From an uncultured Methanosarcinaceae archaeon (GTDB lineage: Archaea > Halobacteriota > Methanosarcinia > Methanosarcinales > Methanosarcinaceae): a stretch of 64,000 nt of DNA. The stretch lies in contig CAVTET010000003.1 of assembly GCA_963733675.1 (NCBI GenBank), forward strand, positions 576,001-640,000, read 5' to 3'. Positions 1 to 64,000 of this stretch are shown one piece after another. Made by a program: the position numbers and the translations under genes. Position 1 is the first letter of the stretch. Every line of letters begins with the position of its first letter. The notes under the pieces were generated by a model, which was not told the DNA's origin, did not search any database, and saw only the letters and a list, made by a program, of their open reading frames with translations.

Positions 1-480
1 ACTAATATCTAATATAATAATTTTGCAGTATATATAAAGGTGACTATACTTTGACCCCGTCAACAAGTTTACTGGCAACCAGAATCATACAAGATAATAT
101 GAAATCTGGAAAATGTCCTACTTTTTTCAGAACAAATTTAATTCTATCTTGATCTCGGTATTCGCAGAATGAACTACAACCATCATCACCTATTTGCATC
201 TACTATAATTTGACACTTTTACCTTTTTACTTTCTTACCTTAATTTCCCAGTGTAAATTTATTTTTGAATGAAATCTCATTTTTTTGGAAAAAAATCCTT
301 TTACAACCTTCTGAGATTAGATCCGAATTTGGGAAAATAAAAATCAAGGGGCAGAAAATTATGTGTTAAATGGATAATAGAAGTGGGTCCAAAATTTGTT
401 GCCCTAATATTTTTCTTTCATTCTTCTAAAAAATGAAAATTCCCTTCAAACCTAAAAATAAAAATGGAGAATCAGGGTTT
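1..480 (-). pseudogene. Degraded IS5-family (IS1031-like) transposase fragment
   Basis: Minus-strand pieces read IIVDA, VVHSAN and IILYDSG, resembling IS5 DDE motifs (IIVDT..VVHSAN..IWADSGY). Many stops and frameshifts; limits approximate. Confidence 0.4.
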
Positions 481-639
481 TTATCAGTATTATGACCGCA
501 AATTTCAGATGTATCGGTGGTTTTAATTCCTAGACTGTATAGGAAAATTTAATAAAGATGGTTCTCTGTCATATTTAATTCTTGTTCAGTTCTCAGTACA
601 GTATTTATCTGTTCCAAAATTTCTTCAAGCTATAATAAT

Positions 640-1260
640 GGGTATTCAGAAGATAATTGTTGATAACTGCATAGAAGAGGAGATCCGGGGACAATTGCAA
701 AGCCAATTTAATTGCCTTGGTTCGGAAGTGAAAAAGGAAAATGATTTAGAACACTACTTTTATACATTCTGATTTTGGAGATGCAAAAGAGGATAAACCT
801 CGAGAAACGAAGCAAAAATATGAAGAATTAGAGATGTAACCTGGTCAAAAAAAGTTAAAAGTCTCACTTTGGATACAAACTGAATAGTATAAGAGATCGG
901 GATTATAAGTTGATTAGAAAATTCGAAACAACGACTTTATCATTTAAAGATTCTCAGATAGATTTGTCCGAACAAAATGAAGTGGTTTCCAGAGACAAAG
1001 GATACTTTGGAGCAAAGCCAAAAGGGTTTGATGCAACAATTAAAAGAGCAGTAAAATTCCCTATTGGAATGAGTGATTTTTTTAAGAAACAAGCGAATTA
1101 GCTCAATAAAATGCTCAAAATGAAAGAGTGTATATAGTAACTAAAAAAATATTAACGGCAGAAAAAGTTTTTGTCACTAATGTTCAAAGAGTGAACCTGA
1201 AGTTATTGTATAAGACTTTTTGTTATAATAGCTATCAGTTGATGAAATTGGGACTAAAAG
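640..1260 (+). pseudogene. IS5-family transposase remnant
   Basis: Broken frames read GQLQSQFN, TFIHSDFGDAKEDKPR, SHFGYKL, then LIRKFETTT..DSQIDLSEQNEVV.RDKGYFGAKPKGFDAT (ORF 910-1101), typical of methanogen IS5 transposases. Confidence 0.7.
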
Positions 1261-1412
1261 AATAATGAACCAGAATAGAAATAACCGGGTCAAATACAAA
1301 ATTCACGAGAAAAATTTGTACAGGATTCTCGTGAGGCAATTAATGAAGAGGTAAGTTCGAATCTTCTATAGTGTAAAAAGGTATAAAGCCAGAAAAAATA
1401 AGCTGATATCCC

Positions 1413-2936
1413 ATGCATCCGAAAACCCTGCAAATCCTTAAAACATTTGAAAAAATTAATTCAATCCCTCGATGCTCAAAATACGAAGAAAAGCTTTCAA
1501 TCTGGCTGCAGGAATGGAGTAGATCAAGAGGGTTTGAGATGAAAGCTGATTCCTGTAACAATGTGCTTATAAGAGTCACTCCAACTAAGAGCTATGAGAA
1601 CTCTCCTACAGTTATTCTGCAGGGGCACATGGATATGGTTTGTGAGAAATGCAAGGGCTCGAAACATGATTTTTTTAAAGATCCAATAAGATGCGTTTAT
1701 GATGGGGACTGGCTAAGGGGCGATGGAACTTCATTAGGGGCAGATAATGGGATCGCGCTTGCAATCGGGTTAGTGCTTGCAGAGACTGGAAAAAAAGGTG
1801 AAATTGAACATCCACCACTTGAACTTCTTTTTACCGTTGATGAAGAAACAGGTTTTATGGGGGTAAGAGAACTAGAGGCTGGTTTCTGTGAAGGCAAGTT
1901 ACTCTTGAACATGGATTCAGAGGATGAAGGAGTCTTTATAATAGGGTGTGCTGGAGGACAGAATTTACTGATTGCACTTCCTATTGAATGGGAGCAGTTT
2001 GACTGTGAAAAGGAGGATTTATTTGGCTTTTTTAAGATATCGGTTGAGGGGTTGGTGGGTGGACATTCAGGAGTTGAGATTCATAGACAGCGGGCAAATG
2101 GAATTCATTTGCTCATTCGGGCATTGGTCTGGTTGAGGAACAGGATTGGGGCAGAAAGCATCAGGCTTGTTCAGATAAGCGGAGGCAGCGTTCACAATGC
2201 AATTCCTAATTTTGCAGAGGCATTTGTTGGCCTGGATATGAGAAAAACAGCAATGTCTGAGGAAATAGTGTCCAATCTCTGGAAAACTTTTCAAGCTGAA
2301 TATGCAAAAACAGATACTAACCTTGTTCTGAATCTTACGGAAGTCGATGGTAAAACAGATTTTAAAAAAGTAGGGTTTTGTATGGCCCTCAAAAAGAAAT
2401 TTACATTTGGTAGAGTCTTCTCTGCAGGGACTGAAGAGAAGCTAATAGAACTGATCCAGGAGTTACCACACGGAGTCTACAGAATGTCGGATACCATTCC
2501 TGGACTTGTGGAAACCTCAAATAACCTGGCTTCTGTGAGAACAGTCGAAAATGAAGTAAAGATTCTTTTAAGCCAAAGGAGCTCAATTACATCCAAGTTG
2601 GCTGAAATTACCTGGGGTGTAGAAGCTTTAGCAAAAATAGTGGGAGCACGGATTGAATATGAAAACTATTACCCTGCCTGGGAGCCTGACCTTGAGTCAG
2701 GGCTGCTTTCGAACTGCAAGCAAATTTACACAGAAACCTTTGGAAAAGAGCCGAAGGTAACAATCGTTCATGCAGGGCTTGAGTGTGGATTAATCGGCTC
2801 AAAATTTAGGGATATAGAAATGATTTCTTTTGGGCCTACTATTAAAGATCCCCATTCTCCTGCAGAAAGGGTATTTATTCCCTCAATTGAAAGGGTCTGG
2901 ATCTTTCTGGGAAACTTACTAAAAAGTTATCGTTGA
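1413..2936 (+). CDS. pepD: Aminoacyl-histidine dipeptidase (M20 family)
   Basis: 507 aa with LQGHMDMVCEK, LGADNGI, TVDEETG, DSEDEG, GGHSG, HAGLECG and HSPAER motifs. Confidence 0.92.
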   Translation: MHPKTLQILKTFEKINSIPRCSKYEEKLSIWLQEWSRSRGFEMKADSCNNVLIRVTPTKSYENSPTVILQGHMDMVCEKCKGSKHDFFKDPIRCVYDGDWLRGDGTSLGADNGIALAIGLVLAETGKKGEIEHPPLELLFTVDEETGFMGVRELEAGFCEGKLLLNMDSEDEGVFIIGCAGGQNLLIALPIEWEQFDCEKEDLFGFFKISVEGLVGGHSGVEIHRQRANGIHLLIRALVWLRNRIGAESIRLVQISGGSVHNAIPNFAEAFVGLDMRKTAMSEEIVSNLWKTFQAEYAKTDTNLVLNLTEVDGKTDFKKVGFCMALKKKFTFGRVFSAGTEEKLIELIQELPHGVYRMSDTIPGLVETSNNLASVRTVENEVKILLSQRSSITSKLAEITWGVEALAKIVGARIEYENYYPAWEPDLESGLLSNCKQIYTETFGKEPKVTIVHAGLECGLIGSKFRDIEMISFGPTIKDPHSPAERVFIPSIERVWIFLGNLLKSYR

Positions 2937-3178
2937 TTCAGAGTATCTCGTGAGGTTAATCTCGCAAAGAAGAGAAAGGGATTATTAATAAATCCAACTT
3001 TAATCCCAAATTTAGTAGTATTTTTTTAGAATAAATATTTTATATGATAGCTTTCCTAAAATATTTTCAAATAATAGAGGATCAAAATGCAACTTTGTGT
3101 AAACCAATGTCATCGATTATAGTCCTACTAGCTCCAATTTTATATTTTCTTCCAGACTGTTAGATTTATGCTTAAAAC

Positions 3179-3329
3179 ATAGGTAAATTTAAGATGTTTG
3201 TATTATTTCAACTTTTAAAAATTGGAGTTTTAAGAGCAAAATTCGTAAGAGCTTTCATAAATAGAAATTAATGTTAAGAGATTTAAACTCTTCAATACTC
3301 AAATGCATAGAAGTTTATCGAAATTCTCT
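3179..3329. repeat. About 150-bp dispersed repeat, copy 1 (copy 2 at 47381-47530)
   Basis: ATAGGTAAATTTAAGATGTTTGTA...GATTTAAACTCTTCAATACTCAAAT aligns almost ungapped with 47381-47530 and ends in the GTTTATCGAAATTCTCT motif of the 88-bp element family. Confidence 0.85.
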
Positions 3330-3570
3330 AAAATCTATATGTTCTCAACATAATTTCTCATTACTATTTTATTCATTAGTACATTACTCACAAACTGAAA
3401 AGTATCGAAAAACACATACATATTTGATTTTAAACAAACAAGTTTATTTCCAGTCAAACTTAACATTCTGTTACAAGTTTAATACCAAATGTTGTTTCAT
3501 TTTTAAAATTATAATACAGGATATCCAATGCTTTAGATGTGCATACCCTATCTAGAAATCCAACTATTTT

Positions 3571-4470
3571 TTATCTACTTCGATACTGAGTGTTTTTTGT
3601 TCCTGTTTTATAGTGTTTGGTTGTATCGTGTTTATGCTTATGTTTATGTTTGATCAAGTGAGTTTTAGTCTTGTGACCATTAGAGTCCTAATTTGGTGTT
3701 TTTGTTGTAGAAGGTCCACTGCCATAACCATAAGGTTCACTGCCAAACATAGGACTTTTATACATCATCAGTACAGGTATAAAAAGCAGCGGCATAGTTA
3801 GGTTCAAAATCTATACCATAGCCACCATTGTTAGGTCCGCCATTGTGATCTCTGTCATTGTTTTCGTTCTCTGCCGTGGAATTTACAGTTATCGAATTCT
3901 GAATTGTTCCACCACTAGTATAATATGTAGTATCAGTTGGTGTAAAAGTAGCAGTCAATGTATGAGTACCTACACTTAATGCACTCTGTTTATTTACTAT
4001 AGCCCCTGTTTCATCTGTATATACAAAATTTCCTGGTACTGTTTGTCCATTATACGTAGCAGTTGCATCTAGATAGGCACCCAATGCTGTATCATAGACT
4101 ATTTCTACAAGTGGCTTTGGAGTCAATGCAAGTTTAGGAGTCGTTTTACCTATAGGCGGATTATCTATAGAATAATTACCTATAAACTGTCCGAAGGCTG
4201 CAGGAACGTTTCCTACATTTACACTGGTAATAGATGGTGTTGTTTGTTGTGTCAATTACATAGATAGGGTTGTCAACAGAGTTTCCACATGTGCCTTTGT
4301 TCCATCCAGAGTTACTTCAATTAACCAAGGATAGTTTCCTACATTTGTACTAGCATAGGCAGTGTTGTTTGTTGTGTTAATTATAGAAACGGTTTCCACT
4401 TCAAAGGTTCAAATATTCAGAACGAAATGAACGAACATATATACGATATTAATTGAAACTCTTCTGGTCA
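3571..4470 (-). pseudogene. Fragmented cell-surface protein (YVTN-like propeller remnant, Ig/MBG-like domain, His/Lys-rich tail)
   Basis: Upstream frame VSIINTTNNTAYASTNVGNYPWLIEVTLDGTK resembles a YVTN repeat. ORF 3758-4255 has IVYDTALGAYLDATA..VPGNFVYT..LSVGTHTLTATFTPTD. A shifted frame ends KHKHKHKHDTTKHYK. Contains frameshifts and stops. Confidence 0.6.
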
Positions 4471-4579
4471 TAAAGCAAGTCGGATCCTGAGTCTAGTGAG
4501 AATTGATTCCAAATTTGCAAGAAATCTCATTAAAATACCACAAAAATCTAGCTGTTTTTTAAGTATGTAACTAATAAAA

Positions 4580-5050
4580 ACAAAATGCTGATATTGAATC
4601 ATATTTTATCGACGAAGGTTATGATTTGTTACTTAATCATGCATATGTATATGGTTACATATTAAAAAAAATCAGTCATCTGATGCATCAAATGCCGTAA
4701 TAAATAAGGAAGTAGAGATTGAGATAATAGATACTTGGTCAATAAAATGTGGAAAAAGGAAGCTATATCAATGCAAAATTAAACGATTAAATCAGTCTCC
4801 TTTGTTAGAATGGAAGAATGTTACAGGTTGTGATGTATTGAAAAACCAAAATGTTGAGATGATTCATTCAAAGAACTAAACAAAAAAAGAGCGAAATGAA
4901 AAACGATACATGATCGTATTAAGGATACAGTATCATCTGAAGCCAGATGAGTAAAAAAAGGAGAGTCAGAAACTCTATTCACGTTTGAACTTAATTGTAT
5001 ATCAACTGTTGGCGCTTATTGAATTACAAAAAGGATTCAAATCAATATTT
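4580..5050 (+). pseudogene. Degraded transposase (ISNCY-like, Methanosarcina type)
   Basis: Fragments DIESYFIDEGYD, SDASNAVINKEVE and IHDRIKDTV match from memory the ISNCY-type transposases of this genus; many stops. Confidence 0.5.
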
Positions 5051-5114
5051 TATTTGGAGGATCTCTCTAGGAAAACAATTGCAAATTAGATCATAGACTT
5101 TAAGAGCTAATTTT

Positions 5115-5202
5115 AGATCATTCGATAAACCTCTGATTATTACAAGTTATTTATATACCAATATAAGCATATGATTACATCTGAGGGTTTATCGGAATCT
5201 TC
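5115..5202. mobile_element. About 88-bp miniature inverted-repeat element
   Basis: TTCGATAAACCTCTGA...TGAGGGTTTATCGGAA terminal inverted repeats; internal TATAAGCATATGA shared with the copy at 35371. Confidence 0.75.
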
Positions 5203-5384
5203 CTCAAATAATTTTTTAATAATATTCTGATTTGTAGAAATGGTTTCGGAACTAAAGAGATTAGTAACTACTAGATACTAGACTGGGAATAGCTTTATGT
5301 ATCAAAAATCATTATTGTGTATCAAGAGTCTATTTTTATAGGTCCTAAAAGACACGAAATAAGCATTAAGAGAAAAGGATTCTC

Positions 5385-5645
5385 ATGAACGAAATACGCG
5401 AAATGGACCGGTTTAAGTGTAAGGTTATAAGTGTAATTCAGAATCTTATATGGAAAGGTGTAATAGTAGAAGAAAACGATACGAAAGGCCGGGTTTATTT
5501 CGGAAGAGTCAACGGTGAAATTGAGATTAACCAGGGCGACATTCTATATATAGGTATCAAGTCTATCTATGAGTTAGAAGACAAAACTATGAGAGTTACC
5601 CTCTACGATTCTGAAGATAAAAAATTGGATTGGACTCTTATTTGA
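5385..5645 (+). CDS. Hypothetical protein (86 aa)
   Basis: Clean ATG ORF preceded by AAGGA, with protein-like composition; no recognised motif. Confidence 0.65.
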   Translation: MNEIREMDRFKCKVISVIQNLIWKGVIVEENDTKGRVYFGRVNGEIEINQGDILYIGIKSIYELEDKTMRVTLYDSEDKKLDWTLI

Positions 5646-5983
5646 GATAATAAGATTCCATAATCATATCTGCTCGTCTTTCATGGATTTAGGTAGAATA
5701 ACTTGTAATTACTATCCTTTTTTTAAAAATATCACATTTTCAAATTCAATTTCAAAGGTTTTCTAAACAAATTTAAACATAGTTTTTTACTGATTTGGTA
5801 TAGATATACGCGCACAGATGTACAAATTTGTGTGCCTATTTGCCCACGATTATCCCTTTAAAGTTCAATTAATTTTTAAGCTACTGAATAGATGTATTCC
5901 TGTGTACACCTGCAGAAAGTGGGTTCTGTAATAATATTTCGCTTTTTTAATCGATTCTTTTTTAAGTATAAAGGCATAGAGCT

Positions 5984-6901
5984 TCATTCGGGCCTGTAAG
6001 GGACTTCGATTTCCATCAGGTCTTCAGCTACGCTGACGTTCTCAAATATCTTTTTTGAGTCTTTTAGAATGGGCTCAACATCAGCTGCGTAGCGCGAGCT
6101 AATATGGGTAAGAACCAATCTCCGGACTCCTGCTTCCTTTGCAAGGACTCCAACTTCACCAGCTGTCGAATGTTTTGACTCTTTCGCCCAATCTGTCATC
6201 TTGTTGGCAAAACTACAGTCATGAATTAGGAGGTCAGCATCCCTGCTAGCCTCGAGTATGGATTCACATGGTCTTGTATCTCCACTGTATACAACAATTC
6301 TTCCAGGTCTCATGGATCCCATCACATCTTCAGGCTTTATTATTTTTCCATCGACTTCGACAGGATTTCCTTTTTGTAGTTTTGCAAAAAGAGGGCCAGG
6401 TGAAATGCCCATCTTGATTGCCTTTTCCCTATTAAAGCGTCCTGGGCGAGGATTTTCCACAAGTGCATATCCCAGACTAGGGATACTGTGCTCTGTATTT
6501 AAGGCATGGATCACATAATCTTTTCCTTTCACAATGTCTCCTGGTTTTAATTGGACACCCTCGATTTCATATTTTAAGTTGAAATAACCAAAAGCTTTAA
6601 AAAGATCGGTAAATTTTAGGGTTCCTTCTGGGCCGTATATCATAAGATGTTCTTTTCTCCCCATGAAAGACATTGTCTGGATCAGTCCCGGGATCCCAAG
6701 GAAATGGTCTGCATGGAAATGAGTGATAAAAATAGATGACAGGTTCATTATTCCTGTTTTTGCTCTCATCATTTGCTGCTGAGTTCCTTCTCCGCAATCA
6801 AAAAGAATGAGTTCTCCTTCCCTATTTATCATTAATGAGGACGGGTTTCTGTTACGAGTTGGAAGGGAACCTCCAGTACCAAGAAAAATTATACGAAGCA
6901 T
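5984..6901 (-). CDS. rnz: Ribonuclease Z
   Basis: FLGTGG, FDCGEGTQ, THFHADHFLG, exosite region, YSGDT, HST and LTHISSRY motifs. Confidence 0.96.
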   Translation of the reverse strand: MLRIIFLGTGGSLPTRNRNPSSLMINREGELILFDCGEGTQQQMMRAKTGIMNLSSIFITHFHADHFLGIPGLIQTMSFMGRKEHLMIYGPEGTLKFTDLFKAFGYFNLKYEIEGVQLKPGDIVKGKDYVIHALNTEHSIPSLGYALVENPRPGRFNREKAIKMGISPGPLFAKLQKGNPVEVDGKIIKPEDVMGSMRPGRIVVYSGDTRPCESILEASRDADLLIHDCSFANKMTDWAKESKHSTAGEVGVLAKEAGVRRLVLTHISSRYAADVEPILKDSKKIFENVSVAEDLMEIEVPYRPE

Positions 6902-7113
6902 GATGAACCCATTTAATACTTATAAGGTATTTATTGATTACCACTTCACTAATACCAGAGAAACTTATAGCAGATCCAAATTGGTTAATTTGAGATTTCA
7001 CATTCTTAAAATATGTTTATTTCTGTATTTTATCATATTTTCAACTTCCAGATTCTCTCGTAATTACCGATAATTTTGAGCTAGATTTCCCTGTTTGCAG
7101 CAGTTAGATATTA

Positions 7114-7165
7114 TTATTCCAGTCGAATACCATGCAGTTTACTACGTGGTATTCGACTGGAATAA
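7114..7165. repeat. Perfect 19-bp-arm palindrome/hairpin
   Basis: TTATTCCAGTCGAATACCA (7114-7132) is the exact reverse complement of 7147-7165; the inner 14 nt also pair partly. Confidence 0.9.
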
Positions 7166-7190
7166 ATATGTTGTCAAGCATTAACTTTAC

Positions 7191-7339
7191 GGTTGTGGTG
7201 CAAAAAATCTAGCTTTGTTACAAAATCAGTGAAAACCTTCACAATTAGGAAAGTTAATCGTTTTCATCGAAAGAAAATGATATACAAAGGCAAGAATTAT
7301 AGTGTCAAGTTGCAGAAATATTATTTTTGCAACGGAACC
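7191..7339. mobile_element. 149-bp MITE with IS6-type termini, copy 1
   Basis: GGTTGTGGTGCAAAAAA...TTTTTGCAACGGAACC; near-identical to the reverse complement of 13755-13903. Confidence 0.85.
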
Positions 7340-7985
7340 ACAGATCGAAAAGACTGAAATCCTAACATTGGATTAACGATTCTCTTTATAGATCGATGAC
7401 CTTGTTCAATAATGTTATTCAAATACCTGGTTTGTCTAATTTCAACATTTTTAAACAAGTTCGTCTCATTTTTCAGTTCATCTATAGCAGGTGGATAAGC
7501 TGGATTCTTATCAACGGTTATTACTCTTGGAATTTGGTTATGATTAGAACTCAAAGCTTTCTTAAGAAATCTCTTTGCTGCTTATCTATCTCGTTTTGAA
7601 CTTAACATGAAATCAATTGTGTCTCCATCTGAGTCAACTGCTCGGTAAAGATATTTCCATTTACCTTTTACTTTGATATAGGTTTCATCAACTCTACATG
7701 AATCATTTGTTGGCCTTAAGTGCCTTCTGATCCTCTTTTCTATCTCAGGTGAATATTGATGTACCTATCTCATTATAGTACTGTGATCAACTTGAATTCC
7801 CCTTTCTGCCATCATTTCCTTTAAATTTCTATAGCTCAATGGATATTTTAAGTACCATCCTACTGTTTGCAGAGTGATCTCGCCTACAAATTGTTTCCAT
7901 TTAAAGGCATTCAATGGCATATTATATACTCTTAAATTCATATTTATTTCATAGTATCGATCTAATATTTTTTTGCAACGGAACC
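7340..7985 (-). mobile_element. Truncated IS6-family element
   Basis: Left TIR at 7970-7985. Transposase starts at ATG 7920 (FKWKQFVGE..VDHSTIMR), has an in-frame TAG at 7765-7767, and continues VDETYIKVKG..ITVDKNPAY..LNNIIEQ. The 3' end is replaced by the MITE. Confidence 0.85.
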
Positions 7986-8210
7986 AAATAAAGTATAAAT
8001 AATGATAATTTGGTAGCCATAAGTCTTTATCAAAATCTGCTTTTATTATCTGCAACTTATTTTACATTGAGTGCATTCTTGTCTAAAATTTATTTTATAG
8101 GCTCTCCATAATTTGCTTTTTTTAAATCACAAACTTTATTAATATAAACGCAATTTAATTTGATTTAATTTAAATCATATTTACTTGACTTGATATTTCA
8201 TGGTGATCCT

Positions 8211-8921
8211 ATGCATATAATGGAAGGCTTTTTACCGGTGTTCTGGTGTCTAATATGGTTTACAGCATCAATACCAGTGATTGCATATGGTGTTTACAAC
8301 CTTAACAAATTAGTGAAAGAAAAACGCGAGATATTATCTATCCTTGCTGTCGCAGGTGCATTTATCTTCGTACTTTCCTCCTTGAAAATGCCTTCCGTTA
8401 CAGGAAGTTGTTCCCACCCTACAGGAACAGGTGTAGCTGCAATCATTTTTGGACCTGCGATTACTGCAGTTCTTGGAACTATTGTACTGATATTCCAAGC
8501 TTTCTTCCTAGCTCATGGAGGGCTTACGACTCTTGGAGCAAATGTATTTTCCATGGGCATCGTGGGTCCTGTGGTTTCATACCTGATTTATAAAGCCGGA
8601 ATGAAAGCCAAACTCAACTTTTATTTAATTGTCTTTCTGGCTGCAGCTTTCGGGGACTTAGCTACTTATATTACAAGTTCTACGGAACTTGCTTTGGCAT
8701 TTCCTGCAGGAAGAATCTTAAATTATGTGGGTTTCTTCAGTTCATTCAGCAAATTTCTGGAAGTCTTCGCAATTACTCAAATACCCCTGGCAATCATCGA
8801 AGGCGCTGTTAGTGCCTTACTCTTCAAGTACGTGATTGAAGTCAAGAGTGATAATATCCTTGTTGAAATGAAAGTATTGAACGAATCTTTAGTTCGTAAA
8901 CTCAGGGGGCTTTCTTCATGA
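8211..8921 (+). CDS. cbiM: ECF cobalt transporter substrate-binding component
   Basis: N-terminus MHIMEGFLP, GSCSHPTG and HGGLTTLGAN; first gene of an MNQO cluster. Confidence 0.93.
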   Translation: MHIMEGFLPVFWCLIWFTASIPVIAYGVYNLNKLVKEKREILSILAVAGAFIFVLSSLKMPSVTGSCSHPTGTGVAAIIFGPAITAVLGTIVLIFQAFFLAHGGLTTLGANVFSMGIVGPVVSYLIYKAGMKAKLNFYLIVFLAAAFGDLATYITSSTELALAFPAGRILNYVGFFSSFSKFLEVFAITQIPLAIIEGAVSALLFKYVIEVKSDNILVEMKVLNESLVRKLRGLSS

Positions 8922-9262
8922 GCAGGAAACTTGAATTTATCGTGATTGCTATAATTCTGATTTTTGTAGCTCAGTTCTTTTATATGTCTTCTACCACACA
9001 TGCTGACTATGGTGGAGCTGATGACAAACCCGTAGGTGTTATTGATCAAATTACAGGTGGGACTTACAAGCCAATTGCAAAACCTATCTGGGTACCTCCA
9101 AGTGATGAAATCGAAAGTCTGCTTTTTTGCCTTCAGGCAGCTACTGGTGCAATAATTATCGGTTACTTCCTCGGGTATTACAGAGTAAAGAATCGTTTTG
9201 AAAGCGATTTCGGTATGCAAAGGGATAAAAAGGTGCAAAGGGACGAAAAAATCCAAACATGA
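8918..9262 (+). CDS. cbiN: Cobalt transport protein CbiN
   Basis: Two TM helices flanking YGGADD..YKPIAKPIWVPPSDEIESLLFCLQAA; ATGA overlap with cbiM. Confidence 0.9.
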   Translation: MSRKLEFIVIAIILIFVAQFFYMSSTTHADYGGADDKPVGVIDQITGGTYKPIAKPIWVPPSDEIESLLFCLQAATGAIIIGYFLGYYRVKNRFESDFGMQRDKKVQRDEKIQT

Positions 9263-9404
9263 TAGACAATCCTTAATTTTTAGCCTTTAGAGGATTCATT
9301 GAAATCAGAAATTTATCGAAATACCCTTTCATTTTTTGTTGGCTATAACCCACTAAAATAGCTAATAATTTTTTAATTTTCATCCACTTATCCGCAGGTT
9401 CCCA

Positions 9405-10187
9405 ATGAACAATATTCTTGACGACTATGCTCTTATTAGCCCTCTACGGCACCGAAACAACTGGCTAAAACTGGCAATAGTTTTCTTCGGATTGATTGTA
9501 GGAGTCTCATGTGCATCCCCTATCACTCCTGTATTCATAGCTCTTTGTATGAGTTTTACGACAATTGCTTTTGGGAGGGTGTCTCCTATACTCTATTCTA
9601 AACTTTTACTTGCGCCCATGGGCTTTGCAGCTACTGGTATCCTTATAATTACTTTTTTCTCAGGCTCGGGACATGAGCTGTTGTCCTTCCAAATTATAGG
9701 TCATCCTTTTTCGATAAAGGCCGATGGACTTGAGCTTGCTCTTCTAGTCCTTTCTAGGTCCTTTAGTGGGATGTGTTGCCTTTACTTCCTTGCACTAACA
9801 ACACCTATGATTGAACTCTTTGCTGTTTTCAAAGCTTCCAAGCTACCAGAGTCTCTGATCGAGCTTACTATGCTAATTTATCGTTACATCTTCGTCTTTC
9901 TTGAAATTGCCAGTTCCACAATGTATGCCCAAACAATGAGATTAGGATACTCGAATTTCATACGTTCCATTAATTCTATTAGCATGCTTACAAGCACAGT
10001 TTTTATAAGATCTTGGGAACAGGGAGATAAGCTCTTCCTTGCAATGAACTCCAGATGTTATAACGGAAAAATGACTGTTTTCGAAGTTCAAAAGCCTATA
10101 AAAACAATAGAATTGCTTTTAACTTCTGTTTATTTCATCTCGACTATTTCCCTCTTTTATTTTACAAAAAATATATCCATTGTTTGA
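9405..10187 (+). CDS. cbiQ: ECF transporter T component
   Basis: Hydrophobic; LIYRYIFV, AQTMRLGY and AMNSRCYNG motifs. Confidence 0.9.
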   Translation: MNNILDDYALISPLRHRNNWLKLAIVFFGLIVGVSCASPITPVFIALCMSFTTIAFGRVSPILYSKLLLAPMGFAATGILIITFFSGSGHELLSFQIIGHPFSIKADGLELALLVLSRSFSGMCCLYFLALTTPMIELFAVFKASKLPESLIELTMLIYRYIFVFLEIASSTMYAQTMRLGYSNFIRSINSISMLTSTVFIRSWEQGDKLFLAMNSRCYNGKMTVFEVQKPIKTIELLLTSVYFISTISLFYFTKNISIV

Positions 10188-10198
10188 GGTAACATATT

Positions 10199-11560
10199 GT
10201 GATCATCCTTGAGACTAGAAGCCTTAAATACACCTATCCAGACGGGACTGTAGCTTGTAAGGATCTGAATATTGAAATCAAAAAAGGAAAAAAGGTCGCT
10301 TTTGTAGGGCAAAATGGCTCCGGAAAGTCCACACTTTTTCTACTTATGAATGGGACCTTAAAGCCTGATGAAGGTGAAGTTCGTTTTCATGGAATTTCGT
10401 TTAAATATGATTCCAAGTCCCTCAGAGAAATCCGAAAATCCATCGGAATCGTTTTTCAAAATTCTGATGATCAGATCTTTGCTCCCACTGTATACCAGGA
10501 TATAGCTTTTGGGCCGGCTAATCTGGGTTATTCAAAAGAAAGAGTCGATTTCTGCGTGAAGCATTCCCTTGAGCAAGTTGGACTCTCTCACCTGCAAGAC
10601 AAGCCTCCTCATCATCTCAGCGGAGGGCAGAAAAAAAGGGTTGCACTTGCAGGTATTATGGCAATGGAACCCGAAATAATCATTCTGGATGAACCCCTCT
10701 CGAATCTTGATCCGATTGGTGCGGATGAAATAATGGATCTGCTTAACGAATTTAACCAATTCGGGACCACTATCATAATCTCCACTCATGATGTGGATCT
10801 CGCATATCGCTGGTCTGATTATGTGTACATCATGTCAAACAGCAAACTTATAGGCCAGGGGACACCTACAGAAGTTTTCAATGAGCAGGAACTTCTAAAA
10901 AAAGCGGGCCTCCGTCAGCCAACTACTCTTGAAATTTATTATGAAATCGAAAGGAGAGGGCTTGCTTATGGGAAAAACTCCCCGAAAACAGTACCAGAGC
11001 TTGTTAATACCTTCAAATCACTAGATCTTATGTGGGTTGATGTTCCGCCAAAGGTCAAGGAAGGAGACAGTCTGAACCTTGGAGTTATGTATGGGGATTA
11101 TGCAACTCATTCCCCTTATGAGGCTATTAATGCTAAGGTTCTGCATATTCATCCCGATGGAAGAGCCATTGTTGAATTGAAGCGTAAGGCCATTAAAGCC
11201 GGTGGAGTTTTACTTTATGATACTAACAATTATTCCCTCAAAGAGATACAACAAATCCTGAAAGAGGGAGAAATGGTTTTTGTAGGGGCAATGGGCAAGA
11301 AAAGTAAAATTCTTGCCGAAAAGAACGGTATCCACTTAGATGTCACCTCAGGCGTTATAGACAAATCGATCTTAATGTCTCTTTGTGGAAAGCGTTGCCT
11401 CATCCTTGCAGCCGGCGGTATGATAGATCATGCTCTGAGAAGAATAAGAGAATACGTGGAAAAAAGTGGGATAGAACTTACTATGGGTGTTGTCAACCGG
11501 AAAGAAAGCTGCGAGCGGCTTGAAGAAGCAGATGATGAATCTGAAATTCTTGAGCTATGA
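10199..11560 (+). CDS. cbiO: ECF transporter ATPase with C-terminal extension
   Basis: Walker [22 protein letters not shown] and STHD; GTG start. Confidence 0.92.
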
Positions 11561-12429
11561 TTATAAAATAGAACTTACTCATTTTACTGCTTTGAAACTA
11601 CTTCTGAATCCTCATAATTTTGATACTGAATGCATCGATTCCAAACATGTGTATAATTCAGAAGATAATTATACTTTTGTGCCTATTCGTACGTCTGATC
11701 TATGCACTAGATGAACAAAATTAAATATAATAGAGTGGGGTTAAAGGTGCGTGTGAGACAGTTCAAAGTTTAATTGTATTGATTTCCCATCTCAACATCG
11801 CTGGTCCTATAGAATTTATGTTGTTGGAAGTTCTGTAAAGTCGATAAGATGTTGATAATCCCTCTCTCTAACGACAAAAATAGCTAGAGACTCCTCAGTC
11901 TCCAAAAACTTTACAGAAAATATTCATCAATCAGGAGCCTTTATTGTCCTATTTATAACATTTTTTTTCATCCTTATGTATATTTATAAATATTCGGTTT
12001 ATTAAAAAATAAGTTGGAAGATATTTATTTTGTTAATATGATACTTCCAACTATAACTGATGGAAAAATTGAAAAAAATAATTTGAAGGAAAAACAACAC
12101 TCAACAATAACTTCAAATAAAAATAATGAAAGTTGATAAAATTTTGCCGAGTAGCTAAGCCAGTTGATGAAGTACTGAAGTAGGACAAAAAACAAATCTC
12201 ATTTATTTTTAAATTTAAAACAATCGAAAATCCGAAATCGAAAAATTAATAAATGCTTCTTTTTATGGTACTCAAATTAATTTAGGTGATTCTCATTAAA
12301 TTTTCAACATAGTATTGAGATTCATTATAAATCTTGATTTTTTTTTCTTTCATCCATACCTTTTAATATTGCCAATACATTAATTAATACGCATCATGGA
12401 TTTTGAATCATGTTCAGGTGACTTTAATA

Positions 12430-13587
12430 ATGTATTCTAATCGAATCAATGCATTACCACCATATCTTTTTTCAGTTATCGATGAATCAAAGGGCAAAAT
12501 GATTGCGGCAGGAGTGGACGTGATTGATCTTGGAGTGGGAGATCCGGACCTTCCGACACACCCACATATTGTCGACTCCCTACGAGAAGCGGTTTGTGAC
12601 CCAAAAACACATCACTATCCTTCTTATGCTGGAATGCCGGAATTCAGAATAGCTGCAGCTGAATGGTGTGAGAAATATAAGGGAATTGAGCTTGACCCTG
12701 CGAATGAAGTGTTGGCTCTAATTGGTTCAAAGGAAGCTATTGCCCACATCCCTATCGCATTTATCAATAGGGGTGATGTTGTGCTTTATACCGACCCAGG
12801 GTATCCGGTTTATAAAATTGGGGCTCTTTTTGCGGATGGAGAGCCATATCCTCTTCATCTAAAGGCCGAGAACAATTTCCTGCCTGACCTTGACTCGATT
12901 TCGGAGGAGGTCCTACAAAAAGCTAAACTGTTCTTTTTCAATTACCCTAATAACCCAACTACTGCAACAGCTGACATGGTATTCTTTGGCAAAGTTGCAA
13001 AGTTCTGCAAGAAGCATGACATCATTGCAGTACATGATAATGCCTACTCCCAGATTACATACGACGGATACAAAAGTCCCTCTTTTCTTTCAGCAAAAGG
13101 AGCAATGGACATCGGAATAGAACTTTATTCACACTCAAAGACCTATAATATGGCTGGTTGGAGATTAGGATTTGCGGTCGGAAACAAAGCTCTTATACAG
13201 GGACTTGGAAAGATTAAGTCCAACGTAGATTCAGGAGTATTTGATGCTATTCAGATTGCAGGCATTGCAGCTCTCAACTTTCCCCAGACCCATGTTGAAG
13301 AAACGAATAAAATTTATGAGGAAAGACGTAATGCTCTCATAGAAGGACTCACAGATATGGGCCTTAAAGTAAAGCTGCCAAAAGCTACTTTTTACATATG
13401 GGCTCCTGTCCCGAAGGGCTTTAGCTCAATCAGTTTTGCAAAACTCCTGCTCGAAGAAGCCGGAATCGTTGCAACTCCGGGTGTTGGCTTCGGAGAAGCT
13501 GGAGAAGGCTACATCAGGTTTGCTCTCACAAAGCCAGTTAAGAGAATTAAGGAAGCTGTAGAAAGGATGAAGAAACTGAGATTATAA
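12430..13587 (+). CDS. dapL: LL-diaminopimelate aminotransferase (class I/II PLP enzyme)
   Basis: LPPYLF, DLGVGDPD, LIGSKE, NYPNNPT, HDNAY and SHSKTYNMAGWRLG. Confidence 0.8.
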   Translation: MYSNRINALPPYLFSVIDESKGKMIAAGVDVIDLGVGDPDLPTHPHIVDSLREAVCDPKTHHYPSYAGMPEFRIAAAEWCEKYKGIELDPANEVLALIGSKEAIAHIPIAFINRGDVVLYTDPGYPVYKIGALFADGEPYPLHLKAENNFLPDLDSISEEVLQKAKLFFFNYPNNPTTATADMVFFGKVAKFCKKHDIIAVHDNAYSQITYDGYKSPSFLSAKGAMDIGIELYSHSKTYNMAGWRLGFAVGNKALIQGLGKIKSNVDSGVFDAIQIAGIAALNFPQTHVEETNKIYEERRNALIEGLTDMGLKVKLPKATFYIWAPVPKGFSSISFAKLLLEEAGIVATPGVGFGEAGEGYIRFALTKPVKRIKEAVERMKKLRL

Positions 13588-13754
13588 CGATCTCAAAAGG
13601 TATTTTAGTAGGATTTTGCATGAAATAATTCAGGTGTGTATAATCTGGCCAACATTCTGCAGACGCATGAGCATGTGTAATTTATTAGCTTGTTTGGCTA
13701 TTATTATTCATGTAAGTTAGATGAGTTTTTAAGGTGCTCCATATTACGAAAGAT

Positions 13755-13903
13755 GGTTCTGTTGCAAAAATAATATTTCCGCATTTTGAGACTATAATTC
13801 TTGCCTTTGTATATCATTTTCTTTCGATGAAAACGATTAACTTTCCTAATTGTGAAGGTTTTCACTGATTTTGTAACAAAGCTAGATTTTTTGCACCACA
13901 ACC
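13755..13903. mobile_element. 149-bp MITE with IS6-type termini, copy 2
   Basis: GGTTCTGTTGCAAAAA...TTTTTTGCACCACAACC; inverted near-copy of 7191-7339. Confidence 0.85.
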
Positions 13904-14263
13904 TTTTATGTTACTCATATAATCTATCAAATTTGATATTAAAAATTCGATCAAAATTTGAAAAAAATGACCCTCAAGAAGCAGAGAATTATCTGACAAA
14001 TAGAATCATAAAAATTGTTCAAAACTTTGTTGGCATAATGTTACTTTCTATTCCTAGTAAATATAAAAATTTCCTATAAGCATGGAAATAAAACTATCAA
14101 ATCAAAGTTATAATTAAAGAATACTTCAAAACCACGTCAGGGGTGCAATAAGAGTTAAAGAAGAAGTCAAAATTATTGTAAAAGAAAAGCAAGTACTTAT
14201 AAGTAAGCAAAAAATATCCTACTCCCTTTTAGTCTTTAATCTAAATTTCAGGCATCATTCAGC

Positions 14264-15607
14264 CTAATTTTCCCTTTTACCTTTGATATGTTCAAGAATC
14301 CGATGCTTTTTACTGATAGCCTCTTCAGCTGCCATTTCGATTGATGCCCTCATATCCTCAAAATCTCTAGGATTTTCTTCACCATGTACCTTTTTTACAG
14401 GGGTATAGGCTGATTCTCGGAATCTTGGCGAAAAATCCCTGATTTCCCCATTCATGAGAATCTCTGCTCCGCTTCCTTCTTCTACACGACCTATAATGTC
14501 AATTTTGACATTTGCAGCCCTAACAGTTTCTAAAATATCTCTAGTGTGTTTTGATGGTGCGATGATTAACAGCGCATCGATCGATATTCCAAGGTAGTCG
14601 ATCTCCAAGAACTCCAGCATAGAAAGCACCTTTGGATTTACAAGGGCTCTCATCTTTTCTTCTTCAAAGATCATTTTTACATCTGCGGTCTTTGAGATTT
14701 CTCTGGCATCACCCCGAATTCCGCCATTAGTTACGTCAGTCATAGAATGGATCTTCCTATAAAGTCCTGATTTCAGTAGAGCTTCGCAGGCTTCCAGGAA
14801 ATGGATGTTGATAGTCTCTTCCACGACATCATGCATCCCGTAATAAAGCGCAGTTGTAGAAACTGTACCACCACCAGCTCCTTCGGTCATAAGTATAATG
14901 TCTCCTACCCGTGTTTTATTTCGAGAGGTCAGATAGGAAGTTATACCTACAGCACCAACGCCGCCTGTCATTCGTTCGCCTATGACCATGTCCCCACCAA
15001 TTCGAAGTGTGCTCCCAGTTATGAGGGGTATTCCGGTTAGTTCAGAAACCGTAGTTATTCCTGCAATATGATCAAAGATCTTTGCAACATCTCCATCGTC
15101 TGCGATATGAATATCTGAAAGCATCGCCAGAGGACGGGCTCCCATAGAATATACATCACGTAAAGCTGCTCTAGCTACATGAAAGCCTGAAAGAAAAGGA
15201 AACTCACTTAGGCGAGAATGAATGCCGTCAATTGTAACAACGAGGTAATCGTCACCGAATTTAACAACACCTGAGTCATCAAGCTGAGAACTGTCTACAA
15301 ATGCACCTGTTTGGCCTATAACTTCTCCGAGCTTGGAGTGAACGTAGAAATCCCCAGTACCTCTGGACCCTACCCCGAATTCTCCCATGGAAACCCCTGA
15401 TAAGGTAGGACTTAACACATCGCCTTCTACATTTAGTGTTGCTTTTGCCTCATTAATAACCGCAGCCACAATTTCATGAGCTCGTTCGGAGCTTATGTCC
15501 TTAATTTCAAGAATCCTCGAAGCCAGTTGTTCCTTAAGTCCTACTTCATTTGAAGGGTCCTTCCTGAGAGCCCGTTTTGCATAGCCTTCTATATCCATAT
15601 TGACCAT
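14264..15607 (-). CDS. AIR synthase-related (PurM/HypE/SelD superfamily) protein
   Basis: GVGSRGTGDF, LDDSG, DGIHSRLS, LRDVYSMGARP and MTDVTNGG; conserved methanogen family. Confidence 0.85.
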   Translation of the reverse strand: MVNMDIEGYAKRALRKDPSNEVGLKEQLASRILEIKDISSERAHEIVAAVINEAKATLNVEGDVLSPTLSGVSMGEFGVGSRGTGDFYVHSKLGEVIGQTGAFVDSSQLDDSGVVKFGDDYLVVTIDGIHSRLSEFPFLSGFHVARAALRDVYSMGARPLAMLSDIHIADDGDVAKIFDHIAGITTVSELTGIPLITGSTLRIGGDMVIGERMTGGVGAVGITSYLTSRNKTRVGDIILMTEGAGGGTVSTTALYYGMHDVVEETINIHFLEACEALLKSGLYRKIHSMTDVTNGGIRGDAREISKTADVKMIFEEEKMRALVNPKVLSMLEFLEIDYLGISIDALLIIAPSKHTRDILETVRAANVKIDIIGRVEEGSGAEILMNGEIRDFSPRFRESAYTPVKKVHGEENPRDFEDMRASIEMAAEEAISKKHRILEHIKGKREN

Positions 15608-15784
15608 CTCTCGCAGATTTATACTACCCTAAAGTTCAGGGAAGGGATAGTACGCAAACATTATAATATGGTGAACTAGATGTTTTAATCTAAAGCACTT
15701 AAAAATCATAACTTAGTTGCTGGACAAAAAATAAAAAGTAATGTTCAAGCTTCATTACAAGAGCAAATTTTCCCAAAGATCTGT

Positions 15785-16393
15785 TCAGCACATTTCTACA
15801 AAATTTTTTAGTATCTTCAATCCAGTCGCTCCACTTTTCTCAGGATGGAATTGGGTTCCCATAACATTGCCTTTCGAGTTCACGACAGAAGCTGAAAACT
15901 CCAGCCCATAGTTACACGATGCAAGGGTATTCTCCGACGCTGTATCCACGTAGTACGAGTGTACAAAATAGACGAAAGAATTTTCAGAAATGCCTTCAAA
16001 CAAAGGGTGATCCTGTTTGATTCCAATATTGTTCCATCCAATATGAGGTACTTTTAATTCTGATTTTGGAAAACGTAGAACCTTGCCAGAAATGATATTA
16101 AGTCCATCTGTCAGCTTTCCTTCTTCAGATGAGCTCATCAGAACTTGCTGCCCAAGGCAAATACCAAGCATCGGTTTTCCTGAATGCACATAATCTTTTA
16201 TGATTCCTCCAATTGGAGCAAGGTACCTCATTGCATCCACAAAAGCGCCGACACCCGGAAGAATTACACCGTCTGCGCCAAGAACTTCCTCAGGGTCCGC
16301 GGAGATGATGGAACTGGCCCCTACATGTTCGAGCCCCTTTTGAACACTCCGAAGGTTCCCAAGCCCATAATCTAGAATCACCATTCTTTTCAT
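15785..16393 (-). CDS. hisH: Imidazole glycerol phosphate synthase glutaminase subunit
   Basis: LDYGLGNL, LPGVGAF, GICLG, VPHIGWN, YFVHSY and QFHPEKS; start placed at MKRMVIL. Confidence 0.95.
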   Translation of the reverse strand: MKRMVILDYGLGNLRSVQKGLEHVGASSIISADPEEVLGADGVILPGVGAFVDAMRYLAPIGGIIKDYVHSGKPMLGICLGQQVLMSSSEEGKLTDGLNIISGKVLRFPKSELKVPHIGWNNIGIKQDHPLFEGISENSFVYFVHSYYVDTASENTLASCNYGLEFSASVVNSKGNVMGTQFHPEKSGATGLKILKNFVEMC

Positions 16394-16568
16394 AGCTCTA
16401 ACAAATAAGTTAAAATAGATTAAGTTTACGACAAAGAAGCAGGAAAAAGTTATCAAAAGAGACAAGCATGAATTGAAAAATTAAAAGATTTTTAAATCTT
16501 CTGAGATCAATATCTGCAATAGAGAATCTGTGATATTTATTTTTCCTTTCAAAAATAATCTTTTACTA

Positions 16569-16600
16569 CAGTCGAATACCCTGCAGATAGCTGCGGGATG
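16569..16600. repeat. Short GC hairpin related to the 7114 palindrome (possible IS200/IS605-type end)
   Basis: CAGTCGAATACC is shared with 7120-7131 and runs into the stem-loop CCCTGCAG-ATAG-CTGCGGG. Confidence 0.45.
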
Positions 16601-16813
16601 GAAACGTCTTCGAAAACCGCTATTAACTAACTGATGTATATGAACCTATTGTTGGTTCTTAATACAGTACTTCACTAAACAGTAACCTTTGATTCCAAAG
16701 GCATATCTGCTTATTTCATCCTTATTAAACGGTAATTGACAACATAGATATATTTTTTATCAGCAAATTATAGGGGTTTATCGAAATTCTCTGAAACTTG
16801 TAATTACAACTAA

Positions 16814-17686
16814 GAGCCTATCCGAAAAATAATATACTTTCAATTTAAGATCATTTGTGGTAATGACAAAACTGAAAATTGTTCAGGACTACGAACTTTC
16901 TGAAGATTATTGGAATAAAAATAGAACCTTTACTACCTGTACCTAAGCCAAAAAAGAAGTCTGAAAGACCTAGAAAGGGTTATAGGAAAATAATGAGTGG
17001 CATTTTCTATCTTCTCTTTACTGGTTGCCAATGGAAAACATTGCCACGATTTTATGGAGCTCCAAGCACTGTATATGATCGATTTCAGGAATGGCAAATA
17101 TCAGGCTTATTTGAGAACATATAGCTGGCTGGTCTTGTTGAGTATGATTTCGAAAAAGGATTAGAATGGGGATGACAATCAATTGATGGTGCTATGACAA
17201 AAGCACCATTAGGTGGAGCTGGAACAGGAACCAATCCTACTGATCGTGGCAAAAAAGGTACAAAAAGGAGTGTTTTAACTGATGGTAAAGGCATACCACT
17301 TTCTGTTTTCGTGGTTGGAGCCAATCGTCACGATAAAAAGCTTGTAAAAAGGACTTTAGACGCCATATTCTTTGAAAGACCTTCTCCAGAAGACATAATT
17401 CAGAATATATGCATGGATAAGGGTTATGATTTCACAGATATCAGAAAATTGGTTGAAGAATATGGTTATACTGCATATCAAAAGTCGTGGAGAAGAAAAC
17501 ATAAGAAGAGGCATACCTGGTTTTAGGGCAAGAAGATGGGTTGTAGAAAGGACACATTTTTGGCTGAATAGATTCAGAAGACTCCTTATAAGATGGGAAA
17601 AGAAAATTGAAAATTACCAATTACTATCCTACATTTAGCGTGCGCATTGATAACATTCAGATCTGCAGGACTTTTCGGATAGCCTC
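16814..17686 (+). mobile_element. IS5-family element (inactive), copy 1
   Basis: TIRs GAGCCTATCCGAAAA / TTTTCGGATAGCCTC with TAA duplicated on both flanks. Transposase (TGCQWK, IDGAM, DKGYD, RWVVERT) is broken by TAG, TGA and frameshifts. Confidence 0.93.
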
Positions 17687-17689
17687 TAA

Positions 17690-18180
17690 ATCAAACAAAA
17701 GAATTAAGGAAATTTATGAAAAGCACAAGAAGGGAAATTGAGACATATTTAATGTATTTGGATATAATTTGAGGACGAAGGACCAACTTTCTATATTGTG
17801 GCAATATTTGGTCAGGACAAAGAATACATCTATTTGCAACAAAAAAAGTGGATCATAATAGACAAACTTGCCAAGCAAATATCTTATGAATACAGAAAAC
17901 GATGGAATATAGAAATTGGATATAGAGCAAAAGAGATTTAAGATACGAACATTTTCAAACCACCCATTACAAGGGCGCTATTTTTTGTAATACAATAAAT
18001 AATTGATAACATTTTTAATTTGTTAAAGTCAGTTATTAATATCATCGCTTATCAAATGAAATCAGGAATCAGCCCGTAGATTATTAAACTATTAACTAGA
18101 AGATATTGGGAGCAATATACGATATTCCACTAAAATTACTCATTAATTTAGTAATGAAATTTAGTAGAGAAAGAAATATA
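17690..18180 (+). pseudogene. ISH3/IS4-like transposase remnant (interrupted by IS5 copy 1)
   Basis: EYRKRWNIEIGYRAKE and FKIRT motifs. Removing the IS5 and one TAA rejoins LVITTKSNKRIKEIYEKH in frame. Confidence 0.65.
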
Positions 18181-18700
18181 GTGTTTTGCTCTCGATTAAC
18201 TAGGTGTATTGACTCGAAGATATACTAAAAAGGGATAAATAGCCGTTTAGTAGAGACTCTGTATAATTTATACTTTAGAACTTTTAGATATTGAATTTTA
18301 TATAGCCGATTACAAAAAATAGAATGAAGATGTATGAATGAAGTTTTTTCTTGTGAATTATTGAGGAAAAATTGTAATCGAATAAAAATAGTCATTCGAA
18401 AACACAGCAAAGTGGAACTATTGTTTACACAAAATTATAATATAGTATTGTATCCTATACAGGGCGGGTTCTCAGCTTAAAAATGTCATGTAACCAAAAG
18501 GCCTAAGCGAATCGTTCTTTACATAGGAATCGTTTTATCGAGTAATAGACCAAGGGCATAATAGATGTTCTGACTTGAAATTAAATATTAACTCAGGCAA
18601 TCGTTAAAAACAATTCAAACCAAAGTTATCAATGTTAGCATTATAAGGATAAAGAACGACGTAATAAATAACCTAGCTAATGTTAAAACGTGATTTGATT

Positions 18701-20101
18701 ATGAAAATTGTAATGAAATTTGGAGGAACTTCCGTTGGGAACGGAAAAAGGATAAGCCAGGTTGCACAAATTCTGAAAAAGTACCACGATGAAGGCAATC
18801 AAATCGTGGTAGTAACCTCGGCATTGAGTGGGGTAACAGACAAGCTTTTGGATAATGCATTTTTTGCCTCAACAAAAGGCGAAGTGAGCCTTATTAAAAA
18901 GTTTAAAACAGAACTTACAAAAAAACATCATGAAGCTGTAAAGGATGCAATTGATGAACCCAAAGTTGCAAAAGAAGTACTCCAAATTCTCGATCACCGC
19001 ATTGAAGAGCTCGAAAAAGCTCTAATTGGAATTTGTTATCTTGGTGAGCTTACTCCCAGGTCTATTGACTATATCTCCTCTTACGGAGAACGCTTAGCTG
19101 CTCCAATTGTCTCAGGAGCCATTCGATCTCTTGGAATAGCATCAACCGATTACACAGGTGGAGAAATAGGAATAATAACCTCATCAGATTATGGAAATGC
19201 CAGGCCTCTTGAAAAAACTTACGAACTTGTAAAAAATAGACTTGAGTGCATACTTGGTTCACAGGTTATCGTAATCACAGGTTTTATCGGAGAAAATGAA
19301 AACGGAATTGTTACTACCCTGGGAAGGAGTGGGTCTGACTTTACAGCTTCCATTCTGGGTGCTTCCCTAAAAGCCGACGAAATTTGGCTCTGGAAAGAAG
19401 TAAACGGGATCATGACTACTGACCCGAGAATCATACCTGAAGCAAAAACAATCCCACAAATTTCTTATTCTGAAGCCATGGAGCTTTCTTACTTCGGAGC
19501 TAACGTGCTGCATCCGCGCACAATTGAGCCTGCAATGAGAGAACACATTCCTGTACGTGTTAAAAATACTTTTGACCCAGAGTTTCCTGGAACCCTCGTT
19601 GTTGCGGAGAAGTTCCAGTGCGAGCACGTTGTAAAAGCCATAAGCCTGATCAAAGATGTAACCCTAATTAACATCTCAGGCGCAGAGATGGCAGGGGCAA
19701 TTGGAACTGTAGCAAGGCTTTTTACGGCGCTTGCGAACGCCGGAGTGAATGTTGTTATGATCAGCCAGGGTTCTTCCGAGTCCAATATTTCTTTTGTGGT
19801 TAGCGAAGCGCATGCTGAAGCTGCATTAAAAGCTCTTCATTCCGAATTCAACCGCGAAATAGTAAAAGAGATCAACTCAGATGAAAATGTCTGTGTAGTT
19901 GCAGTTGTCGGTGCAGGAATGGCAGGAACACCGGGTGTTGCAAAACGAGTTTTTGGAGCTCTTGGGAATTCAATGATAAATATTATCATGATCAGTCAGG
20001 GCTCTTCTCAATACAATATCTCTTTCGTGGTTCGAGAAGAAGATGCATTTGCTGCAGTCAGGATCCTGCATGACGAATTCAAACTATATAACGAAAATTG
20101 A
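18701..20101 (+). CDS. lysC: Aspartate kinase
   Basis: VMKFGGTSV, VVVTSA, TTLGRSGSDFTA, DPR and VLHPRT, with C-terminal ACT domains. Confidence 0.95.
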   Translation: MKIVMKFGGTSVGNGKRISQVAQILKKYHDEGNQIVVVTSALSGVTDKLLDNAFFASTKGEVSLIKKFKTELTKKHHEAVKDAIDEPKVAKEVLQILDHRIEELEKALIGICYLGELTPRSIDYISSYGERLAAPIVSGAIRSLGIASTDYTGGEIGIITSSDYGNARPLEKTYELVKNRLECILGSQVIVITGFIGENENGIVTTLGRSGSDFTASILGASLKADEIWLWKEVNGIMTTDPRIIPEAKTIPQISYSEAMELSYFGANVLHPRTIEPAMREHIPVRVKNTFDPEFPGTLVVAEKFQCEHVVKAISLIKDVTLINISGAEMAGAIGTVARLFTALANAGVNVVMISQGSSESNISFVVSEAHAEAALKALHSEFNREIVKEINSDENVCVVAVVGAGMAGTPGVAKRVFGALGNSMINIIMISQGSSQYNISFVVREEDAFAAVRILHDEFKLYNEN

Positions 20102-20134
20102 AAAAAACTATGAAAAAAACATGAAGGGCAGATA

Positions 20135-21133
20135 ATGAGCTGGAAGCATTTGACATACGCTGATTCAGGCGTAGATATTGCAAAAGAAGAAAAAACAATC
20201 AAAAAAATAATCGAAAAACTCAGCTATGTTCGAAAAGGCATCGGAGCTCCACTCAGAGGGATAGGTCACTATGCAGGACTCCTGGATTTCGGGGAATATG
20301 CCCTTGCCTTGACAATGGATGGAGTGGGTTCAAAAGTACTTATCGCAAACGAGATGCATAGATGGAATACTGTTGGAATAGACTGTATTGCGATGAATGT
20401 TAATGACCTACTTGCCATAGGAGCTGAACCTGTAGCCTTTTTGGACTACCTTGCCTTGGAAAAGCATGACGAAGGATTCGCCGCACAGATAGGAGAAGGA
20501 CTGCTGAAAGGAGCTGAAATCTCCAGAATGTCTATTGTAGGTGGGGAAACTGCGACAATGCCTGATATAATCAAAGGCTTTGATCTTGCAGGTACATGTC
20601 TTGGAATTGTCAAAAAAGATAAGATTATTGAAGGGGAAAAAGTCAGGATGGGAGATGTGGTTGTCGGGATTCCCAGCATAGGTGTTCATAGCAACGGTTA
20701 CACCCTTGTAAGGAAGATCATTGAAGAAGCTGGATATTCTTATTATGATTCCTGTCCCTATAACAGTTCAAAGACTATAGGAGACGAACTCCTAACCCCT
20801 ACAAGAATTTATATTGAGATTCTTGATGTACTTAAGGTATGTGAAGTTCACGGGCTTGCCCACATAACAGGTAGCGGGCTTTTGAAGCTGAGGAGAGTAA
20901 CAAAACTGGGCTTTGACTTTTACGACCCTCTTGAGCCTCAGGAAATTTTTAAATTCCTGCAAGAAGAAGGGAGAGTAGAAGATCTTGAAATGTACAGAAC
21001 TTTCAACATGGGTATGGGCTTTCTTGTTATCCTGCCGGAAGAATATGCAGCAAAAGCTTCAGAAATTACCGGTGGAAAGATAGTCGGGAAAATCGTAGAA
21101 AGCGGGATCAAAATAAAAGACATGGTAATATAG
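20135..21133 (+). CDS. purM: Phosphoribosylformylglycinamidine cyclo-ligase
   Basis: TYADSGVD, DGVGSK, AMNVND, GGETA, HSNGY, AHITG and RTFNMG. Confidence 0.95.
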   Translation: MSWKHLTYADSGVDIAKEEKTIKKIIEKLSYVRKGIGAPLRGIGHYAGLLDFGEYALALTMDGVGSKVLIANEMHRWNTVGIDCIAMNVNDLLAIGAEPVAFLDYLALEKHDEGFAAQIGEGLLKGAEISRMSIVGGETATMPDIIKGFDLAGTCLGIVKKDKIIEGEKVRMGDVVVGIPSIGVHSNGYTLVRKIIEEAGYSYYDSCPYNSSKTIGDELLTPTRIYIEILDVLKVCEVHGLAHITGSGLLKLRRVTKLGFDFYDPLEPQEIFKFLQEEGRVEDLEMYRTFNMGMGFLVILPEEYAAKASEITGGKIVGKIVESGIKIKDMVI

Positions 21134-21253
21134 ATTCAAAGAGTGTAAAACTCAATTTCGAAAATCAACTTGCAAGAAAGTGAGAATCAATACTTTGTGA
21201 CATTATGTTGGAATCCTCTTCTGAGATCTTGATTATGACCGGCCGTTTGAAGT

Positions 21254-21628
21254 TCACTTTTTCCAAATATCTTGGAAGCTGGTTTGAGGCTTCTTGGAGT
21301 TTTCAAGAGAGCTAGCATTCTTCAATGAGGTCGATGTATTCTTCTTTCCTACCTCTCTAAGCCTATAGATTTCCTTTCTGCTATCCTCACTATCTATAGA
21401 AAGGACAAAAGTTCCATAGCAGGGTTTTGTATAAGTGAAGATCAGAGAATTGCCCTTTATCCCTAAAGCAATTGGTGGTATTCCTATTACGTAGTAGTCA
21501 TTGAAAATCTTGTACCCAGGAGGTACATAGTAAACCTCATCAGAGTTTTTCTCAATGAACTCTCTTGACTCTTTAAAAGTCTTTTTTTCCATGAGAATCT
21601 CGTACTTCATCTTTTCAATGCAGCTCAT
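21254..21628 (-). CDS. DUF1894-family protein
   Basis: MSCIE..YEIL..TFKE and YTKPCYGTFVL; overlaps the DUF1890-like gene as in other methanogens. Confidence 0.75.
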   Translation of the reverse strand: MSCIEKMKYEILMEKKTFKESREFIEKNSDEVYYVPPGYKIFNDYYVIGIPPIALGIKGNSLIFTYTKPCYGTFVLSIDSEDSRKEIYRLREVGKKNTSTSLKNASSLENSKKPQTSFQDIWKK

Positions 21629-22083
21629 TTGACTATATCCTCCATCACTTTATCTAGCTTATTTTTGAGACGAGAGGGATTATGAACATCATTCACGACG
21701 ATCTTTTCACAATTGAATTCAATTGTTTTGGACAGAGTTTCGGAGTTCCTGCCAAAAACTATGGAGTATATCTTAGCCTGAGAAATGGCACTCATGGTAG
21801 AAGCATATGTCATTCCAGCATCATTATGCATAAAAGCAAAGCATATGTCGAAATATATTCTTTTCTCAATAATATCCTCTAGAATTTTATCTAAATTCAC
21901 CAAGTTTTTTACATAATAGCCATCGGAATCAGATACCTTCAAAAGCTTGGTTGCGGCATCTGTCCCAGCGACTGTTACAGTGAATCCTAAGTTGGTCAGT
22001 TTATGAGAAAGATACAAGGCAATGCTAGTTTGAATTGGAATCTCGGGACATCCCATCATGAAGAGCACTTTTCCGCCGGGCAT
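21625..22083 (-). CDS. DUF1890-family protein
   Basis: MGCPEIPIQTSIALYL, FMHNDAG and HNP motifs. Confidence 0.8.
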   Translation of the reverse strand: MPGGKVLFMMGCPEIPIQTSIALYLSHKLTNLGFTVTVAGTDAATKLLKVSDSDGYYVKNLVNLDKILEDIIEKRIYFDICFAFMHNDAGMTYASTMSAISQAKIYSIVFGRNSETLSKTIEFNCEKIVVNDVHNPSRLKNKLDKVMEDIVK

Positions 22084-22503
22084 AGCATTTTCATCTCTTG
22101 GTTGTTTTATCTATGAGATTTAGATATGTGTTAATCCTGAATTTCAACCTTTGCAATTGATATGGCGGCTAAAATCTTTTAAAAAAAGACAATTTTTTAA
22201 TTCAACCAAGTTCCCTGTAAAATCCATGTTTCATCCCTTTAGGAATGATTTTAACGTTAATAAAAGCTCTTAAAGGACAAAAGGGAGACTTTTTATTCTT
22301 GCCGATAATTAGGATTGATTGCAGTTAATTGCTAGTAGAAATGATAAGTATTGATGATTCAGATATACTAAAAAGTCTCCTAAAGAAAAGCTTTGTAGAG
22401 ATCCTTAATTAAATCTAAATTATTTCTACGCTTTTTTATCAAAATATCTCTATAATTTGGTTTATGCTGCTCTGTAAAGTCATCAGTTGACAAGATAATA
22501 TTC

Positions 22504-22713
22504 AATAAATAAATAGATAAATAAATAGATAAATAAATAGATAAATAAATAAATAAATAAATAAATAGATAGATAAATAAATAGATAAATAAATAGATAA
22601 ATAGATAAATAAATAGATAAATAAATAAATAAATAAATAAATAACTAAATAAATAACTAAATAAATAAATAAATAACTAAATAAATAAATAACTAAATAA
22701 ATAAATAACTAAT
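22504..22713. repeat. Compound tetranucleotide microsatellite (AAAT with AGAT and AACT variants)
   Basis: About 52 contiguous 4-bp units; AGAT variants in the left part, AACT variants in the right. Confidence 0.97.
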
Positions 22714-23259
22714 ATCAGCATTAAAAATCTAATTTTCTATGGTGCAATCAGCTGCAAATATCTGAGTACGTGCGAACCACCAAAATTTGATATATTAAAA
22801 TAATATCTTTTATTTCTGAGGGACATGTAAACAAAGTAATAAATAATTCATTATCGTAAAACCGATCTTTGAAAGCGATATTATTCTCTTGACGAGGTTA
22901 TTGCTTGAAAGTTGAATAATCACTCTTTTTTCCCTCTCGTTTTTTCTACTTATTGTGTATTTTGTGGCACTAAGCTGAATGTGAATTTGATCCATTGGTC
23001 ATTGGTTGAAGAATTATCTTTGTTATTTGCTGGCGATTTTGAAGCAAAAATAATCCTAAATTTAGCACCAAAGCTAAAATCTATACCTTTTTCCAATATC
23101 AAGCCAACGAATATTTTGGAAGACATTTGTTGGAATAGAGCAATTTATCATGATTCCCCAATTAACCGAAGATGCATGAATTTTCATTATAGCTATTCAA
23201 TTTTCACAAAGAATATCCTATCCAAAGGAAAACAAGTCGCTCAAAAGTAAAGAGGTACG

Positions 23260-24704
<1,445 letters not shown>

Positions 24705-24708
<4 letters not shown>

Positions 24709-24730
24709 ATTCAACACTCACGAATCTTAA
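24705..24730 (+). pseudogene. atpC: Probable 5' stub of N-ATPase epsilon gene
   Basis: ATGA overlap with the atpD stop, reading MNSTLTNLK before an 88-bp element; position fits atpDC order. Confidence 0.45.
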
Positions 24731-24815
24731 GAAGATTTTGAGAAACCCAAATTTATGGTTGATTTATATAAGCGAATAAAAAATTTGTTGAAATTGAAAG
24801 ATTATCGAAATTGTT
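24731..24815. mobile_element. About 88-bp inverted-repeat element, degenerate
   Basis: GAAGATTTTGAGAAACCC...GATTATCGAAATTG ends. Confidence 0.5.
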
Positions 24816-24930
24816 TACTATTATTCCGATATTCATGTATCCTACCAGTTATATCTCACTCGCTATCTGTGCGTTTTAAGCTACAATGTAAAAATAACGT
24901 TATTATTTATTTTAAATTTATTATACCAAA

Positions 24931-25085
24931 AATAGTTTCGGAATAAAACTTATTTTCCCATAAAATGTTTCAAAATTAAACAATAATAAAATATTAATCA
25001 TTTTTTGAATAGTTTCAGAATAAATTCACTTCCCCATAAAATGTTGTAAAACCAAAACATAATTTTATATTAATTATTTTTTATT
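24931..25085. repeat. Two-unit 77-bp tandem repeat (third copy at about 56692)
   Basis: AATAGTTTCGGAATAAAACTTATTTTCCCATAAAATG at 24931 and AATAGTTTCAGAATAAATTCACTTCCCCATAAAATG at 25008. Confidence 0.75.
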
Positions 25086-25111
25086 ATTTTTAGAGATCTC
25101 CACAAGCTTAA

Positions 25112-25199
25112 AAGAACTTCAATTAAACCTCAAATTTCCATAAATTGCTTATTTAGGTATTATAAACAAACACCTACAGTTGAGGTTTATCGAAATTCT
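25112..25199. mobile_element. About 88-bp inverted-repeat element
   Basis: AAGAACTTCAATTAAACCTCAA...TTGAGGTTTATCGAAATTCT ends. Confidence 0.6.
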
Positions 25200-25711
25200 A
25201 GTAACATTGACACTTTTCCTAAAAAAAGTAATGCAGATTAATCCTAGAGACAGCATTTATAATTTTCTGCAAAATCTGCTATATACACTTAAATCTTTTT
25301 TTGATTCGGTTCCATTACGATTATAATTGTTTCCTGTTATCAAGTATTCAGTTGTATCAATGAGCATTGAGGCTGCTAGTTTCAATACTAATTCCTGAGT
25401 AAGGAATGACCCATCACTCTACTTCTTCTTTGAGTTCCTCGTTAATCCTTTCGTTATATTTGTTTTTCTTATTTTTTCCAGTGATTTCCTGAAAACATAG
25501 GAAATTTTCATGATATAAATACGCGAAAAGAAGCAAAACTAAAGCCACAGAAGTATGAAAAGCATATCTTTACTATGTAGTTAGTGCAAAAGCAATTATT
25601 ATTGAAGAAATTACACTGAATGAAACAGAGTAGCAGGGAATCTTCAAGTTTTCTAAATCTGCATTAGTGTTAATCATATAAACGATTGTTCTGCAGAATA
25701 AAACATTTAGC

Positions 25712-28105
25712 GTAACTATTCAGAGTATGATTAGCTTATCTTCCTTGAAAACCGCAAAATACTCTATATAAAAGGCGAACAGTTCTTTCGGATTGTAGAA
25801 CTATAGACTTTAATACCGCAAAAAGCTTATTTTCCTTCTTTGGTTCTGAAAATTTCTGATATTTTTTTTGTCTAACTTCATTATCTTGATTTCCCTCTCT
25901 GCCGGTTTATTTTCAGATGAAACTCGCGGATCTTTAAGGAACCTAATGATTTTTTTTCTTTATTTTATAAACTATAAAGTAGAATCATTGATCTTGTTTT
26001 TTGATTAGCACCGCATTTCCCTTTTTTTAGAGGGTTTAGAAAAAATTGAGTTACTTCAATTCCTTTCATGACTATGGAATCGAACCTTTTTTAAAACACT
26101 TTAATTTGCTCAGAATCCAACTCTTGAATTTGCTCTTTACATTCATCAGTTTGTTTTTTAATTTCTGTTAAAAGCTCATTAATCTCTTCAGCCATTTCAT
26201 GTTCTAATTCTCTTCAATCCCATTGATAGCCTATCCGAAAAATAATATACTTTCAATTTAAGATCATGTGTGGTAATGACAAAACGAAAAATTGTTCAGG
26301 ACTACGAAATTTCTGAAGATTATTGGAAAAAATAGAACCTTTACTACCTGTACCTAAGCCAAAAAAGAAGTCTGGAAGACCCAGAAAGGGTGATAGGAAA
26401 ATAATGAGTGGCATTTTCGATTTCCTTGTTACTGGTTGCCAATGGAAAGCGTTGCCATGATTTTATGGAGCTCCAAGCACTGTACATGATCGATTTCAGG
26501 AATGGCAACTATCAGGCTTATTTGAGAGCATGTGGCTGGTTGGTCTTGTTGAGTATGATTTCGAAAAAGGATTAGAATGGGAATGACAATCAATTGATGG
26601 TGCTATGACAAAAACACCATTAGATGGAGCTGGAACAGGAGCCAATCCTACTGATCGTGGCAAAAAAAGGTACAAAAAGGATTGTTTTAACTGATGGTAA
26701 AGGCATACCACTTTCTGTTGTCGTTGATGGAGCCAATCGTCACGATAAAAAGCTTGTAAAAAGGACTTTAGACGCCATATTCTTTGAAAGACCTTCTCCA
26801 GAAGACATAATTCAGAATATATGCATGGATAAGGGTTATGATTTCACAGATATCAGAAAATTGGTTGAAGAATATGGTTATACTGCGCATATCAAAAGTC
26901 GTGGAGAAGAAAACATAAGAAGAGACATACCTGGTTTTAGGGCAAGAAGATGGGTTGTAGAAAGGACACATTCTTGGCTGAATAGATTCAGAAGACTCCT
27001 TATAAGATGGGAAAAGAAAATTGAAAATTACCTTGCTATCCTACATTTAGCATGCGCATTGATAACATTCAGATCAGCAGGACTTTTCGGATAACCTCTA
27101 AGTCTGTTATGAAGATGAACATTGCAAAGAGCGTGAGCACATTCATAACTTTTGTAGAATTCCCAAACACTATTAACTATTATTTATAAATTTCGGAAGA
27201 ATTCTTTAGCTTCCATTGCTTTATATCCCATTTTTTGATGAGAAAGATAAAATGTGTATTTGTCATGGAAAGCTACATGAAATCAATGTCCTTTTTTCTT
27301 GATTTTCATCCCTATTTCATCACAATAAATGACATGAGAAGTTGCTAGTATCTAATGAATCATATTCCAAAATTTCTCTAAATTTCTGAAACATTCTTTT
27401 TCTACTCTAATTCTTATAGCAGAATATATTTTTATCCTCACAACATAATTATAAAACTCATAAATCCTCTCATGAAGAATAAACTAGTATTTTTGACAGT
27501 AAATTGCTAAGTTAAGATATTAGGACTATAATGAACTGGATATTCCACTGATTCGGAAAAACAGCTTTATTTAATATTCCACAGCAAGGACAGATCTTAA
27601 CCAGACTTCGATGTTCTGTGACAATAAGAACTATAGGGACTATCAAAACTGAGACTATTCTAATAATTTCAATTTCAACATTCCTAAAAAATTAGCCGCT
27701 TCTTATATAGTAGTTCTCAGAATATTGTGTCAATCAATCAAAATCATTACACATTTCAAGAGTCTTTCGGGATTAACTTCTCAACATCCAGGTTTCTAGA
27801 TACCTTTTTTGTGGAGATTATTAATATTGGGTTCCTCTTTGACAAAAAAAAATTAGTTGAAGTATGTCTGCTAATGTTACGAATATTTTGATTTGAGCGA
27901 GATTCCAATAAAATAAATATTTTAGTGAGTTCTTTAATTTGATATTCAAGACTCTTCAATATAAGCAATAACCTTAGGGTTTCAAGCAAACAAAGTAAGA
28001 ATATTTTTATGATTCATCAGCAATAAAAAGAATTTATTATACATCCAATTTTTCGCTGTTCCAAAAAAAAAGTGTCGTCACTCACAAAGTTACTTGAATA
28101 GTTAC
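25712..28105 (-). mobile_element. Degraded IS66-family (single-ORF, ISBst12-like) element carrying a nested IS5
   Basis: Termini GTAACTATTCAG (25712) and TTGAATAGTTAC (28094-28105); flanks CATTTAGC / CATTTTGA look like a decayed 8-bp duplication. Fragments SLEYQIKELT..LESRSNQN, VIYCDEIG, HALCNVHL, GIEEN and ENKPAEREIKIMK. Confidence 0.85.
26227..27098 (+). mobile_element. IS5-family element (inactive), copy 2
   Basis: Closely similar to 16814-17686; TIRs TAGCCTATCCGAAAA / TTTTCGGATAACCTC; flanks TGA/TAA; stops and frameshifts in the transposase. Confidence 0.93.
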
Positions 28106-28163
28106 CATTTTGAATCTGAAAGCATGTTAAATCTTAATAACAAATTGCACAAAGGTAATTGTA

Positions 28164-28697
28164 TCAATTCCTTAAATTTTCAATAACCTGTTTACCCCTT
28201 TTTGTGGGGATAATTGTTAATTCAGCTCCAGAAAATTTTATCTCCAGCATATCTACATCAGCAATTCTATCCATTGTAATTGCAAGAGCTGCAACTTCCG
28301 AGTGAGGCTGATTGCCCACTGCGATATTCCAGTCAGCGAGGTAGTAAATTTCAGGAGGGACCTTCTCTGCTCCTACGACAATCATAAGCTTATCACATTT
28401 TTTAAGTTCATCAGTAACATTGGGTAGATTGACCCCATACATCGAAAGGTGGCAAACTTTCCCACCACTAGCTTTCCACTCCTTGATTTCCTTATTGAAA
28501 TCGACTTTATTTTTAATGTAAAAGTCCCCCCCCCAACGACTGACGACAGCCTCAAGACTCTTTACTACCACTGGGTCATCCGAAGCAAGAAGCATACCAT
28601 CTGCACCAAGCAACCTAGCTGTCAAGCCAACATGTGTAGTGATTCTTTTATCTCTTCCGGGGCGATGCCCCAAGCGCAACAAAATAATTTTTTTCAT
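28164..28697 (-). CDS. trm56: tRNA (cytidine(56)-2'-O)-methyltransferase (aTrm56)
   Basis: LRLGHRPGRDKRITTHVGLTAR, HLSMYG, VGAEKVP and GNQPHSEVAALA. Confidence 0.93.
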   Translation of the reverse strand: MKKIILLRLGHRPGRDKRITTHVGLTARLLGADGMLLASDDPVVVKSLEAVVSRWGGDFYIKNKVDFNKEIKEWKASGGKVCHLSMYGVNLPNVTDELKKCDKLMIVVGAEKVPPEIYYLADWNIAVGNQPHSEVAALAITMDRIADVDMLEIKFSGAELTIIPTKRGKQVIENLRN

Positions 28698-28763
28698 GCT
28701 CGTGCTAAAGCCTGAATAGGTATTAAAGGATTTCACTGAAAAAATGAAGAATATAAAAGAAAA

Positions 28764-30284
28764 TTATTGGAATCCAAAATTTCCAGGGATTCTCCTCAAA
28801 AGCATACCTTCGACTACAATTGGATTCGTTCTCTGAGCTGTTGTCAATGCAGTTTCGAGCTTGAACTCTTTTTCCGCATAGATAGTCAGAATTGAGTCTC
28901 GTTTCTTGACCGACTCACCCATTTTTTTATGGATAGCAACCCCAGCTCCCTTGTCGTTAGGAGCACCTGCAAGCCTGGCAATTTCAATTATCCACTTATT
29001 GTCAAATTCTATAACGTATCCATCAGTAGAAGCAAAAAGATCAGCGGTATATCGTCCAACCGGAATAGCATCGGATGTGATATTAGGGTCGCCTCCCTGA
29101 GCTTCAATGATCTGTTTCATCTTTTTAAGAGCTTTACCATTCCTGAGTGTTTCTATCGCAAGTTCTTTACCATGGTCTTTCGGAGCTGCACCACCCATTT
29201 CTAGCAAAATACCCGCAAGACTAGCACTCTTTTCAATAAGGCTATTTGGGCCTTCCATGCTTTCCAGCACTTTAAGAGCTTCCCTGACTTCCAGTGCTGG
29301 GCCAACCTTTCTTCCTATGGGAGAGGACCCGTAGGTGATGGCACACTCTATATTCATTCCAAGCCTGTGCCCAAGATTAATCAGGTCTCGTGCCAATTTT
29401 TGCCCCTCCTGGATTGTAAGAATTTTTGTGCCAGCTCCTATAGGAATGTCTATTACAACATTGTCAGCTCCAATAGCCCCCTTTTTTGCCATAATTGATG
29501 CAAGCATCTGGTAGTAAGGATCAATTGAGAGTGGGTATTCGACTCTGATTAGCTTATCATCTGCAGGAGCGATGTTAGTGGCTCCTCCCCATACAAGAGC
29601 TCCTCCCACTTTCTCGGTTATCTCCTTGACTTCCGTAGAGGTAAACTCGACAGGACAGAGGACTTCCATAAGGTCTGCAGTTCCACCCGCACCTGTGATT
29701 GCCCTGGAACTTGTCTTTGGAATCAAAAGTCCATTTGCAGCAACTATAGGAACAATAAGAAGGGAAATCTTGTTTCCTGGAACTCCCCCTATGGAATGCT
29801 TGTCCATGATAGGATGTGTATCGAACTCGATCTTATCTCCCGTATCTATCATAGCTCTTGTCAGCCATTCTACCTCGTCATCAGTCATCCCATGGATATA
29901 AGTAGACGTTACAAAAGCCGAAAGTTCGACATCACTTAGGTTTTCCTCCACGATATCATTTACTAGCATCTTGATTTCTTCTTGCAGAATAGGTTTTTTA
30001 TCCATAATTTTTTTAATAACGGTTCCAGATTTTGAGCGTAATGCTGGTACAACTTCGACAGGTTTATCCCAGTCTTTGAAATGCCTGTAAATTTCGAAAA
30101 AAGCTCCAAGAACGCCTGGTGGAACCATGTCATCAGTTGTGTCCACAATAGCAGAGAGGCTTTCATGCCCACGAATGCGGATCCGCTCCCCGGGATTAAC
30201 ACCCAGTTCCTTCGCATCGGCAATATTCAACAACACTTTGTGCTGCCCTATTTTGATATTAAGAGGTTCCAGCTTCAACTGCAT
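28764..30284 (-). CDS. deoA: AMP phosphorylase (archaeal thymidine phosphorylase family)
   Basis: DKHSIGGVPGNK, PKTSSRAITGAGGTAD, WGGATNIAPADD and ASIMAKK, plus the archaeal N-terminal domain. Confidence 0.92.
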   Translation of the reverse strand: MQLKLEPLNIKIGQHKVLLNIADAKELGVNPGERIRIRGHESLSAIVDTTDDMVPPGVLGAFFEIYRHFKDWDKPVEVVPALRSKSGTVIKKIMDKKPILQEEIKMLVNDIVEENLSDVELSAFVTSTYIHGMTDDEVEWLTRAMIDTGDKIEFDTHPIMDKHSIGGVPGNKISLLIVPIVAANGLLIPKTSSRAITGAGGTADLMEVLCPVEFTSTEVKEITEKVGGALVWGGATNIAPADDKLIRVEYPLSIDPYYQMLASIMAKKGAIGADNVVIDIPIGAGTKILTIQEGQKLARDLINLGHRLGMNIECAITYGSSPIGRKVGPALEVREALKVLESMEGPNSLIEKSASLAGILLEMGGAAPKDHGKELAIETLRNGKALKKMKQIIEAQGGDPNITSDAIPVGRYTADLFASTDGYVIEFDNKWIIEIARLAGAPNDKGAGVAIHKKMGESVKKRDSILTIYAEKEFKLETALTTAQRTNPIVVEGMLLRRIPGNFGFQ

Positions 30285-30330
30285 AAATAAACTCCTTCCA
30301 TTTAGTTCTCTTGGCCTTTATACTTTTTTT

Positions 30331-31184
30331 GGTTCCGTTGCAAAAAATCCAAAAAAATATGTGAATCTATAAGTAATGGATAAAAATCAAAATATTAAAG
30401 AAAAATGTACTAACATTATAAAACTATACCAAACAATTGATTAATGTATTTGACTTCACCAAGAACAGAGTAATTTAAATTATTGACTTGTCCTTTTTTG
30501 ATCATATTTATAGCTTCAATTCCTTTTAAAGTCTTACTAGCAGATAGAAAAGACTGAAATCCTAACATTGGATTAACGATTCTCTTTATAGATCTGTGAT
30601 CTTGTTCTATAATGTTATTCAAATACTTGATTTGTCGAATGCCTACGTTTTTAGGTAGTATTTTATCAATTTTTAGTTTATCTATAGCAGGTGGATAAGC
30701 TGGATTTTTATCTACAGTTATTACCTTTGGAATTTGACTATGATTAGAACTTAAAGCTTTCTTAAAGAATCTCTTCGCTGCCTTTCTATCTCGTTTTGAA
30801 CTTAACATGAAATCAATTGTATCTCCATTTGAGTCAACTGCTCGGTAAAAATATTTCCATTTACCTTTTACTTTGATATAGGTTTCATCAACTCTCCACG
30901 AATCATTTGTTGGTCTTAAATGTCTTCTTATCTTCTTTTCTATTTCAGGGGAATATTGATGTACCCATCTCATGATTGTTGTATGGTCGACTTTTACTCC
31001 CCTTTCTGCCATCATTTCCTTTAAATTTCTATAACTTAATGCATATTTTAAGTACCATCTTACATTCAATAAGATAATTTCCCCTTCATAATGCTTCCAT
31101 TTAAAGGAATTAGATAGCATACTACTATCTTTGGTTTTCTTTTTATTCTATTGTATCATTAGAAAGAATTTTTGCAACGGAACC
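30331..31184 (-). mobile_element. Intact IS6-family insertion sequence
   Basis: Perfect TIRs GGTTCCGTTGCAAAAA; 8-bp direct repeat CTTTTTTT on both sides (30323-30330 and 31185-31192). Confidence 0.96.
30416..31120 (-). CDS. IS6-family DDE transposase
   Basis: 234 aa uninterrupted: WRVDETYIKVKG, YRAVD, TVDKNPAY and LNNIIEQDHR. Confidence 0.95.
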   Translation of the reverse strand: MLSNSFKWKHYEGEIILLNVRWYLKYALSYRNLKEMMAERGVKVDHTTIMRWVHQYSPEIEKKIRRHLRPTNDSWRVDETYIKVKGKWKYFYRAVDSNGDTIDFMLSSKRDRKAAKRFFKKALSSNHSQIPKVITVDKNPAYPPAIDKLKIDKILPKNVGIRQIKYLNNIIEQDHRSIKRIVNPMLGFQSFLSASKTLKGIEAINMIKKGQVNNLNYSVLGEVKYINQLFGIVL

Positions 31185-31429
31185 CTTTTTTTAACAACAA
31201 CTTTGTTCCAATTAATATCCATGAATCAAGACTTTCGGTAAATTTACCTAAACTAAAAACCAACAAAAAAGCCCGAAAAGGAGTCTTGAGGCTTGAGATC
31301 AAATTTAAAACTGAGGTTGCTTATTTACCGTGATATTATATTAATTAAATCCGTAAAATAAACTTATGGAAAAAAATAAATAACTGAAAAAAGACTGTTC
31401 ATAATTTTTAGATTTTGCGGATGTGCACA

Positions 31430-31915
31430 TATATATAATTTGTTTGCTGTTTGTCCACTATTTACATCCGCCTGATACAGGCCTCATCTTCTTTCCCCAT
31501 AATTACAATTATTTTACTATTTTATATGTTTATCAACCTAAAAGAACACAGTTTCAACAATTACCCTCTTCTGAATTTTCTCGCTCTTTATACTAGGTTT
31601 CATTTTCATATATCTCTTAATTTGCAATCAGATGCAATCTAATTGTGGTAATTTTCCTTGCTAAAGCAATAATTGATTTTTCATACACAATTGATTTCTT
31701 CTTCCGGTTAAAAAAATTTATCTTAATTTGCTATTCTTCTTTCTTGCTACTGCCTGAACAATCTGCATTAGGATCCACCTCACTACCTTTGATCCTTTTT
31801 AGGATTCTTCCATTGCAAAATTTATCCGTAAGTTGTTATATATTCGGAAGAACTCCATTCAATGAAGCAAGCTTATCTAATGACGGAAAATTCTTGAATT
31901 CTCCCATCTAGCAAT
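31430..31915 (-). pseudogene. IS110-family transposase C-terminal remnant
   Basis: GEFKNFPSLDKLAS..GVLPN, NGRI, GSKVVRWILMQIVQAVARKKNSKL and IIALARKI; stops and frameshifts. Confidence 0.7.
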
Positions 31916-32898
31916 TAGAGTTACTAAACCAATTCCTCCAAACATAGAAACTTACATTAAAATTTCCACATCAATTTTGTAGTATGCATAAAATGATTGA
32001 AAATCAGAAAGACAAAAGGGGCTCAGAAATTCACTCTTTTTCAGTGGTGATAACCTAAAACCACAAAAAACTCGAAGATCTATAAGCGACGATTCTCGAT
32101 CGAATATTGTTATCAAAATCGAAATGTTTCCAAAACATAGGTATTTTCAAAAACAAATGTTTTGCCTTTATTTATGAGTAATGGATGGAATACTTACTCC
32201 AAGCGATATCAAATACCACTGAATTTAAAAAAAAATTAGTATAGTTTAGGTTGGTAAATACAATCCATAGATAAATCATTGAATAGTGATAATTCTATTC
32301 TTATCATATCCAAAAACAACATGATTCTATGTGTACAGGGCAATTTAATCTGAAAATTGTTACCCTCTATAAACTGGAACTTAAGACGAAAAATTGGAAA
32401 GGAAAAAAAATTAATATTCAACATTAATTTCCTGCAAAATGTGTGAAAAATTGCTGAATTTACTGAATATCTGAACCAATGGTGGGGTACTTAATTTATG
32501 CAAATGTACTAATTATTCCAAAAGAGGACAGTAATCAAATAAATTTGGATGAAATTATACTCTTTTTTCAAAACTGGGGAAGAACCAGAAAAAATTGAAA
32601 AGACTCGAAAATGATGGAAATACTGATTACAAACCTATATAGAAAAAACAAAACGAATATGTTAAAATTATCAGGAAGTGTAACTTTGAGTGAAAATGGA
32701 TTGAAAATCTTCAAAAATAAGTTAACTTCACAATGCTAAAGTAGCTACGGACATTTTATTGTACAAAAATTCCTTGTCAAGTTTTAAATCTTATGACAAA
32801 ACCACAAAACTAAAAAAAACAGATAAAAAGAATATAGAAATAAAAATTAAAAAAAGTTAAGATGTTTGAAGCTCCAGGTTATTTTTCTCCATCCTTAA

Positions 32899-34446
32899 TT
32901 AATCTCTCAAAATAAGTGATGTTCCTGTCATATCCTGCGGTTTTGGAACGTTGAGGAGTTCCAGAAGAGTCGGAGCGAGGTCACATAGTTTTCCATTCTT
33001 AAGAGCTTTTACCTCATCATTTCCTACGTAAATGCATCTTACTGGATTTGAAGTATGTGCAGTATGTGGTTCTCCTGTTTCCGTGTCTATCATCTGTTCG
33101 GCATTTCCATGATCTGCAGTTATAAGTGCGATGCCTCCCTTTTCTTTCAGAGTCGCTACAATCCTGGCCACGCAACTATCCACGACTTCTATTGCCTTTA
33201 CTGCAGCTCCACATATTCCGGTATGGCCAACCATATCCATGTTTGCGAAATTAAGGATAATAACATCATACTTTCCTGATCGAATTTTACTGATAACTTT
33301 ATCCGTAACCTCATAAGCACTCATTTCTGGTTTAAGGTCATAAGTAGCGATCTTCGGAGAAGGGATAAGACAACGATCTTCTCCTTCATAGCATTTTTCC
33401 TGCCCGCCGTTAAGGAAAAAAGTTACATGGGCATATTTTTCAGTCTCAGCAATTCGGAGCTGAATAAGTCCCTTCTTACTAATAACTTCCCCAAACACAT
33501 TTTTCAGCTTGTCTGGAAGAAAAGCAATGGGCAAATCTAGGTTTTCATCATACTGCGCCATGCAAACATAGTAAACCTTCGGACATTTTTTCCTCACAAA
33601 GTCTTCAAAGTTCTCTTTCACAAAAGCCCAGGTAAGTTGTCGCGCCCTATCTGGCCTAAAATTGAAGAAGATCACAGAATCATTATCTTTTATTGTTGCT
33701 TCAGGCTTTCCTTCTGAATCAATGATTATAGTTGGTTTTACAAACTCATCAGTCTCTCCCCTTAAATAAGCCTCAGAAACTGCAATCTCTGCGTTAGGAG
33801 CTGTATAAGGGGCAACTCCATTTGTTAGAGCTTCAAAGGCAATTTTTGTCCTATCCCAACGCTTATCTCTGTCCATTGCATAATACCGCCCTGAAACAGT
33901 TGCGATTTTTGCATCCCCATTTTGTTTACAAAAAGCATCTAGTTTCTTTATGTCGCCAAGAGCAGACTTTGGGGGCACGTCTCTTCCATCCAGAAAAACA
34001 TGTATGTAAACTTTATTTAGCTTGTTTTCACTTGCAAGTTTTATAAGTGCAAAAATATGGGTCATATAACTGTGTACGCCTCCATAGGAGAGGAGTCCCA
34101 TGAGGTGAAGGCTTGAGTCGTTAACTTTTACATTTGAAATCGCATTCAGAAAAATGGGATTTTTGAAAAAATCTCCATTTTTAATAGAGAGGTTTATTCG
34201 GGTAAGATCTTGGTATACTATCCTCCCCGCCCCTATGTTCAGATGCCCAACTTCAGAGTTTCCCATCTGACCCTCTGGAAGACCGACAGCCTCTCCGGAA
34301 GCTTCTAAAAAACACCATGGATATTCCTTCATCAAAATATTAAGGTTTGGAGTTATAGCTGCCAGAATATCATTTCCTTCTTTATCTTCTCTGTATCCCC
34401 AACCATCGAGGATAATGAGCATAAGAGGTCTTTTTGTCTGTGTCAT
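32899..34446 (-). CDS. gpmI: 2,3-bisphosphoglycerate-independent phosphoglycerate mutase
   Basis: [50 protein letters not shown] and HTAHT. Confidence 0.96.
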
Positions 34447-34723
34447 ATGAAGGGAATTCCACAGTCGTTCATAAATAGATTGCTATGAGACTTTATGCTA
34501 ACTGTTATTAGATTCCACAGGATGTGTTGAGAAATGTTAAAGAATATATATATGTATTGATTTGTTGAAAATTAGACTTATCGACCTTAATTATAAGTAT
34601 TAAAAATTACATATATAGCCTTGAACTAAAAAAAAGAGACCTCAAAAAAAGCAAAAGGTTTCTATATAAATTTTATTGAAGTTCATGTTAAACATCCGAA
34701 TAACGGAAGGAGGATTTGATTTC

Positions 34724-35335
34724 ATGAGTGGAAACATTAAAGATATTACGAGCATCCGTGATGTGGCTGTAAATATAGCGGATAAAACCGCAAATCCTGC
34801 TCCTCTTGGTTTGATGGGTTTCGGAATGACTACTGTGCTTCTTAACCTGCATAACGCAGGATACTATTCACTGGGAGGAGTAATTCTTTCGATGGGCATC
34901 TTCTACGGTGGATTAGCGCAAGTTGTTGCTGGAATAGAGGAATGGAAAAAAGGCAACACTTTTGGAGCTACTGCTTTCACCTCATATGGATTCTTCTGGC
35001 TCACTCTGGTGGGAATTGTTCTACTGCCTAAGTTAGGAGATAATTTTACTGCACTTGCTCTAACAGCAAAAGACTTTGCCGCATATTTATTCTTATGGGG
35101 AATCTTCACCCTGTACATGTTCATAGGCTCACTGAGAACAACAAGGGCTCTTCAGTTTGTATTCCTGTCGTTGACCATCCTGTTCTTCTTGCTTGCTGCA
35201 GGGACTTATCTGGGCAACCCAGCAATAACCAAAATTGCCGGCTATGAGGGAATCATCGTAGGCCTTTCAGCAATTTATGCTGCCATGGGTCAGGTACTAA
35301 ACGAGATGTATGGAGAGAAGATTATTCCTCTATAA
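34724..35335 (+). CDS. satP: Acetate uptake channel (GPR1/FUN34/SatP family)
   Basis: [18 protein letters not shown] and [16 protein letters not shown]; GGAGG ribosome-binding site before ATG 34724. Confidence 0.92.
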
Positions 35336-35370
35336 TATTTACCTACATTCTATAGCTGCACACAAATTAA

Positions 35371-35458
35371 GAGGATTTCGATATACTCTGAGTTTCACGA
35401 ATCGTATATATGCCAATTATAAGCATATGACGAAATTAAGCGGTTTATCGAAATCTTC
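35371..35458. mobile_element. 88-bp miniature inverted-repeat element
   Basis: GAGGATTTCGATATAC...GTTTATCGAAATCTTC; aligns in reverse with 49825-49913. Confidence 0.8.
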
Positions 35459-35855
35459 TATAACTTTTTTGCCTTTTTGCCCAATATTATTCATTGAAAG
35501 TTAGATTAATTTTTAAGCTACTGCTATATTGATAAAATAGAGGGCATTTTAGGTACAGCTATGGAAAGTGGAATCTATAATGTGCATGTTTTGATGTTTT
35601 AATATCCTTATTTTTTAGACTTTTAAATATCTATGAGATCGAAAAAATTTATTATTAATTTCATTGAAACTGATTGTAGTCAATCAAAGCTACCAGTTAT
35701 GATCGTTTTAATTGTTTCCTGTTAAATAACAGTGCACTTTTCTGAGTTAGATCGACTGGAGTTATTGGATCGATTCTAATGGCTATTTTTACTCTCATTC
35801 TGTTGGATGGGTGACCTGAAGGTCAAATAAATTGCAAACTCATAAACCACGCGAA

Positions 35856-37571
35856 TCAAATTTCAATAAACTTTTCCAATTTTTCGCCTTCATTTACACG
35901 CCTGATAAAATCGGCCCTATCAATATACGGAAGTCCAGCAATAACTGAAGCGGCAACTTTTCTGCTAATTCCAGGTAATTCTTTTACAAGGGCAAAAGAA
36001 GCCATGTTTATAGGCAGAGGATAAGGAATACTAGTAATCGAGCGCATCCCATGCCCGGTGACAATAACGTCAGTAAATCTTCGCAAAGGCAGAGATGCAG
36101 GAATCCCTATCAGTAAAGGATATGAACCAAGCTGTCTCCCAAAAGTAACTCCCTTTTCATGCACTTCACAAATGACGTCTCTGAGCACCGTACCATCTGG
36201 CACAACGCGCCGTAACATAGGAAGGTCAATAGTCTTTCGAACCTTTTCCTTATAGTCCATAAAGAGTTTCTTGTTTATCCTCCCAGCTTTTTCCTTCCTA
36301 TAAATAGGCGTTCCGGGAAAGGCCATAACCTGGCGAATGTTGATCCTACGCAAGAGCATTCCAGAATCGAGCACATTCTTAAGGAAATAATAATTAAGTT
36401 GAAAAGTTTTTTTAGATTCTTCAATCAGCCCGTGCACAAAATTGACACCAGGAAGAATTTCTGGAAGTCCGTTTGCCCCTCTAACTCTTCCATACTTATT
36501 CACAAGTTTAATTGCCTCAAAAACTTCGTCGGAGCTTGCCTTAAGACAGTTTGCTGCAATTACCCGTGGATCGGCACTTTCCATCCCGAATGCAGTCACG
36601 TCCCCTGCGGTATGATATTTAATTATTGTTTTAAGAATCTTCTCCGATTCCTGTGGATAGGTGGCAAGAGTATTAGGATTCGCATTGTCCATATGTAGCA
36701 CTGAAAGATCAGGAGCAGCATTCCGGATCCCCATATAAAGCCTTTCAATTATATCAGGCTCAGGCTTTGGAACAGGCCCTCCAATATCTATCCCATGATA
36801 GGAAAAGAGATCCGATTGACGCCCTATCCTAAAATAACTAGCTCCATGAGCATAAAGAGCTGATACTTCATTGATCACCTCTTCCACATTGCGGTAATCT
36901 GGAGCTCCATAAAAGGGTTCTGTACAGAAAGAGCAGTGAACCTGCCTGTTACAGCCTCTGTAGGTTTCAAGTTCACACATGCAATAAGGGTAATCCGGAT
37001 GCTGCCGGATCAAAAAAGCCCCTTTCGGCCCCCAACGCCCAATTTCAGCTGTTGTCCTGAAGCGGTGCTCAATTACTTCCGGAATTTTCAGACATGATGG
37101 ATAAATCCCACTTCCACTAGATCTTCTTTCAAATAGATCATAAACAAAAGCCTCTATATCTATTCGAGCAATTAAGACGTTTTCAAGGATTAATAAATCT
37201 TCAGTACCTTTTGCAACTTCTCCACCTTCTTTGCTAAATCCTGATCTGATTGGACCGCCGAGTATTTTTATGCCACCTGCAACCCGGAAGATAGCCTCTA
37301 TTTCTTCAAGGGTTATAGGGGAAGCCCGAAGGTATTTTCCGGGCACTGTCATTCCTGCAATAACAATCAAAATTTCTGCTCTTTCTATAAGTCCCCCGAT
37401 ATCAGGAGGATTTTCTCTCAGAGTGTCGATGGTATAGTAATGGATATCTTTTTCATGAAGCCCGCGTTCTCTGAGAGCTCCTGCTATGTAACGTGGATAT
37501 GGGGAAAGGTATGGAGGAACCCCCAGGCAGGAAGGTTCGTCCACATAGCCATCTATAATAAGCGCTTTCAT
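35856..37571 (-). CDS. Radical SAM protein with TRAM-like and C-terminal helix-hairpin-helix regions (COG1031-like)
   Basis: DGYVDEPSCLGVPPY, ETYRGCNRQVHCSFC (Cx5Cx2C), RRINIRQV, FGRQLGSYP and INMAS..LPGI. Confidence 0.85.
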   Translation of the reverse strand: MKALIIDGYVDEPSCLGVPPYLSPYPRYIAGALRERGLHEKDIHYYTIDTLRENPPDIGGLIERAEILIVIAGMTVPGKYLRASPITLEEIEAIFRVAGGIKILGGPIRSGFSKEGGEVAKGTEDLLILENVLIARIDIEAFVYDLFERRSSGSGIYPSCLKIPEVIEHRFRTTAEIGRWGPKGAFLIRQHPDYPYCMCELETYRGCNRQVHCSFCTEPFYGAPDYRNVEEVINEVSALYAHGASYFRIGRQSDLFSYHGIDIGGPVPKPEPDIIERLYMGIRNAAPDLSVLHMDNANPNTLATYPQESEKILKTIIKYHTAGDVTAFGMESADPRVIAANCLKASSDEVFEAIKLVNKYGRVRGANGLPEILPGVNFVHGLIEESKKTFQLNYYFLKNVLDSGMLLRRINIRQVMAFPGTPIYRKEKAGRINKKLFMDYKEKVRKTIDLPMLRRVVPDGTVLRDVICEVHEKGVTFGRQLGSYPLLIGIPASLPLRRFTDVIVTGHGMRSITSIPYPLPINMASFALVKELPGISRKVAASVIAGLPYIDRADFIRRVNEGEKLEKFIEI

Positions 37572-37830
37572 GCAAGTTCTCGTTTACATTTTTTAGAGAT
37601 AGGACTTCAGCAGTTGAACTAAAAAATCAGCATCATTAAACCTTTAATAATCTCAAATTAAATCTGAGCACAACATAAATTTCATTTGATCTCATACCTC
37701 AAGCTAGTAAGTATTGTGACATTTGAAGATGGTAGTATATATCGCAGTTAGATGTTAAATTACAAGTAATTGAAAAAACATAAACTTAGAAACGAAAAAA
37801 AATCCAACAAAAATATCCACGGAAAATAAG

Positions 37831-37903
37831 GGCCGGGACCGAGAATTGAACTCGGATCGTAGCCTCCACAGGGCCACAGGATAACCTCTACCCTACCCCG
37901 GCC
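37831..37903 (-). tRNA. tRNA-His (GUG)
   Basis: GGCCGGGGTAGGGTAGAGGTTATCCTGTGGCCCT-GTG-GAGGCTACGATCCGAGTTCAATTCTCGGTCCCGGCC folds as a cloverleaf; G-1 and C discriminator are present, CCA is not fully encoded. Confidence 0.95.
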
Positions 37904-37953
37904 ACAGGAGCATGGTAATTCAGATTTGAAGCAACCTATAAAAGGAGTTTATT

Positions 37954-37968
37954 TATATAAAGTTTTTG
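37954..37968 (-). promoter_or_regulatory. BRE-TATA promoter of tRNA-His
   Basis: Minus strand CAAAAAC-TTTATATA about 50 bp upstream of the tRNA. Confidence 0.6.
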
Positions 37969-38700
37969 CCGAAAAGGCCTCTGTTACAAAAATACCCTAT
38001 GCTTGTTGATTAAGTGACAATTAATAAGTACTGAAGTAACTATATTGCTTTTAATATTGCTTTATAAATAACACATCTATTGACTTTTTTTCAATATCAT
38101 TACTAAAACATTATTTAAATTAAGTTAAAACTTTATTATTTTTTTACGAGCTTGAGCTAAAATCTGAAAACTAGGAAATAGTAAAAAGTATCGAATCTAA
38201 GTAAGTCTCTGTAAGACTGAAACTTTTGCCGTCAAATGCAGTTTTTTTTCTGTCTGAGTCCAGTATTGTGTGAGAAAAATTACTTTCAAAACATACACAG
38301 TTAGCTGATCGAGTGAAAGGTAGCCTCAAAAAATAGATTTCAAAAATGCAGATTCTCTTAGACTTCATCTTTTAAATGTTCTTATTGAACAAATAAATAT
38401 GTACAAAGAAATCAAATCAGTACTTGAATTAAATTCATTACTGAGTTTTAGAACTATAGAAAAAAACCAATCAATACCATCAATAGTAACTTGATAATTA
38501 TCAAAACGCTTTCATACTTGCTTTATGAATCTTATTTCCTAAGCTTTGAATTTTTTGGTTGTTGAATTTAAGTAAACTTGGAACAATATTAATAAAAAAC
38601 ATATTCATCATATTTTGGCTGATGAGTATAGCATTGTTAATATATAACTACTACCGGTAAGACACTACTTATACTGTAGCAATTTCAATGGGGTGAGACA

Positions 38701-39057
38701 ATGGATTTTGCTTGTAAAGAGTTCCAAGTAGAAGATATAATTAAATGTGCTCTTAATCTAACAAAAGCAGACCTCAAGGTTATGAAATATTTCTTAAAAG
38801 AAACAGACCAGTGGGCTGAAACTTACTTTCTTTCAAAAACTTTGACTCTGGACATATCCACAATCCAGCGTTCCGTAAAAAAATTGCATGAAAAAGAAAT
38901 TTTACAAAGGTCCCAGCAAAATCTGGATGGAGGAGGGTATGTTTTTAGATATAAAATCCATTCTAGAACCAAAATAAAAAATATTATAATGATTGTAGTC
39001 AATTCCTGGGCAGATCGGTTAGGACAGGAACTGGAAAAATGGGGAAATGGAGAATAG
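38701..39057 (+). CDS. Winged-helix transcriptional regulator (TrmB/COG3355-like)
   Basis: IKCALNLT, LSKTLTLDISTIQRSVKKL and GGYVFRY; GGTGA ribosome-binding site. Confidence 0.8.
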   Translation: MDFACKEFQVEDIIKCALNLTKADLKVMKYFLKETDQWAETYFLSKTLTLDISTIQRSVKKLHEKEILQRSQQNLDGGGYVFRYKIHSRTKIKNIIMIVVNSWADRLGQELEKWGNGE

Positions 39058-39330
39058 TTTTTCCTACAAACTATAGCAAACGAAAAAAATCGGCCATATA
39101 GCTCAAAATTTTATTATTGGACAAAAATCGGATTCATGAAATGTAGAACTTCAGAAGCGTCTTTCCTGAAGATGCCATTAAATTCAATTTATTCCACTTT
39201 AGTTATTTGGAAAGAAATATAAATGTCTCCTGAAAAAGATAAACATTCCGAACCTACGAGTATAAATCAAAAAGTTAAACAAAAAAGTATTTCTAAAAGC
39301 TGACATTAGCATGATCAAGTGGACATAGTA

Positions 39331-39421
39331 GAGATTATTCCGATAAACCTCTTATTCTTACTAGTCACCTATATAAAACTTATAAGAATATTATTAAATT
39401 TAGGAGTCTATTGAAATCCTC
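39331..39421. mobile_element. About 90-bp inverted-repeat element
   Basis: TTCCGATAAACCTCT...GGAGTCTATTGAAATCCTC, TA on both flanks; internal similarity to 5115-5202. Confidence 0.7.
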
Positions 39422-39759
39422 TATAAATTATTCACAAATAAACTAAAACTTGCGAGAAAAAGAACATTTCAAAACGAGTACTGAACTATCATCAACACAG
39501 AAAACAGACCTTTCTGGAATTTTCGGTGAATCAATTAACTTTGACAGATTTGAACTTCATTATTACATATTATCCAGAAAATATCTTATAAAGTAAAAAA
39601 TGTCAAAAGAATTAATAATTTACACAATGTAAATACAATTTTAATTCTAAAAATAGAGGTTAGATGTGTACATGAAGTTTTTTCTTGTTGCCTATTGAGA
39701 AAAATTGGAAACTAATAAGAGTAGTGGGAGTCAAATACGGAAAATAATCATTTCATAAA

Positions 39760-39865
39760 TTATTTGAGATAGTTTTATAATGTTGGTACATTCCCCTCGG
39801 ATATTTTGCCTTTTATTCATTATCCATATATTTACATGCTTATTCTGAATTTTTTGCAACAAAGC
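39760..39865 (+). mobile_element. IS6 right-end remnant
   Basis: ATAGTTTTATAATGTTGGTACATT...TTTACATGCTTATTCTGAATTTTTTGCAAC matches the 3' end of the IS6 at about 53720-53819. Confidence 0.7.
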
Positions 39866-39869
39866 TCCC

Positions 39870-41056
39870 TAAGCCACTACGGGACGCTGCTATACAGAAC
39901 TCAATCAATCCTGGACGTTATATCACTGATTATCTTCTCCATTTCATTCCAGGGGGGCTGAAATGCAGTGCTCCACTCTATAGTGAAGGCATACACTTTT
40001 CCCAGCTGGTTTGACGAAATTACGGCTATATACATAATCGTCTCCTGCACCTGATGTGGTATATAGATCGTAGGCCTGCTTTACCTCGTAAGTTCTGCCT
40101 TTTTTTGTTTCTTGTTCCGATACAGGTAAGGGTCCACGATAAGTCTGATTCATGTCACAGGGATCTATCTAGGTGTGCACTAAAGCCAACGGGGTGAAAT
40201 GGTTGGGAAAATCCCATAGAAAATCGTGATTCCTTTTTAGGTCAACTCCGATGCAGTTCGTATTTCCTCCGCTCGGAGCTGGGTTGCGATTGCGACGCCA
40301 GATAGCATTGTTGTTTTGGCTGTAATGCCTGCCATCTGGATTGACATCTGGGAAGACATAGACGTTCAGCCCCTCTACTACGGAACGTATCTGGGTAGCA
40401 TTGAAGGATTTGCCTCCATATGTCAAACCAGTCCCTCCCACGTAAGCTTCAAGGAGATCGGTGGCGAAGTTGATGCAGATATCTGCTCTCTCCCCTCTCA
40501 CGGGCGTGAACAGACCCTGTAAAGAACACCCCATCGCGGTTTGTGGCAGCACATTGTCCGATGCGTATGGCATGAAAGGTACGCTCCTCGACAGTCGTAT
40601 TGGGGAGATTAATAAGTTCACAGATTCCAGGATGAGCAGCGGCAAGAGCAATAAGTGCCGATTCCACTTCATCAACATTTAAATATGTCATTGTTCTCTC
40701 ACTCCATCCTGGCCAGTCCACGCGGTAGCTTCTTTCCAGCCTCAAAACGGTCGGCTTTGCCAATTTCCTGCTGGCGCTGGCGACCTACCTCTGTCGCATT
40801 CTCAACTATCTGTAATGATACCGATGCCCCTCATTTTTTCTGCCTGCAGACTTTGCAGCATATCCTTTGGCACATAGGCATCTATGGTAATTGCTCTGTC
40901 CGGCTGACGCTTTGAGCTCCCACCCAGATAGAGGTGCTTATCTTTCAATAATTCGATGAGGCTTAGTTCATCAGGAGCGCGGATGACAACTGAGAATATT
41001 TTAGAATTGTCTGTTGGTTCAACATCAAGAAGCTTCGAAGTAACAGCGAGATTCAT
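39870..41056 (-). pseudogene. M14 zinc carboxypeptidase, fragmented
   Basis: YLNVDEVESAL, GSVHARE (HxxE), PDVNPDG, WRRNRN, GVDLKRN and LYTTSGAGDDY distributed over several frames. Confidence 0.8.
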
Positions 41057-41927
41057 CCTAATAATGTCCAGCGCGAATCCGTAGTGGATGTGATCAAGCG
41101 TATCATTAGCAGTATAGATATTGGAATTTGAGTTATCAGTTCCCTCGATCGTGATTTCCTAAAGTGCCTAAAATATGACTCTTTTCATATTACTTACGTC
41201 CTTAAGTTGACCGTTTGAGAATAAAATCTATATGGGGAGACCAGACCATTCGATAAAATAACAATATTCAAATTGTTTCATTTTGTTTACTCCACTCTAT
41301 TTTTGAATATCTTTACTTCAAGCTCATGCCATACTAGCGAGTTGATAGCATCATGTGCAATTTTCTTTCCATCCCCTAGTCTTATTTTCAGATCACTGTT
41401 CCATAACTATTATACTTATTTATTATGATCCTTTTCACATTTATATCGATGAGCGTTGCCTATTATTTTGATAAATTGATGATTCTTTAAGTCGTAGGAA
41501 TATACAAATATCTACCGATGAAATTCCAAATAAATGCAAAAAACAACAAGAAAAACATAGGTAATTTAAATTAACGTCTATAGATATAGTTTTAGGCTTC
41601 AATGAAAGTACGCTGAAATAAAATTATAAAAATTTTACCAATACAATTAAGTGAAATATTTTCAGAAACATTATTAAATTATACTCTTCAATAATTCTCA
41701 CATGCTGAAGAAAAGAGACGGCCTGGACGAAAGGTAAACGCCTGGATCTCGAAGGGCTTGTACTCTAAGGTAATGACTTAAAGTACAGGACAAGGACCGA
41801 AGCCATTATCAGTGGATTTGAACTTCTTGTAAAAAGTACAAAGTCAGGGCAAGGGTAGTACAAAAGCGAAATGGTGAAGTACAAGAAAATTCCCAAACAG
41901 AAGATCAACGAGAATCCATTTGAATAA

Positions 41928-43502
41928 TTATATACTCAGTTCTTTCTCAAGTGTTTCAGTAACTGTTTTAAAGATTTTCATCCTGGAATAGCGCTTGTCA
42001 TTTGATTCCACAACAGCCCACTGAGCAGTTATGGTGCTTGTTTTCTGAAGCATCTCATCAACAGCAATTTTATATTCTTTCCATTTGCTTCGATTTCGCC
42101 AGTCTTCATCGGTTATTTTCCATCTTTTTTCAGGATCATTTTGCCTGCTTTTGAAACGTTCTAACTGAGTATCCTCATCAACTTGAAGCCAGAATTTGAG
42201 AATAATAGCTCCTGTCCCTTTAATAATATTTTCAAATTCGTTTATTTCTCTATAAGCACGTTTCCATTTATCTTCGCTGCAAAGCCCATCTACTCTTTCG
42301 ACCAGGATCCTTCCATACCAACTCCTGTAGAAAATTGTTATGTGCCCTGTTTTAGGGATTCCTTCACAGAAGCGCCAAAGGTAATGATGAGCTTTTTCAT
42401 TATCATTTGGTGGTCCTACGGGTACCACCTTGTAGATTCTGGGGTTCAACACTTTAACTATATGGTGTATGTCTTCTCCCTTGCCTGCTGCATCCCAGCC
42501 TTCAAATATTATAACTATGGAACGCTTTTTCCTGAAAAGCTCGTACTGTAAGGTTTCAAGCTTCTGCTGAGAAAGCTTTTTGGACTCTTCGTATTCCTTA
42601 GGGATAATATGTTTTTGACAGGTCGACTTTATCCAAGACAGAGGAACTAAGTTCAGGGAGCTTTGATATTTCTCTATCCAGGTATTCAATTGTCTGCTGC
42701 CCTAGAGTACGGGTCATATTCTCAATATAAGTTTCGATGACCTGAATTGCAGTGGTGATAATCTTAAGGGTTGCAAAGTTTCTGTCATTTGCTCCCACTG
42801 TAGTCCAAGGAGCATAGGGCAGGTCTGTTTTTTCAAGCAGTTTTTCTATAATTGGAAGGCATTCATTATATTTATGAATAAAATCCAGTTCCTTTTCATT
42901 TTTCTTTTCGTATTCATAGAGTATTAGGAGAATACCTTTTTCTTGATTTCCCTGAAACGATCTTCTTGTTCTTTTTCACTTATATGGAGGAAAAACTTTA
43001 GTATAAGGTATCCATCATCTGAAAGCTGGCGTTCGAAACAATTTATTTTTTCCAAGCATTTCACAAGTTTCTCTTTGGATTTTGTTTTCCAGAAATGTTT
43101 CATGATTGCCCGACTGTACCAACTCCGGTCAAAGATTGCAATTTTACCTCTTACCGAGATCAGAGCCCAAAAGTGTAGGAGGAAGGGGTTGAGCGCATAT
43201 TCGTAGCAGTCAAAAGTCATTGTGTGAAAATCATATCCTCTCGGGTCCAAAGGTAACATGAAACGGTTGATTTCTTCTCCCATCCCAGATGCGTGCCAGC
43301 CTTCGAAAACAAAAATGATGGGGATCTTCAATTTCCATGCCTTACGTTGTAGCTCTCCAAGCTTAACCTCAAGTATTTCCATACTTTCTTTATATTCATC
43401 GTTACTTACTGACAATGATAGATCAATATTTTCAAGAATGCTACGACCTCCGCTTACCTGTGAAAATAGTATCGATTTATTCAGGTATTTGATTTTGATC
43501 AT
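41928..43502 (-). pseudogene. ppk2: Two-domain polyphosphate kinase 2 (polyP:AMP phosphotransferase type), two frameshifts
   Basis: FEGWHASG..FDRSWY in domain 1; FEGWDAAGKG..RSWYGR..EDWRNR in domain 2; shifts near 42935 and 42615. Confidence 0.85.
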
Positions 43503-43662
43503 TATTAGGACTTACGCAGTTGAAATGAAAAATCAATAGCGTTAAACCGTTAACTATCAAAAACCCAGTGTAAAAATTTTGGAAAGTCCGGCTACAATTA
43601 TACCAGGAGATAAAATTAGAAGAGAAGGATATTCTACTAAATAGGTCGAGCTCGGATAAGCT

Positions 43663-43740
43663 TTGCACTTAAAGTCCCTTTTGCACCTAAAGTTTGAGAC
43701 TTGCACCTAAAGTCGGACTGAGATGACACTTAAGGTGCAA
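43663..43740. repeat. Three direct plus one inverted 13-bp repeat (TTGCACCTAAAGT)
   Basis: Copies at 43663, 43681 and 43701, inverted copy at 43728-43740. Confidence 0.85.
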
Positions 43741-44449
43741 ACTCGTTGGATGAAAGCGCTATTAAACAATTAGTGACTCTTGAAGTTCTCTTTACCGAAC
43801 AAACTTCGCCAGAATCTCTTTTCTGATTTTATCGACATCCTTGACGATTATTTCAATATTTTCATTTTGTTTCTCTGAAACAACATTCATTTTTCGTTGT
43901 CATATTAAAAGCTTCATACATCGATAATTGTTTTGATTTTATTATGATTCGGAGAAATGGTTCTCTAAATAAAGAGATTCAGAACTATTCTTTTCGGCCA
44001 AAATTATTTGACAGTTTTCAGGATTTTCATTAAAATTATCTCGTATTTGTAGTTTTAAACCCCATAAACTGAAAAAGATGCTTGACATGGAAGTTTTGTT
44101 CCATGTTAGCATTTTTGCTATACACCGTTGTATACATTAGTAAATATTTTTTTATTATCCCTATAATCTGTCTAATTCAATATCAAAAATGTTGATACAA
44201 AATTTTGGAAAATAATTATCAAGAAGAAGATTATCTGGCCATTAATAATTAAAAATTGATCAAAAATTTTTTGAGCCTAATATCACTTCTTCATTCCTTA
44301 AAAATATCAAAATCCCATTTCAACATAAAAATCAAATTTCAAATTGAGTTACAAACTATACCTGGATCTTTGTATAAAAAATATTTCATTTCCTTATTCC
44401 ACAGATGCCATTATAAAGGAGCTGAGGGGAATGATGTTTATTAAAGTTT

Positions 44450-46585
44450 TCAATACTCGACTTTCGTAGATGCTATTTTTTCGGCAAGCTTTGATAGCAC
44501 CTCGGTCCTCATTCCTTCTACAAACTTGATACTGCCAACGACAAGATGACCGCCTCCACTGACACCTGCACCTTTCATTTCTTCTCTAAGTTCCCTGACA
44601 ATTCTTGGAATATTCATAAGAATCCCTTTCGAACGAATGACAGCAAAGTCAGGCCCATATCCTATAGTCACTATAGCTTTATCGGGATTTTTTTTGACAA
44701 GTATATCGTGGACTTCCCCAGAGGTTTTCCCAGGTGGTGGAAAAGTGAATTTTTGTGCATAGTTTTCGACATCAATAACGTTCATGATAGCGCCATTTGC
44801 CAATTTCTGAGACTTAACATTAAAAAGACAAATTTCAAGTTGTTCTTGTATCATGATATTTGCCTGCTCACAAAGGAGAGAGATCAGCTTATTATGGATA
44901 GCGTGATCACCTAGATCTAGGATATCATCGATAAGGCCTTTTCCACTGCTAAATTTCAGCCAAAACTGTTCATAATCCAGCGCTAAAGCCATTTCTTTCA
45001 ATTCTTCAAGAGTGTAGTGGTTTGAAACCAGAGAGATATATCTTGCAGCTTCAGGAGCTTCCGAACGATCTCCAACTGCTGAAACAGCAGGAAGATGTTT
45101 TATTGTATCGCTAACTTTGGGATTGATCATACGAGCAATCTCAGTACAGAGCATACCTGAAGTAACCCCAAAATCCCCTCCTACATGTGCAGGATTTACA
45201 TGTCCTACAATATACTGATCGACTATCTCATCAGGATGATGATGATCAATAACAAGCATATCAATGCCATAAACCCCTGCCTGCCGCATTGAGGGGACAT
45301 CCTCTTCTGTTGACCCGTTGTCCACAAGGATTACAAGCGGCATTTTTTGGCCATGCCTCGCGGAATCTTCAAGTGCAAATGAAATATCCCTTATAACGTC
45401 CGCAAGTTCATAAAAAGGCGCCTTCGAAGGAGCACGCTTGTAGAAATAATATTCTGCGTCTGTTCCACCAATATCAGTAATAAGGGGCAGTATAGCCCTC
45501 TCAATTGCAATTGCCGAGGTAATCCCATCAGCGTCAGCATGATGCCTGAGTATTATGGGCCTTGAATGGAATATAGCTTTCTTAATTTCTTTAGCTACAA
45601 GGAGCATCCTGGGTTTGAGCTTTTCCATAATATCGCTTTTTATAAGGAAAGGAATGTCAGAAGGTGATGCTTTTTCATCAATTACCCTTTCAACTCTTTC
45701 CCTGACAACTGTCTCCTTTTTTCCAGTAAGCAATTTCATACTCATTACTTCTATCTGAATCTGCTCATCCCTCAAAGTTACTTCCCCAGTGATTGAAACA
45801 ATCCTATCTACATCGATGTGTGGATAGGAGCGTTTCCCTGCGCTCTCGAAAGCTGCACACTGGATAAATCCTCCCTCATCGTTAATCGTGAAAATAGTTG
45901 GTCCACTGGTTTGCTTTACCTGGATAACATCTCCTTCTATTCGGATGATCCTACCCTTCATACTTGAGTCTATTTCAGCAGAATTCTTAAGTGGGAGCTC
46001 TTTCTCAATCTCAATTGTTTCATATTTTGTAAGGTTTTTCGGAATTAGGTCGAGTTTTCCTCCGGCTTTGATGCTTTTTACCAGTACAATCACGGGATCC
46101 CCCATTTCAGGTAAGGTTCCTCCAACATTGCTGGAGTGCATAAGCCCCCTTATATGGGGATTAAGATCCACAAAAACTCCAAAAGATGCTTTACTGTTAA
46201 CTATGCCATGGTAAAGTTTTTCTGCTTCCACATCCTTAATATCACAGGAATCATCAAGTGAATAAACATATTTAGAAATGGAGCAGGAATCGCAGATCTC
46301 ATCCTCTGTATCCCGAAGTTCCAAAATACGCACTCCACAAACCTTGCAAGTATATAAATTTCCGAGCCCCTCGCAAGTTTTACATTGTAGGGTTATTTCA
46401 AGATTTCCAGTGCCCTTACATTTTTCACATGTTGCTCCTTCTTTCAGGAAGCTGTCAATATCTTTTTCTGAAAATTTCATGAAATCTACTGATTTTGACT
46501 TGCCTTTTCCCTTACATTGAGGACAGACATCAGTTGAAATAAATTCATAGCCACGCCCATGGCAATCTGGACATTCCTTACTCAT
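44450..46585 (-). CDS. Archaeal RecJ-like DHH nuclease with DnaJ-type Zn finger, S1 and OB domains (COG1107-like)
   Basis: Repeated CxxCxGxG, FGVFVDL, HHADADG, LVDNG, IDHH and GGGH. Confidence 0.9.
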   Translation of the reverse strand: MSKECPDCHGRGYEFISTDVCPQCKGKGKSKSVDFMKFSEKDIDSFLKEGATCEKCKGTGNLEITLQCKTCEGLGNLYTCKVCGVRILELRDTEDEICDSCSISKYVYSLDDSCDIKDVEAEKLYHGIVNSKASFGVFVDLNPHIRGLMHSSNVGGTLPEMGDPVIVLVKSIKAGGKLDLIPKNLTKYETIEIEKELPLKNSAEIDSSMKGRIIRIEGDVIQVKQTSGPTIFTINDEGGFIQCAAFESAGKRSYPHIDVDRIVSITGEVTLRDEQIQIEVMSMKLLTGKKETVVRERVERVIDEKASPSDIPFLIKSDIMEKLKPRMLLVAKEIKKAIFHSRPIILRHHADADGITSAIAIERAILPLITDIGGTDAEYYFYKRAPSKAPFYELADVIRDISFALEDSARHGQKMPLVILVDNGSTEEDVPSMRQAGVYGIDMLVIDHHHPDEIVDQYIVGHVNPAHVGGDFGVTSGMLCTEIARMINPKVSDTIKHLPAVSAVGDRSEAPEAARYISLVSNHYTLEELKEMALALDYEQFWLKFSSGKGLIDDILDLGDHAIHNKLISLLCEQANIMIQEQLEICLFNVKSQKLANGAIMNVIDVENYAQKFTFPPPGKTSGEVHDILVKKNPDKAIVTIGYGPDFAVIRSKGILMNIPRIVRELREEMKGAGVSGGGHLVVGSIKFVEGMRTEVLSKLAEKIASTKVEY

Positions 46586-46977
46586 TAATATCAACACCGT
46601 TGGCTCTCTCGAACCTGCGTTTTCATAATTTATGCTGTTTATTATGGTTCAGAATAAATTTCTGAATTCAACATAATCTATTTCTTTTAATCAGCCTTTA
46701 AGTATAGTGATTCGCTAGGTTACCCTATCCATCCCTAAAAATCAATACATTCCTTTTACTTTCTTTCCTGCCATTCATTTTGTCTATATTTTGTATGTTT
46801 TACATCGATCATTATTTTATAGGCGATAGTCTTTTATAATTTAGTTTTTAGAAGCATCTGTAGGTTTCTGCAACAATTAGGTATCTATTATAACAATATT
46901 ACTGTCCTTTGGTAGCTTTCAAGAACCTGAGAAACTATAGACAATTGAAAATCCTAAACATGTAGTAATTATATAGA

Positions 46978-47066
46978 AAGGATTTAGATTGATCCATTAA
47001 TTTGATCTTATGACTATAAATTGTGTGGCAATGAATCGAGAAAATCAGAGGTTTATCGAAATCCTC
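46978..47066. mobile_element. About 89-bp inverted-repeat element
   Basis: AAGGATTTAGATTGA...CAGAGGTTTATCGAAATCCTC; colinear with 49825-49913. Confidence 0.7.
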
Positions 47067-47380
47067 AATAATTTACAGATTTTTCGTGAGATTACATTAC
47101 ACAAAATTCTTCAAATAAGAAAGCTTACTTTGAATTATTTTTAAGACAATACTTCAGATAAATTGTATTTAGTTCTCAGTATTTCTGAATCAATAATAAT
47201 GCAACAAAGATCATGAATTATGGCTGGCTTCATCATTGAATTATTGTTTCTTGTATTAATAGTTGTATTATTAATACTTCGCAATCTATAAATACTGTAG
47301 ATGGTTATGAGAGGTAATCACTTTCATGGTCTCTGTAAGCTGTTTAAAAAAATTTAAAGAATTGAAGCTTTGTGAATGAA

Positions 47381-47530
47381 ATAGGTAAATTTGAGATGTT
47401 TGTATCATTTCAACTACTAAAAATTGGAGCTTTAAGAGCAAAATCAATAAGAGGTTTCATAAGTAGAAATTAATGTTAAGCGATTTAAACTCTTCAATAC
47501 TCAAATCACCGGATTTTCTCGGAATTCTCT
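47381..47530. repeat. About 150-bp dispersed repeat, copy 2
   Basis: Direct repeat of 3179-3329. Confidence 0.85.
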
Positions 47531-47570
47531 TATATTTACCTTCTCTAAAATAAGGTGTCATAAAGTAGGT

Positions 47571-47876
47571 TTAAGTGTCCAAGTTTGAGCATTGTAGAAA
47601 CTTTAAAGCATGTATGGGATATCCTCCATAACAACTGTCACATAACACAGTTACAGTGGGACTTTTACCCCATTGTCTTACCGTTTTTATCATCCCACAA
47701 TTTTCTAATTCACCCAATACTTTCGGAAAAGCCCAATCCTGGATAGGTAAAAATGAATTTATACCCTTCACGGTAACTACTAAATTTTTAGATTTCTCAA
47801 ATCCTTTTAAGTGCCAAATATGCATAGCTACCCTGTAGGTATGTCCCACTGAATTTGAAGGTAACTTGCCTGACAA
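47571..47876 (-). CDS. Hypothetical ORF in frame with purA (possibly a winged-helix fragment)
   Basis: 101 codons, TTG start without a clear RBS; LGELENCGMIKTVRQWGKSPTVTVL resembles a wHTH wing. Confidence 0.35.
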   Translation of the reverse strand: MSGKLPSNSVGHTYRVAMHIWHLKGFEKSKNLVVTVKGINSFLPIQDWAFPKVLGELENCGMIKTVRQWGKSPTVTVLCDSCYGGYPIHALKFLQCSNLDT

Positions 47877-47891
47877 GCTTACTAAATAGAA

Positions 47892-49166
47892 CTATTCTTT
47901 TTTAAAGGTTTGCGACCTGGCTGGACCTACTGAAATATAATTGATAGGTACTTTCATAAGTTCTTCTAACCTTTTGACATAATTTTTAGAATTTTTGGGG
48001 AGCTCCTCAAAGGTTTTTACTTCAGTTAGATCATTTCCCCACCCTGGGAGATCTTCGTAAACAGGTTTGCAATCCAATAGGTCATCTGCGAGTTCCGGGG
48101 GATAATCCAATTTTTTTCGTTTGTAATTATAGCAAACACAGATCCTGATCGGGTCAATACCTGTCAATACATCCAATTTGGTTAGAGAAATCTCAGTATA
48201 CCCATTAAGAACAATAGCTTTTTTCAAGAGAGGCAGATCGAACCATCCGCATCTTCGCCCTCTACCGGTAGTTGTCCCGAATTCTCCCCCAGCTTTCTGT
48301 ATCTTTTCTCCCAGTTCTCCTGTAAGCTCTGTGGGAAGCGGGCCGTCTCCTACTCTTGTGATATAAGCTTTAACTATAGCAATCACTTTGTCAACCCTTG
48401 TAGGACCTACCCCAAGGTTGGCACAGGCAGAACCTGCTATTGTTGAAGAAGAAGTTACGAATTTTTGAGTACCATGTATCACATCGAGATGAGTACCCTG
48501 AGCAGCTTCAGCCATTACATGTTTTCCTTCATCGAGAGCCTCATTGATTTCTCTAGAAACATCGGTGACATAATAAGCAAATTGCCTTCCAAGTTCAGAA
48601 TATTTATTTATCCGGGTAGGGTCTCTGACTATTTTCGGATCTCCTCCCATTGCTTCAATTTCTTTTTCTTTCTGGGGAGCAAGCTCCTCAAGTTTTGCAA
48701 GTAAGCGTTCGCTGTCCACAAGCTCAGCCAGGCGGATTTCGTCTCTCGCAACCTTATCAATGTAAGCATTACCTATTCCGCGTTTCGTGGTTCCTATTTT
48801 TGTTTTCCTCGACTCTTCCCTTAGCAAGTCCATTTCTATATGATAGGGCATGATTATACTCGTTTTTGCATCCACTCCAAAATTATCAGCATTTATTTTT
48901 ATTCCATGTTGCTCAAGCATTGAAATTTCTTCAGCCAGAATTTTCGGGTTCAGAACAACCCCAGGCCCGATAAGAACCCTGGTATCAAGAAGGATACCTG
49001 AAGGAATAAGATGCAGCTTGTAGATTTCATCCCCTACCCTTACTGTATGACCTGCATTGTCTCCTCCCTGAAAACGAGCAACAATGTCATAATCCTTTGC
49101 AAGAAGGTCTACTATCTTTCCTTTTCCCTCATCACCGAACTGCGCACCCGTGATTATTGTAAACAT
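47892..49166 (-). CDS. purA: Adenylosuccinate synthetase
   Basis: GAQFGDEGKGK, QGGDNAGHT, IGTTKRGIG, EFGTTTGRGRRCGW and TKLD; ends in TAG. Confidence 0.97.
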   Translation of the reverse strand: MFTIITGAQFGDEGKGKIVDLLAKDYDIVARFQGGDNAGHTVRVGDEIYKLHLIPSGILLDTRVLIGPGVVLNPKILAEEISMLEQHGIKINADNFGVDAKTSIIMPYHIEMDLLREESRKTKIGTTKRGIGNAYIDKVARDEIRLAELVDSERLLAKLEELAPQKEKEIEAMGGDPKIVRDPTRINKYSELGRQFAYYVTDVSREINEALDEGKHVMAEAAQGTHLDVIHGTQKFVTSSSTIAGSACANLGVGPTRVDKVIAIVKAYITRVGDGPLPTELTGELGEKIQKAGGEFGTTTGRGRRCGWFDLPLLKKAIVLNGYTEISLTKLDVLTGIDPIRICVCYNYKRKKLDYPPELADDLLDCKPVYEDLPGWGNDLTEVKTFEELPKNSKNYVKRLEELMKVPINYISVGPARSQTFKKE

Positions 49167-49824
49167 AAAGCCTGATTCTGGCTTAACCATTAATAAGTTT
49201 TTGTTTGCGTTATTTTTATTTAGGCTTCATGACAATCCCAAATTGAAAACATTTGTTCATTGTTACGAATGTCAGGAATAATATTGAACTGACCCAGAAA
49301 ATAAGCTTGTCACGAATCCATAATCCATGCCTTTTAATGAGTTTTTTGGAGTAAGTAGACTGGATATGGAATCTTCCTTACATTCCGTACTTAATTAGCT
49401 TTTAATCGATGATATCAAAGCAAATTTGCTTTTTTAGTCCTATTAAACGATGATATCTGACAAAGATGTATCTTCTTCCAGTTAATGCCATATACATCAA
49501 TAATTTCATTTGATATTTTTGCCTAGAATTACCCACAATTCACAAAAACTTAGTTTATGTACTTTGATTAGAGTTAAATTCAAAATTGATGATCTAAATT
49601 TCAATGAACCTACTTCATAAACGGGAACAAAAAACATTATTTAAAGAAATTCTCAAACTGTGAGTTCCATTCAAGATCTAGAACTCTTAAGGCTCTCTAG
49701 ATAACAATCAGTCTCATGATGTTGTGGAGGATTTCCCTATATAATGCCTCGAGAATATCCAGTAGATTGATCTAAAATACCTAGTCAAAAATGGACTAAG
49801 ACTCGAATTTGAGAGATCTTACTA

Positions 49825-49913
49825 GAGTATTTCGATAAGCTCCCTAATTTTGTACTTTGCTTATAAATGGTAAATAAATGATTCACGAAAATTAGAGGTT
49901 GATCAAAATCCTC
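49825..49913. mobile_element. 89-bp miniature inverted-repeat element
   Basis: GAGTATTTCGATAAGCTCC...AGAGGTTGATCAAAATCCTC. Confidence 0.75.
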
Positions 49914-50413
49914 ACTAATTAGTACATGTTTTAGTACAAAAATATGTTAATCGAAACAATACGTTTAGAACCAGAATCTAAAGCTGGCATATATTTTATA
50001 ATATGTAAATTTGTTTCTTGATTCTCTTTTATTCATACGATACAAAGTTATATCTTTTGTTTTCGATATTTTCGCTCCTTCAGAAAAATATGTGTTTATT
50101 TGAATATTTTTATTAGAAGAACTAACTTATGTCCATTATTTTCCAAATGATAATTCAATTTGTTCATTTTAGGCAAGTATTTATGATCAGAAACAATATT
50201 TCCTCATATAATATATTACTTGACTATTAATCATCAAATAACATTTTTTGAGATTGTCAGTTTTGATAACCAATTATTATATCCTATAAATATACAAGTT
50301 GCCTTGAATATACGGATATGTAATTATTTGACGAAATGGTATTCTCACAGTGTGTCTATCGATAGAAAACATAAAAATGTATCAAATTAAGCAAAATTTT
50401 GGAGATGAAACAA

Positions 50414-50782
50414 ATGAGTAAGCAAAAACTTTCCAGAATAATTAATATTTTGATAGCTGTATTTCTCATAGTAACATTAACAGTTGCTTCAGCAAGCGCA
50501 TGTTCTAGTAAGTCGGTCAAAAACTCAAATTCGGTTGATAACAATATCCCTGTCGACTCGAATCCGGTTAATTACGAAAATCCCAGCAATATGAATCCGA
50601 TTAGCAACATGAATCCAGTTAGCAACACGAATCCGGTTAATTACGGAAACCCCAGCAACATGAATCCGGTTAATTATGGAAATCCCAGCAACATGAATCC
50701 GGTTAATTATGGAAACCCCAGCAACATGAATCCAGTTAACGGAAACCTTGATAATGGGTTTAATTCTAACAGTTGGATTTGA
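50414..50782 (+). CDS. Small secreted Asn/Pro-repeat protein (leader family member 1)
   Basis: Leader MSKQKLSRIINILIAVFLIVTLTVASASA, then NPVNYGNPSNM repeats (33-bp unit); GGAG ribosome-binding site. Confidence 0.8.
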   Translation: MSKQKLSRIINILIAVFLIVTLTVASASACSSKSVKNSNSVDNNIPVDSNPVNYENPSNMNPISNMNPVSNTNPVNYGNPSNMNPVNYGNPSNMNPVNYGNPSNMNPVNGNLDNGFNSNSWI

Positions 50783-52064
50783 ACATTTGGTTTGTCAGCT
50801 ATAAGGCCTATTGGGTTCTACAAAAAAATAATTGAAACAAGAGATTTTTTTATCATTTTCTGGATTTTTGATTGAGTGCAGCCATTAGCCGGTATAATTA
50901 ATTGCACATTTTGTCAATACCAGAAGATATTAAAAAAATCTCTGGAATAAAGAACTTTCATTATAGTCCTCAAAGTAAAAATGAAGATTTCAAAAACTTA
51001 GACTAATGAACTTATCTACAAGTAGACTTACTGGTATTTTCGCAAATTTGCTGTAAATTCAAAGCTGAATTTTTGTATACTATCTGTAATTGGGTTCTTC
51101 AAAGGTGTGATTTCTACCCGCAAAATTTCTTTAGAGTTTTGATTTCAAAAAAAGAGATCCACTTTCTTATACCCTCTCTACTAAACTTAAATGTAGAGAC
51201 TTTCAGTTATTCCCTAGGTTTTGAAAATCTGTGCATTTTTTCAATTTGATCCAAAATTTTGATATTTTTACTGGAATTATGTGGCAACACTGCAGAAATT
51301 TTGAGAAAATGTATCATTTTTACTAAAATAATTGTTACAGCATAAATCCAAAATGTTGCTGCCTTCAGACATTGAATAATATAATTTCTATAAATATTGA
51401 ATGTAAATGTTATTAGAACATGTAGAAATTAAATTGCTCCATAACTACATCAACGATAAAGCTCCATTGCTTCAAACGAGACACTCTATATAAATCCAAG
51501 TATATCACATTATTGGACCTTCTGGCAAATTACATTATTAACTTCGTCAGTGATTTACTTGAACGTACTGGTGGTTGATGCGGGGATTCGGCTAAGAACC
51601 TTTAGAATACCTAATTATGGCATCTGAACAAAACTAGGGAAAACGTGGAAATGCGCATACAGGTGTTTACACATGGAGATTATTTTATATGAGATACTAA
51701 CTGAAAAACTTGTTATTTCATGGAAACAATACTCTTTCGTTAATGAAACAACACCTAAAGTCAATCCCTATATCTCTTCACAAGCTACAATCGTCAATTT
51801 CTCCTGAAATATATGCCCATAGTACTCAAGTCAATGCGCCTAAATCAGGATGAAGGATATCAGCTTACAAGTGCACTCTGGAATGATTTGAAGTATTTTG
51901 CAGATATCGATTTATTACTTTTCAAGATGGATAAAGAAACAGTATCAATGGATGTTCACACACCATCCAATATGGATAGTAAACAGCTTGATTTCCATCT
52001 TATTTTTGGCACTTTTATAATTAATTGTGCCAATTGTAGACCTAATGCAGCACCGATAAAGCAT

Positions 52065-52154
52065 AGACCATTACGATTTGCCTCTGATTTTTATAAATTA
52101 TTTATCTGTCACTCATAATCATATGACACAATTTAGGAGTTTGTCAAAATTCTC
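52065..52154. mobile_element. About 90-bp inverted-repeat element, degenerate
   Basis: TTACGATTTGCCTCTGATT...CATATGAC...GGAGTTTGTCAAAATTCTC; colinear with 5115-5202. Confidence 0.6.
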
Positions 52155-52299
52155 CTTGATTAATTTTTTTTTGTGTCCTTTGGATATGTGGAAATATTTT
52201 CGGATTAGAAGATATTCAAAATATGGAAGAGAATCAAAGTATAAGTAATAGTACAAATAATATCATTATACTGAGCCCAGTTGACAAAAATATTTAATG

Positions 52300-52490
52300 C
52301 AAATGATAATTGTGGACAATGTGTTAGATTTTTGGAAAATATGAATTTCAGGGATACATACTTTCTTGGGTCATAATGAGTAAAGAGTCTACAACTAGTA
52401 AATATTCTTGTTGAACAACTAAAGAATACAATCGAATTTGATAATGGTTAGGGAACAAGTTTCAAAATACTATTTCAGAAAAAAGACTAA
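52300..52490 (+). pseudogene. Histidine kinase HATPase C-terminal remnant
   Basis: IIVDN, ENMNFRDT and LQLVNILVEQLKNTIEF..GTSFKILF match the Methanosarcina sensor kinase C-terminus; directly upstream of a receiver gene. Confidence 0.65.
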
Positions 52491-52527
52491 TTCTTTTGAA
52501 GTTTATTCATTATAAAGGAGAGGTACA

Positions 52528-52938
52528 ATGAAAAAAGCAAAAATTCTGGTTGTCGAAGATCAGAGTATAGTGGCTCTCAACATCAGGAATAAGCTGATAA
52601 ATCTCGGTTATACTGTGCCTGGTACTGCATCTACTGTAGAAGAAGCCATAAGAAAAGCGAAGCTGACAAATGCAGATCTTGTTTTGATGGACATTATGTT
52701 GAAAGGGGATAGGGATGGAATTGAAGCTGCCCGTGAAATCAAACAGCAACTAAAAATCCCGGTACTTTATTTGACCGCATATACTGATGATGAGACTCTC
52801 GCTAGAGCAAAAACTACAGAGCCTGCAGGATATATCTCAAAACCTTTTAAGGAAGAAGACCTGCATATCAGTATAGAGATGGCTTTGCACAAACAGAGAA
52901 TTGAAAGAGAAGAGAGCGATAACCTAGTTGATAATTAG
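52528..52938 (+). CDS. Response regulator receiver protein
   Basis: ILVVED, LVLMDI, DG, YLTA and YISKPF; GAGG ribosome-binding site. Confidence 0.92.
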   Translation: MKKAKILVVEDQSIVALNIRNKLINLGYTVPGTASTVEEAIRKAKLTNADLVLMDIMLKGDRDGIEAAREIKQQLKIPVLYLTAYTDDETLARAKTTEPAGYISKPFKEEDLHISIEMALHKQRIEREESDNLVDN

Positions 52939-52964
52939 TTTTTTAAACAAAGAGCCAAAAAAAC

Positions 52965-53819
52965 GGTTCCGTTGCAAAAAATCCTTTCTAATGATACAAT
53001 AGAATAAAAAGAAAACCAAAGATAGTAGTATGCTATCTAATTCCTTTAAATGGAAGCATTATGAAGGAGAAATTATCCTATTGAATGTAAGATGGTACTT
53101 AAAATATCCATTGAGCTATAGAAATTTAAAGGGAATGATGATAGAAAGAGGAGTAAAAGTCGACCATACAACAATCATGAGATGGATACATCAATATTCC
53201 CCTGAAATCGAAAAGAAGATAAGAAGACATTTAAGACTAACAAACTATTCGTGGAGAGTTGATGAAACCTATATCAAAGTAAAGGGTAAATGGAAATATT
53301 TTTACCGAGCAGTTGACTCAAATGGAGACACAATTGATTTCATGTAAAGTGCAAAACGAAACCAATAAGTAGCGAAGAGATTCTTTAAGAAAGCTTTGAG
53401 TTCTAATCATAATCAAATTCCACAAGTAATAACAGTTGATAAGAATCCAGCTTATCCACCTGCTATAGATGAACTGAAAAATGATAAAATACTACCTAAA
53501 AACGTAAACCTTCGACAAATCAAGTATTTGAATAACGTTATAGAACAAGATCATAGATCTCTAAAGCAAATCGTTAATCCAATGTTAGGATTTCAGTATT
53601 TTCTATCTGCTAATAATACTTTAAAAGGAATTGAATCTATGAATATGATTAAAAAAGATAAGTCAATAATTTAAATTACTCTGTTTTTAATGAAGTCAAA
53701 TACATTAATCAATTGCTTGGTATAGTTTCATAATGTTAGTACATTTTCTTTGAATATTTTGATTTTTATTCATTACTCATAGATTTACATGCTTATTTTG
53801 AAATTTTTGCAACGGAACC
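52965..53819 (+). mobile_element. IS6-family element, inactive
   Basis: Both GGTTCCGTTGCAAAAA TIRs present. Transposase has an internal TAA (53345-53347) and a late frameshift; no flanking duplication. Confidence 0.93.
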
Positions 53820-54145
53820 ATATTATGTCTAGCTTGATCATGCATTCCCATTCTTTTTCTATATTATTAGTTAGCAATATTCAAAGATTATTCAGCAAGA
53901 TGTGGAATATTTATCTACCTTCGTTTGAGTGTTATAATGTATTAAACTTCTAATATATGTTCACTCAGTTTGATAGTTAAATTGATATAGTCATATATAT
54001 AATCACAAAATTTGTAAGTTTCTTACTTATAAATTTATTTTTGATCAAAATTCGATCTTATAGTCGTAAATGCATCAATTATTTTTTACCTGCTTTATAT
54101 ATAATCCGACAAGTTCCTCTATAAAATATCTAAACTACGTGTTGT

Positions 54146-54696
54146 ATGAATTCCGCAATAACTATACAGAACGTGGTGGCATCCGCTACGTTGGCTGAAG
54201 ATTTAGATCTACCTAAGATCGAAGCTGGGCTGGAAGGCACCGAATATAACAAAATGAAATTCCCGGGTCTTGTTTACAGAATTAAGGATCCTAAGGTATG
54301 CTTTCTAATTTTCACCACCGGAAAAGTGGTATGCACCGGATCCAGGAACGTCGAGAACGTCTACATAGCTATAACCAATCTAACTAATACGCTCAAGTCC
54401 ATTGGCTGCGAAAGGATAGATACAAAACCTGAGATTCATGTTCAGAACATTGTAGCTTCCGCAGATTTGGATGCGCAACTAAACTTGAATAGTATTGTTA
54501 TGGCCTTTGGCATAGAAAACGTCGAATACGAGCCAGAGATATTTCCTGGGCTTGTTTATAGGATTAAGGTTCCAAAGTTAGTAGTGCTCTCGGCTCTGGC
54601 AAGTTGGTGATCGCGGGTGGCAAAACTCCGGAGGATTGCGTGGAAGGTGCGCGGATCATCAGGACAGAGTTCGACAACTTCGGATTGCTTTATTAA
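54146..54696 (+). pseudogene. tbp: TATA-box binding protein paralogue with a frameshift near 54590
   Basis: [28 protein letters not shown] and a second repeat [13 protein letters not shown]; [14 protein letters not shown] continues in another frame to TAA 54696. Confidence 0.88.
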
Positions 54697-54777
54697 ATAT
54701 ATCCTAGAAGTCTGTAAACTCGTAACGGATGCCACATACTAAATTGGGAAGTACATAAGAGAATAATAGGAAAAAAT

Positions 54778-55056
54778 ATGCATATAACCAACAAGACAGA
54801 AACAGAAGATACGATATTTGAATTTACACTTTCTCACTCCGGCTCACCTAGAGACCCATTCGACCAGACCCTAGTATGCATTTTAAGAGGAAAAGACGGC
54901 TTAGGCTTTGCAGAAATAGACATCTCCCAGATAATAACAAGAACAGGCAACTTTAAAGAAAGAAAAATATCACAATAGTACATTGAAGAGCCAGGAAATA
55001 GAAAGCCTGGTGAAAATATAGTAAAGAACAAACAACTAAAATTATTAAAAATATGA
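54778..55056 (+). CDS. Hypothetical protein, possibly with an internal amber codon
   Basis: 66-codon ORF with AGGA upstream; TAG at 54976-54978 is followed by 25 more open codons. Confidence 0.35.
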
Positions 55057-56178
55057 ACCCGATTATTGAAAGTGGGCAAAATATAAAATATCTAATTAGG
55101 CGAGTTTTAAAAGAATAGATGGGGTAATCAAAGGAAATACTTTGTCTGTATTTTGTAAAATCTGGCTGGACATGTCTTTCTTCAACCTGTGATTCTATCA
55201 TTAAAGATTTTATGGAAGTTGGGTATGACAAAGACGAAAATGAATCCGTTTATAACCACAATAAAATTCTTCACTGTTATTTTTGGGGCTCTGGTGGTCG
55301 TGATTATGGCCGTTTTCAAAATGCTATTGAGAAGACAGACTCGAGATAAAAGTAAATTCCTTTTTCTTTGTTTTTTGTCTTATTTAATCCTGTTCGGACT
55401 TTAGCAGGCCTGGTGGGATGCTCGGATAAAAACAGTAAGTAAAGACTTTTCCTAAAATGAGAATAGAAAACTAGTAATTATATTTTTTTTTGCAGCTGGA
55501 ATAAAGCAAGCTTAAGATAAAAAAGGATGAAGGGCAAGCCAGAGGACAGGCCAGATAATCCAATAGTTTTATTGGAAAACAACAGTATATTTAAAGGCCA
55601 TTTATAAATCTATTTTAATAAAACATGTGTAAAACAGATCCTTTTCAGCCGAAAATATCCGAATATCAGCTAAAATCTCCCAAAATACAGAGTTTTCATC
55701 ACAAAAAAAACTGTGTATTAATGAACCAATATAAAGTAATAGTAAAACTCACAGAACAGAACGAAATAATGCTGAAATCCAATATATTCCCTTTATTTGA
55801 TAAAGTGCTACTTTTATTGCAAACTATATCAACGATAATTCAAATACAATCCAATAAATGGTACACTAGAATGCACTGGTAAATTTCTAATCTGTAGCTG
55901 GACAAGGTCTAAACTAAAATACAGATGGTAAAAAAGCATACTTAAAGGATCGGAGAAAAAGATGCATGAATCATGTTTTTTCGATTGTAATGTTTTGATT
56001 TATAAGTGAATTTCATTTTTATTTCATATGGACCTAAGTTTAAATGATAATAAAATATAGCCATCAATTCAAGCAATTTATCAGAAATTCATTTATTATG
56101 CCTTGAAAAGATGGCTATGATGCTATTTCATTTTGTACTCACCAGCTCCAGACTCAGCGACTGTGCTCGTTAGATCCG

Positions 56179-56520
56179 TCAGTGATGGCCGTGGCCATGA
56201 CCGTGACCGTGGCCATGATGGTGGTGATGGTGGTGGTGATGGTGGTGCCAGTGATGATAACTGTCCCAGTATCCATCTCCATCGTATCCGTAGCCATATC
56301 CGGCTACTACAACTGGTTCAACTGCAACTGGTTCTGTATAATAACCACCATAATAACCATCTCCCCAGTACCCGTGATGATGGTGATAGTGATGATGATG
56401 TCCATGGCCATGGCCATGCGGAGCAGCAACAGCTGCCATAGCTGTCATTGATGCCACAAAAAGAACTGCTAGCAAAATAACCAATATCTTTTTTATTTTA
56501 CTAGATGTTTGTTTCAACAC
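56179..56520 (-). CDS. Small secreted histidine-rich protein (leader family member 2)
   Basis: GGAGTGA RBS, GTG start, leader MLKQTSSKIKKILVILLAVLFVASMTAMAAVAA; about 30 His in the 80-residue mature part. Confidence 0.85.
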   Translation of the reverse strand: MLKQTSSKIKKILVILLAVLFVASMTAMAAVAAPHGHGHGHHHHYHHHHGYWGDGYYGGYYTEPVAVEPVVVAGYGYGYDGDGYWDSYHHWHHHHHHHHHHHGHGHGHGHGHH

Positions 56521-56820
56521 TTATTTCACTCCTTTATGACTAAAATTGATAATTGTACTGGAATTTTTTCTTGGTAACTATTCAGGCTACAAAGAATTGA
56601 TTGGTTGACATCTATTCTATTACGTCAACTACTTTTGATGAACTACATTACTTATTGAGTTTGTTAGTTATTTAAAATTAATTATAAAAAAAATAGCTTC
56701 TGAATAAAACTTCTTTTCCCATAAAATATTTTAACATTGGACTATTATTTAATATTAATATTGTTTTATTAAAAAGTAGGATGTTGAGCCAATATTTTTG
56801 CTGACAAAATTTCATTTTTT

Positions 56821-56900
56821 GTTGTTTGGGTTAAGTAGTTTCAAGTGCTCCATAAGCTCCACATGCTCTATAAGTTACATAAGCTCCATGAGTAACAGAT
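56821..56900. repeat. 9-bp-periodic element, copy 1 (copy 2 at 62221-62318)
   Basis: TAGTTTCAAGTG followed by ATAAGCTCC-like units and AAGCTCCATGAGT in both copies. Confidence 0.7.
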
Positions 56901-57219
56901 ATGTATCTGGTGTGTATCCTTCCAGTGAATCTTGATACTAAGGGTTGAAATAACGGTATACTCTAAATTGTTTTAAACTTTCACCTTTTTTTCTTTCCAA
57001 CTGCATAAATCCTATCATATTTCTTTTATTGAGATGCAGATGTACTTTTTAATATCATAGACTTTTTTAGACATACTTATTTATTTATAGCCCCCTTGTC
57101 TTATAATTAACGTGGTTTCTAATTATACTGATATACATAACATTAAAAAACCGTTTATTTTGGCACTTGGCCTAGTGCATAGTAAAAATATCAAAATAAT
57201 ATTTAAAAGACGGTCTATT

Positions 57220-58374
57220 ATGGAAATGAAGTATAAAGTATTCTTTCTATTAATCAGCATGATTTTATTGTCGGGGACTGCACTTGCAACATCTCTGACC
57301 TTGAAATCTGTTTCACAGCCTTATTACATTGATCCACAGCATAATTTATGGCTCAAAGTCAACATGAATGGCAGCACACAACATTTCAATGCGTACAATA
57401 CGCCTGGTTATTCTCCCAATGGAGATATAGTCATGTGGGCATACGATAATTTTAGCTCCGGCAGCTTAAATACATCAAAGTGGACAGCTTACAAAGAAGG
57501 AAGCAATAAGTCAACAGTAGAAATACAAAATGGATATTTGGTGTTGTCAGGCTCTGGTAACACATCTTCTGCGAACGTTGTGCTTAATAAGCCATTTACA
57601 AATGGCATCGAATTGGCAGTAAATGAAACATTAGCAGGGGGTACTAATGATGTTGGCACATTTACTGATGCTTCTTTTGGTGCAGGTACACTCGTAGGTG
57701 GGATAAGGGGAACAGATTGGTGGTACACAAGATTCGCTACAGGTGGGGGCTCATTCCAAAGCCAGGGAATATATAATGCGATGATTTGGGCAAACTCAAA
57801 CAGTTCGGATGTTAGTATGCCCACTCCTGGAATCAGATTAAGTGATTACATAGAAGAGGGTATCCCACATACATTGGCATATAGTTATGATGCTTCTGGT
57901 AATGCAAATATGTACATGCTAAATATAACTCAAAATCGTCTCCCTTTATCTATACCTGATCCATACGGATATAACCAGTTCAATCACCCATCTCAAGATA
58001 CTCTAGGGGCTTGGACTGTGTTTTACATTCAAGCAACTGAGAAAAATGGTGTATGGAAAGTTGGAGAGTTTACAACTCCCCACGCACCACTTATGGCAAT
58101 CAAAAACACACAATATCTTTATACCCCAAAACAGTGGGTGCTATCACAAGGCGATTCACCAAAAAGTCATGGAGTCAAAAGAGAAATCAATGAAGTTTGG
58201 GGATATAAAACAGGTCACACACCAAAAATAAACGCAAAAAATATGGGAACATATACTCAAATTGATGTTAAGCCAACCGATTTACAAAACGTGTCTAATT
58301 ACCAGGTAATGATCCCTGCTAGTATGCTTAACATATCATCAAAGAGCGAGTCTCTGGATGTAGAGCGTGCATAA
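57220..58374 (+). CDS. Secreted beta-rich protein (DUF2341-like motifs)
   Basis: Sec-type signal MEMKYKVFFLLISMILLSGTALA; PYYID..LWLKV..NGDIV..YDNFSSGSLNTSKW; Ser/Thr/Gly/Asn rich. Confidence 0.75.
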   Translation: MEMKYKVFFLLISMILLSGTALATSLTLKSVSQPYYIDPQHNLWLKVNMNGSTQHFNAYNTPGYSPNGDIVMWAYDNFSSGSLNTSKWTAYKEGSNKSTVEIQNGYLVLSGSGNTSSANVVLNKPFTNGIELAVNETLAGGTNDVGTFTDASFGAGTLVGGIRGTDWWYTRFATGGGSFQSQGIYNAMIWANSNSSDVSMPTPGIRLSDYIEEGIPHTLAYSYDASGNANMYMLNITQNRLPLSIPDPYGYNQFNHPSQDTLGAWTVFYIQATEKNGVWKVGEFTTPHAPLMAIKNTQYLYTPKQWVLSQGDSPKSHGVKREINEVWGYKTGHTPKINAKNMGTYTQIDVKPTDLQNVSNYQVMIPASMLNISSKSESLDVERA

Positions 58375-58725
58375 GTGCAAAAATGTTAGGATATTATAAA
58401 ATATCTTATTATAAAATAACCGCATGTTGTGAAGATAATCAGGTATAATGCTGCTGTTAAAGTGTCTGGTTTACCATCATTTTCATCCATTTTTTTCGTT
58501 CCGTGACATGACTATTATTCAGCACTTAATCGAAGATGTATGGTAACTTTTTACAACATGTCATTATTGCCTTTTCGGATAGGTTTTTAGAGAAAAACAA
58601 AAAGTAAAGTTATTTTGGAACGTTATTTATATTGACTAAATTAATCCACTTAAGAGTCGAAGATGTTCCCCCATCTCCAGAAGTCTGTGAGCTTGGAGAT
58701 GAGATGAGTCTGGATATGCTGGTGT

Positions 58726-59067
58726 TTATGTAGCTGGTTTTGTTTCTGGATCTTTTGATGCTGTTTCTGGAAATAGAGTTGCTCCTGCAAGATTTGGACT
58801 TGGATCTGAAGCTTTTGCGGGCTCTGCAGGTGCTGAAGCATTCACTGTGTATGGCATTCCACCGTATGAAGGACAAATCCAATTACCGTTTACCCATACA
58901 CAACCAGTACCATAGCCCCAGTAAGGATGAATTCCCCAGCCCCAAACGCCACCCCAGCGACCGCCGCCATGTGCACTAACTGCCACTGTTGTCACAGATA
59001 ATACAAAAAGTACTGCCAGCAAAATGGTCAGTATCTTTTTTAATCTACTCACTTTTTGTTTCAACAT
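58726..59067 (-). CDS. Small secreted Gly/Trp-rich protein (leader family member 3)
   Basis: Leader MLKQKVSRLKKILTILLAVLFVLSVTTVAVSA; core HGGGRWGGVWGWGIHPYWGYGTGCVWVNGNWICP; Pro/Ala tail. Confidence 0.8.
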   Translation of the reverse strand: MLKQKVSRLKKILTILLAVLFVLSVTTVAVSAHGGGRWGGVWGWGIHPYWGYGTGCVWVNGNWICPSYGGMPYTVNASAPAEPAKASDPSPNLAGATLFPETASKDPETKPAT

Positions 59068-59638
59068 TCAACTCATTCCTTTCTTGTTAGGTTTGATACA
59101 ATCTTAATCTGGCTAGAAAACAATTTGTTGAGATCGGAGGTTTATTTTAACTTTCATATGACTGTATGATAAACTTGTATTTAATATTTTTCTTTTATTT
59201 AATTATATTTTATGCTATTAAAATTAAAAATTGTGTTATTTACTCCAAAAAAAGAATTTAGATATGTTACTGATTGAACAATCATTCGTCCAAATCAATT
59301 AAATTAAAAACTCAAAAATGTTGATATTTTACAGATGCTATGCCAGAAAAAATTTCGGAAAATATTGAGATTATCGATGTCCAGGTTTTTCTTACCTGGC
59401 TATCGAAAATATTTACACTTACAAGCCAACAAAAGTTTGTTAATATCAAGTAGGCAGTGTACTAGAGTTCTGCAAATTTTGAATGGTTATATGCCCTTTA
59501 TTCATTACTTGTTCTTATTCATGGACCTAATTATCATTACAATTTACATTTTGACTCAAAATGCAATGCTTCTCTTGGATCTATGCAAGATGGGAATAAA
59601 GCTAAACTTATGAATAAAATTAAAAATTGTCCGAAAAA

Positions 59639-59666
59639 GTAATATAAAAATATATATATGTAATAC
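59639..59666. promoter_or_regulatory. NikR-type operator enclosing a TATA box
   Basis: GTAATA-N16-TAATAC (NikR paradigm GTATGA-N16-TCATAC) with AAAAATATATATA in the spacer, about 115 bp upstream of nikM. Confidence 0.55.
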
Positions 59667-59782
59667 TTGACAATCTGTTTTCATAAGAATATTCTATCAC
59701 TTACGAAGTTAGACTAATACCCGGTCAGAATAAGAATTTCAGCTTAGAACCATAGGAAATTAGTTAGGGGAAGATAGAATAA

Positions 59783-60508
59783 ATGCACATTCCAGATGGA
59801 TATTTAGGGCCGCACACATATATTGCGTTTTGGATCATCGTGATCCCGATATGGTATTATGCAGGACAAAAACTGAGCACAGAGCTCAAGTCCAAACAGG
59901 TACCACTGCTAGCATTATCAGCTGCGTTCTCATTTGTAATAATGATGTTCAACATCCCTGTTCCAGGTGGCAGCACAGGCCATTCCATCGGCGGTGGAAT
60001 TCTCGCCATAGTCATAGGTCCCTGGGCAGCAATTATAGCTATATCTGTAACTTTGGTATTGCAAGCAATGATTTTTGGTGATGGTGGAATAACAGCCATA
60101 GCCACTAACTGCTTTAATATGGGAGTAGTAGTACCTTTTGTCGCTTAGTATGCCTATAAGCTTATTAGCGGAAATTCAGAGATTACATCTTCTCTAAAAG
60201 TTATTGCTGCGGCTATCGCTGGCTGGATTTCTTTGACCATGGCATCTTTTTGTGCGGGCATTGAATTAGGAATACAGCCAATTTTAGAGCACACAGTTGA
60301 TGGAGTCCCACTTTATATGCCATATACATGGAATGTAACTGTTCCTGCCATGGTACTTGAACACGCTTTGGCATTTAGTATTCTTGAAGCACTGATTACA
60401 GCAATTATTTTTGCCTATATCCTGAGAACAGATACATCTGTATTTTACGGAGAGAAATCTGAAGCTGAAATTAACAGAACAGAAATAATGAATGGAGTCA
60501 CAATCTGA
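59783..60508 (+). CDS. cbiM: NikM/CbiM-family ECF substrate-binding protein with one in-frame TAG (readthrough gene or recent pseudogene)
   Basis: MHIPDGYL, FNIPVPGGSTGH and FGDGGIT; TAG at 60146-60148, after which the same frame continues YAYKLI..GIELGIQP..PLYMPY to TGA 60508. Confidence 0.85.
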
Positions 60509-60517
60509 GGTGAGAAT

Positions 60518-60841
60518 GTGGATAAGATGATAAGAAACTTATCTATTGGCCTGATATTATTGATCATATTTGCGCCTTTATGTCTGCTTGCGGCAGGCAC
60601 TGCATATGGTGAATGGGTACCAGATGAGCTTAAGGACCGTATCGGGTTTGTGCCACATGGGTTGGAAGAGCTCTCTGATTTATGGCATGCACCACTGCAG
60701 GATTATAATATCCCCCCCACTCCTTCTTTTAAGGATTCGAAGCTGGTATCTTCTGCTGGATACGTTTTGTCTGCAATAATCGGTGTAATAGTTAGTGGCG
60801 GTTTTTTATATTTAATTGGAAAGAAGGCAACTAAACACTAA
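60518..60841 (+). CDS. PDGLE-domain (NikN-like) membrane protein
   Basis: Two TM segments around GTAYGEW..GFVPHGLEEL..APLQDY; GAGGTGA RBS; follows nikM. Confidence 0.8.
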   Translation: MDKMIRNLSIGLILLIIFAPLCLLAAGTAYGEWVPDELKDRIGFVPHGLEELSDLWHAPLQDYNIPPTPSFKDSKLVSSAGYVLSAIIGVIVSGGFLYLIGKKATKH

Positions 60842-61558
60842 CAAATTAATCACGTTTAGAATCATGATGATCCAAATTTTAATTTTTTTAGGACGGAACT
60901 TAGATATATTGGGTATAAAAAGGCTCAATTACTTGATTTAATTGTTGGATTTACTGCATGCACGAAAATTGGATATATCATGAATAGAGTAGGCATAATA
61001 TTGTGCCAATTTTAAAAATAGTAGATTGGAAGGATGGAGTGATAAAACCCTTCCATAAAGCATGGTATTTTATTTTAGAAACCTGAAACCTGCAGCTGCC
61101 TAAACTATAGATACGGAATTCCATCACCATAGGTTCGATGGCTAATTTCAGATTGTCTTATTTTCGATATCTTTTGGATAGACATATGAATGTATAAAGA
61201 CTTCATATTTAACATTTTCTTTTGTTTTTTTCATATTTTATATTATTAGGCTTAAAACTAATATTACTCATTTTATTTTAAGTCAACCATTATTTCAATT
61301 TACTTTAGTTTCTGAATTATTATTCCTCACATATTATAAATCAATGTTTAAATATAATCTAATAAGTGGATATTTAATTATACTAGTTATTATATAACGA
61401 AGTATAATTATAAATATACTTACTTCCATTTATTTTTTAAGATAGACTATTTAAAATCGTAACGATTTTTACCAACGATTTGAGATTGGGAATAAATGGA
61501 AAAAATAACAGCCTTATAGAAATAATACAAAGTGAGAACAATTTTGGAGTGTATATAT

Positions 61559-61888
61559 ATGGGGAAACAAAAATTTGACAGAATGAAAAAAACACTTAGC
61601 ATTCTAGTGCTAGTCTTTTTAGTAGTATCAGCGACAGCTGTTGCAACTAGTGCAGCACCACGTAATGGTGGTTGGTCGTGACGGTGGTTTTGGTCATGGT
61701 CACGGTAGTTATGGCGGCTTTGGCGGTGGCTGGGGACCTGGCTGGGGAGGACCTGGGTTCGGATTTTATCCACCTGCTCCCATGGCGATGGCGGAGATAG
61801 TGATGTAGTCTGCGGACCTTATGGCTGCTTCTGGAATGAGGCTACAGCATACATTCCGAAGGCTATCATAGCCGATAACGGTTGGTAA
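61559..61888 (+). pseudogene. Frameshifted small secreted Gly/Trp/His-rich protein (leader family member 4)
   Basis: Leader MGKQKFDRMKKTLSILVLVFLVVSATAVATSA; +1 frame GRDGGFGHGHGSYGGFGGGWGPGWGGPGFGFYPP; returns to the first frame HGDGGDSDVVCGPYGCFW..GW stop. Confidence 0.75.
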
Positions 61889-62220
61889 AAAAAGTGTTTT
61901 TTCGATGACTATAAAGCTTAAGTATTAATATAAATTAAAAACCCTAATATTTGTAAATAAAACTATTGGCTTTTCATTAATTTCAGAGAAGGACAAAATA
62001 ATAAGTGCTGTAGAAAACTCAAATGAAACAGAGCAATACAGATGACCTTAAGGAATGTCATTATTGCCCTGAAAATTAGGTGACCAACTCCTTTTATTAT
62101 CCATGGAGATAACATCTATCAACATGAAATTAACAACAATAAAATATTTATTGTGTAATTAGTGAAAAAATCAACCAGATGCTTATATACTTTTCTGTTC
62201 TGAAGTTTTCTTTCTATGCT

Positions 62221-62318
62221 TGTGGTTTAGTTAATTAGTTTCAAGTGTTCCTGGAGCTCCAAATGTTCTAAAAGTCCCATAAGCTCCAAGAGTCCCAAAA
62301 GCTCCATGAGTCCGAGAT
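62221..62318. repeat. 9-bp-periodic element, copy 2
   Basis: Homologous to 56821-56900 with extra 9-bp units. Confidence 0.7.
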
Positions 62319-62410
62319 CGATAAGGTTTTCTTACTATTGATGGCATTTAGGAAATCCAGAGATTTAATCACAAAAACTGTGCCTATTTCTCATAACAGT
62401 CAAAAATAAG

Positions 62411-62559
62411 GGTTGTGAGGCAAAAATAATATTTATGTAGTTTGATACTGCAATTCTTACCTTTGTGTACTTTTTTTCGGTGGTGAGAATGATTCACTTT
62501 CCTATTTGTGATGTTTTTCACTGGTTTTATTAAATAGCCAGATTTTTTGCAACGGAACC
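62411..62559. mobile_element. 149-bp MITE with IS6-type termini, copy 3 (diverged)
   Basis: GGTTGTGAGGCAAAAATAATATTT...GATTTTTTGCAACGGAACC; colinear with 13755-13903. Confidence 0.8.
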
Positions 62560-62922
62560 CATATTTTTAATTAAAACCAATGCAATACCTGAAAAGCAAA
62601 AAATTTCTATATTCATATCCTTCGTGTTTTACAAATTTAAACGTAGAATCTGAAAAATAGCTATTTTCTCAAAAAGGTTGCTATTCAGACAACTGAAGAA
62701 ACAACTATGCTTTTGATATTAAAAAAATCAATAGTAATCGTATTTCTTTTACTGATTTCTATTATCTTGGCATTATCAGATTAACTTCTTTTTCCATGCT
62801 ATATTTTGTTTTAAGAACGCTGCAAACACGAGATTCAGACATCCAAAGAGTTAAATAATATTAATAAAATAAAAAATTTTGGAAATACTACACTATTAAT
62901 AATTGACAAGGTGTGAAATTAC

Positions 62923-63055
62923 ATGAGTAAAGCAAAAAAGACACTTGTTATTCTACTGGTAGTTGGTTTTTTTACTATCAGTGACATCTGCAACAGCAAT
63001 CGCAAAAGGTGCAAAAGGCATTGGCGTAGCGATCAAGTTCGTCACGAAAGAGTAA
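62923..63055 (+). pseudogene. Leader family member 5, frameshifted in a T7 run
   Basis: With one T removed from 62967-62973 it reads MSKAKKTLVILLVVGFLLSVTSATAIAKGAKGIGVAIKFVTKE stop; GGTG RBS. Confidence 0.6.
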
Positions 63056-63088
63056 GGAAACATGTTCTGGTTTAAAGGAGGCTTTTTG

Positions 63089-63757
63089 ATGCCAAAAATA
63101 TTTATTCTTGCTCCTGCAACGCCCCACGCTTGCAGCATTGCAAACGCAAGCGCCAAAACATTGCCCGACATAGTGTACGACACGTCTTTGGTACAAAGTG
63201 TTGGAACCGCATTTTTCTCGCAAACCAGCATCGTCCTGGCTGGAGGTTGTTTTTGGGGTATCCAAGCCGTGTTCCAGCATGTCAAAGGTGTGATTGACGC
63301 TGTATCTGGCTATGCAGGAGGGGCAGCGGATACGGCACATTACGAAAGCGTTGGCACCGGCAAAACAGGTCATGCAGAGTCGGTACAAGTGACGTATAAC
63401 CCTGCGCAAATAACACTCGGGCAAATACTGAAAGTGTTTTTCTCGGTCGCTCATGATCCCACTGAGCTTAACCGACAGGGTCACGACCACGGAACACAAT
63501 ATCGCTCAGCGATATTCTATTCGACTCAGGAACAGAAAGAAGTTGCTGAAGCTTATATTGACCAATTGCAACAAGCAAAAATATTTAAGGCTCCAATTGT
63601 AACCAGGTTGGAGCCTTTAAAGGCTTTCTACCCAGCTGAGGATTATCACCAAAACTATGCAAGGTTTCACCTGTCTGATCCCTACATTGCGATCAACGAT
63701 ATGCCGAAATTGAAAGCACTTGAGAAAGAGTTTCCCAATCTTTACATAAAACAATGA
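63089..63757 (+). CDS. msrA: Peptide-methionine (S)-S-oxide reductase
   Basis: AGGCFWG, SGYAGG, TGHAESV, HDPT..NRQG.D.GTQYRSAIF and FYPAEDYHQ; AAGGAGG RBS before ATG 63089. Confidence 0.95.
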   Translation: MPKIFILAPATPHACSIANASAKTLPDIVYDTSLVQSVGTAFFSQTSIVLAGGCFWGIQAVFQHVKGVIDAVSGYAGGAADTAHYESVGTGKTGHAESVQVTYNPAQITLGQILKVFFSVAHDPTELNRQGHDHGTQYRSAIFYSTQEQKEVAEAYIDQLQQAKIFKAPIVTRLEPLKAFYPAEDYHQNYARFHLSDPYIAINDMPKLKALEKEFPNLYIKQ

Positions 63758-64000
63758 GTATGTTCAATGTTGTGCGAGCTTTCGTCGAAGGAGTCGGGTT
63801 GATCCTGACGTCTTGCACTTGCCGATTTTGCGATCATTCTGGCACGAAGTTAAAAGTCCAATGAAATTTATGACCTTATCAAAACTTGTAGTTATGTACC
63901 TTACATAGAATTATCTAGCAGGTATAATCAGATGAATGGACTATGCAGGGGCCTGATGTCCCTGATTATGATTTTGAAACTAAATATGAATTCAGTTGTG

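Follow-up and report, generated by a model that had tools for sequence, protein, structure and literature searches.

Five small genes (g1 to g5, in order of position) in a 64,000-nucleotide stretch of DNA from an uncultured Methanosarcinaceae archaeon, hereafter the window, share a homologous N-terminal leader. We lean, with little better than even confidence, towards reading them as a Sec-exported, Methanosarcina-specific multigene family, for which the gene neighbourhood and composition suggest extracytoplasmic metal handling, of nickel and cobalt above all, as the most likely role. The cluster is a piece of a genome-wide family and no local peculiarity, and Pfam, NCBIfam and the literature hold no description of this family. 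An earlier note on the same DNA had proposed small exported proteins with a homologous N-terminal segment and unrelated low-complexity cores, which our analysis supports.

With a leader HMM built from residues 1–34 of g1–g4 we searched the six-frame translation of the whole 3.92-Mb genome (84,672 segments, each ≥25 aa). The search returned 89 segments at E ≤ 1e-3, with E values of 2.5e-20 for g4, 8.3e-19 for g3, 6e-16 for g2 and 1.5e-13 for g1, and the source genome holds 85–101 leader-bearing ORFs, depending on the count. What had been described as one leader on five clustered genes is confirmed for g1–g4 (E 1e-13 to 1e-20), applies to g5 only if the frame is shifted by 1 nt within a T7 run, and extends to a genome-wide and Methanosarcina-wide family that is not confined to the window. 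For 44 of 85 members the nearest other member is no more than 10 kb away, compared with 29.3 ± 5.4 under random placement. The consensus is MLKQxxxRMKKVLxILLAVLFVVSLTAVAASA, and all 32 residues are homologous across ~90 paralogues of one genus, whereas ordinary signal peptides share only physicochemical features. DNA conservation is 3-periodic and confined to the coding leader and the ribosome binding site (RBS), and a leader pN/pS of 0.65 points to constraint that is only moderate. An RBS had been claimed for each gene: GGAG, GGAGTG or GGTG is present 8–14 nt upstream of g1, g2, g4 and g5, and g3 has a weaker GGAATG.

Leader matches were found in 17 of 18 same-genus genomes in one survey and 18 of 19 in a second, and in none of 12 genomes from other families of the order. 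Other genera of the family Methanosarcinaceae match in 11 of 101 genomes, only marginally (E 7.5e-5 to 9.4e-4). The source genome (G000, 101) and four related Methanosarcina genomes from soil or peat (G166, 127; G153, 92; G162, 89; G165, 89) carry many matches, and other Methanosarcina carry 0–27, with 7 in a 5.8-Mb genome. In the reading we favour, the leader family would be restricted to the genus Methanosarcina and inherited by descent, with a probable expansion to ~90–130 leader matches in a soil/peat sub-clade that includes the source genome.

With its n-h-c layout the leader resembles a Sec signal peptide, and as part of the favoured reading we predict that signal peptidase I cleaves it as a Sec-type signal. 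Like other substrates of that peptidase it has a charged n-region (mean net charge +3.2), a hydrophobic core of ~14 residues and a c-region ending in A-x-A; its n-region (M-L/G-K-Q-x3-R-M-K-K) is unusually long and conserved compared with ordinary Sec signal peptides. Among 85 members a motif scan found no Tat motif and one class-III-like motif. A thioredoxin (PF00085) and a cupredoxin (PF00127/PF13473) also begin with this leader, at equal HMM strength, so the concern that it might be a generic signal peptide is justified insofar as ordinary Sec substrates carry it. It is nevertheless not generic: of 131 signal-peptide-like ORFs (≥200 aa) just 9 have it, and other genera match only marginally. 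The earlier analogy to RiPP or class II bacteriocin precursors, in which a modifying enzyme or peptidase-exporter would recognise the leader, is largely refuted and hardly tenable, because the thioredoxin and the cupredoxin carry this leader. It draws on the layout of leader plus variable core and on the fact that 24 of 57 small members have a Cys pair; against it, the leader is strongly hydrophobic and signal-like, and none of 67 leaders has a double-glycine site (dipeptide −2,−1: SA 47/67, GA 1/67, GG 0/67). No YcaO, LanM, radical-SAM or C39-ABC gene adjoins the members, and the sole radical-SAM ORF of the window lies 13 kb from g1. Pfam searches of 40 window ORFs agree with the earlier statement that no modifying enzyme or dedicated exporter is nearby.

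An uncleaved leader that serves as an N-terminal membrane anchor, with the low-complexity parts forming a tethered brush on the outer membrane face, seems unlikely to us. The uncharged stretch of ~21 residues between KK and the polar core would suffice to span the membrane, and AlphaFold gives one continuous helix over residues 2–33, with the remainder disordered. According to a Methanosarcina mazei proteomics study (PMC4350412), prediction programs call signal peptides of this genus as removed too often, so the leader could remain as a membrane anchor. However, residue −1 is Ala in 61 of 67 leaders and −3 is small in 64 of 67 across unrelated cores, as expected of a peptidase site and needed by no anchor, and the c-region is rich in Thr, Ser and Ala. 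Anchoring would fit either a metal role or a structural role.

Three of the five window genes are intact as described. g1 (50414–50782, plus strand, 122 aa) has a leader that reads MSKQKLSR, lacks three consensus residues and continues as IINILIAVFLIVTLTVASASA, followed by Cys at +1, which raises the possibility of a lipobox-like site. Its tandem repeat (33 nt × 5.4) encodes an Asn/Pro unit of 11 aa in ~5 copies, and a paralogue is at C5:78942. g2 (56179–56520, minus strand, 113 aa, GTG start) has a His/Gly/Tyr-rich core that contains HGHGHGHHHHYHHHH and, further on, H11 GHGHGHGHGHH. A paralogue is at C1:165221 and another, with a frameshift, at C1:99940; the mature dN/dS of this type is 0.09 (n=2). 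The core of g3 (58726–59067, minus strand, 113 aa) combines a G/W-rich stretch, the Cys loop GCVWVNGNWIC-P, GMPYT, a Pro/Ala linker and PSPNLAGATLFPET. Its 38 homologues share invariant mature residues and conserved motifs, with a mature dN/dS of 0.49.

The two other genes are broken, contrary to the earlier description. In g4 (61559–61888, plus strand), a member of the CGPYGC...GW subfamily with an intact leader, the frame from 61559 ends after 40 codons at a TGA (61679–61681), the Gly-rich part is encoded in the +1 frame as far as 61808, and the CGPYGC...GW tail returns to the first frame up to 61888. We place two frameshifts in g4, near 61665–61680 and 61783–61790, because eight intact paralogues read straight through; the mature dN/dS of this type is 0.34. 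g5 (62923–63055, plus strand) has a short n-region, and only MSKAKKTLVILLVVGFF of its ATG frame fits the leader. Its h/c-region LLSVTSATAIA and the stop at 63053–63055 come into frame only if the T7 run (62967–62973) is given a +1 shift; the two pieces score E 0.043 and 3.2 with the leader HMM, and blastn against four paralogue leaders places a 1-nt gap. Read through, the core has only ~16 residues (KGAKGIGVAIKFVTKE). The shifts in g4 and g5 are not an artefact of the source assembly alone, because contigs from an independently assembled metagenome run (X1) are identical to the window over 61745–62062 and 62343–63160. These two broken genes, the genome-wide family and the repeated transporter module described below had been missed by the earlier note.

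g3 and g4 flank a nickel/cobalt transporter part. g3 is transcribed divergently from a gene for a NikM-like, CbiM-family substrate component (MHIPDGYLGP..., 59783–60508, plus strand; PF01891, E 1.4e-40), which has an in-frame TAG at 60146–60148 where paralogues have Tyr and gives a single 241-aa tblastn HSP at 92.9% identity. An intact 107-aa PDGLE-domain protein (60518–60841, plus strand; PF13190; dN/dS 0.27), a NikN-like small membrane partner of NikM, follows, and g4 lies downstream of the pair on the same strand. Between them lies an AT-rich, conserved, non-coding spacer (60842–61558). A supposed decayed sixth family member at 61185 on the minus strand falls within this spacer and was rejected, as it has no HMM match, RBS or hydrophobic stretch. 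The spacer is 83–85% identical to five other copies, with a mean column identity of 85% over six copies, two of them from other genomes; it has no Rfam match, 1 of 39 pairs is compensatory, and RNA depth is 0–2.

The order of leftward g3-type gene, rightward NikM-like and PDGLE genes, spacer and rightward g4-type gene recurs in this genome at C3 (the window), C5, C13, C1 and C7, and in two decayed copies. Six of seven PDGLE loci have a g4-type gene within 4 kb, on the same strand after nikM-PDGLE, and seven of ten g4-type loci are at a NikM/PDGLE pair. The module also occurs in three related genomes (G153, G162 and G166) and at two MAG loci. This pairing of g3 and g4 types with a repeated Ni/Co transporter part is new and hints at metal capture, one of the roles suggested earlier, for which the support is circumstantial. 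The link covers only two subfamilies and is partly a single event copied by segmental duplication. In other genomes, 21 of 27 PDGLE loci have no family gene within 1.5 kb, these 21 including all 13 from genomes with single or fused nikMN.

We think a metal role most likely because the g3 and g4 types flank the NikM-like/PDGLE pair and because g2 and others are extremely His-rich. Mature peptides would end up on the outer side of the membrane, free or tethered and on either side of the S-layer, where those bearing His, Cys or Asp could bind and concentrate scarce metal and pass it to NikM/N. NikM/N would act as the substrate-capture unit of an ECF-type Ni/Co importer, possibly energised by shared CbiQ/CbiO encoded elsewhere, for example at 9405–11560 of the window. 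With their long His and His-Gly runs, g2 and its kin recall histidine-rich metal-binding proteins such as Helicobacter Hpn/Hpn-like, and His-rich plant defensins; Hpn is cytoplasmic, whereas g2-type proteins have an export signal and no sequence relationship to it. Among archaea, the Ni and Co metalloproteomes of Methanosarcina are the largest, and variable accessory parts (NikN, NikK and NikL) are known from Nik systems (PMC2667541). These accessory parts of the NikMNQO and NikKMLQO nickel importers resemble the g3 and g4 types in being small, sequence-diverse, lineage-variable and encoded beside nikM, but NikN and NikL sit in the membrane and NikK is periplasmic and larger, whereas g3- and g4-type products are short, disordered, predicted-exported peptides with no Pfam or NCBIfam match. 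The two types are absent from the nikMN loci of most Methanosarcina, and any role in uptake is putative.

Within the favoured reading each gene would yield a mature peptide of roughly 40–110 residues. The mature parts are short, Gly/His/Trp/Tyr-rich, predicted to be disordered and often have one Cys pair; small members contain 19.6% Gly, 5.8% His and 3.7% Trp against a background of 7.1%, 2.0% and 0.9%. In favour of the metal reading, 11 of 67 have ≥10% His and 12 of 67 have His as first residue; against it, His-rich members are only a minority. Some module-borne g4-type proteins are without any His-rich stretch, and the composition of g1, the Gly/Tyr/Trp/Cys members and the Lys/Val-repeat members gives no metal hint. 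We see a minority chance that these are structural or matrix proteins of the cell envelope, disordered Gly/Tyr/Trp-rich peptides that would self-associate and so coat the membrane or fill the space between it, the S-layer and the aggregate matrix. Such behaviour is found in glycine-rich wall proteins of plants and in the envelope proteins of sulfur globules. The absence of metal ligands from many members, at least 20% Gly in 23 of 67 mature parts, strong Tyr/Trp enrichment, YPNYPS, AVGAVP and GYGGWGG repeats, the predicted disorder and a high g1-type RNA contig depth are consistent with this, but the repeated NikM/PDGLE pairing of two subfamilies and the poly-His members would go unexplained. 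Moreover, ~90 small proteins with ~19 or more unrelated cores are an odd design for bulk material, and they have no homology to any structural family.

The favoured reading also includes birth-and-death turnover by tandem and segmental duplication and repeat expansion, with about one-fifth of copies truncated, including g4 and g5. In toxin and antimicrobial-peptide gene families a conserved signal heads mature peptides that diverge quickly, and among eukaryotic antimicrobials peptides rich in Gly/His or in Trp are common. Secreted antagonistic, archaeocin-like peptides would match the conserved leader and unalignable cores, the turnover (18 of 85 copies <60 aa) and the location of members near IS elements, integrases and island-type genes, and we hold this to be distinctly improbable. 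A single member matches two Pfam models, YxzE-like putative bacteriocin (21.4 bits against a cutoff of 40) and Conotoxin (17.7 bits against 25.1), but both matches are below cutoff and lie over the signal/pro part. The neighbourhoods of members share no recurring immunity gene, dedicated exporter or processing protease, most cores are neutral or acidic and Gly-rich instead of amphipathic and cationic, and within subfamilies the mature parts are under purifying, not diversifying, selection (dN/dS 0.09–0.49). Conotoxin and amphibian skin-peptide superfamilies likewise join a conserved signal to divergent short mature peptides, often with Cys pairs, in large fast-turnover families; those eukaryotic families include a pro-region and evolve under diversifying selection, whereas our family has dN/dS <0.5 within subfamilies and toxic activity is not indicated.

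One signal region also heads repeat or unrelated mature parts in the paralogous families curated by NCBIfam as TIGR04207 (halo_sig_pep), NF045726 (Vmc-like lipoprotein signal peptide) and NF045871 (MBA N-terminal), and mycoplasma variable lipoprotein families carry a conserved signal region on diverse proteins. Window proteins match models of the TIGR04207/NF045726/NF045871 type weakly and far below cutoff (13–16 bits against cutoffs of 19–55); the Methanosarcina family differs in lineage, lacks a lipobox with g1 as a possible exception, and showed no sign of phase-variation machinery.

In three module copies the g3-type gene is preceded by an unnamed multi-copy secreted protein (57112–58374, plus strand, in the window) without a family match in Pfam or NCBIfam. 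Its likely start, ATG 57220 (MEMKYKVFF...), gives an ordinary, non-family signal peptide, and this copy is missing ~268 residues from the centre of the 654-aa form.

Besides the g3-type homologues and the dN/dS values, RNA supports these as real genes: g1, g2, g3 and g4 are covered in three metatranscriptome studies, by assembled contigs of related strains at 90–99% identity rather than raw reads of the source organism. RNA is ~0 in the intergenic bins 54884–55771, 59324–59767 and 61100–61543, though a DNA run covers them. A 693-nt contig crosses g3 (58451–59122), the g2 bin reaches a depth of 124.8 in X20, and contigs over g1 (50356–50614) have a depth of 250–320 and carry a 9-nt insertion.

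We built a leader HMM from the first 34 residues of four of the small leader-bearing genes in the window (g1-g4) and searched it against the 15-contig, 3.92-Mb genome, translated in six frames into 84,672 segments; the window corresponds to C3:576001-640000. The four window genes are recovered at E-values of 1e-13 to 1e-20 and 89 segments match at E ≤ 1e-3, confirming that the shared leader proposed in the earlier note is real. A start codon stands in register in 85 of the 89 segments; the median length is 102 aa, and these 85 members comprise 18 ORFs below 60 aa, 57 of 60-159 aa and 10 of at least 160 aa. The consensus from an alignment of 24 leaders (A1) is MLKQxxxRMKKVLxILLAVLFVVSLTAVAASA. 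Members are scattered over nine contigs with moderate clumping: 44/85 have another member within 10 kb, compared to 29.3 ± 5.4 at random (500 trials, maximum 44), and one more lies just past the window end (C3:641162-641851). On these counts, about 85-100 ORFs of a 3.9-Mb genome would form one undescribed, genus-specific family of small exported proteins. The leader profile provides a sequence handle for finding most of the Methanosarcina small secretome, whose genes are otherwise easily missed or mis-called.

The leader displays the traits of a Sec/signal-peptidase-I (SPI) signal. In the n-region, the first 13 residues carry a mean net charge of +3.18 (range 0 to +5, n=85), and the h-region is an uninterrupted hydrophobic stretch with the consensus VLxILLAVLFVVSL. 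Cleavage sites were placed by HMM-column mapping, using the last leader column of the profile; at this site (column 32), Ala occupies position -1 in 61/67 and A, V, S, I or T occupies -3 in 64/67. The Tat motif RRx## is absent from the n-region of all 85 members, and the class III (type IV pilin-like) motif, [KR]-G/A followed by a hydrophobic stretch, occurs in 1/85, the family consensus at this place being KK-V-L. AlphaFold models of the g3 and g4 types (subfamilies named after the window genes) form one helix over residues 2-33 and are disordered in the remainder; their pLDDT values, 56.5 for g3 and 52.2 (AlphaFold2) for g4, are too poor for a fold search. The same leader also heads thioredoxin (PF00085) and cupredoxin (PF00127/PF13473) proteins, all above cutoff and with equal profile strength, and, by eye only, a cytochrome-b5-like ORF. 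Because it precedes thioredoxin and cupredoxin, we read the leader as a predicted export signal with Sec/SPI anatomy, not as a recognition leader for peptide-modifying enzymes. We infer Sec export, cleavage after A-x-A and an extracellular location; a passage in PMC4350412 warns that signal-peptide prediction over-calls in Methanosarcina.

The earlier note had likened the architecture to RiPP or bacteriocin precursors, a reading that we abandon. The -2,-1 dipeptide is SA in 47/67 and GA in 1/67, and the GG end expected of such leaders is found in 0/67. Pfam searches of 40 window ORFs returned no modifying enzyme, C39 peptidase-ABC exporter or immunity gene, and no RiPP-type enzyme occurs among the 300 neighbor ORFs within 3 kb of the 85 members, for which clusters were read by eye and in part searched with Pfam. 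Both searches agree with the note's own remark that no modifying enzyme or dedicated exporter is visible in the window. We consider a role of the family in antagonism quite improbable.

Nor is the leader the generic signal of this organism. Using a crude signal-peptide filter, we found it on 9/131 candidate exported ORFs of at least 200 aa versus 36/108 of 100-150 aa, the small-ORF denominators including spurious ORFs. The 420-aa secreted protein encoded between g2 and g3 has a signal peptide unrelated to the family leader. Across genomes, the A1 profile matches 17/18 genomes of the same genus and 0/12 drawn from five other families in the same order. A draw across the whole family gives matches in 18/19 same-genus genomes and in 11/101 genomes of 15 other genera, the latter with 1-2 matches each at E 7.5e-5 to 9.4e-4. 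As judged by these profile matches, the homologous signal-peptide-like leader is specific to the genus Methanosarcina. Matches, which are not exact copy numbers, amount to 101 in the present genome and to 127, 92, 89 and 89 in four related soil/peat Methanosarcina genomes (G166, G153, G162 and G165, respectively), with 0-27 in the other genomes searched, including 7 in a complete 5.8-Mb genome and 14 in M. barkeri 3 (MSBR3_1523 among them), indicating expansion of the family in one sub-clade. Soil metagenome runs carry near-identical DNA, and RNA contigs come from peat and other metatranscriptomes; the RNA and DNA runs X9-X17, whose word shares are small, do not enter into this view of the habitat. 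One g3-type locus (L034) lies on a 1.19-Mb contig titled as an Alphaproteobacteria MAG with match statistics equal to those of L035, from a Methanosarcinaceae MAG; this is probably a labeling or binning problem.

The mature parts are short and of biased composition. Among the 57 members below 160 aa, the median mature part is 73 residues, and Gly (19.6%), Tyr (7.2%), His (5.8%), Trp (3.7%) and Cys (2.3%) compare with 7.1, 3.5, 2.0, 0.9 and 1.3%, respectively, in long ORFs of the same genome. A structural-matrix role for these proteins is in our view unlikely. Cys is lacking in 20/57 and present exactly twice in 24/57; His makes up at least 10% of the mature part in 11/67 and is the first residue after the predicted cleavage in 12/67. 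Three thioredoxin-fold proteins carry the family leader (C5:320456-321166, C1:1035476-1036213 and C13:12649-13305), one of them within the C5 cluster of family genes, and an exported thiol-disulfide oxidoreductase beside Cys-pair peptides may be meaningful. We sorted subfamilies by eye and by motif patterns, because BLAST clustering of the cores, run without correcting for composition, put 34 Gly-rich members into a single cluster. By eye, the subfamilies include the g3 type (GCxWVxGNNWxCP, GMPYT, PSPNLAG..F), the g4 type (YPPAPYG..GDS..CGPYGC...A(E/D)(Q/N)GW), the His-rich g2 type, Gly/Tyr/Trp/Cys-rich proteins, a His/Asp-rich group ending in CxWxxxxxxWVxxC, a PVMVKEKK...H7 group, Lys/Val/Ala repeat members and the Asn/Pro g1 type, with a Cys directly after the leader. 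This last type could possibly be a lipoprotein: in a check for the lipobox [LVI][ASTVI][GAS]-C, both g1 and its paralogue read A-S-A|C, so that the +1 residue is Cys but -3 is Ala rather than Leu, Val or Ile.

Several observations indicate that these are genuine genes. The g3 type has 38 database homologues with 54-96% identity over the full length and invariant residues in the mature part, all unnamed or 'hypothetical' (e.g. MSBR3_1523 of M. barkeri 3) and none with a Pfam domain. A g4-type profile searched against 1.84 billion representatives retrieved 80 proteins, all of 40-152 aa, 11 of them at E ≤ 1e-10. Within subfamilies, dN/dS over aligned columns of the mature part is 0.49 for g3 (n=5), 0.34 for g4 (n=8) and 0.09 for g2 (n=2), compared to 0.16 for the NikM-like gene and 0.27 for PDGLE. 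In three metatranscriptome studies, contigs at 90-99% identity cover the g1 type (depth 250-320) and g2 (125, one run), a 693-nt contig spans the whole of g3, and the g4 bin is also covered; such contigs cannot rank expression and may derive from paralogues or relatives, those of g1 sharing a 9-nt insertion with the C5 paralogue. Three intergenic bins have an RNA depth of 0-0.4 (up to 1.65 in one run), though a DNA run covers them. The possibility raised in the earlier note, that the genes lack transcription or purifying selection, is thus not borne out: this is a large family of small low-complexity proteins under purifying selection, with RNA contigs over the genes. The mature parts gave nothing above curated cutoffs in Pfam, NCBIfam, PADLOC or PDB. 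In particular, for g3, the g4 fragments and an intact g4-type protein, neither Pfam nor NCBIfam matched at E ≤ 0.01 beyond the signal region, a g3-family profile hit only antibody chains in the PDB (E > 0.06), the best ESM Atlas score for mature g3 (0.77) is noise, and PADLOC gave no meaningful match.

When the DNA is aligned at the start codon, information is limited to two elements, the RBS (GGAGTG, -12 to -7) and the coding leader, and is 3-periodic; nothing is conserved farther upstream of the RBS. Across 27 paralogues in the same register, pS of the leader is 0.41 and pN is 0.27, and the pooled ratio of 0.65 reflects moderate purifying selection on top of common ancestry. Leader sub-types pair with core sub-types, MGKQKFDRMKT... 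with CGPYGC cores and MLKQKVSRLKK... with g3 cores, a pattern better explained by duplication of whole genes, with the cores then changing fast, than by one cassette being freely re-used. We also considered the birth of new cores from old ones by frameshift and rejected it, as 93/93 pairs with similar core DNA are in the same frame. Whatever these proteins do, they clearly illustrate, in an archaeon, how a conserved signal peptide can be joined to low-complexity cores that are rapidly replaced. A conserved signal with divergent mature peptides is also the pattern of toxin and antimicrobial gene superfamilies. NCBI-curated signal-region families (haloarchaeal glycoproteins, mycoplasma lipoproteins) are near in concept and lineage-specific, and match the present family weakly. 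Our literature search found no paper describing the family, although supplementary tables may list members, and the Methanosarcina-specific expansions listed in passages of PMC4158269 do not include it. As far as these searches reach, a conserved-signal, variable-core secreted family is new for archaea, and its tie to a Ni/Co transporter is unexplained.

This tie emerged from clustering the 300 ORFs within 3 kb of members. Recurrent neighbors are IS6 transposases (19), beta-propeller surface proteins (12), CbiM-family proteins (11), an island-type 140-aa protein (8), PDGLE (5) and a 420-654-aa secreted family (5), with TPR proteins also present. Maps and tblastn resolve a module in the order secreted 420-654-aa gene (forward), g3 type (reverse), NikM-like gene of the CbiM family beginning MHIPDGYLGP (forward; 59783-60508 in the window), PDGLE (forward; 60518-60841), a spacer of ~700 nt and g4 type (forward). 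Copies occur in the window and at C5:312-318 kb, C13:27-30 kb (all intact), C1:1004-1011 kb and C7:3-8 kb, and decayed copies at C1:355-357 kb and C3:361-363 kb. In this genome, a g4-type gene is found within 4 kb of 6/7 PDGLE loci, 7 of 10 g4-type loci are at a NikM/PDGLE pair (one is in a remnant and two are elsewhere), and 4/7 g3-type loci adjoin a NikM-like gene. One g4-type gene outside the module, C1:892231-892539, is divergent and lies upstream of nifH and nitrogenase genes. In other genomes, the module is found in two MAG loci and at 6/27 PDGLE loci, all six from the soil/peat genomes G153, G162 and G166. The remaining 21/27, including M. barkeri-type loci, have no family gene within 1.5 kb, and none of the 13 loci from genomes whose nikMN is single or fused carries the module; in M. 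barkeri 3, for example, a repeat-filled gap and then cbiQ come after PDGLE. The g3 and g4 subfamilies therefore display repeated synteny with NikM/PDGLE.

The AT-rich spacer (60842-61558) has a mean column identity of 85% over six copies, two of them from other genomes, and is as conserved as coding sequence. It contains no ORF, has no Rfam match and is nearly devoid of RNA contigs. An Rfam search of 50000-64000 yielded nothing beyond a snoRNA match below threshold, so the module has no riboswitch by this search, and since alifold found 1 compensatory pair of 39 with a positive covariation term, a structured RNA is unsupported. The spacer may be promoter or operator DNA. The secreted 420-654-aa family (57112-58374 in the window) has at least 12 loci in the genome and no Pfam or NCBIfam match, and the window copy is without ~268 central residues. 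The NikM-like gene contains one in-frame TAG (60146-60148) at a position that is Tyr in paralogues and in the M. barkeri orthologue; by tblastn, all 241 residues align in one frame. Methanosarcina can decode UAG as pyrrolysine, and some full-length NikM-like protein might still be made.

Metal handling is our preferred function for the family, on the basis of the composition of a minority of members and of synteny that partly reflects one duplicated unit; the mature peptides may bind metal and hand it off. The family may well be functionally mixed. Nickel ECF systems have variable accessory parts, NikN or NikK plus NikL, and no archaea have larger Ni and Co metalloproteomes than Methanosarcina, according to passages of PMC2667541. 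These accessory proteins are among the nearest concepts to the g3 and g4 types, which are not members of NikN, NikK or NikL by sequence and adjoin nikM at some loci and not at others. A canonical operon of cbiM, a small ORF, cbiQ and cbiO lies at 8190-11560 in the window, 45 kb upstream of the module, and at least four canonical CbiM copies exist in the genome beyond the NikM-like ones; this cbiM-cbiQ-cbiO set could energize the extra NikM-like/PDGLE capture units. Complex prediction for the NikM-like protein, PDGLE and a mature g4-type peptide (score 0.00, mark 0.32) carries no weight either way. If the NikM/PDGLE link is functional, it would constitute an unrecognized layer of Ni/Co acquisition in the archaea with the largest demand for both metals, approachable in genetically tractable relatives carrying 7-14 members. 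In a more far-reaching and rather doubtful extension of metal handling, the soil/peat sub-clade would use a large, fast-turnover set of Sec-exported 'peptide metallophores' (short, disordered, rich in His, Cys, Asp and aromatics) to scavenge trace metals, Ni and Co included, from outside the cell and deliver them to duplicated NikM/PDGLE units with which the g3 and g4 types are co-inherited. Such a system would give methanogens a gene-encoded way of acquiring trace metals that was not known before, and would be a determinant of the methane output of metal-poor wetlands.

Within the window, the ORF listing and direct reading show g1 (50414-50782, forward), g2 (56179-56520, reverse, GTG start) and g3 (58726-59067, reverse) as intact small genes. 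Of the five genes described in the earlier note, g1-g4 hold up by their leader, but the frames of g4 and g5 are broken. In g4 (61559-61888, forward) a perfect leader runs into a stop after 40 codons, the Gly-rich middle is in the +1 frame, and the CGPYGC...ADNGW tail returns to the first frame, to 61888. In g5 (62923-63055, forward; stop at 63053-63055) the leader fits over the first 17 residues only, and the remainder matches once the frame is shifted by +1 in a T7 run (62967-62973). At the second g4 shift and the g5 T-run, the window is identical to contigs from an independently assembled metagenome run; those breaks, at least, are therefore not specific to this assembly. The sixth copy suggested at 61185 (reverse) has no RBS, hydrophobic stretch or profile match and must be dropped; blastn identifies this region as spacer recurring elsewhere in the genome at 83-85% identity. 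The stretches 53030-53674 and 54146-54742 hold an IS6/IS240 transposase, broken into two ORFs and with very high depth in every metagenome run, and a TATA-binding-protein paralogue whose frame is lost near the C-terminal end. With g4, g5, nikM, the transposase and this paralogue broken, the 50-63 kb stretch has the look of a variable, IS-rich region in decay. In the Glu-Pro-Val repeat of g2 (56317-56325), RNA contigs of two runs have 36-40 extra bases, and the repeat number therefore differs between strains. Elsewhere in the genome, the small contigs C13 and C7 are densest in members (13.9 and 7.9 per 100 kb versus 0.9-3.8 elsewhere) and also hold repeated 140-aa 'MARPxKLT' proteins, ribbon-helix-helix-like proteins and integrases, suggesting that they are islands or extrachromosomal elements.
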